Virus record (IMG/VR): IMGVR_UViG_3300037418_003152
Span: 5,271 to 69,270 of that record
Length of the DNA stretch: 64,000 bases
Origin: a virus
Taxonomy: Duplodnaviria > Caudoviricetes
Direction: 5' to 3' (one strand)
Of this stretch, positions 1 through 64,000 are shown in pieces. Under the pieces are notes generated by a model. That model saw nothing but the letters and a program-made list of their open reading frames with translations. It did no database searches and was not told the DNA's origin. The translations under genes and the position numbers were made by a program. Positions within the stretch are counted from its first letter, which is position 1; every line of letters begins with the position of its first letter.

Positions 1-473
1 TCGCCGTAGACCGCCGCGGTCGGGAACGCGTTCTTCGGGTAGGTCTCGACGCGGACGACCGTGAAGACCAGCCGGTCGCCGTTGACCCGGCTGATGTTGA
101 CCTCGTCGCCGGCGCGCAGCTCGTGCAGGCGGGCGAACACGCCGGGGGTGCCGTGGGCGTTGACGTGGCCGAGCAGCACCGCCGGGCCGGGCTGGCCCGG
201 CGCGGGGGAGTAGCGGAACCACGACGCCTGTTCGGGGTGGTCCAGCGGTGGCACCTCGACGGTGTGGTCGGGGTTGAGCCCGGTCTGGATCAGCGTGGAG
301 TGCACCCCGATCGCGGGGATGTCCACGACGGTCGGATAGATCTGGCCCAGGGCGAGCGTGGGCGCCGACGCGGGCGCGGGCCCCGCGGGCGCCGGGGCGG
401 CGGCGTGGCCGCACCCGGCGAGCACCGTGAGCACCGCGAGCACCGCGACCCCGGCCAGCCGGGGCAGCTTCAC
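1..473 (-). CDS. Class F sortase, lipoprotein (3' end truncated by window edge)
   Basis: Not in ORF track. Manual translation from GTG 473: MKLPRLAGVAVLAVLTVLAGCG (lipobox LAGC)...VDIPAIGVHSTLIQTGLNPDHTVEVPPLDHPEQASWFRYSPAPGQPGPAVLLGHVNAHGTPGVFARLHELRAGDEV...VETYPKNAFPTAAVYG; typical sortase F pattern incl. catalytic His (GHV). GTGA overlap with upstream gene. Confidence 0.88.
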   Translation of the reverse strand, partial: MKLPRLAGVAVLAVLTVLAGCGHAAAPAPAGPAPASAPTLALGQIYPTVVDIPAIGVHSTLIQTGLNPDHTVEVPPLDHPEQASWFRYSPAPGQPGPAVLLGHVNAHGTPGVFARLHELRAGDEVNISRVNGDRLVFTVVRVETYPKNAFPTAAVYG

Positions 474-1015
474 GCCGCGCCGGTGTCGGCGGCGCCGACC
501 GGGATCTCGGCGACCTGGCCGGTGCTGGGCGGCGCGGGCGGCAGAGGCGGGAGGGTGCTCAGCGGCGGCAGGGCGGTGGGCGCGGTCGTGGGCGCCGCCG
601 TCGTGGGCGGGGTGAGCGGGGTGCAGCCGGCGAGGGTGCGCGCGGCGTCGAGCTTGCCGGTCAGCTCGTCGACGACCGGGGCGTCGAGGCCGAGCTGGGC
701 GATGCCCTCGACGGTCATCGCCGCACACACGCGCAGCTTGACCGTCGCGATGTCGACCGGGCCGGCGTCACAGCCGATGGCCTTGCGGGCGCTCGCGAGC
801 GCCGCGGCGTTGGGCAGGTCGGCGGGCAGCAGCGAGCGCAGCGGGTCCACTGTGCGCGCCGCGGCGATGGTCTCGGCGGTCAGCAGCGAGCACGCGTCGC
901 CGGCCGGGGCCGGGGTGATGTCGGCCGCCGGGGCCGGGGTCGCGGCGGCGGCGACCGCGACCGGCAGGGTCAGCGCGGTGGCCATGGTCGTTGCGAGCAG
1001 GGCGCGGATGAGCAT
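470..1015 (-). CDS. Secreted Pro/Thr-rich protein, candidate sortase F substrate
   Basis: N-terminal signal peptide, P/T-rich linker, C-terminus QVAEIPVGAADTGAA; stop overlaps the sortase start. Confidence 0.7.
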   Translation of the reverse strand: MLIRALLATTMATALTLPVAVAAAATPAPAADITPAPAGDACSLLTAETIAAARTVDPLRSLLPADLPNAAALASARKAIGCDAGPVDIATVKLRVCAAMTVEGIAQLGLDAPVVDELTGKLDAARTLAGCTPLTPPTTAAPTTAPTALPPLSTLPPLPPAPPSTGQVAEIPVGAADTGAA

Positions 1016-1065
1016 TCGGGATGCCTCCTGGGTGGGGTGTGGGGAAACGGGCGGCGGGTGGGTGC

Positions 1066-1893
1066 TCAGTTGCCGAGCAAGGTCCCGTCACCCGGGGCCG
1101 CGGTGGTTGTGACCGCGGGTGGGGTCGAGGTGGGTGGCGCGGGTGTCGTGGGCGACTGGGTGGGTGAGGCGGATGGCTGGTCGTCGACCACGCACCCGTC
1201 ACCCACCTGCCCGTCCGCGTAGGTCACCCGCCCGACGTGGTCACCCGGCGGGCAGGCGGGCGGCGGGTGGGCGGCCATGTAGTCGGCGACCGCGGCGGCG
1301 ATCTGGGCCTGCGTGGGGCCGGGGCCGGGCTCGCCGTTCTTGCCGGGCGCGGGCGGGTGGTCAGCCAGGTAGGTGCTCACCGCCGCGGCGATCTCCGCGG
1401 CCGTCGGGGCGCGCCCGGGCGCGGGCGGGTGGCTGGTCAGGTAGTCGGCGACCGCGGTGGTGATCTCGGCGGTGGTGGGCGCCCGCCCGGCGGGCGGCGG
1501 GTGCGCGGCCAGGTAGGCCGCGACCGCGGCGGAGATCTGCGCCGGGTCGGGCCCGGGGCCCTGCGGGCCGACGATGACGGCGGGGCTGGCCTTGACCGCG
1601 GCGGCCTGCTGGCAGGCCCCGATCGCGCGCAGCTGGTCGGCGGTCTGACCGCCGGCCGCGCACGCCGCGGTGACCTGGTCGGCCAGCCCGGAGGCCTGCT
1701 GCGCGGTCGCGTCGCGCTGCTGCACGGCGTGGTCCTTCTCCGCGGTGGCCTTCGCGGTGCTGTGGTTCGAGGTCGCGACAGCGACGGTCAGGGCGATGGC
1801 GGCGACGAGCACGCACACCCCGACGAACGCGCGCAGCCCGAACCGGGACAGCGAGACCAGCCGGGTACGAGCGCGACTCACTATGGCGGGCAT
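1066..1893 (-). CDS. Membrane-anchored protein with four Pro-rich repeats (A-x-I-x-x-AV-x-x-Y-L/M-x-x-HPP)
   Basis: Start reassigned to ATG 1893 (MPAIVSRARTRL); one N-terminal TM helix; four repeats visible. Confidence 0.65.
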   Translation of the reverse strand: MPAIVSRARTRLVSLSRFGLRAFVGVCVLVAAIALTVAVATSNHSTAKATAEKDHAVQQRDATAQQASGLADQVTAACAAGGQTADQLRAIGACQQAAAVKASPAVIVGPQGPGPDPAQISAAVAAYLAAHPPPAGRAPTTAEITTAVADYLTSHPPAPGRAPTAAEIAAAVSTYLADHPPAPGKNGEPGPGPTQAQIAAAVADYMAAHPPPACPPGDHVGRVTYADGQVGDGCVVDDQPSASPTQSPTTPAPPTSTPPAVTTTAAPGDGTLLGN

Positions 1894-1897
1894 CCGG

Positions 1898-2386
1898 TCA
1901 CTCACCTCCGCAGTCGCGCACCACGAGTGGGTTCGCCTGCTGGGCGGCGTCCAGCGTGTCGAGGGCGGCGAGGTAGGTGCGCATGGCGTCGGGGCGCTCC
2001 GGCGAGTTCGGCGGCGTGGAAGACAGCGACCGCAGGAAGGTGCGTTGCGCGTCGTTGAGCGCGCGGGAGGCCTCGGAGCGTTGGGTGAGCGCGGCCTCGA
2101 ACTGCTTGCTCGCCTGCGCCTCGCAGGCGGCGAGGTTGCGTAGGTCGCGGCTGGAGGAGTAGCCCTGCCAGCCGGTGTAGACGCCCAGCGCGAGCAGCAG
2201 CAGCCCGAGGATCGTCCCGGCGCTCGCGTTGAGCCCGCGGCGGAACCGGGTCGCCCGGGTCGGGGGCGGGCCGTCGGCGTGCGGGTCGCGCTTGAGCGCC
2301 ACACCCCGGACGAGGAACCCGGCCACGAACCCGATCACGACGCCCGTGGCCGACCACTCGAGCGCGGCCTGCGTGTAGGCGCTCAT
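1898..2386 (-). CDS. Membrane protein (2 TM + helical tail), lysis-cassette-like
   Basis: Start ATG 2386 (MSAYTQAALEW) overlaps upstream stop; two hydrophobic segments. Confidence 0.6.
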   Translation of the reverse strand: MSAYTQAALEWSATGVVIGFVAGFLVRGVALKRDPHADGPPPTRATRFRRGLNASAGTILGLLLLALGVYTGWQGYSSSRDLRNLAACEAQASKQFEAALTQRSEASRALNDAQRTFLRSLSSTPPNSPERPDAMRTYLAALDTLDAAQQANPLVVRDCGGE

Positions 2387-2709
2387 CGATTCCCCCCTCC
2401 CCGGTCGGTCGGGCGGTGGTGGCGGCCGGTGGGGCCCGTCGGTGTTCTCCACGGGCCCTGGCCGCCCCAGGGGTGGTCGTCCGGCGGCTCGGGTGGCGGG
2501 CGCTCGGGGGAGTCGTCGGGGTCGTCGTCGTCCTTGTGGCCCTTACGCGAGAGCGCGAGCGCGCCGCCGACGACGCCCATGAAGATCCCGTTGATGGTGA
2601 CGTCGGGCTTCCACTCCAGGCCCGGCAGGAACTGCAGCCCGAAGTTGCAGGCCCACACGAGGCTGACCAGCACGATGATCGCCTGTGCGAGGCGCTTGGG
2701 CAGCAGCAC
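2383..2709 (-). CDS. Holin-like membrane protein
   Basis: Two TM helices, charged/Pro-rich C-terminus, directly after tail fibre gene. Confidence 0.45.
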   Translation of the reverse strand: MLLPKRLAQAIIVLVSLVWACNFGLQFLPGLEWKPDVTINGIFMGVVGGALALSRKGHKDDDDPDDSPERPPPEPPDDHPWGGQGPWRTPTGPTGRHHRPTDRGGGNR

Positions 2710-2754
2710 CGCGGCCCTCCCCCCTGAGTCGGTGTGTGAGGCAGGGGTGGTGGG

Positions 2755-3972
2755 CTAGTAGTTGATGTTGCCGGTGAGGCCGGGGTCGATGCCCCAGTCC
2801 TCGGCCCAGATCTGGGCGGGCTCGTCGGAGGAGCCGACCATGCCGAACGTCGACGACCCGGCGCCGATCATGCTGATCAGGCAGCGCACGGTGACGGAGC
2901 TGGCGACGGTCAGCCACCCCGACAGCGGGATGCCGATCGGGGTGCCAGAGGGCGGCAGGTAGCCGGGCTGGTGCGACAGCGAGATCGATGTGCCGAGCAC
3001 GTTCCCGCCGTTGTCGCGGTCGGGTGCGGTGCCGTCGGTGGTGTAGGTGAGGTAGTAGTTCGCGATGGACTGGCTTGCCGCGTCGCCCCAGGCGCCGAAC
3101 AGGGAGCCGACCTGGTAGATGCGGCCCGCGACGGCGGGGAAGCTGAACTCGAAGAACTTGCTGTGCACCGACGCGGCGATCGATCCCTTGTTGCCGCTGC
3201 TGCGTAGCCCACGCCCGACGTAGCGTCGCTGCCCGGGGGAGACCCAGGTGCCCGGGGTGCCGGCGACGGTGCAGATCCACACGTTGCCGGTCTGGTCGAT
3301 GACGAAGTCGCCCTTGGCGAACGTGCCGGTGGTCGGGGCGCCCGACGTCGTGCCCCCGACGTAGCGGGTGGCGGCGGTCGCACCGGTCAAGCCGAGCGGC
3401 AGCCCGAGGGTCCACGCGCCCGCGTCGATCCACGTTCCAGGCGTACCGGCCCCGGTGCAGATCCAGACGTGGCCGTTCTGCGCGATCACGTAGTCGCCGA
3501 CCGCGAACGTGCCGGTCGTCGGGGCGCCCGAGGTGGTGGCGCCGACGTAGCGGGTGGCCGACGCCGCACCGGTCAGCGCGAGCGGCAGCCCGAGCACCGA
3601 GGCCCACTGCAGCCCGTTCGTCGCGCCGGACTGCGCCTGCAGCACCTGCCCGTTGGAGCCGACCCCGAGCCGGGTCGCCGCGCCGGCCCCGGAGGCGACG
3701 AGCAGGTCGCCCTTCGCGGTGAACGTGGAGGCGATGTTGAGGTTGAGCTGCACCCACGCCGCGCCGGTGTCGTAGTAGACGGCCTGGGTGTCGGTGGCCA
3801 GGTAGAGCCGGCCGTGGATCGCGGCGGCCGGGCGCGCGGCCAGCGTGCCTTCGGCGAACACGACCGCGACCGCGTCGAGCGCGTTGGCCAGCCGCAGCAT
3901 GTCGGCGGGCACGTTGTTCGGGTCGGTCGCGGTTGGGACCTGGAGACCGAGGCGGGTCGTCGTGGTGGTCAC
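2755..3972 (-). CDS. Tail fibre / receptor-binding protein
   Basis: N-terminal TTRLGLQVP..DPNNVPADMLRLANALD anchor typical of actinophage fibres; G/T-rich; duplicated ~60-aa module; follows baseplate genes. Confidence 0.75.
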   Translation of the reverse strand: MTTTTTRLGLQVPTATDPNNVPADMLRLANALDAVAVVFAEGTLAARPAAAIHGRLYLATDTQAVYYDTGAAWVQLNLNIASTFTAKGDLLVASGAGAATRLGVGSNGQVLQAQSGATNGLQWASVLGLPLALTGAASATRYVGATTSGAPTTGTFAVGDYVIAQNGHVWICTGAGTPGTWIDAGAWTLGLPLGLTGATAATRYVGGTTSGAPTTGTFAKGDFVIDQTGNVWICTVAGTPGTWVSPGQRRYVGRGLRSSGNKGSIAASVHSKFFEFSFPAVAGRIYQVGSLFGAWGDAASQSIANYYLTYTTDGTAPDRDNGGNVLGTSISLSHQPGYLPPSGTPIGIPLSGWLTVASSVTVRCLISMIGAGSSTFGMVGSSDEPAQIWAEDWGIDPGLTGNINY

Positions 3973-4018
3973 TCGACCACCTCCAATCGCAAGCGAGGGG
4001 CCGAGTGGGGAGCGCGGC

Positions 4019-4738
4019 TCAGGTGCCGGGCGGAGCCGAGGTCATCGCCGAGTAGGTGCCGTAGTGGCTGGTCGTGGCCGAATACGTCGAGCCCCACGTC
4101 TCAGCCGAGAGCTGCGCGTAGGTCTGCCCGACCCCGACCACCAGGTTGAGCACCAGCCCGGCGGGCTTGGCGGCCTCCAGCGCGACCGCGAGCTCGTCGG
4201 CGCCGCTGGCGAAGTCGGCGTAGGTGGGGAACGCACCGTCGAGCAGCGCATAGGTGGCGTACTCGTGGGACAGGTCGCCGTAGGACTGGCCGACGACCTG
4301 GCTGCCGTACACCACGACGGTCAGCAGGTACGGGTCGTTGGCGTCGCGCTCGACCAGCTGGATGGTCTGGGCGCCGGTGAGGTAGCGCTGCGCGGCGGCG
4401 ATGATCGCGGCGGGGGTGCCGCGGGCGAACCCGGACTCGGCGAGGATCTGGGCGCGCTGGGCGTCCTCGGTCGCCGCCGGGTCGATCTGGGTGCCGACGA
4501 ACTGCGCGAGCCAGGTGATGCCCTCGGTGGGCACCCGGTCCGGGTCGAGCAGCTGCGACCAGCCGGGGCCATCGTCGGTGTCGCGGCACAGGTCGTCGAC
4601 GGCCTGCAGCAGCCGCCCGGCGATGGCGTCGCAGAACCGCAGTAGCGGATAGCCCAGCTGCTCGTCCCCGGCGGTGATCGGGCCGAGCTCGTCGTAGAGC
4701 AGCTGTCCGGCGGCGGTGACGGCGGGCGGGGCGGTCAT
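4019..4738 (-). CDS. Baseplate wedge / tail protein (P2 gpI-like)
   Basis: Start ATG 4738; PDRVPTEGITWLAQFVG and RGTPAAI motifs; directly downstream of baseplate J. Confidence 0.7.
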   Translation of the reverse strand: MTAPPAVTAAGQLLYDELGPITAGDEQLGYPLLRFCDAIAGRLLQAVDDLCRDTDDGPGWSQLLDPDRVPTEGITWLAQFVGTQIDPAATEDAQRAQILAESGFARGTPAAIIAAAQRYLTGAQTIQLVERDANDPYLLTVVVYGSQVVGQSYGDLSHEYATYALLDGAFPTYADFASGADELAVALEAAKPAGLVLNLVVGVGQTYAQLSAETWGSTYSATTSHYGTYSAMTSAPPGT

Positions 4739-5928
4739 GTCGCCGGCGACACGACGACGTTGATCGTGCCGGGGGTCGGGAGCGGGACCGCGCCGGGCAG
4801 CTGCGCGTCCTGCGGTTGCAGCGCGCCGGCGCCGACGGACAGCTGCAGCCCGGACACGAACCTGACGCCGGGCACGGCGGCGAGCACCGCGCCGACGGTC
4901 AGGTAGCGCACCGTCGAGGTGTTGGTCCACGCCGGGGCCGGGCCGCCCCAGTTCGCCGGGGACAGCAGGTCGGTCAGCGCGGCCGCGCAGGCCGCGGTCA
5001 CCGCGGTGAGCGACTGCCCGGGCTGGGCGGTGACCTGCGCGGACACGTTGACCGCGGTGTAGGTCGGGGCGACGACGTTGACCACGAAGTTCACCTCACG
5101 TTGGGCCTCCAGCGCGTCGGCGACCGCGTCCTGCTGGGTGGTGGTGAGCGCGTTGCCCTCGGCGTCGACGACAGCGACGGTGACCATGCGGGCGTTGTTG
5201 AGCGACCCGTCGGCCGGGTTGTAGCCGTCGATCGCGGTGGCGCGGGCGACGGCGGGCTGGTTGCGCGCCAGCGCGGCGAAGTCGGCGGGCAGGATCGGGC
5301 GCGGCGTGAGCAACGTCAGCTCGGTGGCCAGCCGGTCGAGGTAGGCGGCCTGGTCCTCCGGGTCGGCCCCACCGGCGGTGGTGGTGGTGGACACGATGGT
5401 GGCCACGAACGACAGGTTGTCGACCGGGATCAGCTGGGCCGGCGCGAGCCCGTTGGCGGCCGCGGTCGCGACGACGGCCTGCAGGGTGACCCCACCGATC
5501 GCGGTCTGGTACTGCCCGGCGGGCACGGTCACGTCGGCGGTGGTGCGCAGCAGGACCAGCCCGTCGGGGCTGGTGCGGTAGCCGACGGTCGTACCGGCCG
5601 GGATGGTGTGCCCGAGGGTGTCGGTGAGCGTCCACGTGGACTGGCACTGCGCCTGCGATCCGGCCAGCGCCGGCAGGTTCAGCAGCGCGGTCCCGAAGTA
5701 CTGGAAGATGCCCAGCGGCACCTGCGCTGCCACCGCCGCGGTCTCGGCGCACATCCGGGCGAACGCCCGGATCATCCACACCTCGAGGTGGCCCTCGCGG
5801 GGCACCCAGCCGGGCAGCTGCTGGGTGAGGTAGCTCAGGGCCTGGGTGGCGAGGGTGTCGGCGTCGGTGGTGACCGGGAACGACAGGTAGCCGGCCGAGC
5901 TGGACACGGGCTGGGCTGGGGTGGTCAC
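4735..5928 (-). CDS. Baseplate J/gp47 family protein
   Basis: IPAGTTV, GGADPEDQAAYLDR, VRYLTVGAVLAAVPGVRFV motifs; synteny. Confidence 0.88.
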   Translation of the reverse strand: MTTPAQPVSSSAGYLSFPVTTDADTLATQALSYLTQQLPGWVPREGHLEVWMIRAFARMCAETAAVAAQVPLGIFQYFGTALLNLPALAGSQAQCQSTWTLTDTLGHTIPAGTTVGYRTSPDGLVLLRTTADVTVPAGQYQTAIGGVTLQAVVATAAANGLAPAQLIPVDNLSFVATIVSTTTTAGGADPEDQAAYLDRLATELTLLTPRPILPADFAALARNQPAVARATAIDGYNPADGSLNNARMVTVAVVDAEGNALTTTQQDAVADALEAQREVNFVVNVVAPTYTAVNVSAQVTAQPGQSLTAVTAACAAALTDLLSPANWGGPAPAWTNTSTVRYLTVGAVLAAVPGVRFVSGLQLSVGAGALQPQDAQLPGAVPLPTPGTINVVVSPAT

Positions 5929-6257
5929 CGCGTGCCTCCAGCGGTCGGGGGGAGCTGGGCGACGACGGTGGCCGTGCCGTCGGTGTTGACCTGCACGGCG
6001 AGCTGGGCGCCGACCGCGCGGGGTTCCCAGTTGCGCAGCGCCAGGGAGATCGCGAGCTTGGCGCCGCGCTCGTCGGAGAAGGTCAGGTCGGGCATGCCGT
6101 AGTCGAACTGCTCGATGCGGCTACCGACCGGCGTGCTGAGCAGCACGCGCACGCACTGGGCGATCTCGCGCAGCGAGCCCTGGTCGACGGTGGCAGCCGC
6201 GCCGGTGGCGTCGAGCTGGAACGGCACGAGCAGGTGCGGGGGAGGAGCCACGAACAC
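5925..6257 (-). CDS. Baseplate wedge GPW/gp25-like protein
   Basis: LLSTPVGSRIEQFDYG...LRNWEPR motif; upstream of baseplate J. Confidence 0.82.
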   Translation of the reverse strand: MFVAPPPHLLVPFQLDATGAAATVDQGSLREIAQCVRVLLSTPVGSRIEQFDYGMPDLTFSDERGAKLAISLALRNWEPRAVGAQLAVQVNTDGTATVVAQLPPTAGGTR

Positions 6258-6333
6258 CCCCTCTGAGCTGCGGTTATAGCCGCGGCAGTAATATTATTCG
6301 GCGTTTCGCTACAAGATCGACAGCTGTCGAGAG

Positions 6334-6615
6334 TCAGGCGGGCCACCCGGCGAACGTGACGATCCACGGGTCGGCCAGGTCGTCCCCGGCGAACGCGACC
6401 AGGCACGGGGTGCCCGCCGGCGGGTAGCCGTCGGCCGCGCTGGGGCGCGACCAGCGGGCCGGGCCGAACGCCCAGTCGGCGTGGAAGCTCGGGATCGCGA
6501 ACCGGACCCCGGTGGCGTCGGCCGAGACCACGACCGCGGACTGCGGCCCGGAGAACGGCGCGCGGGGCAGCCGCTCCCCGTTGACCAGGAACCCGATGTG
6601 GTCGAGCACGCCCAC
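6334..6615 (-). CDS. Baseplate spike/puncture-type protein (short gpV/gp45-like OB fold)
   Basis: PPAGTPCLVAFAGDDLADPWI motif; located between hub and gp25-like gene. Confidence 0.6.
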   Translation of the reverse strand: MGVLDHIGFLVNGERLPRAPFSGPQSAVVVSADATGVRFAIPSFHADWAFGPARWSRPSAADGYPPAGTPCLVAFAGDDLADPWIVTFAGWPA

Positions 6616-6631
6616 GCCTGCACCTCCCTAT

Positions 6632-7519
6632 TCAGATGCCGGCGTCGTCGGGGGTCGGCTCGGGCAGCGAGGGCCCGTTGGCGACGACCTTGACCGTGAC
6701 CGGGGTGTGGAACAGATCGCGGCTGATCTCCGAGACCAGGTAGGTGCTGCCGTTGGCGGCGGCCATGTTCGACAGGTACAGCCCCGCCCCGATCGGGCCC
6801 GACCAGGTCGTGGAGTAGCCGAAGATCGTCGCGGTGGACACCGGCTTGCCGGCGTCGTAGTCGAAGTCGACGTAGTCGCACAGGTCGGTGAACTCCGCGA
6901 CCGGGAACAGCGGCCGGTGGTTCATCAGCCAGTCGTCGGGGGCGAACCAGATCGAGTGCCCGTCGGAGAAGGCCCGGTACCCGACGTCCTGGGCCAGCCG
7001 CGTGATGCACGCCCAGGTGTCCTCGTTGGGGTCCTGCGCGGTGCCGCGGGTCAGCGGCACCAGCGACTTCGGGGTGGCGCCGTCGGCCGGGCCGATCACG
7101 TCGATCTCGGTGCCGACGTCGTAGAGCATGTGGCGCACGAACGCCACCCGGTCCATCGCGCCGGGCCCGACCGACCACGGGCCCTTGATGCCGCGCAGCT
7201 TGTTGATCAGCGCGTCCTCGAACCCGGCGGTGATCTGGTCCTTGGACTTCTGCACCTGCACCAGCGTGAAGCGCAGATCCGGGTAGCAGCCCACCGAGAT
7301 CGTGACCGCCTGGTTGAGCAGCGGCGAGGTCATCAGCTGCCGGGTCGGGTCGGCGAAGGTCAGCGCGATGGTGGAGGCCTGAGTCATCGAGCGGGTCATG
7401 GTGCAGGCAACCAGCAGGTCACCGGCGAACGCGCCGACCGGCTTGTCGAAGCCCTCCACGGTCATCAGGTCCGGGCGGCAGGCGTTGAGCGCCGGGGTCT
7501 GGAACAGGGGCGCGGTCAT
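6632..7519 (-). CDS. Baseplate hub protein (gpD/gp27-like)
   Basis: Start ATG 7519 (ATGA overlap); EDTWACITRLAQDVGYRAFSDGHSIWF motif; synteny. Confidence 0.65.
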   Translation of the reverse strand: MTAPLFQTPALNACRPDLMTVEGFDKPVGAFAGDLLVACTMTRSMTQASTIALTFADPTRQLMTSPLLNQAVTISVGCYPDLRFTLVQVQKSKDQITAGFEDALINKLRGIKGPWSVGPGAMDRVAFVRHMLYDVGTEIDVIGPADGATPKSLVPLTRGTAQDPNEDTWACITRLAQDVGYRAFSDGHSIWFAPDDWLMNHRPLFPVAEFTDLCDYVDFDYDAGKPVSTATIFGYSTTWSGPIGAGLYLSNMAAANGSTYLVSEISRDLFHTPVTVKVVANGPSLPEPTPDDAGI

Positions 7520-8385
7520 GGCAGCTGCAGGACGTCGTTGCGGCGGATGGAGCGCGGGTCCCGGATGCCGTTGAGCGTGGCGATCAGCCCGGCCTTGCGG
7601 TAGTCGCCGAGCTCGCGGGCGGCGATGCGCGCCAGCGAGTCGCCGTCGCGCACCACGTAGGTCCGCGACCCGGCCAGCAGCGGCAGCACCTGCGCGAGCT
7701 GGGGCAGCGCGGCGTTGACCACCCGGGCGGCGTCGGTGGCGGTGGTGGGCACCACGGCCAGGAACGCCGAGAGCTGGGTGGCCAGCTCGGCCGCGACCCC
7801 GGCCGGGAGCTGCCCGGCCAGGCTGGGCAGCTGCTGCAGCGCGGCGGTGAGCTGACCCGGCACGGTCAGCCCGGACTGGTTGAGCACCGCGAGCACGGCG
7901 CCAACCTGCGCGGTCAGCGTCGGCGACGGGGTGTCCGGCGCGACGACCGGGTCGTACTCGAGCAGCAGCAGACTCAGGTCCTGCTGGGTGCGGTCGCCGT
8001 CGGAGCGGCGGATGACCGCAGCGTCGCCCCAGGTCAGGGTCTGCAGCGCCCACATCCCCACGCCTTGAAGCTCCACCGGCCCGGAGACCGCCAGGATCGG
8101 CGGCTGGCCGGTGGACTCGGTGGGCGAGGTCCAGGAGTTCACCATCGCCGCGGCGTCCTCGATGGAGGTGTTGGTGTCGGCGCCGTCGAGCAGCAGCGGC
8201 AGGTCGAGCTGCTTGAGCTGGTCGGAGGTCCACTCCAGGAACGGCTTGCGCCGCGGCCGGTCGACCGCGACCCAGGTGTAGGAGCCGGTGATGTACTGCC
8301 CGGACTTGGCGACCCCGGCCAGGCCGAAGCTCACGCTCGGCCCGGCCGGGATGACCGGGGTGATGACCACATCGGGCGTTGGCAC
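7516..8385 (-). CDS. Tail tube initiator with C-terminal LysM domain
   Basis: C-terminal TYVVRDGDSLARIAARELG...IATLNGIRDPRSIRRNDVLQLP is a LysM motif; follows tape measure. Confidence 0.8.
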   Translation of the reverse strand: MPTPDVVITPVIPAGPSVSFGLAGVAKSGQYITGSYTWVAVDRPRRKPFLEWTSDQLKQLDLPLLLDGADTNTSIEDAAAMVNSWTSPTESTGQPPILAVSGPVELQGVGMWALQTLTWGDAAVIRRSDGDRTQQDLSLLLLEYDPVVAPDTPSPTLTAQVGAVLAVLNQSGLTVPGQLTAALQQLPSLAGQLPAGVAAELATQLSAFLAVVPTTATDAARVVNAALPQLAQVLPLLAGSRTYVVRDGDSLARIAARELGDYRKAGLIATLNGIRDPRSIRRNDVLQLP

Positions 8386-8397
8386 CGAACCCCCTTC

Positions 8398-11300
8398 TTA
8401 GCGCCGCGCCACGGCGTCGGCCATGCCCCGCATCGCCGCCTCGTAGGTGCGGCGCGGGTCGCCGGATTCGTAAACGGTGAACGCGCCGGCCTCCACGACC
8501 ACCGTGGTGCCGCCCAGTCCGGGGCCGTCGGGGCGGGGTGAGCCGCCGCCGAGCAGGTCGGCGGTCAGGTCGGCGGCCACGACAGTGCCCGGCCCGGAGG
8601 GTACGAACAGCTCCGGGCCGCGCTCCCCGACGATGTAGGGGCTGTCGGGGGTGACCGGCCCGCCGCTGGCGCGGGCCTCGGCCAGCAGCGGCAGCAGACC
8701 GCCCGCCGCGTAGCCCATATAGGCGCCCCCGGCGGTGTGCCGCCCACCGGCCAGCAGCATCCCGGGCCCGTAGTTGGCCAGGGCGTAGCGCACGCCGGCG
8801 GTGATGTTGGCGACCGGGTCGGTGATCGGCCGGTCGGCCAGCGAGGGCAGCACGTAGGCGTGGAAGGTGCCCGGGATGGTCTGCATCAGGCCTTGCGAGG
8901 GGTGCCCGGCCTTCGCGTTGGAGTCCCAGAGGTTGATCGCGTTCGGGTTGCCCCCGGACTCGTGCATGATCAGGGACTCGATGCCGGGCGCGAACTCGGG
9001 GCCCATCCCCATCAGCGCGAGCGCCGTCATCACCCAGGCGTGCACCGCGGCGGTGCCGCCGGCGCCGGTGAGCGCCGGCCCCCAGTTCCCGCCCTGGGCC
9101 TGCTTGGCCTGCTGGGACTCGTTGTACTTGCCCTCGACCCAGCTCAGGGCCTTGTCCCGCCAGGAGTTCAGCGTGGCGGGGACGAACCCGGCGAAGGAGT
9201 TCTCGGGCACGTCGAGCTTGGGCCAGATCCCCTCGATGACCTTGCGCGCGCCGTCGCGGGCGATGCTGCCGACCCAGTCGAACGCGGCGTCGAACCCATG
9301 CACCACCGCGCCGCCGACGGTCGAGGCGACGTTGGTGATGCCGCCCCAGATGTCGCCGAGGACCCCGCCGATGCCCAGCATCTGCACGCCGCCGCCGGCG
9401 GGGAGCTCGCCACCGGTGGCGAACCCCGGCCCGACGCCCATCGTGGCCATCAGGTCGGCGAGCAGCCCGAGCGCGCGGCCCCGGTAGGCCGGATCGGTGG
9501 GGATGACGAACTCGGGGTGGTTGGGGTTGCCCTCGCCGACGATCGCGCGCGGGCCGTTGGTGATGAACCCGGCGCCGACCTCGGAGAACAGGTCACCGAG
9601 GCTGCCGCCGGCGGCCATGAGCCGGACGGGGATGACCCCGCCCTCCTCCATCTCGGGGATCTTGTCGATGTGCAGGTTGATGCTGAACCCGACCGCACCA
9701 GCGACCTTGTTGACGATGCCCAGGAAGCCGTTCACGACGTCGATGACGACGTTGGCGCCCTTGACGAAGATGTTCTTAAGGTTGTTCCACAAATTCGTGA
9801 AGATATCGACAATGCCGTGCCAGGCCGACGTGAAAATGTCTTCCAGGCCGTGCCAGATATCCTCGCCGATGGACCTGAGAAAGCCCCAGATGTCATTCCA
9901 GATGTTGACGAGGAAGTTCTTGATATCGGTCCAGGCGCGGCCCCAGTTCCCGGTGATGATGTCGAGGAACACCGTGATGATGCCGATGACGATGTCGCGG
10001 GCGAGATCGAAGACGAAGACGATCGCGTCCCACGCCACGCGCAGGATGGTCAGGATCACCGCCCACGCGATCTCGACCCCGGTCCGGATGACGATCCAGG
10101 CGTTCTGCAGGATGCCCCAGATGAAGGCGACACCCAGGCCGACAACGTCTTTGATGATGTTCCAGGCGCCCTCGATGACCCCGGAGATGACTGCCCAGGC
10201 GATCCGGGCGGCACCCGAGATCATCGTCCAGCCGAACAGCACCAGGTCGGTGACGATCTTGATCCCGAACTCGACAACGGCCTTGATCCCAATCCAGACG
10301 ATCTTGATGAGGCCGGAGATGATCGCCCACACCACGGCGGTGACCTGGCGGATCTCATCCCAGTGTGAACGGATCGCATCCACCAGCGGCTGAAAGAACC
10401 GAATGATTCCGCCGACAACGAACTTGACGATTCCGAGAATCCAGTTCCAAGCCGTCGCCGCCGCATTCTTGATCCAGTTCCAGGCGCCGACAATGGCGTC
10501 GGTGACCGGCTGAAAGAACTTGGCGATGGCGCTCGCGGCGCCGCTGACCACCTTCACGATCCAGTCCCAGGCCGCCCGCGCGACCGAGACGATCCCGTTC
10601 CACAGGCCGATGAAGAAGGTCTTGACCTGTTCCCAGTGGGTGATGATGAACAGCGCACCCATCGCGATCAGGGTGATGACCAGCAGGATCGGGTTCTCCA
10701 AGGTCACGGCCAGCAGCGCCCGCCCGACGGCCATGATCGCCTTGATCAGCTTGCCGCTCATGGCCACGGTCAGGGCCTCGATGGCCACCACCAGCAGGGT
10801 GCCGAGCACCCACGCCACCGCCTCGGCGGCGGCCTTGTGGTCCTGGAAGAACTTGATCGTGTTGCGGATGCCGGTGACCAGCGAGGTGAGCCCCGGCAGC
10901 AGCGCGGTGCCGATCTTGATGCCGACGTTCTCGAGGTCCGCGCCCAGCGCCTTCACCTGGAAGGAGAAGGTCTTCTGGGCGTCCTCCCAGTTCTGCTCGA
11001 ACGCCTGGGTGGTCGACTTGTCGGAGATCTGAATGAACTTCTCGTGCAGACCGTCGAGGTTCTGCATCAGCGACAGGATCGCCTTGTCGCTGCGGCCGCC
11101 ACCGAAGATCTTCCCGAGCACGGAGTCGGCCTCGGTGCCGGCCACCCCGTTCTGCTCGAGCGCGGTCTTGAGGTGGTGGAGCGCGATGTAGAGGCCGTCG
11201 GGCTGCTGCAGGTCCTTGGCCAGCTGGTTCTGCGTGACGTGCGCCTTCTGCAGCGCCTCCTTCATGGCGTCGGAGCTGGCCGTCACGTCCGAGGAGGCGA

Positions 11301-12387
11301 CCCCGAGGCTTTCGAGCAGCTTCGCCGCCTGCGCCGACGGGGTGGTCATCATCGACAGGCCCATGGTCAGGCGGGTGGCGGCGGTAGTGGCGTCGTTGCC
11401 GCGGTCGGTGAGGTAGGCGATGCCGGCACCCATCGAGGTGACCGACAGGCCCATCTGGGCCGCGGTCGGCGCCCAGTTCTTGATCGAGTCGTTGAAGTCC
11501 TGGAAGCGCATGTCGCCCTCGCCGACGATGGCGTTGAGCTCGGCCATGGTCTTGCCGGCCATGCCGGCGGGCTGGTTGAACGCCTTCATCACCGACGACA
11601 GCGAGTAGGTGGTGTCGTCGAGGGTGGCGCCGGAAATCTGCGCTTCCTTGGCCGACTCCCGGACCACGTTGAGCGAGGTCGCGAGGTCGAGCCCGGCCGA
11701 GATCGGGTGGTACAGGGCCTCGGCCATCTTGGCCCCGGAGAACCCGACGTCGTTCCCGATCTTGATGATCGCCTGGGCGTTGTCGAGGATGGCCTGCTTG
11801 GGCGCCCCGGCCGCGGTATAGAGCCGGGTCATCTGGGTCTGGAAGTCGGTGGCCATCTTCACCGAGCCGACCCCGACCACTGCTGTGGCCGCGGCGACGC
11901 CGAGCACCCCGACCTTGAGCAGCTTGAGGCCGGCGTCGCGCGCGGCGGTCTTGCGGGCCTCCGCGGCGACCACCGCGTCGGCGTCGGTCTTGGCGGCCGC
12001 AGCGTCGCGGGCGGCGGCGGCCGCGGCGGCGTCGGCGTCGACCTTGGCCGCGGCCGCGGCGTCGCGGCGGGCCTTGGCCTTGGCGGCGGCCGCGGCGGTC
12101 GTCTTGTTGTCCAGCGCAGACTGCTCGGCCTCGGTGCGGATCACCGACCGCTCGGCGGCCTCCAGCTCGCGCTGGGCCGCCGCGGCCCGGCGGGCAGCGT
12201 CGGCGAAGGTCTTCTGCGCGGCGGTGGCCTTGTCGGTGGCGGCCTGCAGCTCCTTGGAGCCGGCCGCCGCGACCTTGGACGCCCCACCGAGGTCGACGAT
12301 GGACTTCTTGGCCTCGGCGAGCCCGGCGATGTACTCGCGTTGGCCGAGCAGCACGAGCCGGGCACCGACGGTCTCCAGCAGCGACAT
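8398..12387 (-). CDS. Tape measure protein with C-terminal lytic transglycosylase (SLT) domain
   Basis: 1329 aa, Ala-rich; TP901-type core; W/F-periodic amphipathic repeats; IMHESGGNPNAINLWDSNAKAGHPSQGLMQ SLT motif. Confidence 0.93.
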   Translation of the reverse strand: MSLLETVGARLVLLGQREYIAGLAEAKKSIVDLGGASKVAAAGSKELQAATDKATAAQKTFADAARRAAAAQRELEAAERSVIRTEAEQSALDNKTTAAAAAKAKARRDAAAAAKVDADAAAAAAARDAAAAKTDADAVVAAEARKTAARDAGLKLLKVGVLGVAAATAVVGVGSVKMATDFQTQMTRLYTAAGAPKQAILDNAQAIIKIGNDVGFSGAKMAEALYHPISAGLDLATSLNVVRESAKEAQISGATLDDTTYSLSSVMKAFNQPAGMAGKTMAELNAIVGEGDMRFQDFNDSIKNWAPTAAQMGLSVTSMGAGIAYLTDRGNDATTAATRLTMGLSMMTTPSAQAAKLLESLGVASSDVTASSDAMKEALQKAHVTQNQLAKDLQQPDGLYIALHHLKTALEQNGVAGTEADSVLGKIFGGGRSDKAILSLMQNLDGLHEKFIQISDKSTTQAFEQNWEDAQKTFSFQVKALGADLENVGIKIGTALLPGLTSLVTGIRNTIKFFQDHKAAAEAVAWVLGTLLVVAIEALTVAMSGKLIKAIMAVGRALLAVTLENPILLVITLIAMGALFIITHWEQVKTFFIGLWNGIVSVARAAWDWIVKVVSGAASAIAKFFQPVTDAIVGAWNWIKNAAATAWNWILGIVKFVVGGIIRFFQPLVDAIRSHWDEIRQVTAVVWAIISGLIKIVWIGIKAVVEFGIKIVTDLVLFGWTMISGAARIAWAVISGVIEGAWNIIKDVVGLGVAFIWGILQNAWIVIRTGVEIAWAVILTILRVAWDAIVFVFDLARDIVIGIITVFLDIITGNWGRAWTDIKNFLVNIWNDIWGFLRSIGEDIWHGLEDIFTSAWHGIVDIFTNLWNNLKNIFVKGANVVIDVVNGFLGIVNKVAGAVGFSINLHIDKIPEMEEGGVIPVRLMAAGGSLGDLFSEVGAGFITNGPRAIVGEGNPNHPEFVIPTDPAYRGRALGLLADLMATMGVGPGFATGGELPAGGGVQMLGIGGVLGDIWGGITNVASTVGGAVVHGFDAAFDWVGSIARDGARKVIEGIWPKLDVPENSFAGFVPATLNSWRDKALSWVEGKYNESQQAKQAQGGNWGPALTGAGGTAAVHAWVMTALALMGMGPEFAPGIESLIMHESGGNPNAINLWDSNAKAGHPSQGLMQTIPGTFHAYVLPSLADRPITDPVANITAGVRYALANYGPGMLLAGGRHTAGGAYMGYAAGGLLPLLAEARASGGPVTPDSPYIVGERGPELFVPSGPGTVVAADLTADLLGGGSPRPDGPGLGGTTVVVEAGAFTVYESGDPRRTYEAAMRGMADAVARR

Positions 12388-12426
12388 GGGCCCCCCGATC
12401 TGGCCGCAGGGAAGGGGGGCGTGCCG

Positions 12427-12675
12427 CTACCGGAACAGCTTGCTGATCTCGCTGGCGACGTGGGCACCGATGGCCTGGGCGAGCGCCTTGAGTTCGGCGG
12501 TGCGCCGCTCCTGGTGCAGCTGCCCGGCCCGCTGTAGCACCGCGGCGGTGATGGCCCAGTCGTCACCGCCGCGGCTCAGCAGCTCCAGCGGGTCCCCGGC
12601 GCCGAGTAGCAGCGCCTCGGCGCCGGTCCGGATCAGCGGGTCGATCTCGGGGTCACCCGAGGTCAGGAAGCGAAA
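12427..12675 (-). CDS. Tail assembly chaperone, -1 frameshift extension (GT-like)
   Basis: Open -1 frame FRFLTSGDPEIDPLIRTG...SEISKLFR* begins at the slippery heptamer and ends just before the tape measure gene. Confidence 0.75.
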   Translation of the reverse strand, partial: FRFLTSGDPEIDPLIRTGAEALLLGAGDPLELLSRGGDDWAITAAVLQRAGQLHQERRTAELKALAQAIGAHVASEISKLFR

Positions 12676-13304
12676 AAATTGGCGCCCGCCTCGTCGGCGT
12701 TGATCCCGGAGAACTTCAGCACGTCACCGGCGGCCAACCCGAGATCGGCGTCGGTGAAGTACAGCTCACGGACCACCTTGATCGCGCCGCAGTTCTCGGG
12801 CAGCCCGAGCGCGTAGGCGAGGTCCGGGTCGAACCGGGTCCAGCTGCCGTGCGGGTCGCCGTCGCGCAGGCTCATCCGGGGCCGGGGATCCTTCGCGGCG
12901 ATTTCCGGGTCGGGGTCGAGCGGTTCGCCCTCGATGGCGAACACCCCCACGCACGACTTGACCAGCAGGTCGGCGTTGAGGGTGACGATCCAGTCCGGGG
13001 GCCGCTTGGGTGCGGCCTCCATCTTCTTGGCCTTCTCGGCGAACTCGCCGGTCTGCGCGGGCTTGTAGCGCACGTAGATCAGTGGGCCGCCGTCGGAGCC
13101 CCAGCGGGGCACCTGCAGGTCGATGAACAGCTTGTCGGTGACCTGCTTGCGCCGGTCGCGCAGGGCCACCAGCGGGGAGCCGGCGGCCGCGGGGACCGGC
13201 GGGGCGATCGGGGCGGGCGTGGGCTCGCCCCAGGGGTTGGCGTCGGGCGCGGAGTGCGCACCGGTGGTGACGGCCACTGTGCCGTCGTCGTAGGGCTGAG
13301 ACAC
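12663..13304 (-). CDS. Tail assembly chaperone (G-like)
   Basis: Between tube and tape measure genes; ends ANFFAS over the slippery site. Confidence 0.8.
   Translation of the reverse strand: MSQPYDDGTVAVTTGAHSAPDANPWGEPTPAPIAPPVPAAAGSPLVALRDRRKQVTDKLFIDLQVPRWGSDGGPLIYVRYKPAQTGEFAEKAKKMEAAPKRPPDWIVTLNADLLVKSCVGVFAIEGEPLDPDPEIAAKDPRPRMSLRDGDPHGSWTRFDPDLAYALGLPENCGAIKVVRELYFTDADLGLAAGDVLKFSGINADEAGANFFAS
12672..12678 (-). other. Programmed -1 ribosomal frameshift site T TTT TTC
   Basis: Minus strand reads AAT TTT TTC GCT TCC TGA at the chaperone end; X XXY YYZ heptamer in the canonical position. Confidence 0.78.
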
Positions 13305-13355
13305 GGGTAGGGCCTCCAGGGGTGGTGATAGCGGATGTGGGGGAGGTGGTGCGCG

Positions 13356-13763
13356 TTACGAGCGGGTCTCGACGGCGACGTCCAGCTCGAACATGCGCAC
13401 CGAGTTGGACCCGGAGTCGACCTGGCCGGGCTTGACGTTGGTCAGCCGGCCCGACCAGGTGACCGGGGTGCCCCAGGCGTTGCCGTCCTCGTCGAGGGGC
13501 TGCTCGACGACCTGGGCGCGCACCGAGCCGGCGATGTTCTGCAGCCAGCGGACCAGCTCGTGGTCGCGCTCGGGCTCGTAGACCCGCGACGTCGTCAGGT
13601 CGGAGTAGGTGGGCAGGGAGCGGTAGGACTTCTCCGGGCCCATCCCACCGGGGCGGTGCTTGACCGACGCGACGGTGGTGTCGCCACCGGTGCGCTTGTC
13701 GAACACGCCAAGGTCGCGGCCGTCGACGTTGACCGTGACGAGAAATTGCTGCTCAGTGCTCAA
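13356..13763 (-). CDS. Tail tube protein
   Basis: 135 aa after sheath; FDKRTGG, YSDLTTSRVY, WSGRLTNVKPG features of contractile-tail tubes. Confidence 0.78.
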   Translation of the reverse strand: MSTEQQFLVTVNVDGRDLGVFDKRTGGDTTVASVKHRPGGMGPEKSYRSLPTYSDLTTSRVYEPERDHELVRWLQNIAGSVRAQVVEQPLDEDGNAWGTPVTWSGRLTNVKPGQVDSGSNSVRMFELDVAVETRS

Positions 13764-13869
13764 GATCGCCTCCTACGGATGGCCCGCCCTCGGCGAGCAC
13801 GCGAAAGCCACCGGCCAGGCGGCGCGGTGCGAAGGGAGTGCCAGGGGCGGTACGGCGACAGGCGCAGGG

Positions 13870-15357
13870 TCAGACCGGCTGCGTGATCGGAACGTTGACG
13901 ATCTCGATCTGGGTGAACTCGGCCATCGGGGTCCGCCGAATCGACAGCACCGCGATGACCTGCCCAGCAGCCAGCGTGGCCGGGGTGTTGACCGCCGGGG
14001 AGGTGTCCACGGCGAACGCTTCGCTGGCGACGTTGCCGTAGAGCGCGCCCTTCTGCCAGTACGCCTGCAGCATCCCGGCCAGGTGCCCGTTGAGCCGGCC
14101 GAGCATCTGGCCCTTGCCGTCGAGCTGGGCGAACTGCGCGATCCCGGCGGCGATCTTCGTGCCGTCCTCCTGGATGGCCATCCGCAGCCGCGCCCAGTTG
14201 AGCTGCACCCAGTTCGGGTCGTTGCTCAGGGTGCGGAACCCGTAGACCTGCACCACCCCGGCGATGTTGCGGATGACGTCGACGCCCACCGAGTTCAGCG
14301 CGCCGCGGTCGGCGGCGTTGAAGGTCTGGGAGACCCCGATCGCAAAGGACGACACGCCCTCGGGGGTGCCGGCGGCGGCCACGTTCGGGTTGCCGGTGGC
14401 GGCGTCGGTGCGCGCGATGGCGGCCGCGGCCAGCGCGCTGGGCGCCACGGTGCGCGGCGCGGCGGGCACCGGCCCACCGGTGGGCAGCCCGGGGATCACC
14501 ACCCACGGCGCGAAGATCGCCCCGCGGGACGGGTCACCGCCGGCGGCGACCACCGCGGAGGCCTCGGTGATCAGGGTGGCGGCGGTGCCGGTGTCGGCGC
14601 CGTCGAGCAACGCGATGCGGTTGTTGGCCGCGGCGTGGGCGAGCAGCGCGATGTGCGCGGCGTCGGTGGTGCGCCCGGGCGCGGAGACCTGCCCGGGGCC
14701 CAGGTCGGGGGAGAACCGGTCGAGCGCGGCGGTCCAGGTCGCCTCGACGATCGAGGCGTTGTCGTCGGTGCCGCCGGCCAGCGGCGCGGCCGCGGCGACG
14801 GCCGGGTTGTTCTGCGGCGCGACGGTCGCGGAGTGCGCGTCGAGGATGGTCACGTACTTGGAGGTCGCCGACCAGGCCGCCGCGTCGGCGGGGGTGGTCA
14901 GGTTCGGGGTGGTCTCCACGACGACACCGCCGAGGCTGATGACCAGCTGGTAGGTGCCCGCCACCGAGCCGGCCACCACGGCGACCGTCAGGCCGCCGGT
15001 GGCGCCGTTGGCCCACGCGCCGGGGGAGTTGGCGTTGACGGTGAGCGTGGTCAGCGGGGTCGACGCCCCGTCCTTGATCGCCAGGGTGGCCACGGTGGCG
15101 GCCGGGCCGGCGACGCGCGCGACCCAGGCCTGCACGCCGCCGTCGCGGAAGAACAGGTCCAGGGCGTCCCACAGCGCGGAGTTGCCGTTGCGGACACCCA
15201 GCTTCTCGTTGACCTCGCCCATGGAGGTGACCGAGATCGGGGCGTCGGTGCGGCCGCGCTGGGTGATGCCGGTGACGAACCACGGCGCGGTCGGGGCCAC
15301 GGTGGTGACGGGCGGCGGGGACGCCAGGCTGGTGACGGTGATACCGGGTGCGGTCAT
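13870..15357 (-). CDS. Tail sheath protein (contractile tail)
   Basis: APGITVT N-terminus, ANSPGAWAN, GGTDD, LNSVGVDVIR...VYGFRTL, WQKGALYG...AF motifs. Confidence 0.92.
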   Translation of the reverse strand: MTAPGITVTSLASPPPVTTVAPTAPWFVTGITQRGRTDAPISVTSMGEVNEKLGVRNGNSALWDALDLFFRDGGVQAWVARVAGPAATVATLAIKDGASTPLTTLTVNANSPGAWANGATGGLTVAVVAGSVAGTYQLVISLGGVVVETTPNLTTPADAAAWSATSKYVTILDAHSATVAPQNNPAVAAAAPLAGGTDDNASIVEATWTAALDRFSPDLGPGQVSAPGRTTDAAHIALLAHAAANNRIALLDGADTGTAATLITEASAVVAAGGDPSRGAIFAPWVVIPGLPTGGPVPAAPRTVAPSALAAAAIARTDAATGNPNVAAAGTPEGVSSFAIGVSQTFNAADRGALNSVGVDVIRNIAGVVQVYGFRTLSNDPNWVQLNWARLRMAIQEDGTKIAAGIAQFAQLDGKGQMLGRLNGHLAGMLQAYWQKGALYGNVASEAFAVDTSPAVNTPATLAAGQVIAVLSIRRTPMAEFTQIEIVNVPITQPV

Positions 15358-15369
15358 GGTGTGCGGACC

Positions 15370-15762
15370 TCAGCTCTGCTGCTCGATGGCGGGGTTGGGG
15401 GAGCCCAGCGGCTGGGCCGCGGGCATGGAGGCCTCGGGCGCCACCGGCGGGGGCAGCGGGGCGACGTCGGCGTCCGGCGCGGGCTGCGGGGACACCGGGG
15501 CGGGCTCGGGCTCGGGCTCGGGCTGGTCGGCGGCCTCGTCCGGCTCGACGTCGGGCTCGGGCTCCGCGGCGGCGTCGGCGCTGTCGTCGGCGTCGGCGCT
15601 GTCGGTGGCCGGGTCGTCCTCGGCGGCGAGCTCGGCGAGCAGCCCGGCGGCGATCAGCTCGCGGTGGCGGGGGGAGTCCTCGGCGTCGGCGCGCTCGCCG
15701 CTGGCGAGTACCCGCCCGGAGTCCAGGTCGACGTCGTGGTTGCTGGCGTTGATGATCCGCAT
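15370..15762 (-). CDS. Hypothetical virion-associated protein with acidic/Pro-rich tail
   Basis: Start ATG 15762 (MRIINASNHDVDL); typical small gene before sheath. Confidence 0.55.
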   Translation of the reverse strand: MRIINASNHDVDLDSGRVLASGERADAEDSPRHRELIAAGLLAELAAEDDPATDSADADDSADAAAEPEPDVEPDEAADQPEPEPEPAPVSPQPAPDADVAPLPPPVAPEASMPAAQPLGSPNPAIEQQS

Positions 15763-15773
15763 CGGCGGGGCCC

Positions 15774-16433
15774 CTATCGGAGAGGTTGCACGGTCAGCTC
15801 GGTGGAGACCCACGGCGTGGGTGCCGCGGGAGGTGCGGTCGGGTCGGCCGGTGGCTCGGCCGGTCCGGCGAAGGCGTTGACCACGCCGTCGACCTCGACC
15901 GCGAACTGCACCGCGGCCTGACCCCAGGTGCGGAACGACGTAGACGCGATCTCGGTGTACTGCTCGCCGCGCCAGGTGGTGGTCTGGGCGAACCCGCCGA
16001 GGGACGGGTGCTGCAGCATCAGCTGGCGCACGGCGATGACGTAGAACCCCAGCCGGTCCTGGGTGTCCTGGTAGTTGCCGCCCCACATCCAGATCGCGAC
16101 CTGCACATCCCAGGTCGCGATGTAGGTGCCATCGCCCTTGCGGCGCGGCTCACCGATGGTGCGGGGCACCGCGACGACGTAGCGCGGCTTCGCACCGGCG
16201 GTCTCCGGGGAGATCAGCGGCTCGTTGACGAAGTCGACGAACCCGGGCAGCGGCTCGGACTGCTCAACGGGCTGGCCCAGCGAGTCGACCAGCGGGGTGC
16301 GGGGCAGCGCCGCGGCCTGCCGGCCGGCCTCGGCCACGTAGAACGGCGCCCACCGGCGCATGGTGGCCAGCACCGCCTGCCGGACGTGCGGGGGCCCCAC
16401 GTACGGCCCCAGCGGGCTTTGCGGGGCGCTCAC
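15774..16433 (-). CDS. Tail terminator / neck protein
   Basis: Start GTG 16433 overlaps upstream stop; synteny between neck and sheath genes. Confidence 0.6.
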   Translation of the reverse strand: MSAPQSPLGPYVGPPHVRQAVLATMRRWAPFYVAEAGRQAAALPRTPLVDSLGQPVEQSEPLPGFVDFVNEPLISPETAGAKPRYVVAVPRTIGEPRRKGDGTYIATWDVQVAIWMWGGNYQDTQDRLGFYVIAVRQLMLQHPSLGGFAQTTTWRGEQYTEIASTSFRTWGQAAVQFAVEVDGVVNAFAGPAEPPADPTAPPAAPTPWVSTELTVQPLR

Positions 16434-16924
16434 CGGGCGCGCTTCCCGCCGCGGATCAGCGCGGTCTGGATGATCTCGGACCAGCGCAGCGCGGTGGCCT
16501 CGGTGATGTCGACGACGACCCGTTGGGGCAGCGTCGCCTTGCCGCGGCCGAACACCTTGATCTGCCGCGGGCCTTCCTGGTGGAACTGCGCGTAGGGCGC
16601 GCTGGTGCCCATCAGCAGCACGTCGGGGCCCACCTCGTGCACCGTGTAGTGGTTGGTCCCGGCCAGCGAGAACAGCAGGTCGCCCTCGGCGACCATCGGG
16701 GTTGCCGGGTCCTGGTAGCCGCGGCGGGTCTTGAGCCCGATCGTGACCGCCGACAGCGGCGCCCAGCCGGGGCCGTGCTCGGCGAAGCGCTGCGCGGAGA
16801 TCCGCTGGAAGTCCTCGACGATCGCCGGGAACGCGGTGGCCGCCAGCGCGGCCGCGCGCACGGCCAGCCCCTCGAGCACGACGCCGGCCTCGGTGGTGCC
16901 GACCATGCCGATGTCGATCTGCAT
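16430..16924 (-). CDS. Virion morphogenesis protein (Mu gpG / tail completion-like)
   Basis: WAPLSAVTIGLK, LLFSL, GTSAPYAQFHQEG, LPQR motifs. Confidence 0.75.
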   Translation of the reverse strand: MQIDIGMVGTTEAGVVLEGLAVRAAALAATAFPAIVEDFQRISAQRFAEHGPGWAPLSAVTIGLKTRRGYQDPATPMVAEGDLLFSLAGTNHYTVHEVGPDVLLMGTSAPYAQFHQEGPRQIKVFGRGKATLPQRVVVDITEATALRWSEIIQTALIRGGKRAR

Positions 16925-16939
16925 GCCGCTGACCCCCTC

Positions 16940-17635
16940 TCAGGCGCGCGCGTAGGGCGCGATGAGCACGTCGATCTCGGCGTCGAGGTCTTCGGTGGTC
17001 AGCGACTGGCGCCGCTCGGGAGCGATGGTCAGGATCATGAGCTTGACCGCCTGCATGATCGTGGCCTGCACCAGATCGTCGGGGAATCCCTCGGTGTAGC
17101 CGCCCGAGTAGGTCGTCGCGATCGTCGACCCGACCGGGCAGTAGGCGCCGAAGGGCAGCCGCAGGTGCCCGGTGTCGGTCTGTGGGCCCTCCAGCAGGCC
17201 GGCGGCCCCGGTCGTGCCGGGGCCGCCGAAGACCTGCGGTCCTCCGCCGAACGGCGCGGTGATCGCCACCGACACGTCGGAGTAGGTCCACAGCTCCGGG
17301 TACATCGGCGGGCGCTCGTCGAGCCAGATGTCGCGCACCAGGTTGCCCGCCGACCCGCCGTAGGCCTGGGCCCGCGACAGCGCCAGCGTCGAGGTCATCG
17401 ACATCGGCACGTCGACACCGCCGACCGCGTCTAGCGCCACGCCCTCGGCGCGCTCGGACTGCACCAGCCCGTAGAACGGGGTGAACCGGCGCGCGCACCG
17501 GGACTCGATGTTGCGGCTGGCCCGGGCCAGGGTGGCGTTGACGTAGGTCTCCGAGGCCCCGTCGAGCGCATACCGGAACGGGCTGTCGCGCATGTCGGCG
17601 TCGGTGGCCATCGGGACGTAGGGCTGTGTGGCCAC
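16940..17635 (-). CDS. Head-to-tail adaptor
   Basis: LARASRNIESRCARRF and TYSGGY...PDDLVQATIMQAV motifs. Confidence 0.72.
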   Translation of the reverse strand: MATQPYVPMATDADMRDSPFRYALDGASETYVNATLARASRNIESRCARRFTPFYGLVQSERAEGVALDAVGGVDVPMSMTSTLALSRAQAYGGSAGNLVRDIWLDERPPMYPELWTYSDVSVAITAPFGGGPQVFGGPGTTGAAGLLEGPQTDTGHLRLPFGAYCPVGSTIATTYSGGYTEGFPDDLVQATIMQAVKLMILTIAPERRQSLTTEDLDAEIDVLIAPYARA

Positions 17636-17654
17636 GGTGACCTCCCTGCGCGGG

Positions 17655-17831
17655 TCAGCGCCCGCCGAGCACGGAAAGCAGCGCGTCGATGGCCAGCAGC
17701 AGCAGCCCCAGCGCCAGGAAGCTGATCCGGGCGATCGGGCGGCGGCCGTCGATGGTGGCGGCGGGCAGGAGCGTGGCGACCGCGAAACACACGATCGCCG
17801 CGATCAGCAAGATCACGGTCACGGCGTCCAT
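17655..17831 (-). CDS. Small membrane protein (58 aa, 2 TM)
   Basis: Start ATG 17831 (MDAVTVILLIAAIVCF); hydrophobic. Confidence 0.55.
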   Translation of the reverse strand: MDAVTVILLIAAIVCFAVATLLPAATIDGRRPIARISFLALGLLLLAIDALLSVLGGR

Positions 17832-17838
17832 GGCGGCC

Positions 17839-18234
17839 TCAGCTCTTGGATGTCGTCTTGCTGGTGGACTTGGCTGGGGTCGACTTGGTCGTGGCGACCT
17901 TGTCGTCGACGTCGGCGCGGTCGGCGTCGGCGGCGGTCTTGGCCGGCACCGGGGACTCGGCCGCGACCGGCTCCGGGGCGGGCTCGGTGACGGCGGTGCG
18001 CTCGGCGGACACGGTGGCCTCCTCGACTGCGGCGGGGTCGTCGTCGGGGCGCTCGTGGCGGCCGTGGGCGGGGGTGATGACGGCGGACTCGCCGTCGGGT
18101 GGCACTTCGTGCATGTGCGGCAGCGCGAGCAGCTGGCGCGCCATCTCCAGGTCGTCGACCTCCACGGGCTCCCCGGCGGCAAACGTCAGGCCCGGGGCGT
18201 TGCAGTCGATGTCGGATGCGATCAGCACCGGCAC
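17839..18234 (-). CDS. Hypothetical head-associated protein
   Basis: RBS GAAGGAGGAG; directly after the capsid gene. Confidence 0.6.
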   Translation of the reverse strand: MPVLIASDIDCNAPGLTFAAGEPVEVDDLEMARQLLALPHMHEVPPDGESAVITPAHGRHERPDDDPAAVEEATVSAERTAVTEPAPEPVAAESPVPAKTAADADRADVDDKVATTKSTPAKSTSKTTSKS

Positions 18235-18310
18235 GGCGCTCCTCCTTCGGTCGTGGGGTGGTCCAGCCCGCCCGGCCCGGCGTCGGGGCGCGGGCCGGGC
18301 GGGCTGACGA

Positions 18311-19684
18311 TCAGAGCGTCGAGACGACGTTGCGCAGGCGACCGACGAACTTCGGGGCCCGCAGCGCCAGGCAGGTGTCCGTGGCCAGGGCGAACGGGAG
18401 CTGGTCGGGGCTCGCGGTGGTGGGGTAGATCTGCAGCGGCGTCACGTCGCGGACGTAGGGGCGCAGCAGGATGTCGGGGTCGCGAGGGATCAGGTAGATG
18501 TCCTCGCCGCCGCCGATGCGCGGCTTCTGCGAGCCGCCGCCGACGTAGGCCGCGACCGGGTTGACCGGCGCGGTGGCCCCGTTCATCGGGATGAGCGTGG
18601 CCCCGGTGTCGATGATCGAGGTGGCGTAGACCGGGGTGATGCCGTCGCCGGTCACGCCGACCACGGCGTCGACGATGCCCAGCAGCGTCTCCGCGCCCGC
18701 CGCGGTGCCGCGGTAGACCCGGTAGGACTGCGGGGCGGCGCCTTCCATGCCCTGCGGGGTGGCGAAGCTCAGCGTGACCGTCGAGGTGCTGCCCGTGGTG
18801 ACCTGGGAGACCTCGGTCGAGGGGAGCAGCGTGCCCGCGCGGGCCATCACCGGCTCGATCACGTAGTAGTAGGTGCCGGCCGCGAGCGAGCCGCCGGTGG
18901 TGGCGGTCGCGGCGGTGACCACGCCCATCTGGGTCGCCAGCCGCGAGGACAGGAAGCTGGACTTGATCAGCGGGATGTCGCGGTAGGCGGTGACGTTCAG
19001 GCCCGCGGCGACCTCGGTCTCGCCGAGGAACCGCTGCAGCGGGGTCTCGTACTGCGCGATCTTCGCCGCCGCGGTGGAGCTCATCACGAACATCCACTGG
19101 TCGTTGAAGATGGGCATCGCGGAGTTGGACTCCACCATGTCGATCAGCAGGTCAAGGTGGCGCAGCGCCAGCGAGGCGCCGGCGACGTCGAGCGCGTTCT
19201 GCGGGTTCTGCGCGGTGGACGCGAACTGGCTGACCATGACGTCGAGGCCGTCGAACTGCGGCCACGGGCCGTTCTGGGTCGCGGCCGCGGAGCCCCACAG
19301 CATCGCCTGCTCGATGTCCCAGAGCAGACCCTGCATGCAGGACGCGATCTCCTGCGCGCGCAGGTCGCCGATCTGGTCGCGGGTGACCTCCTGGGCGAAC
19401 CCGGTCACGCCGCCGACGCTCTGGAGCAGCTTGATGACGAACTGGAACTGCTCGTAGACGCTGTTGCCCATCGGCCGGGCGCCGCCGTCGGTCACGAACC
19501 CGCCCGGGGCCCGGTAGGTGCGGCGGTTGAAGTAGTACGTGGTCGAGCTGATCTTCTTGGTCGGGGTGACGCGGATCAGCGGGGAGTAGCGCCGCTGGTA
19601 CTCCAGCAGCAGCGGGTCGATGACCTTCTGGATCAGGGCGGGAACGCCTGCGGCGGTCAACGCCTCGTCGAGCTCGGTAGCCAT
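18311..19684 (-). CDS. Major capsid protein (HK97 fold) with an inserted beta-sandwich domain
   Basis: RBS AAGGAG; after protease/scaffold; DIEQAMLWG, QFDGL motifs; internal GSLAAGTYYYVI...YRVYRGT segment. Confidence 0.85.
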   Translation of the reverse strand: MATELDEALTAAGVPALIQKVIDPLLLEYQRRYSPLIRVTPTKKISSTTYYFNRRTYRAPGGFVTDGGARPMGNSVYEQFQFVIKLLQSVGGVTGFAQEVTRDQIGDLRAQEIASCMQGLLWDIEQAMLWGSAAATQNGPWPQFDGLDVMVSQFASTAQNPQNALDVAGASLALRHLDLLIDMVESNSAMPIFNDQWMFVMSSTAAAKIAQYETPLQRFLGETEVAAGLNVTAYRDIPLIKSSFLSSRLATQMGVVTAATATTGGSLAAGTYYYVIEPVMARAGTLLPSTEVSQVTTGSTSTVTLSFATPQGMEGAAPQSYRVYRGTAAGAETLLGIVDAVVGVTGDGITPVYATSIIDTGATLIPMNGATAPVNPVAAYVGGGSQKPRIGGGEDIYLIPRDPDILLRPYVRDVTPLQIYPTTASPDQLPFALATDTCLALRAPKFVGRLRNVVSTL

Positions 19685-19704
19685 TCCGGGGGCTCCTTGG
19701 GCAG

Positions 19705-19728
19705 AAAAAAACCCCCGGCGCGGGGGCT
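19705..19728 (-). terminator. Intrinsic terminator-like hairpin + T7 just upstream of the capsid RBS
   Basis: Minus strand AGCCCCCGCGCCGGGGGTTTTTTT. Confidence 0.65.
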
Positions 19729-19821
19729 GGCGGATAGGACGGAACTGCCAGGGCGGTGCGGAGCCAGGGGTGGTGTGTGCTGCCGGCCGGATGCGGCCGG
19801 GGTAGTGGGGTCAGGCGCGGG

Positions 19822-21405
19822 TCACTGGTCGGTGAAGACCGGGCCCCATGCCGCCGCGGCGCGGCGGGCGAACTCCTCGGGGGAGAGCTTGTGCAGCGGC
19901 GTCGCCTCGGGGTCGTCGACCTTGGCGGCGGCCTCGACCAGGCCGCGGCGCGGCGGCGGGCCGTAGGCCTCGAGCATCTGCTTGCGCAGCGTGTCGGTGG
20001 CCGCCTCGACGGCCGCGTTGACCCGCTGCGCGACGTCGGCCTCGGTGAGCCCAGCGGCCGGCGCGGGCGCGGCGGCCTCGGTGGCCGGGGTGGTCGCGGC
20101 GGGCGCGTTCTCGGCCGGCTCGGTGGCCGCCGGGGCGGGCGGGGCGATCTTGGCGGCCAGCGCGGTGGCGATCGCGTCGACGTCGGCCGCGTTCAGCGTC
20201 GGCGCGACGGCGGCGGGAGTGGGCTCGGCGGCGTCCTCGGTGGCGGCGCCACCGGCAGCGGCACCCTCGGGCGCCTCGGAGGCCGGCGCGGTCTCGGTGG
20301 TCTCGGCGGGCGCGCCCCCGGCGGGGTCGTCCTTCGGGGTCTTCTCGGACACGGTGTTCTCCTTGTCAGCGGCATCGGCCGCCTCGGTGTCGTCGACGGC
20401 AGCCAGGGAGGTGCCGCAGGCGGGGCAGAACATGGCGCCGTCCGGGAGGCCGGCGTTGCAGGAGGGGCACTGGCCGACGGTGTCGCCGTCGGGCAGGTCC
20501 AGGTCGTCGTCGTTGTCGGGGTCCAGGACGCGCAGCGCGGCGTCGTAGGCCTTGCCGAGCTGGGTGGCCGCGGCGGCGACGTCGTCGTTGGACAGGCCCC
20601 AGGCGTCGATGTCGATGTCGACGGGGCCCTGCCAGCCCGAGACCGCGACGTGGGCCTCGCGGACCTTGGCGAGCATCGCGTCGTAGCGCTCGCGGGCCTG
20701 CTCGGTGGTCTCGGTGGTCTCGGTCTCCTGGGTCTGTGCGTCATCGCCCGTCGCGTCGCCCGTCTCGGTGGCGGCCTCGGTGGCGGCCTGCGCGGCCGGG
20801 CTGCCGGGGCGCGGCGGGACGGCCGCGGGCGTCGGCGTGCTCGTGGTGTGCACGAGCCGGGAGTCGGACATGACGGAGACCTCCACGGACTCGGTGATCG
20901 GGGTACGGGCGTCGGACTCGGTGGTGGTGCGCGAGGTGCCGGTGATCCGGGCCGCGGCGACGCCGGGGGACTTGGTGAAGTCGATGCCGTCGATCTCCAG
21001 GTCGTCGCCGGTCTCGCACATCACGCCGTCGACCTCGACGCGGCGCACCGGGCCGAGCCACCAGCCGCGGATGGACACCGCGTCGAGCACCCGGCGCCCG
21101 TCGGGGCCGGGTTCGATCGCGGAGGCGATGTCGCGTCCGGCGGCGGTGTCGATGAGGTAGCCGTGCAGCCGGGCCCGGTGGGTCTGGGGGTCCAGCTCGG
21201 CGGTGACGACCCGGGCGCACAGCTCCTTGGAGTCGTCGCCGGCGGCGTGGTGGGACAGCATCGTGACCGGCAGCGCCTCGGGGTCGGCGAGGCGCGCGAC
21301 GAGCCGGTTGTAGGCCTTCTCGATGATCTCCGCGGTGTAGAGCCGGTTGTTCGCGCTGACGCCCGGCGCGAGGAACCAGGACTCGATGGTGCCGATCACG
21401 GCCAT
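19822..21405 (-). CDS. Prohead protease-scaffold fusion with a zinc ribbon
   Basis: NNRLYTAE, SHH, VSIRG, GIDFTKSPGVAAA protease-like N-terminus; CPSC...FCPACG ribbon; A/P/E-rich scaffold. Confidence 0.75.
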   Translation of the reverse strand: MAVIGTIESWFLAPGVSANNRLYTAEIIEKAYNRLVARLADPEALPVTMLSHHAAGDDSKELCARVVTAELDPQTHRARLHGYLIDTAAGRDIASAIEPGPDGRRVLDAVSIRGWWLGPVRRVEVDGVMCETGDDLEIDGIDFTKSPGVAAARITGTSRTTTESDARTPITESVEVSVMSDSRLVHTTSTPTPAAVPPRPGSPAAQAATEAATETGDATGDDAQTQETETTETTEQARERYDAMLAKVREAHVAVSGWQGPVDIDIDAWGLSNDDVAAAATQLGKAYDAALRVLDPDNDDDLDLPDGDTVGQCPSCNAGLPDGAMFCPACGTSLAAVDDTEAADAADKENTVSEKTPKDDPAGGAPAETTETAPASEAPEGAAAGGAATEDAAEPTPAAVAPTLNAADVDAIATALAAKIAPPAPAATEPAENAPAATTPATEAAAPAPAAGLTEADVAQRVNAAVEAATDTLRKQMLEAYGPPPRRGLVEAAAKVDDPEATPLHKLSPEEFARRAAAAWGPVFTDQ

Positions 21406-21464
21406 GGTCGGCCCCCCGATCTGGTGGCTCAGCCCCGCACCGGATACGCCCGGCCGGGGTGCGG

Positions 21465-21470
21465 TATAAA
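21465..21470 (+). promoter_or_regulatory. Putative -10 element (TATAAA) for the plus-strand insert
   Basis: TATAAA about 20 nt upstream of ORF 21493 in a high-GC background. Confidence 0.4.
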
Positions 21471-21492
21471 CCGTGTGTGATGCCCACGATGG

Positions 21493-22035
21493 GTGGGACC
21501 TTTAATGGCGGTGGTCGTCGTGAAGCGATGGGCGAAATACACGCTTGTGGGGGTAGCTGGGCTGTTCGTCCTGGGCGGGATCGCGTACGCGGTCGACCCG
21601 CCCGCGCCCGCGCCCGCGGTGGCCACGGGCTCACCCGCGCCCACCCAGCCACCCACCCAGCCGCCGCCCACCCAGGCACCCGCGGGTGCGCCCGCGGCCC
21701 CGGTGGCCCCGGCACCCGAGCCCGCGCCCGCGGCACCCGCGGCTGAGCACGACCGTGAGCAGTGCCGGGTGACCGGGATGAACGGCGGGGTCTTCTACAT
21801 CACGATCGCCAGCGCGGCCGCGCACGACTTCTCCGCGTGCGAGGGTGCGGAGCAGATGACCCCGAACATCGACTCGCTGCTGGACAACCCCGGCATGGAC
21901 AGGCGCTGCCTGACCGAGACCTCGCAGGACGTCGAGCTCTACAACGCCTTGATCGGGGTCTACTCCGACACCAAGAAGGCCAACCTGGCCGCGGCCAAGG
22001 ACTGGTGCGACTCGGCCGGATTCGGCAACGAGTGA
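21493..22035 (+). CDS. Membrane-anchored exported protein, antisense to the head operon (moron-like)
   Basis: N-terminal TM, Pro-rich linker, 4-Cys globular C-domain. Confidence 0.7.
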   Translation: MGPLMAVVVVKRWAKYTLVGVAGLFVLGGIAYAVDPPAPAPAVATGSPAPTQPPTQPPPTQAPAGAPAAPVAPAPEPAPAAPAAEHDREQCRVTGMNGGVFYITIASAAAHDFSACEGAEQMTPNIDSLLDNPGMDRRCLTETSQDVELYNALIGVYSDTKKANLAAAKDWCDSAGFGNE

Positions 22036-22065
22036 GCGTCGGGGCCCGGCGCTACCGTCGCGGCC

Positions 22066-22245
22066 ATGGCCACCCACCCCTGTGACCACCCGGACTACCT
22101 GCTCGAGGAGACCCGGATCCGCGGCGTGGACGCCTGCTGGTGCGGGGCGCTGGTGCTGACCGGGCCGCCCGCCACCCGGGTGGTCCTCGCCCCGTCGAGC
22201 GCGACGACCCCGGCCCCGGAGCGCGGGCGCGTCAGCTCGGGGTGA
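22066..22245 (+). CDS. Small hypothetical protein (59 aa)
   Basis: Manual ORF MATHPCDHPDYLLEETRIRGVDACWCGALV...; not in the track. Confidence 0.4.
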   Translation: MATHPCDHPDYLLEETRIRGVDACWCGALVLTGPPATRVVLAPSSATTPAPERGRVSSG

Positions 22246-23497
22246 CCCAGCAGCGGCAGCCCCCGTGCGGGACGTCGGGCAGCTCGAACAGCTTCCACGG
22301 GCTCCGGGCCTGATAGTCCTCGCAGGTGCTGCACGCGCCTTCGGCCATGCAGTTCCACCACATCTCGGTCAGCCCGACGGTGTCGTAGAGCGACGCGGAG
22401 GCCTCCAGGTAGGTCTGGGAGACCTGCTGGTCGAGGTAGTACAGCGCCCCGGCGCCCCCGGCGATCAGCGCGACGACGGCCTCGTCGGTGACCGGGTGCT
22501 CGTCGGTGTGGCGGGCCAGCAGCGTCGCGAGGTCGCCGCCCATGCCGCCCTGCTGGGCCTCGATCCACTCGCGCGGGTCGAACGGGTCCGGCAGCGGGGA
22601 GTCGTCCGGGTCCACCGGGATGTCGCCCTGGGTCAGGGCGTGCGCGGCGGCCGCGGCACCGGCCAGCGCCGCGGCGGTGTGCGCGTCGCGCACCGCGGTC
22701 TGCCAGTCCAGGTCGACGCCAAGGATGCGGGCCTGACGGGCGATCTCGGCGGCCAGCACGGCGCGCACCTCGGCGGGGTCGACCTGCGGGTCGTAGGCCA
22801 GCCGCGCGGAGGTGACGTCGAACCCGTCGCCGAGCGCGGCGAGCACCGCCATCAGCGCGGCGCCGGCCGCGACGTGGGTGCGGTCGCGCTGGCGTGACAC
22901 CGCGACCAGCGCGGCCGCGGCGATCGCGGCCAGCTCCTCCTCGGTGGGCTCGCCGTCCGGGTCGGCTTCGGTGACCGCGGGCGCGGTCTCGGTGGCCGCG
23001 GCGCCCAGGGGCAGCTCGTGCCAGACCGAGCCGAGCGCGACGACGAGCCGGTCGAGGGTGACCGGGCCGGTGTGGTCGAGCGCGGCCGCGTCGAGCCCGT
23101 AGCCGGCGGTGGCGTGCGGAATCCACGGGGCGTGCTGCGCGGGCAGCTCGGCGCCGAGCACGGTGGCCGCGACGTCGACGACCTGGCGTTGCAGCGGCGC
23201 CAGGTCCGGGCAGTCTCCGACCAGGTGCACCGCGCACTGGTCCTCGGCGTCGCCGGGGGCGAACGTGGCGTGCCCGACCACCCGGGCCGACAGCGGGCCG
23301 GGCATGGCCGAGGCCAGCGCCCCGACCGCGGTGACCAGCTGGTCGGCGCGTTCGGCCGGCCAGCCGGTGACGTCGTCGCCGAGGTAGGCCAGGGTGAGGT
23401 GGATCTGGTCGAAGCGGTCCCCGCCGGGCACGGTCAGCGCCTGCGGGTCGGCGGGGAGCAGCGCGATCATGCCGCCGGTGTGCGGTCCGTCAGCCAC
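22232..23497 (-). CDS. 2H phosphoesterase fused to a MuF-like head morphogenesis domain
   Basis: Two HxT motifs (IHLTLAYLG; WIPHATAGY); C-terminal CSTC...PHGGCRC MuF/gp7-type motif; between portal and protease. Confidence 0.8.
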   Translation of the reverse strand: MADGPHTGGMIALLPADPQALTVPGGDRFDQIHLTLAYLGDDVTGWPAERADQLVTAVGALASAMPGPLSARVVGHATFAPGDAEDQCAVHLVGDCPDLAPLQRQVVDVAATVLGAELPAQHAPWIPHATAGYGLDAAALDHTGPVTLDRLVVALGSVWHELPLGAAATETAPAVTEADPDGEPTEEELAAIAAAALVAVSRQRDRTHVAAGAALMAVLAALGDGFDVTSARLAYDPQVDPAEVRAVLAAEIARQARILGVDLDWQTAVRDAHTAAALAGAAAAAHALTQGDIPVDPDDSPLPDPFDPREWIEAQQGGMGGDLATLLARHTDEHPVTDEAVVALIAGGAGALYYLDQQVSQTYLEASASLYDTVGLTEMWWNCMAEGACSTCEDYQARSPWKLFELPDVPHGGCRCWVTPS

Positions 23498-23921
23498 CGC
23501 TGCGCGAGCTCGACCGGCGCGGGGTCGCCTTCGGCGCCGGCTTGGCCTCGGCGCCGTCGGCGGGCACCGCGGACAGATTCGCGCTGCCCGCCTTGGCCGT
23601 GCGGCTGCGCGGCTTGGCCGCCGCGGGCTTGGCCAGCGCCTGGAGCGTTGTGGTCAGCGCGTCCCCGATGTACTCCCGGGTGGCCACGTGGTTCTTGTCG
23701 TCGACGTCGGCGGCCACCTGCGCTTCGACGCGCCCGGCGGCGATCTCGGAGTCGGTCACCCCGAGCCGCTCGAGGATCTGGTCGCGGGCCGCCTCGACCT
23801 GGGTGGTGATGTCGTCGCGGATCAGCCGGCGCAGCGTGACCGCGGCGAGCACCGTGGCCACGCCGACCAGCAGGATCGCGACGACCACGATGAGCAGGGA
23901 GATCAGGGGAGTCGGGTACAT
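23490..23921 (-). CDS. Single-TM membrane protein with a basic tail
   Basis: RBS GAAGGAG, ATG 23921 (MYPTPLISLLIVVV). Confidence 0.6.
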   Translation of the reverse strand: MYPTPLISLLIVVVAILLVGVATVLAAVTLRRLIRDDITTQVEAARDQILERLGVTDSEIAAGRVEAQVAADVDDKNHVATREYIGDALTTTLQALAKPAAAKPRSRTAKAGSANLSAVPADGAEAKPAPKATPRRSSSRSGG

Positions 23922-23953
23922 CGGGGCTCCTTCGCAGGTGTGGGGGGAGGGGG

Positions 23954-24781
23954 TCACCCGGAGCGGTGCGGGGTGACGAGGTACTGCCCGGCGCCGGTGC
24001 GGTGGCGGTGTCGGCCGCGCTGCAGGATCTGGTGGTAGATGTAGCGCTGGCGGTGCCGCAGCAGCATCCAGTGGTAGCGGTGGTGGAACGTGTGCTCGTG
24101 GCGTGCGGAGTGCACGCGGGTGTAGCGCCCCACGGTCTTGGCCCGGGACGGGCCGAAGTGGCGCAGCTTGAATGCGGGGCGGGCCGAGCGGGCCGCGGAG
24201 ACGGTCGCGGTGTGGCGCACGCTGGCGCGCCGCAGCCGGGCCTTGATCGCGGCCGGGGTCTGTGACCGGGTGCCGCCGCGGCCGGCGACCACCGGGCGGC
24301 GTGACCCGACGGGCCGACCATGCGCGGCCGAGCGGGCGCGGGCCAGGTTGCGGATCGCCGCGGCCTTCTGCGCGGCGGTACGGGGGCGGCCCCGGGCCAC
24401 CACCCTTGCCCGGGCCAGGTTTGCGCGCGACGCGGCCACCTGGGCCGCCGTACGGGGCCGCCCACGCTCCGCGGCGCGGGCCTTGGCCAGGTTCGCGCGG
24501 GAGGCCGCGAGCTGAGCCGCGGACCGGGGGCGGGTGCGCGCGACCACGCGGGCCCGGGCCAGGTTCGCCCGCGACGCGGCGAGCTGCGCGGGAGTGCGGG
24601 GACGGGTCCGGGCCACGGCGCGGGCCTTGGCCAGCGCCGCGCGGGAGGCGGCGAGCTGCGCCGCGCTCCGCGGGCGGCTGCGGGCCGCGGCGCGGGCCTT
24701 GGCCAGGTTCGCCCGGGCCGCGGCGAGTTGGGCCGCGGTACGGGGGCGGCTGGGTGACTTCTTGCGAGTCGCCACAGCCAC
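23954..24781 (-). CDS. Extremely basic Arg/Ala-rich repeat protein (histone H1/protamine-like)
   Basis: Six 24-aa repeats, only two acidic residues in 275 aa, His-rich C-terminus; fills the gap between neighbouring genes. Confidence 0.7.
   Translation of the reverse strand: MAVATRKKSPSRPRTAAQLAAARANLAKARAAARSRPRSAAQLAASRAALAKARAVARTRPRTPAQLAASRANLARARVVARTRPRSAAQLAASRANLAKARAAERGRPRTAAQVAASRANLARARVVARGRPRTAAQKAAAIRNLARARSAAHGRPVGSRRPVVAGRGGTRSQTPAAIKARLRRASVRHTATVSAARSARPAFKLRHFGPSRAKTVGRYTRVHSARHEHTFHHRYHWMLLRHRQRYIYHQILQRGRHRHRTGAGQYLVTPHRSG
24320..24751 (-). repeat. Six 72-bp coding tandem repeats (RPR[T/S]AAQLAASRANLA[K/R]AR)
   Basis: Directly visible in translation and DNA. Confidence 0.9.
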
Positions 24782-24790
24782 CCCCGCACC

Positions 24791-24895
24791 TCAGCGGTAG
24801 ATGACCTTCCGGACCAGCACCGCCGCCTTGTCCGCCGTCATCGGGCCCGAGGGGCCCGGCGCGGGCGGTGGCGGCGGCGCCGGCTGGTCGGCCAT
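24791..24895 (-). CDS. Micro-ORF (34 aa) MADQPAPPPPPAPGPSGPMTADKAAVLVRKVIYR
   Basis: TGATG overlap with upstream stop; fills the gap exactly. Confidence 0.5.
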   Translation of the reverse strand: MADQPAPPPPPAPGPSGPMTADKAAVLVRKVIYR

Positions 24896-25542
24896 CAGCT
24901 GGTGGTGGTGTCAGCCGAGCCGGTGCCCGAGCCGTCGGCCGGGGCCGCGACCGAGGTGTCGGTGGCCTGGGCGTCGGTGGCCGGGGCCGCGCCGGTGTCA
25001 GCGGCCGAGGCGTCGGCGGATGCCTCGGAGGTGCTGGCGGAGGCGTCGTCGGCGGACACGGTGGTCACCTCGCCCCCGGTCGGGGCCGAGGGCAGCGGGT
25101 CCTGCGCACCGGTGCCGGTGTCGCTGGACGGGGCCGCCACGTCGCCCGCGGCGGCGGGCGCCGACGGGTCCGCGACGTTGGTGTCCGCGGCCGGGGGCAC
25201 CACCGCCGGGGCGGTCGGGGTGTACGCGGAGACCGTGTCGCGCAGGTTCTGCACGAGCACGGTGAGCCGGTTGTGGCCGTCGACGAGCTCCTGGTGCTCG
25301 CCGGGCTCGGCGTTCGCGGCCGCGGTCAGGGTGTCGATCTGCTGCTTCTGCGCAGACAGCTCGGACTCGACCTCGTTGAGCAGGCCCTCAAGTGCGCCGA
25401 TGTCATCGCTGATGAAACTCATGACCCTCTCCATCTCCTGTCGGAGTCGGCCGATCCGGTGCCGGAAGTCGGCGCTGATGTCCTGCACGAGCCCGGAGAC
25501 CCGTGCACGTTCCTCGTAGAACTCCTCGCGCGTGACGTGCAT
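24895..25542 (-). CDS. Coiled-coil protein with a low-complexity acidic tail
   Basis: TGATG coupling to the portal stop. Confidence 0.6.
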   Translation of the reverse strand: MHVTREEFYEERARVSGLVQDISADFRHRIGRLRQEMERVMSFISDDIGALEGLLNEVESELSAQKQQIDTLTAAANAEPGEHQELVDGHNRLTVLVQNLRDTVSAYTPTAPAVVPPAADTNVADPSAPAAAGDVAAPSSDTGTGAQDPLPSAPTGGEVTTVSADDASASTSEASADASAADTGAAPATDAQATDTSVAAPADGSGTGSADTTTS

Positions 25543-27134
25543 CAGTCCTCCTGAGCTGCGCCGGCGGCGACGAGACGCCGGTAGTGCTCGGTGACCCGGG
25601 CCCGGTACCGGCGGGCGGTCTCAGTGCTCGGGGCGGGCGCCTTGGCGGTGCGGGTGCCCGCCGCCGACGGGGGAGGAGACGCCGGCGACGGGCCTTTCTT
25701 CGGCGGGGCGGCCGAATCTTGATCGGCCCCGGCGCCGTCGTCGGCGGCGTCGGGGTCGTCTGGGTCGGGCTGGCCTGGATCGGGCGGGCCCGGATCGGGA
25801 GGCACCAGAGAATCGATCTTGGCTTGGGACAGGTCGGCGATCTGCTCCCACAGCACGAGGTTCTGCCGGTCGATCAGCACGTGGACATCCCCGGCGGGGC
25901 CGATGGTCGGCTTGCCGATCTCGGCGAGGTAGTCGTTGAGCGTCCAGGACCCGTTGTGCAGCCGCATGTCGCGGATGTCCTCGACCACCTTGTCGTCGCG
26001 CCAGTCGACCTCGGCGAAGACGATCTCCCAGCCCTCGATCTTGAAGGCCTCGCGGGTGAGGGCGAAGTTCAGCTTCTCCAGCAGGATCTGCTCGATCGGC
26101 CCGCAGGTGTTGACCTTGAAGGTCTTGTCCTGCGAGGTGCCGGTGCCGCCGCCGATGTTGCCCGAGTCGATGACGCCGACCTTCGCGGGCGGCACCCCGG
26201 CCTCGGACAGGATCGTGTCGCGGCAGGAGTCCTGGATCGCGAGGTAGTCGCCGATCTTGCCCAGGCCCAGCTCGTTGAGCGTGGCGCCGCCGCGGGTGGT
26301 GATCGGGTTGCCGATGTTGGCGGTGCCCAGGTTGCGCACCGAGTACTGGCCGCGCCAGGCGCGCACCTCGTCGGGCTGAACCTCCAGCGGGAAGTCCATG
26401 TGGATGTGCGGCGGGTCGCCCTTGCGCATCGTCTCCTTGATGCACGCCGCGGTGAACAGCCAGATCGTGACCGGCAGCAGCGCCTTCTGCGCGATGCCCA
26501 TCCCGTAGAGCGACCCCTTCGGGGCGTCCATCGAGATGTGGATGATCTGGTGCGGCTCGAAATGCACCTCGCGGGAGTCGATCGCCTGGTCGTAGCCCAG
26601 GACGACGCCGTGCTCGTCGGCGTCCACGGTCATCGTCGCCGGGTCGAGCGGGTAGAGCGCCACGGGCAGCCCGAGCAGCCACACCACCTCGATGAACGCG
26701 TCCCCGTAGATGCCCATGTCGGTCACCGAGCCGCGCAGCAGCTGGATGATGTCCATGTGCGGGTTGCAGAACCGCAGCAGGTTCTGCAGCGCCCGGACCT
26801 GCTTGGGCGGGTTGTCCGGGGAGACGTCGCCCTGGGCCTCGGAGGTGGGCAGCACCTGCAGCCCGCCCGCGGTGACGGTGCGCGCGATCGCGTCGATCGG
26901 CGCCGACAGCCACGGACACCCGGTGTAGGCGACGTACAGGCTGGTCATGAACGCGGCCCGGCCGTCGGGGTAGTCCCCGCCGGGGTTGAGCTTGTTCGCC
27001 CCGCCGAAGGGCACGTCGGAGTCGAAACCCATCCGGGCGGCGGCGGTGGCCATCTGGGACGGCGCCGGGGCCGGCGCCAGCTCGGTGATCGCGGACTCGT
27101 AGAGCGGGGCGATGGTTCCCGCGGAGGTGAGCAT
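25542..27134 (-). CDS. Portal protein
   Basis: YGDAFIEV, LYPLDPATM, FEPHQIIHI, GVPPAKVG, WTLNDYLAEIGKP motifs (HK97-like portal). Confidence 0.92.
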   Translation of the reverse strand: MLTSAGTIAPLYESAITELAPAPAPSQMATAAARMGFDSDVPFGGANKLNPGGDYPDGRAAFMTSLYVAYTGCPWLSAPIDAIARTVTAGGLQVLPTSEAQGDVSPDNPPKQVRALQNLLRFCNPHMDIIQLLRGSVTDMGIYGDAFIEVVWLLGLPVALYPLDPATMTVDADEHGVVLGYDQAIDSREVHFEPHQIIHISMDAPKGSLYGMGIAQKALLPVTIWLFTAACIKETMRKGDPPHIHMDFPLEVQPDEVRAWRGQYSVRNLGTANIGNPITTRGGATLNELGLGKIGDYLAIQDSCRDTILSEAGVPPAKVGVIDSGNIGGGTGTSQDKTFKVNTCGPIEQILLEKLNFALTREAFKIEGWEIVFAEVDWRDDKVVEDIRDMRLHNGSWTLNDYLAEIGKPTIGPAGDVHVLIDRQNLVLWEQIADLSQAKIDSLVPPDPGPPDPGQPDPDDPDAADDGAGADQDSAAPPKKGPSPASPPPSAAGTRTAKAPAPSTETARRYRARVTEHYRRLVAAGAAQED

Positions 27135-27706
27135 CAGAGCGCCTGGGTCTGTTCGGCGCTGACCCGCTGCATGTACAGCACCCGGCCGCGCTCGAGGTAG
27201 AGCTCGCCGGGGGCCGCGGTCACCGACACGCCGTCCGCGCCGCGGCGGTGCACGTCGCCGAAGGTCAGGGTCTTGTCGTCGGCGTCGAGCAGCAGCCCGT
27301 CGAACACGCCACCGCTGTCGCGCAGGAACACCAGCAACCGGTCCTTGACCAGGTCGCCGACGACCCGGTCGCTGCGGCGGACGGCGTCGAGCTCGTTGAG
27401 GTAGCGGGCGTTGGACGCGATCGCCTCGGTGGCGATGTTGGTGGCGGCCACCACGCTCTCGCGGGCCTCGTGCAGCTCCGAGCGCAGCGTCTCGATCACG
27501 CGGGTCTGGTCGGTGGCCAGGTCCGCGGCCGCGGCCATCGAGGCCGCGGTCTCGTCGAGCGCGGCGCGGCAGCGCTCGATCTCGGCGCGGGCCACGGCCA
27601 GCTCGGTGTCGCGGTCGTGGAGCTGGCGCTGTGCGCGCGCGGTGTCGCGGCGGGCCCGGTCGCGCTCGGCGCGGGCGCGGGTCAGGGCAGGGATCTGCAA
27701 CGGCAC
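27134..27706 (-). CDS. Coiled-coil + small beta-domain protein between terminase and portal
   Basis: Coupled to portal start. Confidence 0.6.
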   Translation of the reverse strand: MPLQIPALTRARAERDRARRDTARAQRQLHDRDTELAVARAEIERCRAALDETAASMAAAADLATDQTRVIETLRSELHEARESVVAATNIATEAIASNARYLNELDAVRRSDRVVGDLVKDRLLVFLRDSGGVFDGLLLDADDKTLTFGDVHRRGADGVSVTAAPGELYLERGRVLYMQRVSAEQTQAL

Positions 27707-27752
27707 GGGGAACCTCCTGGGCGTGCTGGGGCCCCGTGCTGGGGCGTCACAG

Positions 27753-29399
27753 TCAGGTCTGGGACCAGATCGAGAACCGGGACAGGTCCGCGGGTAGCGC
27801 CCGGTCCTCGGCGTTCCCGACCGGGGCGGACAGGTCGCGCGGGTTGAAGGCGAACTGCCCGCGCAGCACCAGGCCCTCGGCGCTCTCGCCCTCGTCGAAG
27901 ATCAGCGACGGCGTGCCGCCGATGTCCATCAGCAAATAGCGGAGGGCGTCGTAGTGGTGGTCCTTGGCCTTGGTGTCGACGTCCTCGGGCTTGCGCGGGT
28001 CCCGGGGCAGGTTCTCCATCGTCGACATCAGCTCGGGGCAGCTGTGGTCGAGCACGTGCAGCATCGGGCAGGTCGACCAGCCCAGCGCCCGGTGGTGCGC
28101 GCACGCCGGGCCCTCGGCCAGGTACTGGTGGATGCGCTGCTTGCCGCCGAACCGGTCGTTGTCGGCCTTGCGCAGCGGCGCGCCCTCCAGCGCGAACTGC
28201 GAGGCCGGGGGCAGCGCCGATCCTGACCGGCCCCACATCGCCGGGTCCGCCGCACGGGAGGCTGGGGGAGTGGTGCCCTCGCAGTTGATGATCCGGCGGG
28301 CCTGCTCGCGTTCCGGGGTCTGGATCATCGTCAGCTCGCGGTAGAGCCAGACCCGGCCGTCGGCGTCGCGCGCGCCCAGCAGGTAGGCCGAGGGCGCGGT
28401 CCAGCCGTAGTCGAGCCCGGCGTAGCGCGGCCACGACGGCGGCACGTCGAACGGCGGGACGAGAATCCTGTCGCGCTTCCAGTCGCCGAACGCGCCGTCG
28501 GGCATGACCGACCAGTCGCCGTCGAGGATGCGCCGGCGCAGCTCGGGGTCGGTGATGCCTTCGAGGGTCTTGGCGTAGTCGCCGACGAACGGGTTGTCGC
28601 GCACCTTGGCCGGGATGAAGATGCGGCGCCGGCCGGCGTCGTCGATCAGCTCGACGCGGCCGTAGTCGGTGGCGTCGACCCAGCCCTCTTTGACCACGCC
28701 GTGCCCGACGAATCCGGGGTTGGACGCCGAGCGCACCCCGAGGCACGGCACGCCGGGCACACCGGAGCGGACACGGGTGTAGAGGAACTCGACGACGTCG
28801 GGGTCGATCGTGGTGCGCTCGTCGAGGATCAGCAGGTTGATTTCCGCCGAGGACAGCGCGGAGGCTTCCTGCATGTTCTTGGCGTGGGCGAAGGTCAGCA
28901 CCGACCCGCCGGGGAACCGCAGCTCGTAGGTCGAGCCGTTCCACACCGCGCCCAGCGAGGCCCCGAACCCGTAGCGGGCCAGCATGCGCAGCACCGACTG
29001 GTTCAGCTCGGGGAACGACCGCCGGAACCAGAACACCTGGATCCCGGGGTACCGCACGCAGGTGCGCAGCGCGAGGATCAGCAAAGCGGCCGACTTCCCG
29101 CCGCCACCCGCGCCGCCGTAGAGCACGTCGAGTTCTTCGTCGGGCAGGTCGATGAACCGCTCCTGCGGGCACTGCCCGCACCGCGGCGGGATCGGCTCGC
29201 CGGCCGCGCGCGCCTCGTACTGCACCTTGCAGTTCGGGGTGAACCCGAGGATGGCCAGGACGTCGGCCTTGGCCATGCGCTCGGCGATCTGGCGGTCCCG
29301 CTGGCGGCGCAGCTCGGCGAGGCGCTGCAGCATCTCCAGCGGCGCCTCGACGACGCGCACGACCTCTTCGTTGCGGGGACGAGCGGGACGACGAGCCAT
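27753..29399 (-). CDS. terL: Terminase large subunit
   Basis: Walker A YGGAGGGGKS, Walker B ILDE, SASNPG, nuclease GLDYG and DHHYDALRY. Confidence 0.95.
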   Translation of the reverse strand: MARRPARPRNEEVVRVVEAPLEMLQRLAELRRQRDRQIAERMAKADVLAILGFTPNCKVQYEARAAGEPIPPRCGQCPQERFIDLPDEELDVLYGGAGGGGKSAALLILALRTCVRYPGIQVFWFRRSFPELNQSVLRMLARYGFGASLGAVWNGSTYELRFPGGSVLTFAHAKNMQEASALSSAEINLLILDERTTIDPDVVEFLYTRVRSGVPGVPCLGVRSASNPGFVGHGVVKEGWVDATDYGRVELIDDAGRRRIFIPAKVRDNPFVGDYAKTLEGITDPELRRRILDGDWSVMPDGAFGDWKRDRILVPPFDVPPSWPRYAGLDYGWTAPSAYLLGARDADGRVWLYRELTMIQTPEREQARRIINCEGTTPPASRAADPAMWGRSGSALPPASQFALEGAPLRKADNDRFGGKQRIHQYLAEGPACAHHRALGWSTCPMLHVLDHSCPELMSTMENLPRDPRKPEDVDTKAKDHHYDALRYLLMDIGGTPSLIFDEGESAEGLVLRGQFAFNPRDLSAPVGNAEDRALPADLSRFSIWSQT

Positions 29400-29467
29400 G
29401 CCACACCTCCTCGTCGGTGAAGTGGTGTGGCGGCTGTTCGACCAGCGGAAACGCGCAGATCAGCGAG

Positions 29468-29476
29468 TTATCCACA
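29468..29476 (+). promoter_or_regulatory. Perfect DnaA-box (TTATCCACA)
   Basis: Exact match to the TTATNCACA consensus in an AT-enriched intergenic region. Confidence 0.55.
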
Positions 29477-29664
29477 TTCGCGTACAGGTGGTTACTTTGA
29501 ACTTGAGTTGATCAGAAACCACCTACGCAAAGCGCGTTCGCTTTTCCGAGGCAAAGGTATTCACGGAGCGCAGCGGAGTGAATGCCTTTGCGGCGGCGCG
29601 CTAGCGCCGAGCTTTTCTCTCTTTATGTAATCTCTAGTATGTAGTTTCTAAGAACCCTGGTTAG

Positions 29665-29795
29665 CCGGATACGGCTCAACCGGATCCGGGTTACCCGGAC
29701 ACGGCCAGGCCGAGCACGGCCCCCCCGAGTACGGCCACACCGAACACGGCCCAGCCGAACACGGGTAAGCCGTCTTCGGTTACCCCGGGATCGGT
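29665..29795. repeat. About nine degenerate direct repeats with 15-bp period (core CCG-NNN-ACGG), iteron-like
   Basis: Units start at 29665, 29680, 29695, 29710, 29725, 29740, 29755, 29770, 29785; next to AT-rich 29612-29655. Confidence 0.75.
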
Positions 29796-29902
29796 GCTGT
29801 TCGGGCTGGTCAGACGCTCGCGGTGTGGCGACGGAGACGGATTACCCGTGGGCGGTGTACGGTAACCACACGGAACCACACGACTGTAACTAGCCGGGAT
29901 GG

Positions 29903-30655
29903 ATGAGGGCGCGGGAACGCCCCCACCCCGGCGCACCACGCCCTAGCGGAAGGCACGTGATGCAGCAGGACCAGTGTAACCAGACACCGGCGACACAACC
30001 GGAAACGCTCGCGACCGAGCGCGTCGCCCCCACCCCGGCGCAGGTTCTCGTCGACCCGCAGCGCCTCGACGGGCTGTCGATGGAAGCCTCGGCGATCTAC
30101 CTCGCGCTCGTCCTCGACAACGCGCTCGGCCGGAAGTCGACGGGCCGCTCGCTGCGCGATCGATTCGGCTGCGGCCCCCACAGCGTCATGCACGCCCTGG
30201 TCGAGCTGCGCAAGCGCGGCCTGGTCCTCACCGGCCCCGAACACTTCGCGGCCATGCGGCAGTGGGACGTCGACCTCTACGGCGAGGACGGCGCGCTGTT
30301 TGGTGAGCAGGTCCGCGCTCGCGCCACGGCCAAGCGGCGGGAGCGACCCGAACCGGTCGTCCACCCCGAGCCGACCGAACCCACGTGGGTCGGCAAGGAG
30401 TGGCCCATCGCCAGCCCCGACTACCCGCGCAAGGGCCAGAACGTCGTCTACCTGCTCATCGACTCGGCCGGGGCCGTCGCCTACGTCGGCAGCACCGACC
30501 GGTTCCTCGGCCGCATGTCCGACCATGCCGACGACAAGGTGTGGACGACGTGGTCGGCCTACCTGTGCGCCAACCGCGACGCCGCCTATGCGTTCGAGCG
30601 CAAGAAGATCGCCGAGCTGCAGCCCTACCTCAACCACCAGGGGAGCAGCCGGTGA
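29903..30655 (+). CDS. HTH + GIY-YIG nuclease domain protein
   Basis: VVYLLIDSAGAVAYVGST...RMSDH...AYAFERKKIAELQPYLN GIY-YIG pattern; N-terminal wHTH-like segment; true start may be near 29959. Confidence 0.72.
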   Translation: MRARERPHPGAPRPSGRHVMQQDQCNQTPATQPETLATERVAPTPAQVLVDPQRLDGLSMEASAIYLALVLDNALGRKSTGRSLRDRFGCGPHSVMHALVELRKRGLVLTGPEHFAAMRQWDVDLYGEDGALFGEQVRARATAKRRERPEPVVHPEPTEPTWVGKEWPIASPDYPRKGQNVVYLLIDSAGAVAYVGSTDRFLGRMSDHADDKVWTTWSAYLCANRDAAYAFERKKIAELQPYLNHQGSSR

Positions 30656-31023
30656 GCGCCGCACCCGTGGAGACCGGTGCCGCGACCCGCAAGCTCGTCA
30701 AGGAGCAGTACGAGAACATCCCGCGCCGCGTCCTGCAGGACAGCCGGATCTCGCTGCGCGCGCTCGGCGTGCTGGTGCTGCTGCTGTCGATGCCCGAGGG
30801 CTGGCGCACCAGCGCCACGAAGATCGCCGGCTCGCGCAAGGAGGGCCGCGATGCCATCGAGACCGCGCTCAAAGAGCTGGTCGCGGTTGGCTACCTCGCC
30901 CGACACCGCGTGCAGTACAAGAACGGCACCTGGGGCTGGGTGTGGCTCTACGGCGTCGATCCCGAGTACGTCGCCCAGGAGGCCGAGGCCGAACTGGAGC
31001 GTCTGCGGTTCTCGGCCGCGTAG
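30652..31023 (+). CDS. Winged-HTH protein resembling the N-terminus of phage replication initiators
   Basis: GTG 30652 (GTGA overlap); IPRRVLQDSRISLRALGVLVLLLSMPEGW...GRDAIETALKELVAVGYL. Confidence 0.7.
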   Translation: MSAAPVETGAATRKLVKEQYENIPRRVLQDSRISLRALGVLVLLLSMPEGWRTSATKIAGSRKEGRDAIETALKELVAVGYLARHRVQYKNGTWGWVWLYGVDPEYVAQEAEAELERLRFSAA

Positions 31024-31029
31024 CCGCGG

Positions 31030-31254
31030 TCAGTTGTCGCTGATCTCGACGGGCACGGCGAGCTCGCCGTCGACCACGCCGGGCGGGTTGGGCGGCACCC
31101 GACAGGCCACGAGCCGGCCGGGGTGGGTGATGCGGAACCCCTTGACCGGGTCGAACTCGGCGAGGATGCCGGGCTGTCCGCAGACCGCGCAGGTGACCTC
31201 GCGTTCGTCGTCGGGGGTGGTCGGGCGCAGCACGGGGTCGGTCTGATCGGCCAT
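31030..31254 (-). CDS. Hypothetical protein (CxxC)
   Basis: Start ATG 31254 (MADQTDP). Confidence 0.55.
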   Translation of the reverse strand: MADQTDPVLRPTTPDDEREVTCAVCGQPGILAEFDPVKGFRITHPGRLVACRVPPNPPGVVDGELAVPVEISDN

Positions 31255-31280
31255 GGGGAACCTCGTTGAACCTCGGGGGA

Positions 31281-31478
31281 CTACAGCAGGTCGGCCAGCA
31301 GGAGCTTCGAGCCGTCGCAGCGGCTGCGCGGGCTCCCGGCCTTCACGTGGAGGGCCAGCCGGCCGGCGACGAGTTCCACGCCGGGGGCCTGGCAGCGCGG
31401 GCACGTCGTCGAGTCGGCGACCGGCGGGCCGGTGCGCGTGGGCGCCGCGGCGGCGGGCGGACGGGCGGGCATGGCCAC
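31281..31478 (-). CDS. Small Zn-finger-like protein
   Basis: CPRC...H...C pattern. Confidence 0.5.
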   Translation of the reverse strand: MAMPARPPAAAAPTRTGPPVADSTTCPRCQAPGVELVAGRLALHVKAGSPRSRCDGSKLLLADLL

Positions 31479-31482
31479 CTCC

Positions 31483-31752
31483 TCAGCTCAGCCGGGGCGC
31501 GTCGAGGTCGACCCCGGTCACGTCGACGTGCACGACCTCGCCCGCCGAGGTGGCGTTGAGCTGGCCGCGGTCGTGCTCGCGGCCCTGGCCGTCGGTCATC
31601 TTCCAGAAGCCGACGCGGTGACCGGACGGCACCTCGACGTCGGCGCCGGCCGTCGTGGTGATGCGCACCCAGCGGGTGACCCGGTAGCCCTGCTCGTCGA
31701 ACAGCGCGACGCGCAGCCCGAGCCGGTCGAGCACGTCCTGGGTGATGTTCAC
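31483..31752 (-). CDS. Hypothetical protein
   Basis: GTG 31752 in GTGA overlap. Confidence 0.55.
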   Translation of the reverse strand: MNITQDVLDRLGLRVALFDEQGYRVTRWVRITTTAGADVEVPSGHRVGFWKMTDGQGREHDRGQLNATSAGEVVHVDVTGVDLDAPRLS

Positions 31753-31919
31753 TTGCGGGGCTTGCCGCGGTTGCGGGAGTTGCCGCCCGCGGTCAGGCGC
31801 CCGTCGGCCTTGCCGGTCGTCTTGGACACGCCGGGCTTGACCGCGCCCTTGCCGTACTTCTTGGCCTCCTCGGCGCCGCCGCCGCTGGCGGGGCTGGGGC
31901 CTTCGGTGATCTCCGACAT
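31749..31919 (-). CDS. Small basic G/K-rich protein
   Basis: RBS GGGAGGA, ATG 31919 (MSEITEG). Confidence 0.55.
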   Translation of the reverse strand: MSEITEGPSPASGGGAEEAKKYGKGAVKPGVSKTTGKADGRLTAGGNSRNRGKPRK

Positions 31920-31933
31920 CGTTCCTCCCAGGG

Positions 31934-32167
31934 TCAGGCGAGCATCCGGTTGAGCAGCCCGGGCGGGCTGTAGACCAGGCCGGCGGTGCCATCGGCGAAG
32001 CCGACCTGGCACAGCTGGTAGGGCGCGGTCTCGGGCAGCGGCGCCGCCGCGGCCGTCGCGTGGCGGGGGATGGGCACCGCGAGCAGCGGCGGCGGCGGGT
32101 AGCCGACGGTGATGGTCTGTCCGTCGCACGGCCCACCGAACAGCCCGATCTTGAGTGCGGTGGCCAT
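31934..32167 (-). CDS. Hypothetical protein (LFGGPCDG motif)
   Basis: RBS GGAGG; GGPxDG motif recurrent in actinophage small proteins. Confidence 0.6.
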   Translation of the reverse strand: MATALKIGLFGGPCDGQTITVGYPPPPLLAVPIPRHATAAAAPLPETAPYQLCQVGFADGTAGLVYSPPGLLNRMLA

Positions 32168-32217
32168 TGCGACCTCCGATCACCCGGGGCGCCTACCCGC
32201 TGTCGAGTCCGTGCACC

Positions 32218-32520
32218 TCACGAGACATCCGAGCAGATGATGCGCTCCGCGGGTGCCGCCCCGATCCGGTCGGTCAGCATGACCTCACCCCACCGGTCGA
32301 ACAGCCGCCACGACCACGGGTCGATGTCCTCGGACACCGTCAGCGGCACACCCATGAACGTCGTCCCGGGCGGGCAGCCCGGCGGCAGCGGCTCACCGCC
32401 GCCGCGTTCCTGCGCATCGGCTTTCGCCAGCTTGAACGCCAGCGTCCCCATCTCGACCCGGGCCAGCTGTGGTGGCTCGACCAGCCGACGCATCTCCCGC
32501 ATCCAGTCGATGTCGCTCAT
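32218..32520 (-). CDS. Hypothetical protein
   Basis: ATG 32520, ATGA overlap. Confidence 0.5.
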   Translation of the reverse strand: MSDIDWMREMRRLVEPPQLARVEMGTLAFKLAKADAQERGGGEPLPPGCPPGTTFMGVPLTVSEDIDPWSWRLFDRWGEVMLTDRIGAAPAERIICSDVS

Positions 32521-32816
32521 CCGGTCACGCTCCCACGCGGCACCGACCCGGCGCGGCGGGCTCGACACCCGTCGGCGTTGTGCTCGCGTATCACCCAGTC
32601 GTAGGGCCGATCCCCTGACCTGACGACCTCCACCCACCCGACCTCGGTGTCGACGAGGTCGCCCGGGCGCTTGGTGTGCTCGCGCAGCGCCAGTGGCGCG
32701 CCGCAGTTCTCGCACGGCTCGCGGCGGGTGTAGTGGACACCAGCCATCAGGAGATCGATGCGGCGCGGGTCGGTCTCGGCGGCAAGCACCAGCTCGAACA
32801 CCTCGGCAGGCGTCAC
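32517..32816 (-). CDS. Hypothetical Zn-binding protein
   Basis: CENC...H...C; coupled to recombinase stop. Confidence 0.55.
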   Translation of the reverse strand: MTPAEVFELVLAAETDPRRIDLLMAGVHYTRREPCENCGAPLALREHTKRPGDLVDTEVGWVEVVRSGDRPYDWVIREHNADGCRARRAGSVPRGSVTG

Positions 32817-33811
32817 CGGTCCACCATCCCACCGGGGTCTGACGCGGTGTCCATGATCTCGGCGAGGACGTGCCCGGCCGCGTTGGCCAGGTCCCGCGCG
32901 GACTGGTCGTAGCGCATCGTCGTCTCGAGCCGCCGGTGTCCCAGCATCTCGCGCACCTCGCGGACGTCGGCCTTGCGCCCGTCCGGGCCGGTGCCGGTCA
33001 GCGCCATCGTCGCCGCGGTGTGCCGCAGCACGTGCGGGGTCACCTTCTTGCCCTCGATCCCGGCCGCGGCGACCAGCTTGGACAGCCGGTAGGCGACGTC
33101 GAACCGATTGATCGGCTGGCCGTGCCGGTCGACGAACAGCTGCCCGTTCCGGTCCCCGAGGTGGCGGTCCAGCGCCTCCCCGGCGGCCGGGGGGAGCAGC
33201 ACCTTGTCGCGGCGCCCACCCTTGCGGGTCACCAGCAGCGCCCGATGCTCGCCGTCGCGCACCAGATCAGAGCGGCGCGCGGTGCACAGCTCGGTGGCGC
33301 GCACCGCCGTGTAGAACAGCAGCTTCACCATGGCTTCGTCGAACGTGCCGGAGGCTTCCGCGGCCGCGAACAGCCGATCCAGCTCATCGCGCGACAGGGC
33401 CGAGGTCATCGACTTCGGGTCCAGCTGCGGGCGCTTGACCCGCGCGGCCGGATTCCCCGGCACCAGGTGCTCGTGCTCGAGGTTGCCGTAGTCGTAGAAG
33501 CTCGACAGCGTCGCCATCTTCCGGACCACGGTGGCGTCGGAGTAGTGCCGGCCCGCCGAGCCGTCCTGCAGCCACCGGCGGAACCCGTCGATCATCAGCC
33601 GGTTCGCGGTCAGCGCGTCGATGTCGAACTCGTCGCACCAGGCGAAGAACTGGCTGATGTCGCGGCGGTAGGCGTCGCGGGTGTTGTCACGGCGCTGCGC
33701 GAGTAGCCACGACGCCGCGATCCGGTCCCGCAGCGCGGGCTCGTTGACCGCCACGTCGGCGCGGGCGTCAGCGTGGGCGAGCACGAGCTCGCCGTCGTAG
33801 TACTCGGTCAC
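32813..33811 (-). CDS. Tyrosine recombinase, XerC/D-like
   Basis: TAVRATEL (R), TRKGG (K), PHVLRH (HxxR), LGHRRLETTMRY (H, Y); N-terminal NTRDAYRRDI SAM-like domain; no arm-binding domain. Confidence 0.93.
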   Translation of the reverse strand: MTEYYDGELVLAHADARADVAVNEPALRDRIAASWLLAQRRDNTRDAYRRDISQFFAWCDEFDIDALTANRLMIDGFRRWLQDGSAGRHYSDATVVRKMATLSSFYDYGNLEHEHLVPGNPAARVKRPQLDPKSMTSALSRDELDRLFAAAEASGTFDEAMVKLLFYTAVRATELCTARRSDLVRDGEHRALLVTRKGGRRDKVLLPPAAGEALDRHLGDRNGQLFVDRHGQPINRFDVAYRLSKLVAAAGIEGKKVTPHVLRHTAATMALTGTGPDGRKADVREVREMLGHRRLETTMRYDQSARDLANAAGHVLAEIMDTASDPGGMVDR

Positions 33812-34257
33812 CGGCCACCGGCCATCAGCTCGACCGCACGGGCGATCAACTCGTGCGCGCGGCGGCGGCGGCTTTCGTCGCGCTCGCCGCCGTCGGCGGG
33901 GTACTCGATGCCGTAGCCGTCGCGCCAGCGCGGGATGAGCCCGAGGTTGGCCAGCGGCTGATACAGGTCGTACCGCCAGTCCGACGAACCGGTGATCCCG
34001 TAGTTCGTCGAGGCCTCACCGTCGATGAGCCCGAACGCGAGCGCACCGAGGTAATGGCGCACGCTCTCGCGCCGACCCGGCACCGGAGAGTCGAGGAACG
34101 CGACGATCTGCTCGTCGGTCGGATCGACGGCCGCCGGCGGGGCGAACTCGACGTCGCGCCACTGGTCGCCGTCGAACCACTGCACGACGTCGCCGTGGAT
34201 CCGAAGATGCCCGGGGCGCTCTGTGCCCGGCGGCGGATTCAGTAGCGGCTCGCTCAC
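33808..34257 (-). CDS. Hypothetical protein
   Basis: GTG 34257, GTGA overlaps at both ends. Confidence 0.6.
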   Translation of the reverse strand: MSEPLLNPPPGTERPGHLRIHGDVVQWFDGDQWRDVEFAPPAAVDPTDEQIVAFLDSPVPGRRESVRHYLGALAFGLIDGEASTNYGITGSSDWRYDLYQPLANLGLIPRWRDGYGIEYPADGGERDESRRRRAHELIARAVELMAGGR

Positions 34258-34598
34258 CGGCGCCACATCCGGCGGAGCCCGTCGAGCAGCTGCCGGCCGA
34301 TGCTGGGCGGCGGCTCGGGGGCGGGCGGGAGCGGCGCGACGTCGCGGTAGGGCGAGGCGTCGCCGTGCTCGGCGCGGCACCGGTCCATCTCTTCGCGGGC
34401 GACGGTGTAGGCGGCGACCGCTGCAAGGTGGCGCCCGTGCCGGGAGGCGGCGAGCTGGCGGCCGAGCAGTCGCTCGACGGCGGCCGTGTGCTCGCAGCTG
34501 AGAGCGTCGCTCTCGTCCACTACCACCTGTCGCAGTCCAAGTCCATGTGCCGTTCCGCGAGCGATGTTCGCTACCGGCGGTAAGTTAGCGTGCTGCAT
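34254..34598 (-). CDS. Hypothetical protein (start uncertain)
   Basis: Stop coupled to the next gene; annotated ATG lies inside the dif-like site, so the real start is probably internal. Confidence 0.45.
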   Translation of the reverse strand: MQHANLPPVANIARGTAHGLGLRQVVVDESDALSCEHTAAVERLLGRQLAASRHGRHLAAVAAYTVAREEMDRCRAEHGDASPYRDVAPLPPAPEPPPSIGRQLLDGLRRMWRR

Positions 34599-34617
34599 AA
34601 CGTTGATTATGTGAAAA
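34590..34617 (+). other. dif-like Xer recombination site
   Basis: GTGCTGCATAA-CGTTGA-TTATGTGAAAA versus E. coli dif GGTGCGCATAA-TGTATA-TTATGTTAAAT (7/11 and 9/11 arm identity, same 11-6-11 geometry). Confidence 0.7.
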
Positions 34618-34634
34618 CGGCCGACATTTTCGGT

Positions 34635-34982
34635 CTACTTGGACGGCGTGGCGCCCCTCGGATCGCCCAGCGGAAGTCGCGGCGAGTCGAGGAACCCCAG
34701 CCCGGTCACTGGCTCGGACACGGCGACCTGTTCGGCGCGCACCCAGCCGCGCGCGATCGCCTCCTTGGCCGCGGCCGGCGACAGCACCAGAACCGGGTCC
34801 GGGCGGGGCGGCGCCTCCTCGGCGATCCGCACCGCCGCAGCCATCCCGGCGGCCAGCGGGTCTTCGCCCGTGATGTAGACGGCGTGGTCGATGGCGAGCG
34901 TCGCGGCGACCATCGCCCTGTTGACGAGATCTTGCAGTTGCCCGGGTGGCCGCTGGTCGGCGCCGAGGGGATGGCGGTTCAT
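34635..34982 (-). CDS. Hypothetical protein
   Basis: ORF with RBS-like GGAGGG; codon use consistent with neighbours. Confidence 0.5.
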   Translation of the reverse strand: MNRHPLGADQRPPGQLQDLVNRAMVAATLAIDHAVYITGEDPLAAGMAAAVRIAEEAPPRPDPVLVLSPAAAKEAIARGWVRAEQVAVSEPVTGLGFLDSPRLPLGDPRGATPSK

Positions 34983-35178
34983 GTTGGGTAACCCTCCAGC
35001 GGATGTCCGGATCGTCCGCTATGATCGACACGTCCTTTGGTAGGGACACCCCGGGCCCCGGTGGCGCAGCTGGTCAGGCCTTGCGCCCCGGGCGCCCCCC
35101 TCCCGGGCGCGGCGCCCCGGTGGGCGACTGATCGTCCGCTACCGTCACGGGGCTCCCCGGCAGATAGGACACTCCGCG

Positions 35179-36219
35179 GTGACACATGCCGAGTACCTTG
35201 CGCTGCGCCGGTTTCCCGCCCTCGACGGGCTGCGCGCGGTCGCGGCCGCGCTGGTGGTGTTCTTCCACTTCGGCGGTCCGCACTGGACCTGGGTGTCGGG
35301 CTGGATCGGGGTGCACATCTTCTTCGTGCTCTCCGGGTTCCTCATCACCACGCTGGCGCTGCGCGAGGAGGCCCGCGACGAGCGGGTGTCGCTGCGCAAC
35401 TTCTACCTGCGCCGGGGCGCGCGGATCCTGCCGGTCTACTACGTGGTGGCGGCCGTCGTCGTCGCGCTGGCCTGGGCGCGCGGCGAGCTGGCCGGGCGGC
35501 TGGCCGCGGATCTCCCCTACTACCTGACCTTCACCGGGGAGCTGCTGGGCCCGGGCGAACCCTGGGGGCAGGTCTGGACGCTGGGCATCGAGCAGAAGTT
35601 CTACCTGCTGTGGCCGCTGCTGGCGTTCGCGGTGGCGCTGTCGGTGCGGCGGCGGGCCGCGGTCGCCGTGGCCGTGCTCGCGGTGGTGCTGACGCTGTGC
35701 CCGATCAACGGCATGTTCGTGTCCTACGTGCCGATCGCGGCCGGGTGCCTGCTCGCGGTGGTGCTGCACTGCCCGCGCGGGTTCGCCGCGCTCGCCGGGC
35801 TGACCCGCCCGGTCGGGGCGGTGGTGGCGGCGGCGGTGTTCGCGCTGGCGCATCTGGCGGTCCCGACGCTGACCGCGGCCCTCGGGGAGCCGGGCGCGAT
35901 CCTGGTCTACACCCCGGCGGTGGTGGCGCTGCTGGTGTCGCTGGTCGGCGGGCGGGGCCCGGTGGCGTGGCTGCTGTCGCGGCGCCCGCTGGTGTTCACC
36001 GGGGACCGGTCCTACTCGGTGTATCTGATCCAGAGCGTGGCGGCCACCGTGGTCGGCGCGACGATCCCGGCGCTGGGTACGCATCGCACCGCGACCGCGG
36101 TGGCGGTGCTGGCGGTGGCGGTGGCGATGGCCGATCTGCTGTACCGGTGGGTGGAGCTGCCCGGCATCGTGTGGGGCCGGCGCGCCACCCGGGCGCGGCG
36201 GATCGCGGCGGCGTCGTGA
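35179..36219 (+). CDS. Acyltransferase family 3 (OafA/YrhL-type O-acyltransferase)
   Basis: ALDGLRAVAA, GVHIFFVLSGFLIT, FYLRRGARILP, WTLGIEQKFY, GDRSYSVYLIQ, LYRWVELP motifs; about 10 TM. Confidence 0.92.
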   Translation: MTHAEYLALRRFPALDGLRAVAAALVVFFHFGGPHWTWVSGWIGVHIFFVLSGFLITTLALREEARDERVSLRNFYLRRGARILPVYYVVAAVVVALAWARGELAGRLAADLPYYLTFTGELLGPGEPWGQVWTLGIEQKFYLLWPLLAFAVALSVRRRAAVAVAVLAVVLTLCPINGMFVSYVPIAAGCLLAVVLHCPRGFAALAGLTRPVGAVVAAAVFALAHLAVPTLTAALGEPGAILVYTPAVVALLVSLVGGRGPVAWLLSRRPLVFTGDRSYSVYLIQSVAATVVGATIPALGTHRTATAVAVLAVAVAMADLLYRWVELPGIVWGRRATRARRIAAAS

Positions 36220-36229
36220 CCGGCGGGGC

Positions 36230-36607
36230 TCACCCGCCGTTGCTTTCCTCGGCGCGGGAGCCCTGCCAGGCCGAGACGTGGCCGACGGCGATCGCGTAGA
36301 CCGACATGAGCGCCACCCACAGCACCGAGTCGTGCCACCACAGCACGGTCGGAACGGTCAGGGCCGCCCACGCGCCGGTCGCGCCGATGTGCAGGCGGCT
36401 CCACAGCTTGCTGCCCTCGGCGCGCGCGGCCTGGTAGGCGGAGAAATGCCCGACGAGGTTGGCGTAGCAGCTCATCAGCCCGACCCACAGCACCGAGTCG
36501 TGCCACCACAGCACGGTCGGAACGGTCAGGGCCGCCCATACGGCCACCGCCGCGGCGTGGAGATGCCGCCAGGCCCTGGCGGGCAGGGCCGGCAGCCGGA
36601 TCCTCAC
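36230..36607 (-). CDS. Membrane protein built from an internal tandem duplication
   Basis: Two ~56-aa units, each containing WAALTVPTVLWWHDSVLWV. Confidence 0.7.
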   Translation of the reverse strand: MRIRLPALPARAWRHLHAAAVAVWAALTVPTVLWWHDSVLWVGLMSCYANLVGHFSAYQAARAEGSKLWSRLHIGATGAWAALTVPTVLWWHDSVLWVALMSVYAIAVGHVSAWQGSRAEESNGG

Positions 36608-36774
36608 CGCTGCTCGAACAGGGTGACCTCGCCGGTGACGAGGTCGAGCCAGCCAATGTAGACGCCGTCGCCGTTGAGCAGCGTGAGGCTGCCGACGCCG
36701 CGGGTGGCCAGCTGCGCGTCCGGGGCGCGTTCGACGAGGGTCTGCGCGGCGGCCAGCAGCTCCCGCGCGTTCAT
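36604..36774 (-). CDS. Hypothetical protein
   Basis: ATG 36774, coupled at both ends. Confidence 0.55.
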   Translation of the reverse strand: MNARELLAAAQTLVERAPDAQLATRGVGSLTLLNGDGVYIGWLDLVTGEVTLFEQR

Positions 36775-37181
36775 GCCAGCGGCGTGAACGGCGGATCGGC
36801 GAGCACCGCGGCCCACAGATGCACCGTCTCCAGCGAGCCGTCGTCGTTGCGGCCGACCTCCTCGAACCGCACGGCCAGGGTCAGCCCGCCCTGCTCGGCC
36901 GCGTCGGCGAGCCGGGAGTTGATGCCGGGGGCTTCCTCGCGCCAGCGCACGTCGTCGTAGACCCGCACCCAGGTGTTGTGGTCGGCCGCGGCGAGCTGCG
37001 CGACAGCTTCGTCGGCGGTCGGGCGCGCCGGCGGCGCGGGCTCGGCGGGGGTTGGCTCGACGGCGACGGGCTCAGCGGGCGCGGGCTCAGGCTCGGCCGG
37101 TGGCGGGCCGGCGGCAGGTGCCGGGTCCGAGGTCGGCTGCGGCACGGGCTCGGTGGCGACGGCGGGGTCAGGGGTGGTCAC
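36771..37181 (-). CDS. Hypothetical protein, Pro-rich N-terminus
   Basis: GTG 37181 after RBS GAGGAG. Confidence 0.55.
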   Translation of the reverse strand: MTTPDPAVATEPVPQPTSDPAPAAGPPPAEPEPAPAEPVAVEPTPAEPAPPARPTADEAVAQLAAADHNTWVRVYDDVRWREEAPGINSRLADAAEQGGLTLAVRFEEVGRNDDGSLETVHLWAAVLADPPFTPLA

Positions 37182-37195
37182 CGGTGCTCCTCGGG

Positions 37196-37483
37196 TCAGT
37201 TCGTCACTTCGACATCGACGGTGTGGAAGCCGGTGCGCCCGGTCAGCGCGGCGTCCGCGCGGGTGGCCAGCGTCGCCGCGGCGAGCACCTTGGTCGTGCC
37301 GCAGTGCGGGCAGTAGGACGTCCAGGTCGGGGCGCCGGACGTCCCGGAGGGATGGCAGTAGCCCTCGGCCTCCTGGGAGGCCACGTCGGCGCCCCAGTTG
37401 CTTCCGGCGTTGCGGGTGAGCACCGCCAACACGCGGGGCTGGTGCTTGCCCGTGTTGGTGCACACCGCGTTCAGGTTGGCCAT
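37196..37483 (-). CDS. Hypothetical Zn-ribbon protein
   Basis: C...C/CPHC; RBS present. Confidence 0.55.
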   Translation of the reverse strand: MANLNAVCTNTGKHQPRVLAVLTRNAGSNWGADVASQEAEGYCHPSGTSGAPTWTSYCPHCGTTKVLAAATLATRADAALTGRTGFHTVDVEVTN

Positions 37484-37487
37484 GGCG

Positions 37488-37733
37488 TCAGCTCTCCTTC
37501 GTCGGGGCGGTCGCCGCCGGGGCGGGCTCGGTGTCGGCGATGACCGCGCCGAGCGCGATCGCCTCGGCCCACAGCTCGCAGACGATCGGGTCGTCGCCGG
37601 CGCGCCACGTGTGCCAGCGGGGCCCGTCGCACGCCGCGCAGTGCACGAGCAGCTGCTTGTCGGCGAACGGGTCAGCCACCGCGACGGGCCGGTGCTGGGC
37701 GAGCAGCCGGTTGAACAGCGGGGTCACGTCCAT
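37488..37733 (-). CDS. Hypothetical protein (CAAC)
   Basis: RBS GGGAGG, ATG 37733. Confidence 0.55.
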   Translation of the reverse strand: MDVTPLFNRLLAQHRPVAVADPFADKQLLVHCAACDGPRWHTWRAGDDPIVCELWAEAIALGAVIADTEPAPAATAPTKES

Positions 37734-37763
37734 CGGGCGCCCTCCCAGTCGAGGAAAAGTGGA

Positions 37764-37806
37764 GGACCCGACCCACACCACCCCTGGCGCATTCTGGGTC
37801 GGGTCC
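37764..37806 (-). terminator. 12-bp-stem hairpin directly 3' of the tRNA
   Basis: GGACCCGACCCA...TGGGTCGGGTCC, followed on the minus strand by TCCACTTTTCC. Confidence 0.55.
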
Positions 37807-37882
37807 GGTAGCGGAGGCAGGATTTGAACCTGCGACCTCAGCGGTATGAGCGCTGCGGGGTACCGAGCTCCCCTACTCCGCT
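37807..37882 (-). tRNA. tRNA with CAT anticodon (Met; fMet-like body)
   Basis: Cloverleaf: acceptor AGCGGAG/CTCCGCT, D arm GGGG/CCCC, anticodon stem CAGCG/CGCTG with loop CTCATAC, T arm GCAGG-TTCAAAT-CCTGC; ends A-C-C (terminal A not encoded). Confidence 0.9.
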
Positions 37883-37925
37883 GTGACGGCGCGCCCTGGT
37901 GGACGGGCGCGCCGGGACCTCCTAC

Positions 37926-38234
37926 TCAGCCGGCCCGCTGCGCGGTGGCGTCCGGCTCGGGCGAGGTGCCTGTCCCAGCCCGACTGGTGTCCGGCGTTCC
38001 CGTTCCGGGCACTGTCGGGGCGCTTGGCGGGCTCGGGGGGTTAGCGGGGTCCACGGGCGGCCCGTCCGGTGGCGCCACGGGGCCGCTGGCGGGTGGTACG
38101 GGGGTGGCGCTGGCCGCCCCGGCCACCAGCGGATCCAGCCGGCAGTGCTGCCACGGCGGGTGCGCGTGGTGCGCGCCGACCACCAGCCCGGTCGGGTCGA
38201 CAGCGATGGTGCAACCCAGGTCGTGCCCGGTCAT
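37926..38234 (-). CDS. Hypothetical Pro-rich protein
   Basis: ATG 38234 in ATGA overlap. Confidence 0.4.
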   Translation of the reverse strand: MTGHDLGCTIAVDPTGLVVGAHHAHPPWQHCRLDPLVAGAASATPVPPASGPVAPPDGPPVDPANPPSPPSAPTVPGTGTPDTSRAGTGTSPEPDATAQRAG

Positions 38235-38440
38235 TCCAGCCACACCACGCGGGTGGACCCGCCGTGCCCGTTGACCGCGACCAGGTGCTCAATGGACGGC
38301 CACACCACCGTGGAGGCGTGCTCGCCGAGCCACTGCACCACGCACACGTCGTTGGCGAACTCCACGCCCTCGGCGACGATCCCGGTGCCCGACACCCCGG
38401 AGTGGTCGACGTCGCGGTGCAGCTGAAACAGCCGCGCCAT
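38231..38440 (-). CDS. Conserved small actinophage protein
   Basis: MARLFQLHRDVDHSGVSGTGIVAEGVEF..., a pattern recurrent in actinophages; TGATG overlap. Confidence 0.7.
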   Translation of the reverse strand: MARLFQLHRDVDHSGVSGTGIVAEGVEFANDVCVVQWLGEHASTVVWPSIEHLVAVNGHGGSTRVVWLE

Positions 38441-39018
38441 CAGCCCAGGTCCCGCGGGTCGCCCAGCGCGCCGTCGAGCAGCGCCGGGTCTTGCGGCAGC
38501 GGTTCCCCGTCGGGGCCGAGCACGCCGTCGGCGGGGTCGTTGGCGGCCATCTCGCGCAGCAGCTGGTCGATGGCCTGCTGCACCGCGTCGGTGGTGATGA
38601 CCTCCATCTGCTGGCGCACCGGGGCGAACAGCCCGAACAGCTTCGCGCGGTGCTCCATCAGCTCCTTGACCCGCAGCACCGCCCAGGAGTCCCCGCCGAG
38701 GGCCTTGGGCCACAACGCCCGCTGTAGCGCGTCGATGCGCATGGCCTCGACCTTGCGCATCTCCTCGGTGTCGTAGAACCCGGAGTGCCGCTCGATCGCG
38801 GAGATCACGCCCTTGCGGGCGCCCGAGCGGCCGGCGTAGAGCGTCTGGCCGGGGTGGTTCGGGTCGGGGGTGTTCGCGATGGCCTCGTAGGACGCCCCGG
38901 CGATGAACAGCCGGTAGGCCAGCTCCTGGCGGCGCAGCGCCTCGCGGTTCTCGTCCCGGCGCAGGTCCCGGGCGCCCTGCCCGCCGCCGGGCATGTTGCG
39001 GCGCATGTCCTCGGCCAT
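38440..39018 (-). CDS. Probable terminase small subunit (HTH)
   Basis: GASYEAIA HTH; RIDALQRALWPKALGGDSWAVLRVKELMEHRAKLFGL pattern of actinophage small terminases. Confidence 0.6.
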   Translation of the reverse strand: MAEDMRRNMPGGGQGARDLRRDENREALRRQELAYRLFIAGASYEAIANTPDPNHPGQTLYAGRSGARKGVISAIERHSGFYDTEEMRKVEAMRIDALQRALWPKALGGDSWAVLRVKELMEHRAKLFGLFAPVRQQMEVITTDAVQQAIDQLLREMAANDPADGVLGPDGEPLPQDPALLDGALGDPRDLG

Positions 39019-39588
39019 CTACTTCACCGTCCTTCGGTGCTCGGCCAAGATGGCCTCGACGTCGGGATCGCCGGGCGCCCACGCCCCGGTCAGCGCGTAG
39101 GTGGTGGTCAGCGCGTCGTGCTGCTCCACCCCACGAAGGCTGATGCAGCCGTGCGCTGCGGAGATCACGCACGCCGCGCCGATGGGCTCGAGCACCCGCT
39201 GTAGCGCGGTGGCGACCTGCCAGCCCAGCCGCTCCTGCACCTGCAGCCGGGCCGCGTAGTCGCCGAGCACTCGGGCCAGCTTGGACAGGCCCACCACCGG
39301 GGCGCCGACCCCGGGCCGGTAGGCCACGGTCGCGGTGCCGGTGATCGGCAGCAGGTGATGGGCGCAGGTCGAGCGCACCGCGATCCCCGAGACCATGACC
39401 AGCCCGGGGTCGTGCGGGGCCGGGAACACCTTGGCCAGGTGCCGGGCCGGGTCGACCTGGTAGCCGGCCAGTGCGGCGGCCCATGCCTTGGCCACTCGGT
39501 TCGGGGTGTCGGCGGTGTGCGCGCCCTCGTCGACGCCCAGCGCGGTGAGCAGGTCGGCGACGGCGACGGCGGCCTTTTCCACGTCCAC
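39019..39588 (-). CDS. folE: GTP cyclohydrolase I
   Basis: TPNRVA, STCAHHLLP, LSKLAR, RLQVQER, HGCISLRG. Confidence 0.95.
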   Translation of the reverse strand: MDVEKAAVAVADLLTALGVDEGAHTADTPNRVAKAWAAALAGYQVDPARHLAKVFPAPHDPGLVMVSGIAVRSTCAHHLLPITGTATVAYRPGVGAPVVGLSKLARVLGDYAARLQVQERLGWQVATALQRVLEPIGAACVISAAHGCISLRGVEQHDALTTTYALTGAWAPGDPDVEAILAEHRRTVK

Positions 39589-39591
39589 GGG

Positions 39592-40314
39592 TCAGTGCCC
39601 CCTCTCGTCGCCCCAGGCCAGCACGTGCAGCCGGTGGCTCGCGTTGATGCCCAGTTCGGCGGCCGCGGCGGCCAGCCCCGGCCAGCGCGCGGCCAGCACG
39701 GCCGCAGTGGTGCCCTCGGGCATCACCCAGATCCGTTCGCGCGGGAACCGCATCGCCGCGCCCAGCTCCAGCGCCAGATCGAGATCGGCGCGTTCGGTGA
39801 CGACGACCTTGAGGTGCGCGCCGCCGTGCCAGGGCGCGATGGTGGCCCACCGCGGGTCCATCGCCGGGTCCTGGTGGCCGCGGTGGCCACCGGCGTTGGG
39901 CAGCTTCGGGGACACGCAGATGATCCGGGCGTGCTCGCGGGTGTGGCCGTCCGGCGCGATGGTGCCGTTGGTCTCGATGTGGATCTCGCGGCGGCCGGCC
40001 AGGCGGGCCAGCAGCTCGTGCCAGGCCGGGCGGTGCTGCTGCAACAGCGGTTCCCCGCCGGTGAGCACCACGATCCGGCCGGTGCGGGCCAGCACGGCCT
40101 CGGCTAGCTCGGTCGCGGTGCGCTGGCGGGTCTCCGCGCGCAGGTCGTAGCGGGCGCTGTCCCAGGTGTAGGCCGAGTCGCACCACGCGCACGACAGGTT
40201 GCAGCCGGCGAACCGGATGAACGTGGCGGCCTGCCCGGCGGCGGGCCCCTCCCCCTGCAGGGTCGGGCCGAACAGCTCCACCACCGGCAGCGTGTCCCCG
40301 CTCGGGGCGCTCAC
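39592..40314 (-). CDS. queE: 7-carboxy-7-deazaguanine synthase (radical SAM)
   Basis: GTG 40314; TLQGEG, RFAGCNLSCAWCDS (CxxxCxxC), LTGGEPLLQ, IETNGT, SPKL. Confidence 0.95.
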   Translation of the reverse strand: MSAPSGDTLPVVELFGPTLQGEGPAAGQAATFIRFAGCNLSCAWCDSAYTWDSARYDLRAETRQRTATELAEAVLARTGRIVVLTGGEPLLQQHRPAWHELLARLAGRREIHIETNGTIAPDGHTREHARIICVSPKLPNAGGHRGHQDPAMDPRWATIAPWHGGAHLKVVVTERADLDLALELGAAMRFPRERIWVMPEGTTAAVLAARWPGLAAAAAELGINASHRLHVLAWGDERGH

Positions 40315-40733
40315 CGGGCCCACCGCCACGACGCGGCGTTGACGTGGGTCTCGGCGACCCGCACCGCGACCGCGTCGACCTCGGGGTAGTCGAACAGCCG
40401 TACGCCCCACTCCCCCACCCAGCGGGCGATGTTCTCGGTGGTCGGGTCGGCGGGGCAGACCTTGAGCCCGGGCAGCTCCAGCGCGGTGAGCTCGTCGTGC
40501 TCGTTGAGCAGCAGCCGGTGGTCGTAGGTGCTGTCGAGGTGGCCGCGGAAGGACTGCTTGATCGCGCCGAAGTCCAGCCCGGCCAGGATGCCGTGGTGGT
40601 TGACCCGCCCGGTCAGCTCCAGCTCCACCCACATCGAGTGGCCGTGGATGTTCTCGCAGCGCCCGGGTAGCTGCGAGAGCCGGTGCGCGGTCTCGATGTT
40701 GTGGCGCACCGTCACGGTCTTGACCGGCTCCAT
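40311..40733 (-). CDS. queD: 6-carboxy-5,6,7,8-tetrahydropterin synthase
   Basis: ATG 40733; AHRL..GRCENIHGHS, DFGAIK, YDHRLL, PTTENIA, ETHVN. Confidence 0.93.
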   Translation of the reverse strand: MEPVKTVTVRHNIETAHRLSQLPGRCENIHGHSMWVELELTGRVNHHGILAGLDFGAIKQSFRGHLDSTYDHRLLLNEHDELTALELPGLKVCPADPTTENIARWVGEWGVRLFDYPEVDAVAVRVAETHVNAASWRWAR

Positions 40734-41404
40734 CACGCGGATACTTCGTAGGAGGTGTGGTCGTTGACCCCGGCCAGGGCCATCGCCTCCCGGCGTTCCA
40801 CGCAGGTTCCGCACACCCCGCAGTGGCGGGTGCCGCCCTTGTAGCAGGACCAGGTCTTGTGGATCGGCACGTCGAGCTCGCGGGCCAGGGTCGCGATCGC
40901 GGTCTTGTCGATGTCGACGAACGGGGCGTCGAGGCGCACCGCGTTGTCGGTGCCCAGCTGCACGGCGTTGGACAGCGCCTCGATGAACTCGGGCCGGCAG
41001 TCCGGGTAGATCGGGTGGTCCCCGGCGTGCACCGCGGTGAGCACGACGTCGCAGTGCCGGGCGATCGCGACGCCGGCCGCGGCGCACAGCAGGGTGGCGT
41101 TGCGGTTGGGGACGATGGTCGCGCGCATCGAGGGGGCGGCGTAGTGGCCCTCGGGCACCGGCACCGCGCTATCGGTGAGCGCCGACCCGGTCAGCAGCGC
41201 GCCCCACCCGGTCATGTCCAGCACCTGGTGGTCCACGCCGTAGAACGCGGCGATCTCCGTGGCCGCGGTCAGCTCGCGGGCGTGGCGCTGCCCGTAGTTG
41301 ACCGACAGCGCCACCGCGGCGGTGCCCTCGCGGTGCGCCTTGGCGAGCAGGGTGGTCGAGTCGAGCCCTCCGGAGAGCAGCACGAGGTCACGTCGAGTGG
41401 GCAT
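40733..41404 (-). CDS. queC: 7-cyano-7-deazaguanine synthase
   Basis: SGGLDST PP-loop, YGQRH, VPNRN, YPDCRPEF, TWSCY..HCGVCGTC. Confidence 0.96.
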   Translation of the reverse strand: MPTRRDLVLLSGGLDSTTLLAKAHREGTAAVALSVNYGQRHARELTAATEIAAFYGVDHQVLDMTGWGALLTGSALTDSAVPVPEGHYAAPSMRATIVPNRNATLLCAAAGVAIARHCDVVLTAVHAGDHPIYPDCRPEFIEALSNAVQLGTDNAVRLDAPFVDIDKTAIATLARELDVPIHKTWSCYKGGTRHCGVCGTCVERREAMALAGVNDHTSYEVSA

Positions 41405-42431
41405 GGGGAGACGTCCTTCGGAAACAGGTGTGTCGGGAACCGTGCTTGCGCCACAGCGGCGGAATGGCGCCGTCGGTGGCGGCGTGCAGCTCGCGGTCGA
41501 GCCCGGCGGCGGGCTCCAGACCGAACTCGGGAGTGATCGAGTTGTACAGGTGCGGGCCGGGGTGCAGGCGCCGGTCCAGCGCGGCGGTCCACGCGACGTC
41601 GGTGACCTGCTTGCCGCCGCCCTGGCCGATCACCGAGTTGTACAGGTGCGGGCCCGGGGCGGCGCCCTCGCGCGGCGGGGTGACCGGGCCGGTGCGCTTG
41701 AGCTGTTCGTCGGCGCAGGCGTAGGCCAGGGACATGGCCTGCATCAGCGCGCCGCGGCCCTCCGCGCGCCCGGGCATGCGCCCGGTGCGCCCGAGCAGCG
41801 CCAGGTCGATGCCGTGGTCGAGCAGGTGCGCGCGGTCGCGCAGCAGCCGGGCCCGGTCGCCGACCTGCGTGGAGACGATGTCGCGGCCGTTGAAGTAGAC
41901 GATCGAGCCGAACCGGAACGCCCCAGAGATGTTGGAGGCGTCCGCGGAGTACGGGCGGGTGGCGCGCAGCGTGGCCATCGACCCGATGCCCAGCGCGTGC
42001 ACTCCCCCGCCGGCGTCTGCGGCCCGGCGCTGCAGCATCCCGACCCGCTGGCGCTGCGCGGCGGCCGGCAGCCCGACCAGCCCGCCCACGCACACGTAGC
42101 CGACCTCGCGCACCATCGCGTCGAAATCGGCCAGCTTGTCCCCGCGGGTGAACACCGGCATCACCGGCAGCCCGCGCTCGTGCAGGCGGCGGGTGTTGAC
42201 CGCGCTGGCCTTGCCGTCGCCGATCACGTCGAGGGTGATCGCGTGGTCCCAGCAGCCGCGGTAGCGCTCCAGGTAGGCCGCGTAGTCGCCGAGCTTGACC
42301 GGCTTGCCCTTGGACCAGGCGGTGAACGCCCCGGAGTCGATCATCAGGTTGCCGCACACCAGGTTGGCGCGCACCGCGGTCAGATCGGTGTCGGCGTGGA
42401 AGGCGAACGACAGCAGGATGTTGACCGCCAT
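41388..42431 (-). CDS. dpdA: TGT-fold 7-deazaguanine DNA transglycosylase (DpdA-like)
   Basis: ATG 42431; MIDSGAFT, LDVIG, GGLV, VHALG, SADAS TGT-family motifs; adjacent to queC. Confidence 0.8.
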   Translation of the reverse strand: MAVNILLSFAFHADTDLTAVRANLVCGNLMIDSGAFTAWSKGKPVKLGDYAAYLERYRGCWDHAITLDVIGDGKASAVNTRRLHERGLPVMPVFTRGDKLADFDAMVREVGYVCVGGLVGLPAAAQRQRVGMLQRRAADAGGGVHALGIGSMATLRATRPYSADASNISGAFRFGSIVYFNGRDIVSTQVGDRARLLRDRAHLLDHGIDLALLGRTGRMPGRAEGRGALMQAMSLAYACADEQLKRTGPVTPPREGAAPGPHLYNSVIGQGGGKQVTDVAWTAALDRRLHPGPHLYNSITPEFGLEPAAGLDRELHAATDGAIPPLWRKHGSRHTCFRRTSPHAHST

Positions 42432-42655
42432 CAGCCGCTCCGCCGGGGCCAGCCCCGCCGGCCCGGGGTGATCGAGTTGATCAGGATGCGGGCCTGCTGG
42501 GCGACCCAGCGTTGCCCGCCGACGAGCGTGCAGCTCGGGCACGGCTGGCGGCCGCGGGTGAACAGCGCGGTGTGCGTCGCGGGGGGCTTGTCGCAGCGGT
42601 AGATCGCCCCGGTGATGGTGACCACGAGGTAGCGGTGGTCGCGGCGCGGGATCAT
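42431..42655 (-). CDS. Small hypothetical protein (CPSC)
   Basis: Coupled at both ends. Confidence 0.5.
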   Translation of the reverse strand: MIPRRDHRYLVVTITGAIYRCDKPPATHTALFTRGRQPCPSCTLVGGQRWVAQQARILINSITPGRRGWPRRSG

Positions 42656-43020
42656 CCCGACCCCTCCCCCACCTGCCCGTCCGGCTTGGGTGCCGGCGGG
42701 GTCCAGCCGGCGTCGACGAGCCGCACCGCGATGCCGCGGTTGGCGGTGCCGGTGAGCCGCACCGCGGCCTCGATCAGCTCGTGGCGGCGCGACGGCGGCG
42801 GCGCCTCCACCCCGAGCAGGGCCGCGGCGAGCAGCACCCGGCTGCGGCCGGGCAGCTCGATGTCGAACTCCAGTGCGCGCACGATGTCGCCGACGTGGGT
42901 CGCGACCCGGGAGTTGATGTCGGTGACGGCGTGGTGGGCCGCGACCAGCCTGTCGCCGGCCATCTGGATGAGGGACTGCTCCTCGGGGGTGTACTCCTCG
43001 CGGGCGGCCATCGCGGGCAT
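42652..43020 (-). CDS. Hypothetical protein
   Basis: ATG 43020, TGATG overlap. Confidence 0.55.
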   Translation of the reverse strand: MPAMAAREEYTPEEQSLIQMAGDRLVAAHHAVTDINSRVATHVGDIVRALEFDIELPGRSRVLLAAALLGVEAPPPSRRHELIEAAVRLTGTANRGIAVRLVDAGWTPPAPKPDGQVGEGSG

Positions 43021-43682
43021 CAGATACCGGCCAGGTCGAGCACCGTCCGCACGCGCGCGGCGTCGTCGTTGCCCTCGATGAGGTTCCACCGCTGGTGGAT
43101 CTCCGGGGGCACCTGGGCGCGGATCACCGGCCACGCGGCCCGGTCGGTCGCGTTGAGCACGTCGTCGTCGGAGCCGTCGCCCAGCTCGGGGCCGCGCAGC
43201 AACGCCTCCATCGCGGCCAGCTCGGACTGGTCGTAGCCGGTCAGCTCCAGCAGCTGCCCCTCGGCGAGCTCGGCCAGCATCTCGGTCAGCTCGTAGGTGT
43301 CCCAGCCGCCGCGCTCGGTGAGCCGGTTCGACGCGATCAGGTAGGCCGCGGCCTCATCGTCCGAGCGCGAGGCCCAGCCGCGGATCACCGGCATCAGCCA
43401 GGTCCCGTCCGCGGCGACCCGCACCCCGGCCGGCGGGGCCTGGCCGTCGGCGCGCATCTGGCGCAGCTGCTCGAGCCGGCCGTGCCCGGCGATCAGCTTG
43501 CCGGTGCGGTCATCCATCAGCGGCAGCTCGGCCAGCCCGAACCGGCCGATCGAGCGGTTGATCCCGGCCTCGTCGTGCGCCTTGGGGTTGCGGTCGGCCT
43601 CGTTCACGTCGTCGAGCGCGATGTGGTCGACGTAGTGCCCGGTCTCGGCGGGCTTCTCCTTGCTGGTGCCGGCGGCGGCCAT
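43020..43682 (-). CDS. ParB/Srx N-terminal domain protein (DNA-modification-cluster type)
   Basis: RNPKAHD...SIGRFG...LIAGHGRL...AYLIASNRL ParB-like pattern; ATG 43682 with GGAG. Confidence 0.78.
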   Translation of the reverse strand: MAAAGTSKEKPAETGHYVDHIALDDVNEADRNPKAHDEAGINRSIGRFGLAELPLMDDRTGKLIAGHGRLEQLRQMRADGQAPPAGVRVAADGTWLMPVIRGWASRSDDEAAAYLIASNRLTERGGWDTYELTEMLAELAEGQLLELTGYDQSELAAMEALLRGPELGDGSDDDVLNATDRAAWPVIRAQVPPEIHQRWNLIEGNDDAARVRTVLDLAGI

Positions 43683-43731
43683 GTTCATCTCCAGGGGTGG
43701 CGGTGTGTGGGAGGCGCACCGACCCCGGACA

Positions 43732-43786
43732 TGGCACAGCCCGACCGGGGGTAAGGGGGGGACCCAACGGTCGGGCTGCCGTGCCA
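43732..43786. other. Long intergenic hairpin upstream of the ParB/dpdA/que operon
   Basis: CAGCCCGACCG...CGGTCGGGCTG (11 bp) extended by TGGCAC/GTGCCA. Confidence 0.55.
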
Positions 43787-43827
43787 CTACGAGCGATGCG
43801 CAGCATAAGAACGGCGACCGGCGAGAG

Positions 43828-44916
43828 TCAAGTAGGCCGGACGTCGCGTCCAAGCAGACCGGACGTGGCGGCGCGGCGGCGCGCGGCCGCGGACACCGCG
43901 ACGACGGCCACCTGCAGCTCCGGGGGCAGCGCCTCGATCGGCGGACGCACCCGCGAGTCCACCGCCGCCGAGGAGCGGCGGGCCTGCAGCTCGGCGATCG
44001 TGGACACGATGTCCCCGACCCGGTAGCGCCAGCGCCGGTGCGGGTCACCCGCGGAGGGCCTGTGACGGGCCAGCCCGTGGTTGCGGTGCAGCGACCGGAT
44101 GATCTCCGGGGTGATGGTCACCCCGACCAGCCCGGGCAGCGCCCGCGACGCGAGCTCGGCGGTGACCAGCAGCCCCTGGGACTGCTCGAGCAGCCAGGCG
44201 CGGCGCTCGGTGACGTTGTAGACCGCCTCGCAGGCCCGGCAGGTCACGAACGCCGAGTCCGGGTGGGCGTAGAGGTCGACCTGGGGCTCCAGCGGGGTCG
44301 AGCACCCGCACGCACCCAGGTAGATCCGGGCCGGCGCCCGGTCGATCGCGTGCTCGCAGCGGGCCACCGCGTCGACGACCTCGTCGACCAGCTCGCCGCC
44401 GGCCTCGTCCGCGCGCACCGTCTCCAGGTGCCGGTCCAGCCAGCGGGCGAGCTCCGCGGTGTCCCCGGACGGGAGCCGGGCCGCGTCGCGGCGGTTGCTC
44501 GGGTTGGTGGCCGTTTCCGGGGGTGGGTAGGTGTAGGCCCCGGGCACCGGGGCCCGTAGCGGCCCGTAGGGCGCGCCCTGGGGCCGCTTACGCGGCAACA
44601 CGTCCTCCCAGGCCAGCCCCCGGGATTCCAGCAGGTGCGCGGTCCAGGTGGTGAGCACCGCGTGCAGGTCGCGGCCGGCCTCGGTGGCCTCGGGGCGGTA
44701 GAGCAGCGGCGGTTCGTCGCTGCGCCCGCCGGGCTGGGGGTCGGCGACGTCCTGGCGGGTCATGTTGACCAGCAGCTCGGCCATGATCTCGGGGATCGAG
44801 CGCAGCGCCGTGCGCAGCTCGGCCGTGCAGTTGGTGCACACGAACGCGTCGGCCACCGGGTACGGGCCGCGGCACGACGGCGTGCGGCACAGCGGCGTGG
44901 TCGCGGCGCGGGTCAT
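43828..44916 (-). CDS. Zn-ribbon/HTH protein (possible late transcription regulator)
   Basis: ATG 44916; C..C, CTNC, CGC, CRAC and C-terminal WRYRVGDI; usual position before late genes in actinophages. Confidence 0.55.
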   Translation of the reverse strand: MTRAATTPLCRTPSCRGPYPVADAFVCTNCTAELRTALRSIPEIMAELLVNMTRQDVADPQPGGRSDEPPLLYRPEATEAGRDLHAVLTTWTAHLLESRGLAWEDVLPRKRPQGAPYGPLRAPVPGAYTYPPPETATNPSNRRDAARLPSGDTAELARWLDRHLETVRADEAGGELVDEVVDAVARCEHAIDRAPARIYLGACGCSTPLEPQVDLYAHPDSAFVTCRACEAVYNVTERRAWLLEQSQGLLVTAELASRALPGLVGVTITPEIIRSLHRNHGLARHRPSAGDPHRRWRYRVGDIVSTIAELQARRSSAAVDSRVRPPIEALPPELQVAVVAVSAAARRRAATSGLLGRDVRPT

Positions 44917-45287
44917 CGCGGTGCCCGCATAGCGCACTGGCCGCGCCACCCCATGGTCGGTGGGGCGGCGCGGCCAGTGGGCGGCCCTACCGTTGCGGCT
45001 CCCCCATTCGCAGCGGCGGGCGGGCCCCCCGACGTGCGCGCCGTGGTGGCAGACACGGGCGCGGCCGGGGGTGTGATCGGCGGTGGCAGACGCCGGGCGT
45101 TCAAGATCGCGGTCACCTCACGTTCTGGGCCGGGGGAGCTTGAGGCGGAGCGCTGTGCAGGTGTAGTGCGGGAGGGAACTACGGGACCACCCCTCGTTAC
45201 AGCCGTCTTGGACGCCTGTTCCGGTGGGGTTGGACGAACCGTAGACGAACCTGACGATCTTCACGAGACCAGGTGTCACTAATACGA

Positions 45288-45328
45288 GTGAGCCGCATCG
45301 AGACCTGTTCGGTCTCGATGCGGCTCAC
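45288..45328. terminator. Perfect 18-bp inverted repeat downstream of whiB
   Basis: GTGAGCCGCATCGAGACC-TGTTC-GGTCTCGATGCGGCTCAC. Confidence 0.7.
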
Positions 45329-45360
45329 CGCACACCCCCCCGGGTGGTCTTAGGTACGCC

Positions 45361-45612
45361 TCACGCGGTGACCCGCGTGCGCGCGTTGCGCTGGGCCAGG
45401 GCCCGGCGCTCGTCCTCGTCCAGGCCGCCCCACACGCCGACGCCCTGGCCGGTGGCCAGCGCCCAGGCGAGGCAGTCGCCCACGACGGGGCAGCGGTCGC
45501 AGACGGCCTTGGCCTGCGCGATCTGGTCTCGCGAGGACTCGCCGCTTCCCAGGGGGAAGAACAGCTCGGGGTCCTCACCGACGCATGCGGCCTGGTGGCG
45601 CCAATCCTTCAT
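45361..45612 (-). CDS. whiB: WhiB-family transcription factor
   Basis: Four Cys (C-x-DPELFFP...CDRCPV..C) and GVWGG turn. Confidence 0.95.
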   Translation of the reverse strand: MKDWRHQAACVGEDPELFFPLGSGESSRDQIAQAKAVCDRCPVVGDCLAWALATGQGVGVWGGLDEDERRALAQRNARTRVTA

Positions 45613-45652
45613 GTTGTCCCTCCCTCCGGTAGTGGCTCCTTGCTGTGGTTTA

Positions 45653-45680
45653 AAGGTACCACAGCAGGTGGCCCCGTCAA
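45653..45680 (-). promoter_or_regulatory. SigA-like promoter of whiB: TTGACG-N16-TACCTT
   Basis: Hexamers read directly; the -35 sits in a 14-bp-stem inverted repeat GCCCCGTCAAGCGG-TTTT-CCGCTTGACGGGGC. Confidence 0.65.
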
Positions 45681-45799
45681 GCGGTTTTCCGCTTGACGGG
45701 GCACCAGGGATGGGCCGACCAGCCCGAACTACCCCGCCCGCACCGGGCAGCGGGCCAGCACCCGGGCCATCGCGTCGTGCTCGGCCGCGGCCAGTTCGG

Positions 45800-46333
45800 T
45801 CATGACGGGTTCTCCTCGGCCGGGGCGAGGCGCTGCTCGATCGACCGCAGCGCGTCGTCGAGGCGGCGCATCGAGTCCGGTTGGAGCGGGCTCACGACGG
45901 ACAGCTGCGCGGCGCCGATCGCCGGGGCGACCTTCTCGACGAGGGAGCGGCCGGCACCGGTCAGCGCGACCAGGACGAGACGGCCATCGACGTCGTGTCC
46001 GCACCGGGAAAGCAGCCCGCGGCGCTCCAGGGTGGTCAGCACCCCGGAGAGGGTGCTGCGGTTCACGCCGACCTCGGCGGCTATGTAGCGGGTCTGCAGC
46101 TCGCCGTAGAGCCACAGCACGCACAGCACCATGAACCCCGACCAGGTCAGGTCGCTGTCCTTGAGCACGCCCTGTTCGAGGTGGCGGCGCAAGCGCATCG
46201 CGACCCGCTGGATCGACGCAACCGTGGTCATGGCCGCGACGACGTCCGCGTCGGCGCTGCGCTCGAGCAGGATGTCGGCGAGGGTGCGGCTAGCGGGCGG
46301 CTCGCCGGCGAGGCCGGCCGGGGCGGCGGTCAT
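45800..46333 (-). CDS. MarR-family transcriptional regulator
   Basis: LTWSGFMVL..L...IAAEVGVNRSTLSGVLTTLERRGLLSR...DGRLVLVALTGAG. Confidence 0.9.
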   Translation of the reverse strand: MTAAPAGLAGEPPASRTLADILLERSADADVVAAMTTVASIQRVAMRLRRHLEQGVLKDSDLTWSGFMVLCVLWLYGELQTRYIAAEVGVNRSTLSGVLTTLERRGLLSRCGHDVDGRLVLVALTGAGRSLVEKVAPAIGAAQLSVVSPLQPDSMRRLDDALRSIEQRLAPAEENPS

Positions 46334-46566
46334 CGGTCCTCGCCCTCGAACACGGTGCCGTCGTTGAGGTGCATCCGCACCTCGACGGTGGTCATGGAGT
46401 CCTCGGTGTCGACGGTGACGACGAGCTCGCCCTCGGACCAGTAGCCGAACACGAGCACGTACCCGGTCCGGTCGGGGGTGGGCAGGCGCAGCGCGGGCCG
46501 TTCGTCGTCGCTGCTCGCCGGGAGCAGTTCGGCGTCCTGATTGGCGCGGGTCTCAGCTTCGATCAT
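46330..46566 (-). CDS. Hypothetical protein
   Basis: RBS AAGGA; coupled to the MarR gene. Confidence 0.55.
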   Translation of the reverse strand: MIEAETRANQDAELLPASSDDERPALRLPTPDRTGYVLVFGYWSEGELVVTVDTEDSMTTVEVRMHLNDGTVFEGEDR

Positions 46567-46629
46567 GGCGGTTCCTTTTGTTGGGAGGGACGGAGCGCGG
46601 GGTGGCAGCCCGCGGGCAAGGGTTGGCGG

Positions 46630-46782
46630 TCAGCTCATCCGGCAGAGCACCGCGGTGGAGGCGGGCATGGTGGCCCAGGCCAGCACGCCGGCCCCGGCGA
46701 GCAGGACGGCGCAGAAGATCAGCCACAGCGCGACGGGATGGGCGTCGGCCCACGCGGCCAGCCGCCGCCACCGGCGGATCAC
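46630..46782 (-). CDS. Small membrane protein (50 aa)
   Basis: Manual ORF MIRRWRRLAAWADAHPVALWLIFCAVLLAGAGVLAW...; GTGA overlap. Confidence 0.55.
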   Translation of the reverse strand: MIRRWRRLAAWADAHPVALWLIFCAVLLAGAGVLAWATMPASTAVLCRMS

Positions 46783-47282
46783 AGGTAGCTCCCCTCGGGG
46801 TCGCTACCCGGCCAGCCACCCGGGCGGCCCGGATGGCACTGCTCGGCCAGCAGCTGCAGCCAGCCCGGCCAGACGTCGGTGACGTCGTCCCCGTCGCCGG
46901 GGTCGTGGGCGAAGTAGGCGTCCTCCCGGCTGCCGTCGCTGGTCGACCCGTACACCTGCGCGTCGGCCATCCAGGCCCTGCCGTGGAGCTGGTAGCTCAG
47001 GATCGCGGCGTCGGGAACGAAGTCGGCCTGCTGGCCGGCGAGCCGGGCCGCGCCGGTGACCTCCAGCGTGACCCGCACGAGCCGTTCCTCGTCGCGGGAG
47101 ACCAGCGTGGCGCGCTCCCCGTCGGGGCACTCCCCCAGCGCCGGCACCGGGCGGGACGACGGGACCAGCGCCAGCGCGGCCGTAGCGGGCGCTGTGGGGG
47201 CCGTAGCGGCCCGCGCGCGGCCCCGGCGTGGCAACCACCCGGGGTGCCCACCCAGCAACCGCTCCGCGAGGGTGCCCATCAC
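46779..47282 (-). CDS. Hypothetical protein
   Basis: GTG 47282 / ATG 47279; coupled. Confidence 0.5.
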   Translation of the reverse strand: MMGTLAERLLGGHPGWLPRRGRARAATAPTAPATAALALVPSSRPVPALGECPDGERATLVSRDEERLVRVTLEVTGAARLAGQQADFVPDAAILSYQLHGRAWMADAQVYGSTSDGSREDAYFAHDPGDGDDVTDVWPGWLQLLAEQCHPGRPGGWPGSDPEGSYL

Positions 47283-47545
47283 GCCCCACCCCGCTGACCG
47301 TGCGGGATCGGGCTGCGGAAGTCGGCCAGGATCGGCACCGCGGTGACCAGCCCGTCCACCGCGCGGGCGCACATCTCGACCTGCTCCTGGCGGGAGCGCT
47401 CGTCGGCGTCGCTGGCGCCAGGCTCGGGCGGATAGCTGGCGAAGATCGCGCCGCCCGGGGTGAGCACCAGCAGCACGCACTGGCTGGAATGCCACGGCAT
47501 CGTCGGCCGCGGCGGCGGTAACAGCTCGGGGCCAGGTTCGGGCAT
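47279..47545 (-). CDS. Hypothetical protein
   Basis: RBS GAAGGAG, ATG 47545. Confidence 0.55.
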   Translation of the reverse strand: MPEPGPELLPPPRPTMPWHSSQCVLLVLTPGGAIFASYPPEPGASDADERSRQEQVEMCARAVDGLVTAVPILADFRSPIPHGQRGGA

Positions 47546-47589
47546 GGGTGTCTCCTTCGGATGTGGGAGGAACGGCAGGTTGTGGCAGG

Positions 47590-48009
47590 TCAGGCGGCGC
47601 GGCGGCGGCGCCGGGCCGGCGTGGCAGGCCGATCCCGGTGCCGGTCCAGCCGCTCCACATTCGGCGCGGTGAGCTCGGCGGCGCCACGGCGGGCCGCCAT
47701 CCACGCCTCCAGCTCGGCGTCGGCGTCCTCGTCGACGGCCGGGGCCCGGGTCGCCGGCGGCGGCTCGAACACGGGCGGCGCGACCGGCGCGGCCACCGAC
47801 CGCGACCAGCGCACCGGGCCGCTGCGGCGGTAGCGGGCGGCCAGCAGCACCGCGGCGAGCGCCAGCGCGGTCGCGGTGTAGATGCCGGTGACGATCGGCG
47901 GGTTGGCCCGCCACGCCCACGCGAGCACGGCGCCGGCGGCCCGCTCGGGCCACCAGGTGGTCACCCAGGACAGCCCGAACAGCCCGAGCAGCCCGAGCAG
48001 CCCGGTCAC
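47590..48009 (-). CDS. Membrane protein
   Basis: Two hydrophobic segments; GTGA overlap. Confidence 0.5.
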   Translation of the reverse strand: MTGLLGLLGLFGLSWVTTWWPERAAGAVLAWAWRANPPIVTGIYTATALALAAVLLAARYRRSGPVRWSRSVAAPVAPPVFEPPPATRAPAVDEDADAELEAWMAARRGAAELTAPNVERLDRHRDRPATPARRRRRAA

Positions 48010-48287
48010 GACGCCACCTCGGCGGCCACCGCGGCGACGAACACGTCCTCGAGCCCGGCGCGCAGGATCTCACCGATCCGCGCGCGCGCCAGCCGCTCGT
48101 TCCAGCCGGCGGGCACGATCACGTCGAGGGTGACCGAGCAGCGCTGCCCCACCGCGGGCTCGTAGTCGAGTTCGGACTGGCGGCACCGGTAGCGGATCCG
48201 GTCGCGGTAGTAGTAGTGCGCGGACACCATGCCCACCTCGGAGACCGACACCGAGTTACCGCAGGTCGGACACGCCATGCGGTTCAT
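48006..48287 (-). CDS. Zn-ribbon hypothetical protein
   Basis: CPTCG...H...C. Confidence 0.55.
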   Translation of the reverse strand: MNRMACPTCGNSVSVSEVGMVSAHYYYRDRIRYRCRQSELDYEPAVGQRCSVTLDVIVPAGWNERLARARIGEILRAGLEDVFVAAVAAEVAS

Positions 48288-48973
48288 CCCACGGGCTCCT
48301 TGGCCTCGGCGACGGTCCAGGTGCGCGACCCGTTGTGGTTGTCCTGCACGAAGACCTCGCGGGCGGCGGTGCGCATCTGCGCGTCGGTCACCGTGATCGA
48401 ACCCCCGGCGGCCGCGACCAGCGCACCCGCCACCCGCGCCGCCTCGTAGCTATCGCTGCTGCGAAACGACTTCCCCCACCTCTCCCGCAGCAGCTTCTGG
48501 TCGGCCTCGTGGTAGTGGCGCAAGCCCTCGATCTTCCTGAGGGCCGTGTCGGCCCAGCCCTCGACGGTCTGGTCCACCCCCAGCGCAGCGGCCACAGCGC
48601 GGGCGAACTCGGAGCCGCTGCGATCGGCCACCCACTCGTTGACCGCGCGCACGATCAGCTCGATCGCGTCTCTGTCATGCCGGTCGACGTCCAGGACGCG
48701 CGTGCCGTCCGCCGCGGTGATCTGGCAGTCGTCCAGCTCGTACCTCCACGGCGTCGGCCAGGCCGCGACGTCGGGATAGACGTCGAACACCTCGCCCTTG
48801 CCCAGCAGGCCCATCCAGTCCAGCGGGTCATCCGCCGTGCCGGCCGGCCGCCACCCGAGGAGGCGTTCATCGGCGTCGTACACCGCGGTCCACTCCACCG
48901 GGGCGCCGGTCGCGGCGTCGCGGGTCCACAGCACATCAGCCGTGGGCTGGTCGGGGATCGTGTAGGTGGGCAT
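48284..48973 (-). CDS. Hypothetical protein
   Basis: RBS AAAGGA, ATG 48973. Confidence 0.55.
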   Translation of the reverse strand: MPTYTIPDQPTADVLWTRDAATGAPVEWTAVYDADERLLGWRPAGTADDPLDWMGLLGKGEVFDVYPDVAAWPTPWRYELDDCQITAADGTRVLDVDRHDRDAIELIVRAVNEWVADRSGSEFARAVAAALGVDQTVEGWADTALRKIEGLRHYHEADQKLLRERWGKSFRSSDSYEAARVAGALVAAAGGSITVTDAQMRTAAREVFVQDNHNGSRTWTVAEAKEPVG

Positions 48974-48984
48974 GCGGGTTCCTT

Positions 48985-49473
48985 TCACAGGTACTGGGGC
49001 AGAGCCCAGAGGGTCTGCATCGGGCGGACGTACTCGGGCGGCGCGTAGTGGTCCTCGTAGTCGTGGCAGTCGCAGTCCGGATCGACGCACTCGGCGAAGA
49101 AGTCGACCTGGCAGGACTCGCACACCAGCCACTCGTCGTCGCCGAGGTCCGGGTCCACCGGCACCACAGCCGTCGAGCCACACGCCGGGCAGCGCTGGCC
49201 GCCAGCGGCGTCCTCAGCGCCCAGCAGGAGCTGCGGGGCAGGCAGCTGGTAGTGGCTGTTGCCCAGCGCGGCGAAGGCCTCTACCGCCTCCGCCTCCGTG
49301 CGGAACACGGCGGCCCGGCTGGGGTCGCCTGACCAGTTCGCGGCGGCCGGGTAGCGCGGGTCCTGACCCGTCCACCACAGCGTGTGCCAGCCGCCACCGT
49401 GCTTCGGGCTGAGCGCTTGGTGTGTCAGGGCGATGCCATCGGGGCGGTGCTGCAGCTCGACGACCTCAGCCAT
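48985..49473 (-). CDS. Hypothetical protein with a C-terminal Zn ribbon
   Basis: ATG 49473; CPAC...CESC...C.C. Confidence 0.55.
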   Translation of the reverse strand: MAEVVELQHRPDGIALTHQALSPKHGGGWHTLWWTGQDPRYPAAANWSGDPSRAAVFRTEAEAVEAFAALGNSHYQLPAPQLLLGAEDAAGGQRCPACGSTAVVPVDPDLGDDEWLVCESCQVDFFAECVDPDCDCHDYEDHYAPPEYVRPMQTLWALPQYL

Positions 49474-49762
49474 GGTCGCCGTCCTCGGTCGGGGCCGGCT
49501 CGGCCGCACGGATCCCCGCAGCGGTGATCCGGTACCAGCGCCGCGGGTTCAGGCGCACGGCGGCGTCTTCCCACCCGTCCTCGACCTCGCCGGCCTGTAG
49601 AAGCCGGGTGAGCGCCGGGTACAGCCGGGCAGGACGCATGCCGATCTCGATGCCGAGGTCGTAGCCAAAGGCCTGGCCGCCGTGCTGAAGCTGGCGCAGG
49701 ATGGCCTGCTCGTCAGCGCGGCGCCGAGCGTGCCGACGGCGGCGCAGGGCGTTGATCACCAT
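49466..49762 (-). CDS. PadR-like winged-helix regulator
   Basis: GYDL.....RLYPALTRL...GEVEDGW...RRWYRIT. Confidence 0.75.
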   Translation of the reverse strand: MVINALRRRRHARRRADEQAILRQLQHGGQAFGYDLGIEIGMRPARLYPALTRLLQAGEVEDGWEDAAVRLNPRRWYRITAAGIRAAEPAPTEDGDHG

Positions 49763-49816
49763 TCCTCCTCGGTCGGGGCGGGCTGGGACGGGCCAGACCC
49801 GGCGATGCGGGGCAGC

Positions 49817-50065
49817 TCAGCCATGCCGCCACCGCCGGGCCAGCGGGCCGGGCCCGCGCACGTCCTCGCCGAGCAGCGCGCGGCGCACCTCGTCGGTGGT
49901 GACCAGCCCGCGGCCCGCGCCCAGCTCGGCCGCGTCGGTGGGGGCGGCCTGCGCGTCGCGGTCGGCCAGCAGCTCCAGCAGCCGGGGGATGTCGGGGAAG
50001 GCGCCCTGCGCGTCGAGCCGGGCGGCCACGGTGGCCACGTCCAGCGGCTCACGGTGCCTAGTCAC
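49817..50065 (-). CDS. Hypothetical protein
   Basis: GTG 50065 after RBS GAGGAGG. Confidence 0.5.
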   Translation of the reverse strand: MTRHREPLDVATVAARLDAQGAFPDIPRLLELLADRDAQAAPTDAAELGAGRGLVTTDEVRRALLGEDVRGPGPLARRWRHG

Positions 50066-50582
50066 GGTCGGCCTCCTCGGGGTCGGCCGACAGCGCCGCA
50101 CGGAGCCGGGGCACGACGTCCTCCGTGAGCAGCCGCGCCTCGTTGAACGCCTCCACGGTCTCCTCAGCCGTCAGTACCGACCAGTTCCGATCGGCACGCA
50201 CCGCGTCCGTGGCCTGGCGCTCCAGGTCGTCGGCCAGCTCTCGGACGGCGGCCACCTGGGCGCGCGCCTGCTCCAGCTCGGCGCGATCGGCCTGCCACGC
50301 GGCCACGATCGGGTTGTGCTCGGCTGCGACCTCCATCCAGCCGGTTAGGTCGTCAGGGCGCTCGGGGACTCCGTCCGTGCCCATGACGCACCAACCTGCG
50401 CAGCAGCACCGGCACGTTTCGCAGGCGCCGCCGTTGCACGCCTCGTTGCAGCATCGCTCCGGGGCCCAGCGGGTCAGGACGGTCTCGATCTCGTCGGCGG
50501 GGAAGTGGTTGCAGTCGCAGCCCTCCTCGACGAACCGGCGCACGCGCTCGACGGCGGCCTCGTCCGGGGTCATCTCGGTCAC
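50058..50582 (-). CDS. Hypothetical Cys-rich protein
   Basis: CDC, CCNEACNGGACETCRCCCAGWC cluster. Confidence 0.55.
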   Translation of the reverse strand: MTEMTPDEAAVERVRRFVEEGCDCNHFPADEIETVLTRWAPERCCNEACNGGACETCRCCCAGWCVMGTDGVPERPDDLTGWMEVAAEHNPIVAAWQADRAELEQARAQVAAVRELADDLERQATDAVRADRNWSVLTAEETVEAFNEARLLTEDVVPRLRAALSADPEEADRD

Positions 50583-50800
50583 GACGTCTCTCCCGTCAGG
50601 ATGTAGCGGGCGGCGGCGTGCACGGCGTCTCCGCGCACGGTGAGATCGACGCGGTCACGTACCTCGCGGGCCCGCTGCTCGATCGCATAAAGCCGCGCCA
50701 GCTCGACCGACAGCGTGAGCACGGCGTCCTGGTTCTCCTTGGTGGTCACCGCACGCCGAAGCCGGGTCAGGGCTTCCTCCGGGCTCGTCGGCTCAGCCAC
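50579..50800 (-). CDS. Hypothetical protein
   Basis: GTG 50800. Confidence 0.45.
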   Translation of the reverse strand: MAEPTSPEEALTRLRRAVTTKENQDAVLTLSVELARLYAIEQRAREVRDRVDLTVRGDAVHAAARYILTGETS

Positions 50801-51203
50801 GGGTGTCCGCCCCGTCGGCACGACGAGCCGCGGCGTCGACGGCCTGGCGCAGCTCGACGGCGGCGCGCCTCGCCTCCACGACGGCCCGTGCCTCCGCTGG
50901 CAGCTGGGCACGCCACTGCTCCGGGGACAAGCCCGACAGCAGCGCCACCGCGCGATGGTCGGGGCAGAACCACTCATCACCGGGCAGGGTCTGCTGCTGC
51001 CCGCGGCGCACCCACTGGGTCGCGATGTCGGCCCGGAAGCACCACGAGCACGGCTTGTGGGCGATCTCGTACGCACGCTGGCGCATCGCCTGGGCCTCGG
51101 CCGCATCCAACTCGGCCAGGAACTGCGCGACGAACGCCCGGCGGGCGTCCAGCTCGGCGAGCTCCGCCTCGGCGGCCGCGCGGGTGTACAGCTCGGTGCT
51201 CAC
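50793..51203 (-). CDS. Hypothetical protein (CSWC...CPDH)
   Basis: GTG 51203 in GTGA overlap. Confidence 0.5.
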   Translation of the reverse strand: MSTELYTRAAAEAELAELDARRAFVAQFLAELDAAEAQAMRQRAYEIAHKPCSWCFRADIATQWVRRGQQQTLPGDEWFCPDHRAVALLSGLSPEQWRAQLPAEARAVVEARRAAVELRQAVDAAARRADGADTRG

Positions 51204-51433
51204 CGGCATCCCTCCGTGTGGACGTAGGCGCCCGGCACATCGGCGACGCGGGCGATCCGCTGGCCGGGCTCGATGTGCCCAGCGCAGCCCGCGCACTGGC
51301 CCTCGTACTGCGCCTCGAACGGCTGGCCCACCGTCTCGATCTCGTCCGGCAGGCCACCGACCTCGCCGCCGCGGTGGTCCGGGCAGGCGCACTGGTCGAC
51401 GAGCAGATCGGTCCTCTCGCAGCGCTCAGCCAC
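51200..51433 (-). CDS. Small Cys/His-rich protein
   Basis: CERTDLLVDQCACPDH; CAGC...I..GQRI...YVH..C. Confidence 0.6.
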   Translation of the reverse strand: MAERCERTDLLVDQCACPDHRGGEVGGLPDEIETVGQPFEAQYEGQCAGCAGHIEPGQRIARVADVPGAYVHTEGCR

Positions 51434-52364
51434 GGCCGGCCTCCGTCCCGTCGGTGGGGGTCGGCCGGCGGCCGCAGTCGCCGCACCGCCCGGTGCGCAT
51501 GTGGAACAGCAGCCCGCCGCAGTGCGGGCACGGCTTGTCCGGGCGGTGGTGCATGCAGTCGGACGCCGGCGGCACCCACACCTCGGCCGGACCCGAGCCG
51601 TCCTCGTCGACGGCGGCCGCGGTCAGCGCGGCGACCTCGGCGTCAGTGCCGAACAGCGCGGTCCGGATGCCGCGCTCGCGGCGCTTCCAGCCGGGCTCGG
51701 CGGCCGCCTGGGCGCCATCAGCGGCCGCGACCAGCTCCCGCGCCGCCTCGAAGATCAGGTCGTCGCTGTACTCCAGCTCGGCCGACCAGTGCGCGTGCGG
51801 CTCCTGGCGCTCCCCCGTGAGCCGCCGCAGCACCGCACCGATGATCTTCTCCCGCGCCGCGATCTCGGCGCCCTTGTCGCGCCCTGCCTCGACGGATCCC
51901 GACAGCACGGCCCGGATGCGGTCCGCGTACTCGACGGTCACGGCCTGGCACTCGATGTTCTGCCCGCGGCCTGCACGCTCCAGTTCGTTGCACAGCTCCC
52001 TGACGGCGTCGATGACGAGCTGCTGGGCGGCAAGCTGGGCCTGTAGCCGAAGGTGCGCGCCTCCGACCTGCCGCAGTTCGGCCGCCAGCAGCTCGCGGGG
52101 CCGCTCGATCTCGGCCTGCCGGTACGCGCGCAACTCGGCGGCCTCGTCCGGGCGGGCGGTCTCGTCGCGCCAGGCGATCAGGTCGCCGACCAGCTCGCAT
52201 TCCTCGGCCGGGGTGAAGTCGTCGGCGGTCATCGTGCCGACGTCCCAGCCCTGCCAGTCCCGCCCGCACCAGTAGTAGCCGCGGAGCAGGGTCTCCAGGT
52301 CCGCGCTACGCGCCGGCGCGGGCTTGTCGGGGATGTCGGGGGCCGTGGGGGGTGGATTGGTCAT
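51426..52364 (-). CDS. Hypothetical coiled-coil protein with a C-terminal Zn finger
   Basis: Internal ATG 52364 with AAGGA RBS; the frame stays open to GTG 52637. Confidence 0.5.
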   Translation of the reverse strand: MTNPPPTAPDIPDKPAPARSADLETLLRGYYWCGRDWQGWDVGTMTADDFTPAEECELVGDLIAWRDETARPDEAAELRAYRQAEIERPRELLAAELRQVGGAHLRLQAQLAAQQLVIDAVRELCNELERAGRGQNIECQAVTVEYADRIRAVLSGSVEAGRDKGAEIAAREKIIGAVLRRLTGERQEPHAHWSAELEYSDDLIFEAARELVAAADGAQAAAEPGWKRRERGIRTALFGTDAEVAALTAAAVDEDGSGPAEVWVPPASDCMHHRPDKPCPHCGGLLFHMRTGRCGDCGRRPTPTDGTEAGRG

Positions 52365-52374
52365 GGACGGGTCC

Positions 52375-52491
52375 TTAGACGTTGAAGTGGCGCCCGCAGC
52401 GGCCGCACTCGGCCTGCTCGGGCTCTCCGGGGGCGGTGAACACGACCCAGTGCGGTCCGTCGCACTGGCAGTCGGGGCAGATCTCCAACAC
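52375..52491 (-). CDS. 38-aa Zn-ribbon micro-protein
   Basis: RBS AGGAGG, GTG 52491: MLEICPDCQCDGPHW...CGRCGRHFNV. Confidence 0.5.
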   Translation of the reverse strand: MLEICPDCQCDGPHWVVFTAPGEPEQAECGRCGRHFNV

Positions 52492-52633
52492 GGGTCCTCC
52501 TGCGGCCACGGGTGGCAGACCACCCGCTCGGGGGCGTCGGTGTGCCCGGCCGGGCGCGCGCACGGGTAGGGCCCGGTCGTGGCGTTGGCGGCCGCGTCGT
52601 GCCACCAGACCGCGCGCCCACACAGCGCGGCGC

Positions 52634-52888
52634 TCACGGGCGCGGAACGCCGACGATGACGGCGTTGGCGTCGGGGGTGTGCTCGGTGACGTAGCCGGCG
52701 GCGGTCAGCGCCATGACGGCCCGGCGCAGGTCGTCGGCCCGGTCACCGGGGCCCAGGTCCACGACCACGTGCCCGGCGAGGCGGGAGACCAGCCACGGCC
52801 GCGGGATGCGGGCCACCTCCAGCACCTGCCGGACGTGGGGCACCCCGCCCATCCGCCGGGCGGCGATCGGGGTCGGCTTGACGCTCAC
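52634..52888 (-). CDS. Hypothetical protein
   Basis: GTG 52888, GTGA overlap. Confidence 0.5.
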   Translation of the reverse strand: MSVKPTPIAARRMGGVPHVRQVLEVARIPRPWLVSRLAGHVVVDLGPGDRADDLRRAVMALTAAGYVTEHTPDANAVIVGVPRP

Positions 52889-53046
52889 CACGGCGAGAGC
52901 CACTGCTCGTAGCGGTCCGCGGCGCGCGCGGACTCGCGGTCGTTGTCCGCCGGGCCGGCGTAGGCCTCCTCGCGGGTCTCCTGCGGGCCTTCCAGCTCGG
53001 CGGCGAGCACCTTCTCGGCGCGCTGGAGCGTGGCGTAGCCGGTCAT
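52885..53046 (-). CDS. Hypothetical protein
   Basis: ATG 53046, ATGA overlap. Confidence 0.5.
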   Translation of the reverse strand: MTGYATLQRAEKVLAAELEGPQETREEAYAGPADNDRESARAADRYEQWLSPW

Positions 53047-53414
53047 GGCGCCACGACCGTCTCGGCGGGGGGCTCGGCGGAGGTCGCGCCCTCGCAACGC
53101 ACCGTCCAGAGGTGGCGGGCGCGGAAATCGGCATCATCGGAACGCATCGCGGCTTGGTGCCAAGTAAGCCGGACAGCCTCCGGGGAGTCGCCCCAGCTCT
53201 TACTCTGCAGCCCCTTGACGACGTGGCCCAGCGGGCAAAGGATCAGCATCCCGCCGACTCCTGCCCATTCCCGAGCCACGACCGGGCCTTCGTGGTAGGC
53301 ATCAGTGATCGTCACCGCGGGCGCCGTCGGGGTCACTTCTGCAGCGGTGGTCGCCTCGGCCTGCTCGGGCGGGCAGCTGTAGATGATGATGTGGGCCGAG
53401 GTCGTGTTACCCAT
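53043..53414 (-). CDS. Hypothetical protein
   Basis: ATG 53414. Confidence 0.45.
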   Translation of the reverse strand: MGNTTSAHIIIYSCPPEQAEATTAAEVTPTAPAVTITDAYHEGPVVAREWAGVGGMLILCPLGHVVKGLQSKSWGDSPEAVRLTWHQAAMRSDDADFRARHLWTVRCEGATSAEPPAETVVAP

Positions 53415-53874
53415 GGCGCACGCCCAGGTGGCCGTTGAGGTAGGCCATGGCGTCGTCGGGGTCGATGAGCTGGATCTCGGCGCGCTCGTAGCGCATCGGG
53501 GGGAAGTCCGGGTTCGGTGCGAGCAGCTGCTCGAACAGGTGCAGCTGGTCCTCGGTGAGCCCGCCGGACTGCCCGCCCACGACCGCGCCGGTGAGCACGA
53601 TCGTGCCGCCGACGTCGGGGGCCTGGTAGCCACAGGTGCGCACGAGCGCGAGCACCCGGTCGTTGTGGACGATCGGCGTGGTCAGCAGGGCGTCGTCGGC
53701 GGTCCAGAAGCGGAACTCGCCGAAGGTGGTGGCGATCGTCGAGCTGCAGTCGATGTTGCCGGGCTCGGTGCCGATCTCGCGGTAGAGCATCGCGTTGAGC
53801 TGACCGAGCTCGTAGGTCGCGCGACGCAGCGGTGCGTCGGTGGCCGGGGGTACGACCAGCGCGGTTTCGGACAT
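53407..53874 (-). CDS. Hypothetical protein (DUF3846-like)
   Basis: ATG 53874 after GGAG; DVGGTIVLTG...GLTEDQL motif. Confidence 0.5.
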   Translation of the reverse strand: MSETALVVPPATDAPLRRATYELGQLNAMLYREIGTEPGNIDCSSTIATTFGEFRFWTADDALLTTPIVHNDRVLALVRTCGYQAPDVGGTIVLTGAVVGGQSGGLTEDQLHLFEQLLAPNPDFPPMRYERAEIQLIDPDDAMAYLNGHLGVRHG

Positions 53875-53936
53875 GGGTGCGCTCCGTATGTGGGAGGAAC
53901 TACGGCCGTACAACCGTGGCAAGTTGTACGGTGGTA

Positions 53937-53965
53937 ACCCTACCACTAAACGTGGCGCCCTTAAA
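53937..53965 (-). promoter_or_regulatory. Putative promoter TTTAAG-N17-TAGGGT with extended -10 (TGG)
   Basis: AT-rich intergenic region; an 8-bp inverted repeat CGTACAAC-N8-GTTGTACG (53907-53930) lies just downstream. Confidence 0.5.
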
Positions 53966-54048
53966 AGGGTTTGTATGTAGCAGTAGGTGGCCCCGCGGGG
54001 AGCACGGGGCCACCTACAAGTCCAGGCCGGGGTTAGCTGGTCGTGCCC

Positions 54049-55893
54049 CTACGCGGCCACCTGGCCGTGCAGCACGGCGCGCAGTCGCGCCCCGATCCAC
54101 TCCCCGACCTGCGGGGACACCGCGTTGCCGAACCCGTCGACCTGGTCGCGGGCGCTGCCCCACACGACGAACGCGCCGTCGTAACCGGGGAAGTCGACGT
54201 CGAACCCGCAGCCGCGGCCGACCTCGTGAGCGGCCATCATCCGGAAGAAGCAGTCCTCCAGCGGCAGCTCAGCCAGCGAGGCCCGCCACTGCGCCATCAG
54301 CAGCGCCGTCGTGTCCCGCGAGGTGAGCGTGCCCAGCGGATCCGACATCGGGTGCGGCGCGGTCTCGTTGCCCTGCACGCCGTTCTGCTTGTACCAGCCC
54401 GAGAACAGCACCGAGCCGTGGTTGCCGGCGCCGACAAGCGTCCGCAGAGGGCTATCCACCGGGTGGACACGGCCCGCGATGCCATCGTTCTGCTGGATCA
54501 CTCCGGCCGCGGTGAGCAGCCCCGGGCGCTGATCGGCGGTGACCGTCGGCATCGCCTCGGCGTGCATCGCCGGCAGCGTGTTCTGCCGGAACGGCACCAC
54601 CCCCGAGGACACCAGCGCCAACGTCTCCGACCCGACCTGGGTGGGTAGCGGGTCACCAGCGCCGCGCGGGGCCCCCTGGTAGTTGTCCACCGCCAGCGCG
54701 ACCGGCGGCGTCACCAGCCCGACGGTGTTGGTCGCGGGCTGAGTCCACAGAGGCTGATCCAGGCCCCGCGAGCGGCAGTCCGACCCCGGGCGCTCGAACC
54801 GGTTGCCCGCAGCGACGATCACCGCCCCGGTCGAGAGCAGCCCGGTCTCCTGCTGGCTGGTCTGGGTGGCCATCGGCTGCCACGGGTGGCGCTCCGACCC
54901 GTGCACAGCCTTCGCCGGCATGAGGATCGCCGGGAACTCGGCGAACCGGGCCCGGCAGCGCTCCGCGCGGGCCATCGTCGAGGCGGCGAGCGGACGCTTG
55001 CGGTCCCCGATGCGGGTCCCAAGGTCGGTCAGGTCGAGCGCGGCCAGCGACGGCGTCATCGGCGGCACCACCGCGGCGCGACACCGCGGGCAGCGGTACT
55101 CGTACTGCTTGCCGTAGCGCACCGCACCCGTCGGCGGCACCCCCGTCTTCCACGACCACACCCCCTCGACGACCTGGTCGCAGCGCCCACACCAGGCGTG
55201 CGGCCGGTGGTCGAGGTCCGGGGTCGGTAGCCGCCGGTCCCAGAACGCCCAGTAGCCCCGGTCCCGCGACTGCGGCACCCCGAAGAACATCGAGTTGAGG
55301 TAGAGCAGCTTGTGGCGGTAGCCCAGCTTCTCGAACTCGCGCAGCCACCACCGGTACGTCGACCCGTCGCCCACCTTCGGCCGGCCCGGGATCGCCGGCC
55401 CCCACGAGACGAGCTCGGTGGTGCACTCGACCAGGATCAGCTGCGGGTGGTGCTGGGCGGCGTAGTGCAGCACGCAGTTCGCCGTCGCCCGGTCCCGCTC
55501 CGAGCGGGTCACCCGGGCATCGAAGTCCGGGTCGTCGAGGTCGAACAGCGACAACCCCTGCGCGTAGGCCTTCTGGGTGTTCGCTGGGGAGTGGTTCACG
55601 CAGCTGACCCCGGCGACCAGCAGGTCGGCGGCCGGCAGGTCGCGCGCGGAGTGGTAGTCCGAGGACTCGGGGTCGACCAGATCGGCGATCCAGTGCTCGG
55701 CTTCCGGATGGTTGGCCTCGTGCACCTCGACCTTGTAGCGGTTGTGGTTCGCCGCCATGATCGTGGTGAAGCCGGCCTGCTTGATGCCCGTGGTGAGCCC
55801 CCCGAACCCGGAGAACAGATCGACCGCGACCAGGTCGTCGTGCGCGAAGCGGCGCCGGCGGGTGGCTGGCCGGTGCTCGGCAGTGGCGGCCAC
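54049..55893 (-). CDS. C5-cytosine DNA methyltransferase (atypical motifs)
   Basis: Motif I DLFSGFGG; motif IV-like AGVSC; motif VI-like VECT; QSRDRGY (motif VIII); motif X FGNAVSP. Confidence 0.85.
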   Translation of the reverse strand: MAATAEHRPATRRRRFAHDDLVAVDLFSGFGGLTTGIKQAGFTTIMAANHNRYKVEVHEANHPEAEHWIADLVDPESSDYHSARDLPAADLLVAGVSCVNHSPANTQKAYAQGLSLFDLDDPDFDARVTRSERDRATANCVLHYAAQHHPQLILVECTTELVSWGPAIPGRPKVGDGSTYRWWLREFEKLGYRHKLLYLNSMFFGVPQSRDRGYWAFWDRRLPTPDLDHRPHAWCGRCDQVVEGVWSWKTGVPPTGAVRYGKQYEYRCPRCRAAVVPPMTPSLAALDLTDLGTRIGDRKRPLAASTMARAERCRARFAEFPAILMPAKAVHGSERHPWQPMATQTSQQETGLLSTGAVIVAAGNRFERPGSDCRSRGLDQPLWTQPATNTVGLVTPPVALAVDNYQGAPRGAGDPLPTQVGSETLALVSSGVVPFRQNTLPAMHAEAMPTVTADQRPGLLTAAGVIQQNDGIAGRVHPVDSPLRTLVGAGNHGSVLFSGWYKQNGVQGNETAPHPMSDPLGTLTSRDTTALLMAQWRASLAELPLEDCFFRMMAAHEVGRGCGFDVDFPGYDGAFVVWGSARDQVDGFGNAVSPQVGEWIGARLRAVLHGQVAA

Positions 55894-55897
55894 CCCC

Positions 55898-56668
55898 TCA
55901 GTCCTCGATCCGCGCGGCGAAGAACGACGCGATCGCCTCGGCGTAGGCCCCCGCCTGGTGGCGCAGCGCCTCCGCGCGGGCCAGATCGGAGACCTCGTCG
56001 GCCTGCTCGGCGAGCCCGGTCAACCGCCGGTAGGACTCCAGGTCGGACAGCAGCGGCCCGGTCAGCGTCAGCGTGCCGGCGTCCTCCAGCTCATCGACCA
56101 GCGTGGTCGCCGCCGTGGCGATCTCGCGGTCCAGCTGCTCCCGGCGGTCGTGGTCGGCAGCGCAGCCGCCATCGGTGGCGGTGGCGATCCGTTCCGCCAC
56201 GTGCTCGACGTCGCGGATCAGCCGGTGCAGCTCGGGCAGCGCGTCGGAGGTGGTGACGATGACCTCGCGCGCCGAGGCGTCGGGCAGGTAGGTCGCGGCG
56301 AGGGTCTGCACCCACGCCGGCGCCTCGGTCAGCGGCCGGAACAGGCCCGGGACGACCTGGCCGTAGGTGACCTCGATGCGGGCCAGCGGGTCGAGCACCA
56401 CGGTGACCCGGGTCGGCGCCCAGCTCTCCCGCGGGCCCGGGCGCCGGTACTCGAGCACGACCTCAACGGCCAGTAGCGACGTCGCGCCGACGGGGACGGT
56501 GTACTCGGGGCCGGACAGCCTCAGCGAGAGGACGAGCGCCCCGGCGGTCGGGGTCACCGCGGGGGTGGCGCTCCCGGGGTCGACCCGGTGCAGAGGGCGC
56601 GGACTGGAAGGGGTGCAGTAGGAGGTGGTCAGCGGCGCGTGCGGCCGCTCGGACCCGGTGGGAGGCAT
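55898..56668 (-). CDS. Hypothetical protein
   Basis: RBS-like AGGA; 256 aa. Confidence 0.5.
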   Translation of the reverse strand: MPPTGSERPHAPLTTSYCTPSSPRPLHRVDPGSATPAVTPTAGALVLSLRLSGPEYTVPVGATSLLAVEVVLEYRRPGPRESWAPTRVTVVLDPLARIEVTYGQVVPGLFRPLTEAPAWVQTLAATYLPDASAREVIVTTSDALPELHRLIRDVEHVAERIATATDGGCAADHDRREQLDREIATAATTLVDELEDAGTLTLTGPLLSDLESYRRLTGLAEQADEVSDLARAEALRHQAGAYAEAIASFFAARIED

Positions 56669-56741
56669 GGGCGTCCTGTCGTGGGGAGGAACTAGTCACA
56701 AGGTCATCACCCATCGGTGGTGGCACACCGCGGGTGGTCGA

Positions 56742-57044
56742 TCAGTCGGGCAGGGTCACCTCCGGGGGGTCGACCAGCACGAACCCGCCCAGGCGCTCGA
56801 CGATCTGAATCACCGCGACCTCGTCGCGGTAGGCGTCGTAGAAGCCGCGGCAGACCGTCTCCCCCATCTCGGGGTGGTCGCCGTAGGACAGGGTGTGGTG
56901 GCAGATCAGCGCGGCCCCGACCGACCGGTTGTGCTCGACGATCTCGGCGAGCCGGCCCGGCTCCAGTCGCATCCGGTTGCCCGGCCGGAACAGGCACGTC
57001 GCGCACTTCTCGGCCATCAGCTGCGGGCCGGCGGGGCGACTCAC
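56742..57044 (-). CDS. Cys/His-rich hypothetical protein
   Basis: CATCLF, ICHHT, VCRGF. Confidence 0.6.
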   Translation of the reverse strand: MSRPAGPQLMAEKCATCLFRPGNRMRLEPGRLAEIVEHNRSVGAALICHHTLSYGDHPEMGETVCRGFYDAYRDEVAVIQIVERLGGFVLVDPPEVTLPD

Positions 57045-57580
57045 TGCTGCGACACCTCCCCCGTGGGCGTCGCGGGCGGCGGGGTGGTCGGCGCCGTGCT
57101 CCGGTGGTGCGCACGTCGGCGCCCGCGCCGGCCAGCCCGGTGGGTGGTGGTCGGCGCCGCGGCGGGTGCGCCCTCGGTGGCGGCCTGGGGTGTGGCCACC
57201 GGCGCGGGAGCCGGGGCCGCTGGTGGCGCTGTGGGCGCCACCGTGGCCACCCGGGCCACCCGGGCCACCGGGCGGGGCACCGGGCGGGGCACCGGGTGGG
57301 CGGGAACGCGGGTGACGGCCTGGGCGACCACCTGGGCACCCACCGGGCGAGCAGCGGGTGGGTCCGCGGCCAGCGCCCGCGCCGGAGCGGGCGCACCCAG
57401 CGCGGATGCGGGCGCGGGGTAGGCGCCCTCCCCCGCGGTCATGTCCGCCGCGGGCTGCTCATCGGGGGCGCGGTGCGCGCCCGGCAGCGCGAGCGCCAGC
57501 ACGGTCGCGACCACCCCGGCGACAGCACCCCCACCGAGATAGAGACGAGCCCGCGACGGCCGGCGGTGCGCGCCGGCCAT
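57041..57580 (-). CDS. Membrane-anchored Pro/Ala-rich protein
   Basis: One TM near the N-terminus; coupled at both ends. Confidence 0.5.
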   Translation of the reverse strand: MAGAHRRPSRARLYLGGGAVAGVVATVLALALPGAHRAPDEQPAADMTAGEGAYPAPASALGAPAPARALAADPPAARPVGAQVVAQAVTRVPAHPVPRPVPRPVARVARVATVAPTAPPAAPAPAPVATPQAATEGAPAAAPTTTHRAGRRGRRRAHHRSTAPTTPPPATPTGEVSQQ

Positions 57581-57906
57581 CAGCCCTCTCCGGTCTGCGG
57601 CTCGAACACCAGCGGGATCTTGCGGTTACCGACACACCACGGGTAGCGCGGCGCCAGGATCACGCCCACCCGCTCGTCGGGGTTGCCCTGCGCGTCGCCG
57701 TACCCGGGCCGGGTGCGGCGCCCGGCGCGCAGCGGGTTGTAGAACGCGATCTGGTCCTGGTCGTCGACGAGCCAGTAGTAGTCGCGGTAGACCGTCGGCG
57801 TGCCCGGGATCGGGGTCGTCGCCTTCTCGATCGGCACGAACACGAAGTTCTCGGCCCGCGCCCATCTCGGAATCTCCGAAGGCGCGGTCTGTGGGTCGGT
57901 GCTCAT
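57580..57906 (-). CDS. Hypothetical protein
   Basis: RBS AAGGAAGG, ATG 57906. Confidence 0.55.
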   Translation of the reverse strand: MSTDPQTAPSEIPRWARAENFVFVPIEKATTPIPGTPTVYRDYYWLVDDQDQIAFYNPLRAGRRTRPGYGDAQGNPDERVGVILAPRYPWCVGNRKIPLVFEPQTGEG

Positions 57907-57992
57907 GGGCCCTTCCTTGGTCGGGACACCTCGGCGGGCGGGGATGCCGCCAAGGTCGCGGATGAGATCGGGGCGAACGCTGTCGTCGATGC

Positions 57993-58448
57993 TCACCGCA
58001 CCGGCTCCGGGGCCAGCACGGTCAGCTCGCGCACGTCGAGCAGCTCGGTGCAGCCGGTGTCCCAGCGCACCTGCACTGCGATCACCGGCCGGTCGCTCCA
58101 CTCGAGCGCGGCGATCGCGCGCTGCTCCAGCTCGGTGGGCTTGGCGACCACCCCGGTCGAGCGGTGGCCGGCGGTGACTCGCGTCCCGGGCTGCGGGCGC
58201 CCGGGCAGCGGGGTGATCCGCTCGGCGGTCGCGCAGACCCGCCAGTGCACATCGCGCACGCGCAGCGTTAGCTCCGTGGCGCCCGGGCCGGTGGCCAGCG
58301 ACCTCGGGCCCATCGCGCGGTGGCAGTAGGCCAGGCGCAGCACCAGGTCGGCGATGTCGGCCGGGGTCGGGTCGGCGGGCAGTGCCGCCACCAGCTGGCC
58401 GGCGATCGTGGTGTCCTCGGGGGCGATCGAGCCGTCCACGGCGCTCAC
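57993..58448 (-). CDS. Hypothetical protein
   Basis: GTG 58448, GTGA overlap. Confidence 0.5.
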   Translation of the reverse strand: MSAVDGSIAPEDTTIAGQLVAALPADPTPADIADLVLRLAYCHRAMGPRSLATGPGATELTLRVRDVHWRVCATAERITPLPGRPQPGTRVTAGHRSTGVVAKPTELEQRAIAALEWSDRPVIAVQVRWDTGCTELLDVRELTVLAPEPVR

Positions 58449-58747
58449 CACCCGATCCCGCCGGTGGGCGCACCCGGGGCGTTGTCGCCGTAGAGCGCGT
58501 GCGCGGTGGCCAGCGCGGCGGCGAGCACCGGGGCGGGCACCTGGTCGACGTCGCGCACCGTCGCCAGCGTGGACAGGTACATGCCGTCGAGGTCGACCGC
58601 GATGACCGCCCACCGGGCCTCACGGGGGCCGGGCCGGCGATCGTCGGACACGGCCTGGTGGACCTGCACGATCGCCCGCGGCCCGACGCGCACCTCCACC
58701 AGCGGGTCGTCCTCGGTCAGCAGCTCGGGCGGGTAGGCCGCATTCAC
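58445..58747 (-). CDS. Hypothetical protein
   Basis: GTG 58747, GTGA overlap. Confidence 0.5.
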   Translation of the reverse strand: MNAAYPPELLTEDDPLVEVRVGPRAIVQVHQAVSDDRRPGPREARWAVIAVDLDGMYLSTLATVRDVDQVPAPVLAAALATAHALYGDNAPGAPTGGIGW

Positions 58748-59016
58748 CGCGGTCCCTCCCGCATGTCGGGAGCGGCGTGGTCGGCGTAGCGGGTCATGGC
58801 CCACAGCGCCAGCCACCGCACACCGCGCCACGTCCACACCAGGGACAACCACAGCCCCAGCAGGAGCCACCAGTACAGGAGCCCGATGTACTTGATCATG
58901 AGCCAGCACAGCAGGACCATCGCGCGACACATCTGGACCATCGCGCGGCCCAGCCCCCGCGTGCTTCCGACACTGCCGGACACCCGCACCGGGCCGAGCC
59001 CGACCGACAAACGCAT
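58744..59016 (-). CDS. Membrane protein
   Basis: Long W/L-rich hydrophobic stretch; N-terminal MRLSVGLGPVRVS. Confidence 0.6.
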   Translation of the reverse strand: MRLSVGLGPVRVSGSVGSTRGLGRAMVQMCRAMVLLCWLMIKYIGLLYWWLLLGLWLSLVWTWRGVRWLALWAMTRYADHAAPDMREGPR

Positions 59017-59059
59017 GGTCAGGCCCCCCGCTCGAGGAACGTGGGGTTGAGGACGCTCA

Positions 59060-59740
59060 TCAGAACAGCGCTCCGTCCTGCTCGGCCTTCTCCTTGGCCT
59101 CGCGCTCGCAGTGGAGGTCCCGGGCCGTGATCGGACCCGGCGGGAACGGCGGGGTGGTGGCGCGTGCGCGCTCGCGGCACAGCAGCTCGTGGACCTTGCC
59201 GGCCTTCTCGACGAGCTGGTCGCGCAGCTCGTCGGTGAGGTCGTCGGGGCTATGGGTCCAGCGCCCGGTGGTCATGTCCAGGTCGACGCGGAACGACACG
59301 ATGATCGAGCCCTGGCCCTGCTCGCGGCAGGTCAGTGTCAGCAGGAACTCGGCGTGGTCGGGGTTCGTGTGCGAGCGCCCGACCATGACGTACTCGTTGC
59401 GCCAGGCGTAGAGCGCGACGTCCGGGGAGAGCCGGACGTAGTCGGACTCGAACGGCCACCACTGCCCGCGCACGTAGACGTCGTCGTGGCCGCTGTCGAC
59501 GATGTAGCCCCAGCCCTCGACCAGCTCGGGCTGGTGGCCGCGACCCCAGGTGTCGAACCGGGCCCGCGGGTGCGGCGGCTCCCAGTCGACGTGGTTGCGC
59601 TCGGACGGCTTCGAGCAGCCGTAGCCGGTCCTGCGCACCGAGGTGTGCGGGGTGCCCACGTAGGTGCTCGTCTCGCCCCAGCAGCGCTCGGCGCCATCGG
59701 GGTTGACCGCGAGGCAGCCGCCGTAGTCGATCCAGCCCAT
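59060..59740 (-). CDS. Hypothetical protein
   Basis: 226 aa, complex composition, RBS GAGG. Confidence 0.6.
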   Translation of the reverse strand: MGWIDYGGCLAVNPDGAERCWGETSTYVGTPHTSVRRTGYGCSKPSERNHVDWEPPHPRARFDTWGRGHQPELVEGWGYIVDSGHDDVYVRGQWWPFESDYVRLSPDVALYAWRNEYVMVGRSHTNPDHAEFLLTLTCREQGQGSIIVSFRVDLDMTTGRWTHSPDDLTDELRDQLVEKAGKVHELLCRERARATTPPFPPGPITARDLHCEREAKEKAEQDGALF

Positions 59741-59743
59741 CGC

Positions 59744-59938
59744 TCAGCCCTCCTGCAGTTCGGGCGCGAGCTCCAGCGCCTCGGGCGGCGTGGCCAGCGT
59801 CGTCACGCGGCCGTCGGCGTAGCGGACGAACACGAAGTGGTCGTTGACCGAGGCGATCACGCCGTGCTCGTCGGGCTTCTCGGGTCGGTGGTAGATGACG
59901 GGGTCGCCGATGTGGTCGCGCGCGGTGGCGAGGTCCAT
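59744..59938 (-). CDS. Small SH3-like hypothetical protein
   Basis: ATG 59938; IGDPVIY...EHGVIASVNDHFVFVRY. Confidence 0.55.
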   Translation of the reverse strand: MDLATARDHIGDPVIYHRPEKPDEHGVIASVNDHFVFVRYADGRVTTLATPPEALELAPELQEG

Positions 59939-60025
59939 GTGGTGTCCAGGGGTGTGGGAGGGGCGCCCGGTGACAGTCGGGCAGGTTCGGCACTTACTGA
60001 TCTTGAAAGACACGCGCGGGTGTAA

Positions 60026-60460
60026 TCAGCTGGGCGGTGCCGCCGCGACGAACAGATCGCAGGCGGGGGTCGGCTGTTCGTCCTCGTCCAGGTGGTCGGT
60101 GCAGTGCCCGCACGGCGCCATGCCCAGGTGACAGCGGCACCCCGGGCACTCGTCCCACTCCGGCTCCTCGGCCTCGGTCAGTGCCTCGTCCGGGTGCGCG
60201 TCGAGCACGCCGGGCGCGATGGTGCGCCACCAGGTGCCCGAGCTGCACTTGCCAGGGTCGCCATTGGGCGCCACCACCGTCGACACGTACCGGCCGAACG
60301 CGCCGAGGCGCACGCCGGTCAGGCAGCGGTCGCACACCGCGTAGGCGAACGTCGGCCGCGCCGGGGGCTCCGGGCGAGCCGGCGGTGGCGGCAGCAGGTC
60401 GGCGAGCGCCCGCGCGATGGCGAACGCGTCGGCGAAGAACTTGTCGGGATCGACCATCAC
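60026..60460 (-). CDS. Cys-rich hypothetical protein
   Basis: CDRC, CPGCRCHLGMAPCGHC. Confidence 0.55.
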   Translation of the reverse strand: MMVDPDKFFADAFAIARALADLLPPPPARPEPPARPTFAYAVCDRCLTGVRLGAFGRYVSTVVAPNGDPGKCSSGTWWRTIAPGVLDAHPDEALTEAEEPEWDECPGCRCHLGMAPCGHCTDHLDEDEQPTPACDLFVAAAPPS

Positions 60461-61017
60461 GCACCGCCACCGAGGGTCTTGTCGATGTCGTCGGCGGCGC
60501 GCTGGGCGATCCCGACGGCGTCCCAGTGGGTGCCGGCCTCGATCTCGTCGACGATCTCGCGGAAGTCGGCGCGGGCGCTGCGGAGCTTGCTGCGCAGCTG
60601 GTCCGACGACATCTGCCCGGGGGGCGTCCAGCCGGCGGCGACCAGGGCGGCGGCGATCTCGGAGCCGATGCCATCGACCGTGTCGACGTTTCGGCGCACG
60701 TAGGTGTTGCCGGCGATGTCGCCACGTCGGGCCCGTATCGCTGCCTCGATCGCGTCGTAGAAGGCGTCGGTCGGGTTGGCGCGGTCGTCGGCGGTGGGGC
60801 TCTCGTCGAGCAGAGCGAGCAGCACCGGCCCATCAACTCGGCGTGCCACCGCGGGCAGGCACTGGTCGCAGGCGTTGAGGTCGCGCACGGCCCAGCGGGC
60901 AGAGTAGGAGCACAGCACCTGGTAGCGGCCGTCGGGTCGCTGCGGTCCGGGCCGTCCGATCTGAGGGATCGGCGTGGCGCTGGATCCGGTGATGCGATCG
61001 CAGTAGGTGGTCACCAT
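60457..61017 (-). CDS. Hypothetical protein
   Basis: GGAG RBS; coupled to the next gene. Confidence 0.55.
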   Translation of the reverse strand: MVTTYCDRITGSSATPIPQIGRPGPQRPDGRYQVLCSYSARWAVRDLNACDQCLPAVARRVDGPVLLALLDESPTADDRANPTDAFYDAIEAAIRARRGDIAGNTYVRRNVDTVDGIGSEIAAALVAAGWTPPGQMSSDQLRSKLRSARADFREIVDEIEAGTHWDAVGIAQRAADDIDKTLGGGA

Positions 61018-61175
61018 CGGAGGGCTCCAGGGGTTCGGGAGTTGTTGATCTTGAAAGTACGTGTAGGGGAATAGAGATGGGGGGCCCCGAGACCGCCGCG
61101 CGGGTGATTACGGCGATCTTGGTCGGCGGCTCCGCAGCGGAGCCGGCGGCTGTGCGTCTGCGCACAGTGGGCCGG

Positions 61176-61256
61176 CTACGCAGGGGAGCCGGCGGGCGGG
61201 CTGCCGCGGGCGGCTGCGGGGGTGGGGCGCGCGGCGCGGGTGGTGGTGGGTGCCAT
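61176..61256 (-). CDS. Putative leaderless micro-ORF (26 aa)
   Basis: TACCAT-6 nt-ATG; MAPTTTRAARPTPAAARGSPPAGSPA. Confidence 0.3.
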   Translation of the reverse strand: MAPTTTRAARPTPAAARGSPPAGSPA

Positions 61257-61299
61257 AGCCCCATGGTACACCCACCACCGGTGGGTGGTCTACCCCTGT

Positions 61300-61524
61300 T
61301 TACCGCACCGTGTGCATGGCGCGGAGGGCGACCAGCGCCTTGCCTGCTGCGGCTACGCCGTCGAGGTCGCCGCCCTGGTGTGCGGTGTACATCTGGTCGA
61401 CCAGCACGTCGTGGGCCAGCTCGTAGTTGACCTGTGCGGCGCACACGCCCAGCACGTCGTGGCTGTCGAGCGTGGCGCACAGCTCGGGGGTGTCGCAGGT
61501 GGTGGGGGTGGTGTCGGTTGCCAT
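61300..61524 (-). CDS. Hypothetical protein, probably leaderless
   Basis: TAGGGT-AAAGCC-ATG. Confidence 0.6.
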   Translation of the reverse strand: MATDTTPTTCDTPELCATLDSHDVLGVCAAQVNYELAHDVLVDQMYTAHQGGDLDGVAAAGKALVALRAMHTVR

Positions 61525-61580
61525 GGCTTTACCCTACCGCAGTGGTGCGTGGTTATCTCGGGTTTATGTGTACGCCGGTG

Positions 61581-61636
61581 GTGTCACATCTTCGGGGGTG
61601 TCACATCTTCCGAACTCGTGTCGGAAGATGTGACAC
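61581..61636. repeat. Three copies of GTGTCACATCTTC (two direct, one inverted; 16-bp inverted repeat)
   Basis: 61581-61593, 61598-61610, inverted 61624-61636. Confidence 0.9.
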
Positions 61637-61651
61637 ACCGGAAGGGCCGGC

Positions 61652-61885
61652 TTACTGCCAGGGGTTGCCCGCGGCGGCCAGGCGCTCGGCGAGGCTGGGC
61701 TGCTCGTCGGGCAGGCAGTGGGGGTAGCAGGGCTCGTTGGGCTCGGCCCCGCACCCGGCGCAGTGGTTGCGGATGGGGCACAGGTCGCTGTGGCCGCTGG
61801 CGTCGTCGCCCTCGCCGGGGCCGTAGCCGCAGTAGTCGCAGGCCTCGTTGTCGGTGGGCGGGAGCTGGAAAGTGGTGGTCGACAT
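61652..61885 (-). CDS. Cys/His-rich Zn-finger-like protein
   Basis: RBS GAAAGG, ATG 61885; CDYC, H..LC, CAGC, C..HC. Confidence 0.6.
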   Translation of the reverse strand: MSTTTFQLPPTDNEACDYCGYGPGEGDDASGHSDLCPIRNHCAGCGAEPNEPCYPHCLPDEQPSLAERLAAAGNPWQ

Positions 61886-61984
61886 GGTGCGCCTTTCCGT
61901 GGGAGGGGGGGTGGCTTGCAGTACCTGTTTAGTGTCGCACCACCGGTGGCACGGTAGTCGACGCCGAACAGGTCGCACTGCGGG

Positions 61985-62383
61985 CTAGCTAGCGGGGTAG
62001 GCCTCGAACGCCCACGCCTCGGGCGGGGCGCTGCGCACGTCGCCGCAGTACTTGGCCGGGCCCATGGGGTCCTGCTCGAGCCAGCACGCCAGCGGGCCGG
62101 GGCCGCAGCCGTGGTCGCCCATGGTGTTGCAGTCCCAGCCGGGCTGGTCCTCGTAGCGCGCGGGGTGGGCGGGCGCGGCGGCGGGCGCAGCGGCGGTGGC
62201 GGCCGGGGCGGGCGCAGGGGTGGCGGGCGGGGTGGGGTCGATGGCCTGCACCAGCGCGCCGAACAGGCACATGCCCGCGAAGATCTTTGCGGCGGTGCGC
62301 AGGGGCCGGCGCTGGCGCGGCGGGGTGTGCGCCTTGCACAGCGGGCAGGCCGCGTGGCGGCGGGTGGCGGTGTGGTTGGCCAT
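61985..62383 (-). CDS. Membrane protein with a Cys-rich C-domain
   Basis: One TM; EDQPGWDCNTMGDHGCG motif. Confidence 0.65.
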   Translation of the reverse strand: MANHTATRRHAACPLCKAHTPPRQRRPLRTAAKIFAGMCLFGALVQAIDPTPPATPAPAPAATAAAPAAAPAHPARYEDQPGWDCNTMGDHGCGPGPLACWLEQDPMGPAKYCGDVRSAPPEAWAFEAYPAS

Positions 62384-62510
62384 GGTGGTCGCTCCCGAGG
62401 GTGGGGGGGTGGCTTGCTTTACCCCGTTAGCTTACCGCCGCAGGTGGGTGCAAGTCTCGGGTTTACCGGGCGCACTGTGGTGTGCGCTGGCGCACCACTG
62501 CGCAGCAAAG

Positions 62511-62540
62511 CGGCCCCCCGCCCAGGTAGGCAGGGGGCCG
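62511..62540 (-). terminator. GC-rich hairpin after ORF 62554-63315
   Basis: CGGCCCCC...GGGGGCCG followed by CTTTG on the minus strand. Confidence 0.5.
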
Positions 62541-62553
62541 GCTTCGGCTTGAC

Positions 62554-63315
62554 TCACTCGCCGGCAGGCTCGCCTTCGACGGCCGGGGCGTCGAGCTCGG
62601 CCACCGCCACGTCGGCGGCGTGCAGCACCGCGCTGGCCGTGGTGGCCTCCGCCCGCAGCGCGGCGACCTTGGCGGCCAGCTCGCGCAGCCGCGCGTCCGC
62701 CGCGTCGAAGGCCTCGTTGGCCTTCTTGGCCACGCTGGCCGCCCGGCGCTGCGCAGCGCGCGCGTCGCGCAGCTCGGTCGACGGGGTGGCCTCCCGGCGG
62801 GCCTGGGCGGCCTGGGCGCGCGCGGCGACCCGCTCGTTCTTTTCGTTCCACCACTGGACGCCCGCCTCGATCTTGACGACGTCGCGGTTGTTGATCGTTT
62901 CGAGCGGGAACGGGTGGTCGGCGGGCGCGTTCTTGATGTAGCTGTACATCGCCTGCGAGCGCAGCTGTCCGACGCCGCCGTTGTACAAGCCACGCTCGTT
63001 GATGATGTTGGTCAGGCCGACCGGGGTGACGTAGCCCTCGGGCAGCGCGGGCCGCTTCGACGCGGTGGCCGGGGTGGCGGGCGCCGGGGCGACCTCGCGG
63101 GCGGTGATCTTGTCGACCGCGGCCTTGGTGAACTTCTCCTCGCCGTTGCGCTCGTAGCGCACCCGGGCCTTGCCCGCGTCCTCGCCGTCCAGCAGCTCGG
63201 TGAACCAGCCGTCGATGGTGCGGCCGCCCGGGAGGGCGACGGTAACCGGCTGGTCGGGGCCGAACTCGGTGGCGTCGGTGGTGGTGGGGGCCTCGGTGGT
63301 GGCGGTGGCGGTCAT
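62554..63315 (-). CDS. Early protein with a putative HTH and coiled coil
   Basis: ATG 63315 after GGGAG; LPEGYVTPVGL...SQAMYSYIKN segment; C-terminal coiled coil. Confidence 0.65.
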   Translation of the reverse strand: MTATATTEAPTTTDATEFGPDQPVTVALPGGRTIDGWFTELLDGEDAGKARVRYERNGEEKFTKAAVDKITAREVAPAPATPATASKRPALPEGYVTPVGLTNIINERGLYNGGVGQLRSQAMYSYIKNAPADHPFPLETINNRDVVKIEAGVQWWNEKNERVAARAQAAQARREATPSTELRDARAAQRRAASVAKKANEAFDAADARLRELAAKVAALRAEATTASAVLHAADVAVAELDAPAVEGEPAGE

Positions 63316-63362
63316 TGTGTGCTCCCTGGGTAGTGGGGGGGGGTGGCTTGCTGACACCACTT

Positions 63363-63391
63363 AATTTACGCACCGCTGGTGGGTCCTTCAA
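63363..63391 (-). promoter_or_regulatory. SigA-like early promoter TTGAAG-N17-TAAATT
   Basis: Near-consensus hexamers with 17-nt spacer in the divergent intergenic region. Confidence 0.75.
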
Positions 63392-63495
63392 GGGTTTTGC
63401 TGTACGCACATCGGGTCATAGTCGAGCGGTGTGCGCCCGCGCACAGTGGGCGGTAAAGCGAGCACCACCACCCACCCCGGGCGTAAGCTAAAGCC

Positions 63496-63903
63496 ATGCC
63501 CACCACCCCCACCCCCCCTGCCTGCGACGACCACCGCCGCTGGGCCTGGCACCTGCTCCCCGCGGGCGAGCTCGAGCTGGGCGACCTGCTGCACCTGCAC
63601 CCCAGCACCACCGTGGTGCTCGAGCAGGGCGCCAACGACCGGCTCGACGTCGTCGAGGTGGTCGCGCTGGCGAGCTGCGTGCACGACCACACCGCCCAGG
63701 CGTGGGGCGCCAGCGGCGAGCTCGTCGCCGCCGGGCGCACCGACTGGGTCGAGGTCGAGCGGGTGTACGTCGAGCGCCCGCGCGCCACCACCCCGCAGTC
63801 CGAGCTCGACCACCTGCGCGCCATCGTGGCCCGCCTGCAGGGCGCCCACGCCGACGAGGAGATCAGCGACCGCCTATACCAGGCGATCATGACCGGCCAC
63901 TGA
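63496..63903 (+). CDS. Hypothetical protein, probably leaderless, divergent from the early operon
   Basis: TAAGCT-AAAGCC-ATG; 135 aa. Confidence 0.65.
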   Translation: MPTTPTPPACDDHRRWAWHLLPAGELELGDLLHLHPSTTVVLEQGANDRLDVVEVVALASCVHDHTAQAWGASGELVAAGRTDWVEVERVYVERPRATTPQSELDHLRAIVARLQGAHADEEISDRLYQAIMTGH

Positions 63904-63914
63904 GCCGACCCTCG

Positions 63915-63995
63915 CCTTCGGAAGCCGGCCCTTCGGAAGGCGACCCTTCGGAAGGGTCGCCTTCGGAAGGGTCGCCTTCGGAAGGCGAGCCTTCC
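63915..63995. repeat. 15-bp-period tandem repeat with a near-palindromic CCTTCGGAAG(G) core (5 copies + partial)
   Basis: Units at 63915, 63930, 63945, 63960, 63975 and partial 63990; runs to the window edge. Confidence 0.9.
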
Positions 63996-64000
63996 TCGGA

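Follow-up and report, generated by a model that had tools for sequence, protein, structure and literature searches.

Several described systems pair a tyrosine recombinase with a short inverted-repeat site, and the locus reported here, in a window of 64 kb (the whole stretch of phage DNA that was analysed), resembles and departs from each of them. In Cre/loxP of P1 (and in Dre/rox), the phage encodes a tyrosine recombinase and has, beside the gene, a single inverted-repeat site for it in each genome; the window likewise has one putative site linked to its recombinase gene, with only the inner 5 bp of the arms inverted. Moreover, the relatives of the window phage include circular plasmids, and the role proposed here is likewise multimer resolution. 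However, the window site is 11-6-11 rather than 13-8-13, its arms are asymmetric, the recombinase has no detectable sequence relationship to Cre, and the record of the window phage is linear, circularity being recorded for the relative pAmyja1. Single-recombinase Xer systems with a linked site are represented by XerS/difSL of streptococci (PMC1914069) and by XerH/difH; these too have a SAM_1 plus catalytic-domain protein beside an asymmetric dif-like site with an inner core of the ATAA/TTAT type, but they act in chromosomal dimer resolution at the terminus, whereas the window system is phage-borne. XerCD/dif, together with the IMEX elements CTXphi and TLCphi that exploit it (PMC9226527), has an 11-6-11 layout of 28 bp with inner ATAA/TTAT, as found in the window. 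Kono et al. 2011 (PMC3025954) showed that dif is conserved throughout Actinobacteria; the window site, however, is unlike actinobacterial dif, and the phage has its own recombinase, which does not score as an XerC or XerD orthologue. Dissimilar from lambda-type integrase/attP, the window recombinase carries no arm-binding domain and the site has no flanking arm-type repeats.

Extrachromosomal prophages of actinobacteriophages are stated to belong almost exclusively to cluster A of the mycobacteriophages (parABS), together with Streptomyces pZL12 (PMC7157519). The window phage may be another actinobacterial phage kept as a plasmid; in contrast to cluster A, no parABS was recognised in it. To our knowledge, a module of recombinase plus site has not been described for extrachromosomal actinobacteriophage prophages. 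In the double tyrosine integrases of Gordonia and Arthrobacter phages (Bowser, Howe, Utz and Oregano), the role of the short partner has been called unclear (PMC5559632, PMC9584220). This short Xer-like partner is 32-36% identical to the window recombinase; however, no ATAA-N6-TTAT frame adjoins its gene in these phages, and an immunity repressor and a second integrase lie beside it.

Results

The 28-bp site and the recombinase operon

A sequence-only reading of the window had described a 28-bp dif-like site about 780 bp upstream of a 332-aa recombinase, flanked by phage genes on both sides. The exact 28-mer is present with 0 mismatches and is the sole match in the 64-kb window at up to 3 mismatches; its 11-6-11 geometry with inner ATAA/TTAT is as described, and it lies 779 bp upstream of the recombinase ORF. 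The features of the locus are:

34590..34617, no strand assigned: 28-bp site, 11-6-11; unique, inner frame conserved beside homologous recombinases
34635..34982, minus strand: gene C, 115 aa, upstream of the site
34254..34598, minus strand: ORF A, at most 114 aa; no family match
33808..34257, minus strand: ORF B, 149 aa; no family match
32813..33811, minus strand: Xer-like tyrosine recombinase, 332 aa; sole PF00589 gene in the 69-kb record
32517..32816, minus strand: ORF D, 99 aa, sharing 4 bases with the stop end of the recombinase gene; no family match

None of 100 shuffled controls gave a match to the 28-mer, and ATAA-N6-TTAT was observed once in the 64 kb against an expectation of 0.01. 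A second copy of the site is absent from the whole 69,270-bp record, even when 2 mismatches are allowed in the 10 inner positions. The site is single and recombinase-linked, and its spacer, CGTTGA, is asymmetric. Only the inner CATAA-N6-TTATG (34596-34611) forms an inverted repeat, to which the six outermost bases on either side do not belong; when arm is compared with arm, 6/11 positions pair, five of these being the inner CATAA. Among the window phage and its closest relatives about 1/6 of the outer bases pair, which is chance level, whereas plasmid and chromosomal members pair at 8-11/11. Other inverted repeats around the recombinase were GC-rich pairs at chance level, and no arm-type repeats flanking the core were found.

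The minus-strand gene order is ORF A, ORF B and recombinase, with overlapping stops and starts: the GTG start of ORF B overlaps the ORF A stop (GTGA), and the ORF B stop overlaps the recombinase start. Beyond ORF D no further gene of the string could be recognised. The site is located in the gap of approximately 36-108 bp between gene C and ORF A, and these two genes do adjoin it; however, the gap is not a neutral spacer, as the ATG of ORF A (34598) lies within the site's TTATG. In the GC3 frame plot, the first 24 codons of ORF A have a GC3 of about 54%, and the real start may therefore be a GTG near 34524. On the other side the stop codon of gene C is 17 bases from the site, too close for arm-type accessory sites to fit in between. 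ORFs A-D and many early genes had no match in Pfam, PHROG or NCBIfam. The recombinase region is moron-rich and includes an AT3 acyltransferase, as is typical of lysogeny modules.

The recombinase

The recombinase had been read as having complete catalytic residues and no lambda-type arm-binding domain, and the Pfam search and an alignment with 13 homologues agreed on both counts. It matches Phage_integrase (PF00589) at 5e-26 and, at its N-terminus, the Xer-type SAM_1 domain at 3e-7; these two domains are all that Pfam finds in the 332 aa. R171, K197, H260, R263, H292 and Y301, the full R-K-H-R-H-Y set, are invariant in the alignment. The score on the XerC model TIGR02224 is 146 bits (cut-off 335) and on the XerD model TIGR02225 126 bits (cut-off 330), while the true XerD of A. 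japonica scores 343 bits; by these scores, the window recombinase falls outside both orthologue groups. On the XerS model it reaches 52 bits against a cut-off of 267. Its top relatives of solved structure are XerD and XerA. In two groups of loci (L001 and L003/L004) the homologue sits alongside a canonical longer integrase, indicating that it need not be the integrase.

Recombinase-linked sites in relatives

The link between site and recombinase extends well beyond the window. In a grouping defined here as actinobacterial recombinase-linked CATAA-N6-TTATG sites (the window and >15 loci), the same inner frame heads homologous recombinase genes or operons in many replicons, among them approximately 10 phage or plasmid contigs and Kocuria and Rothia plasmids, and these replicons include circular plasmids and plasmid-prophages. 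The frame occupies the same place in >15 independent homologous loci, and in 535 kb of related high-GC DNA 12 frames were found, 11 of them recombinase-linked and the other a canonical dif. Among homologues at 42-54% identity, the frame is at the gene or operon start in L001/L002, L007, L127 and L128/L129, and with one inner mismatch in L003/L004/L017, L009/L010 and L013.

In homologues at 27-39% identity, the frame has long inverted arms and stands at a variable distance from the start codon, which argues that it is not merely start-codon context; in such distant homologues the 11-bp inverted arms can be perfect, and the separation between frame and recombinase start ranges from 36 bp to 6 kb. 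The site of the 4.4-kb circular Kocuria plasmid pKPAL3 has arms matching at 10/11 and lies 53 bp upstream; that of Rothia p1 has arms at 8/11 and lies 103 bp upstream; and that of a 93-kb circular S. decoyicus phage-plasmid, which carries ParA, a toxin-antitoxin, capsid and terminase, lies 227 bp upstream. The Kocuria and S. decoyicus frames read CATAAC in the gene direction. The S. decoyicus phage-plasmid was rejected as a relative of the window phage, since only the recombinase is in common and the virion genes are unrelated. Homologues at 45% (L009/L010) and 34% (a P. broussonetiae plasmid) identity lie between FtsK/SpoIIIE and ParA-type plasmid genes. Placement of the start codon within the right arm was discarded as a common rule, because in the chromosomal copy of A. 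japonica the first ATG opens a 9-codon ORF.

Comparison with host dif

A dif matrix was derived from 25-27 dif sites of Pseudonocardiaceae, which stand for the likely host family. On this matrix real dif reaches 35-59 bits, whereas the window site scores -1.3 to +2.8 bits; fixing ATAA-N6-TTAT alone lets 10% of random 28-mers score as well as it does. The site matches the Pseudonocardiaceae consensus at 14/28, and it has neither the CCG that is invariant in the XerC arm nor the spacer's ACA. Its right arm matches the actinobacterial XerD arm at 8/11 bases, and a manual count gives 19/28 matches to E. coli dif. By these scores the window site is not a copy of host dif, and the resemblance seen in the sequence-only reading is to that of E. 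coli. The comparison with host dif proposed there thus returned no match in the likely host family, and mimicry of dif with a dif-integrating lifestyle via XerCD was not borne out, nor is the recombinase, by its model scores, an XerC or XerD orthologue.

Form of the phage and its relatives

The phage record is linear, and its ends do not overlap. CheckV places the 69.3-kb record at approximately 75% completeness, from which we infer a full length of roughly 92 kb, the size of pAmyja1. ParA, Pfam ParB_N, a replication initiator and a repressor were not recognised in this approximately 75%-complete record, and the one PHROG ParB-like match falls within a DNA-modification cluster. An iteron/DnaA origin had been cited in favour of a plasmid-prophage; this support proved weak, as the 250-aa gene in the putative origin neighbourhood has only a sub-threshold GIY-YIG match and ParA and Pfam ParB were not found. 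Among contigs that are probably from the source sample, the phage contig is unbroken across the site, and the other joints are 20-25-nt high-GC cross-matches that are uninformative on integration or circularity; host-phage junctions at the site were not found in the source metagenome contigs, which counts as weak evidence.

Relatives were recognised by their virion genes. The 92,539-bp plasmid pAmyja1 of Amycolatopsis japonica, which is recorded as circular, encodes a major capsid protein 57%, a portal 48% and a TerL 43% identical to those of the window, and other virion genes correspond too. It has exactly one ATAA-N6-TTAT site, a perfect 11/11 palindrome that heads a same-strand gene string ending in a tyrosine recombinase. 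The same arrangement, again with a perfect palindrome, is found on G702:C5, a separate 92,001-bp contig whose capsid is 58% identical; no end overlap was found in this contig, and tblastx of its ends gave noise only. Both recombinases are approximately 30% identical to that of the window. By their virion genes, pAmyja1 and G702:C5, like the window phage, are unrelated to the S. decoyicus phage-plasmid. In the hosts of pAmyja1 and G702:C5, the phage genes are confined to the plasmid-size contig, and no site with the plasmid's arms and spacer was found in the chromosomes. A chromosomally integrated relative, G776:C10, has kept the whole virion module; neither a recombinase homologue nor such a site was found in it. 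Relatives integrated at dif had been suggested as a further check, and this single integrated relative is not near dif. The reading as a phage-plasmid gains comparative support from pAmyja1 and G702:C5, the nearest replicons of known form with this phage's virion genes, which carry both recombinase and palindromic site, and from G776:C10, which has neither; the window record itself is linear and without end overlap. Megablast of 4 kb gave no match among cultured phages, and a single-protein scan found no close relatives in IMG/VR.

Discussion

We give about an even chance to the explanation that the site is the recombinase's own core site, overlapping the promoter and start of its operon, and that it resolves multimers of a plasmid-type prophage. 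The core site would be of the Xer/lox type, with two recombinase-binding arms, inner CATAA/TTATG and a 6-bp crossover spacer. It would head the ORF A-ORF B-recombinase operon and overlap a -10-like hexamer and the first ATG, such that binding of the recombinase may regulate its own expression. Since there is a single site per genome, the reaction served would be recombination between two copies of the phage genome, and this would resolve circular dimers or multimers of an episomal prophage or replication intermediate, like Cre/loxP in P1. Binding of the recombinase to the site, upkeep of the phage as a circular episome and the resolution role are all inferred. It should be noted that the outer arms are not inverted in the window clade and that a leaderless promoter alone would explain NATAAT-N7-ATG, both of which count against a core site, and that the sole recombinase in 69 kb also fits an integrase, which counts against resolution.

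The conserved letters could instead be the -10 CATAAT, 7-nt discriminator and ATG of a leaderless recombinase-operon transcript, perhaps with a small operator, and serve no recombination at all. Actinobacteria commonly have leaderless genes preceded, at 6-8 nt, by a TANNNT box; the promoter-like NATAAT-N7-ATG is found in all 10 close homologue groups and is the sole universal feature of this clade, its ATG opens the recombinase ORF in five of the groups (L007, L009/L010, L013 and, in frame, L003/L017) and ORF A in the window, and the outer arms of the close clade form no palindrome. We nonetheless consider a promoter alone unlikely. An E. coli-type promoter scan finds nothing at the site; in L001 the motif lies inside a coding frame and its ATG opens a 2-codon ORF; and in distant homologues the frame has perfect 11-bp inverted arms at varying distances from the recombinase start, with CATAAC in Kocuria and S. 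decoyicus. In addition, the first position of the hexamer is C rather than the usual T in 7/9 close groups, which on our reading would fit selection for the CAT...ATG palindrome. A functionless AT-rich palindrome arising by chance is the least probable explanation of all: intergenic DNA is richer in A+T and the outer arms are unremarkable, but such sites are expected at 0.01 per window, the frame is kept at >15 homologous loci, and all but one of the 12 frames in 535 kb are recombinase-linked.

Integration would be another use of such a site. It is doubtful, in our view, that it is an attP by which the phage recombinase enters a non-dif chromosomal site, for which one candidate is a palindrome 0.3-0.6 kb from dif in many Pseudonocardiaceae. 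The record has no other recombinase, and the gene is set among morons; the asymmetry of the arms is reminiscent of attP cores, and Pope et al. 2017 (PMC5559632) predicted an attP for the short integrase of Gordonia phage Howe, a relative of the window recombinase. Furthermore, the dif-adjacent palindrome has the exact spacer CGTTGA and 20/28 overall identity in 8/401 Pseudonocardiaceae genomes. These eight genomes were, however, found using the window's own core, hence the match is an ascertained one, with a chance that we estimate at 0.05-0.1; 20/28 is unexceptional, as other mobile sites reach 16-20/28 without the spacer match; a related prophage is absent from all eight; the single integrated relative is without the recombinase/site module and is not near dif; and the source metagenome contigs, as weak evidence, show no junction. 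An exact match to the 16-nt core occurs in 1 of 401 genomes (G660), and was rejected as an attB because it has different arms and neither a recombinase nor a phage gene in its neighbourhood. The identity of the 6-bp spacer in 8 sampled genomes also leads to a bolder reading, which we hold to be quite improbable: that the phage's site and recombinase belong to an undescribed Xer-like system, its chromosomal member being a third Xer-like recombinase with a perfect 11-6-11 palindrome 0.3-0.6 kb from dif, and that the phage integrates there. Less probable still is a hijack of the IMEX type, in which the site would mimic host dif and host XerCD would integrate the phage as for CTXphi. The 11-6-11 layout with inner ATAA/TTAT, the XerD-like right arm and the likeness to E. 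coli dif are in its favour, but the score of roughly 0-3 bits, the 14/28 match, the missing CCG and ACA and the equal scores of random frames oppose it. IMEX elements normally do not encode their own recombinase, whereas the window element does. Resolution of the phage's own multimers is more likely than hijack of host dif.

If the site is indeed the core site of a multimer-resolving recombinase, the locus would represent a compact pair, made up of an 11-6-11 site and a recombinase of approximately 330 aa, that is native to high-GC actinomycetes. Among its relatives are sites that are perfect by nature and that vary in arms and spacer, the raw material from which orthogonal Cre/lox-like tools are built; few such tools exist for Streptomyces, Amycolatopsis and other antibiotic producers related to them. 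Were integration beside dif to be the true reading, it would constitute a new route for tailed phages to the replication terminus, using their own recombinase and not XerCD. With multimer resolution, the window phage would join pAmyja1 and G702:C5, each of the three being about 92 kb, in a second actinobacterial lineage of plasmid-prophages, and a role that can be put to the test would be on offer for the short second tyrosine integrase of many actinophages, whose function Pope et al. 2017 did not settle.

A unique inverted repeat heads the recombinase operon

A 28-bp site and a 332-aa recombinase with complete catalytic residues and no arm-binding domain had been proposed by the sequence-only reading, and both were borne out. 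The 28-mer, laid out as 11-bp arm, 6-bp spacer and 11-bp arm, is unique: its inner frame ATAA-N6-TTAT occurs once in the window versus 0.01 expected, and no second copy, degenerate ones included, was found across the whole record. The local gene string was drawn from GC3 frame analysis, and ORF A opens with the ATG within the TTATG of the site.

Site, recombinase and neighbouring genes (window positions)
35179-36219, acyltransferase-3 moron, divergent to the site/recombinase string
34982-34635, minus strand, gene C, upstream of the site-bearing gap
34590-34617, the site, in a short gap between gene C and ORF A
34598 or about 34524 to 34254, minus strand, ORF A
34257-33808, minus strand, ORF B, with a GTGA overlap with ORF A
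32813-33811, minus strand, recombinase
32816-32517, minus strand, ORF D, after the recombinase

The recombinase carries the Pfam Phage_integrase domain and an Xer-type SAM_1 N-domain, no arm-binding domain was found by domain search, and R171, K197, H260, R263, H292 and Y301 are invariant among 14 homologues. Its nearest NCBIfam models are XerC, XerD and XerA; the XerC and XerD scores (146 and 126 bits) lie far under the ortholog cut-offs of 335 and 330, and among solved structures E. coli XerD comes closest. The virus record has no other PF00589 gene, and searches of it for a serine recombinase, Pfam ParB_N and a ParA-type ATPase gave no match.

The IMG/VR record, of which the window covers bases 5271-69270, is linear, 69,270 bp long and about 75% complete (CheckV); the window has a G+C content of about 72%, and nearly all of its genes lie on the minus strand. 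An iteron/DnaA origin had also been proposed. A divergent gap beside TerL holds repeats and an AT-rich patch; a replication origin and a pac/cos or homing-endonuclease context are equally likely there. The 250-aa gene beside the repeats gave a sub-threshold GIY-YIG match and nothing else.

Other features of the window
27753-29399, TerL, beside the divergent gap with repeats
29612-29655, AT-rich patch in that gap
29650-29790, about nine repeats with a 15-bp period (CCGnnnACGGnnnnn) in that gap
37807-37882, tRNA-Met(CAT)
39019-44048, 7-deazaguanine (preQ0-type) DNA-modification cluster: FolE, QueC, DpdA-like TGT and a ParB-like gene
54049-55893, DNA methyltransferase, 614 aa

The site differs from host dif

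The nearest relatives of the virion genes are in Amycolatopsis and other Pseudonocardiaceae, and a Pseudonocardia MAG contains the one close relative of the recombinase among species-representative genomes. GATAA-N6-TTATGT, the canonical actinobacterial dif, is essentially a single-copy sequence in 37 of the 41 Pseudonocardiaceae genomes sampled, in agreement with Kono et al. 2011 (PMC3025954). On a matrix of 27 such sites, real dif scored 35-59 bits versus -1.3 to +2.8 bits for the window site, and dropping the two sites from unpublished genomes G039 (L048) and G005 (L049) left this unchanged. Furthermore, 10% of random 28-mers with only ATAA-N6-TTAT fixed scored as well as the window site, which matches the dif consensus at 14/28 positions. 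These results disfavour hijacking of host XerCD at dif, and the proposal of a host-dif mimic or dif-integrating phage was not upheld; the likeness to dif that had been noticed is a likeness to E. coli dif (19/28, manual count).

Site and recombinase are linked across homologues

Metagenomic phage or plasmid contigs are the source of the homologues at 42-54% identity, all of which carry NATAAT-N7-ATG, read in recombinase orientation, at the gene start. The full [CG]ATAA-N6-TTATG frame is present in six groups (the window, L001/L002, L007, L127, L128/L129 and, near-exactly, L003/L004/L017), with 15/16 core bases common to the window and L001. More distant homologues, including several chromosomal loci, have the frame with long inverted arms at varying distances from the start codon.

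Sites of distant plasmid homologues
Kocuria pKPAL3, arms 10/11, 53 bp upstream
Rothia p1, arms 8/11, 103 bp upstream
S. decoyicus 93-kb circular phage-plasmid, 227 bp upstream, followed by a small ORF that precedes the recombinase

Just 12 frames were found in 535 kb of related high-GC DNA, 11 linked to a recombinase and one a canonical dif. Judged from these sequences, the site and the recombinase are linked.

The S. decoyicus element (NBC_01584 'plasmid unnamed1', NZ_CP109340.1; L014-L016) encodes capsid, tape measure and terminase as well as ParA, RelE/Phd, HicB, DnaB, DciA and FtsK; S. platensis has a similar 93-kb record (H32). Other homologues are plasmid genes adjoining ParA and FtsK/SpoIIIE. 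A second, longer tyrosine integrase, the canonical integrase, coexists with the Xer-like homologue in two metagenomic elements (L001, 11323-12486; L003/L004, 4538-5791), in Gordonia phages Bunnybear and Kiko and in Arthrobacter phage PeggyLeg03 (L094-L096); the role of such second integrases was left open by Pope et al. 2017. Short-repeat clusters lie upstream of the recombinase in L003 (9800-9990) and L017 (2460-2620), as GGTCAGC/GCTGACC, and in L009 (about 3650-3700), as three TCAGTA words and the complement, the same word as in the arms of the Amycolatopsis japonica plasmid pAmyja1. Accessory binding is a possible function of these clusters. Two unrelated elements have an endonuclease VII gene beside the homologue (L007, 7144-7743; L011, 9041-9637).

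The module accompanies the plasmid-size form

With the window TerL as query, pAmyja1 was found, a circular plasmid of 92,539 bp that shares with the window the major capsid protein (57%), portal (48%), TerL (43%), tape measure and other genes. Its single ATAA-N6-TTAT is a perfect 11/11 palindrome (46653-46680) heading a run of small minus-strand ORFs with a tyrosine recombinase at its end, a layout identical to that of the window. Only three carriers emerged when 401 Pseudonocardiaceae genomes were searched with the capsid. In A. japonica the capsid gene is confined to the plasmid contig; G702 has it on a separate contig of 92,001 bp (G702:C5; L107), whose own perfect palindrome heads a same-strand string including a recombinase. 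In G776, a complete virion module lies within a 2.2-Mb contig (G776:C10, 1.815-1.870 Mb; L109-L114) with no recombinase homologue, and that genome has no such site besides dif, which sits on another contig. The host chromosomes of A. japonica and G702 have no site with the element's own arms and spacer. In this lineage (n=3), the recombinase/site module therefore accompanies the plasmid-size form, and the integrated form lacks it. The window phage belongs to this lineage, which is seen as a 92.5-kb circular plasmid (pAmyja1; L097/L098), a 92.0-kb separate contig and one chromosomal copy, the last with an in-frame TAG in TerL. The plasmid-prophage lifestyle proposed earlier gains comparative support from the circular pAmyja1 and the G702 contig; the window record itself is linear.

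Palindromes beside dif

Of 30 dif loci, 14 have an 11-6-11 palindrome, near-perfect to perfect and with the inner frame of the window site, at a distance of 0.3-0.6 kb from canonical dif (Pseudonocardiaceae chromosomes; L030-L059, L106, L115, L132-L139). The arms, roughly TT[CG][AG]TG[CG]ATAA, vary by genome yet co-vary to remain palindromic, and the spacers vary. Directly after the palindrome, A. japonica, G702 and several others encode a third Xer-like recombinase of 339 aa, which is conserved and scores 148 bits with the XerC model; true XerD is encoded elsewhere. In G529, G576 and G501 the homologue, 50% identical, is about 0.63 Mb distant. The window spacer CGTTGA is present in such palindromes in 8/401 genomes, which were retrieved with the window's own core as query; their overall identity to the site, 20/28, is not exceptional. 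Among the unpublished genomes, G039 (L048) is the source of a single palindrome out of the 14 and of one adjacent-recombinase match, and G676 and G758 are confined to the list of core-search matches; the conclusions are independent of all four (G039, G005, G676 and G758).

Function of the site

Sequence comparison indicates that the site is almost certainly a functional cis-element and likely a core site of the recombinase. Integration at a non-dif site, with the 28-mer as attP, is unlikely; the dif-adjacent palindromes sharing CGTTGA are a lead for that alternative, not support. Chance and an XerCD/dif hijack, even combined, are very improbable. NATAAT-N7-ATG by itself is compatible with a leaderless promoter; however, a role as promoter or operator only is unlikely, because the L001 copy is in-frame, the hexamer begins with a conserved C, and distant homologues have perfect palindromes.

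Confidence in a core site is held down because the outer arms are not palindromic in the window clade, because that motif alone suits a leaderless promoter, and because the record is a fragment without recognised partition or replication genes. A core site of this kind would serve multimer resolution of a plasmid-type prophage, a role to which we give an even chance.
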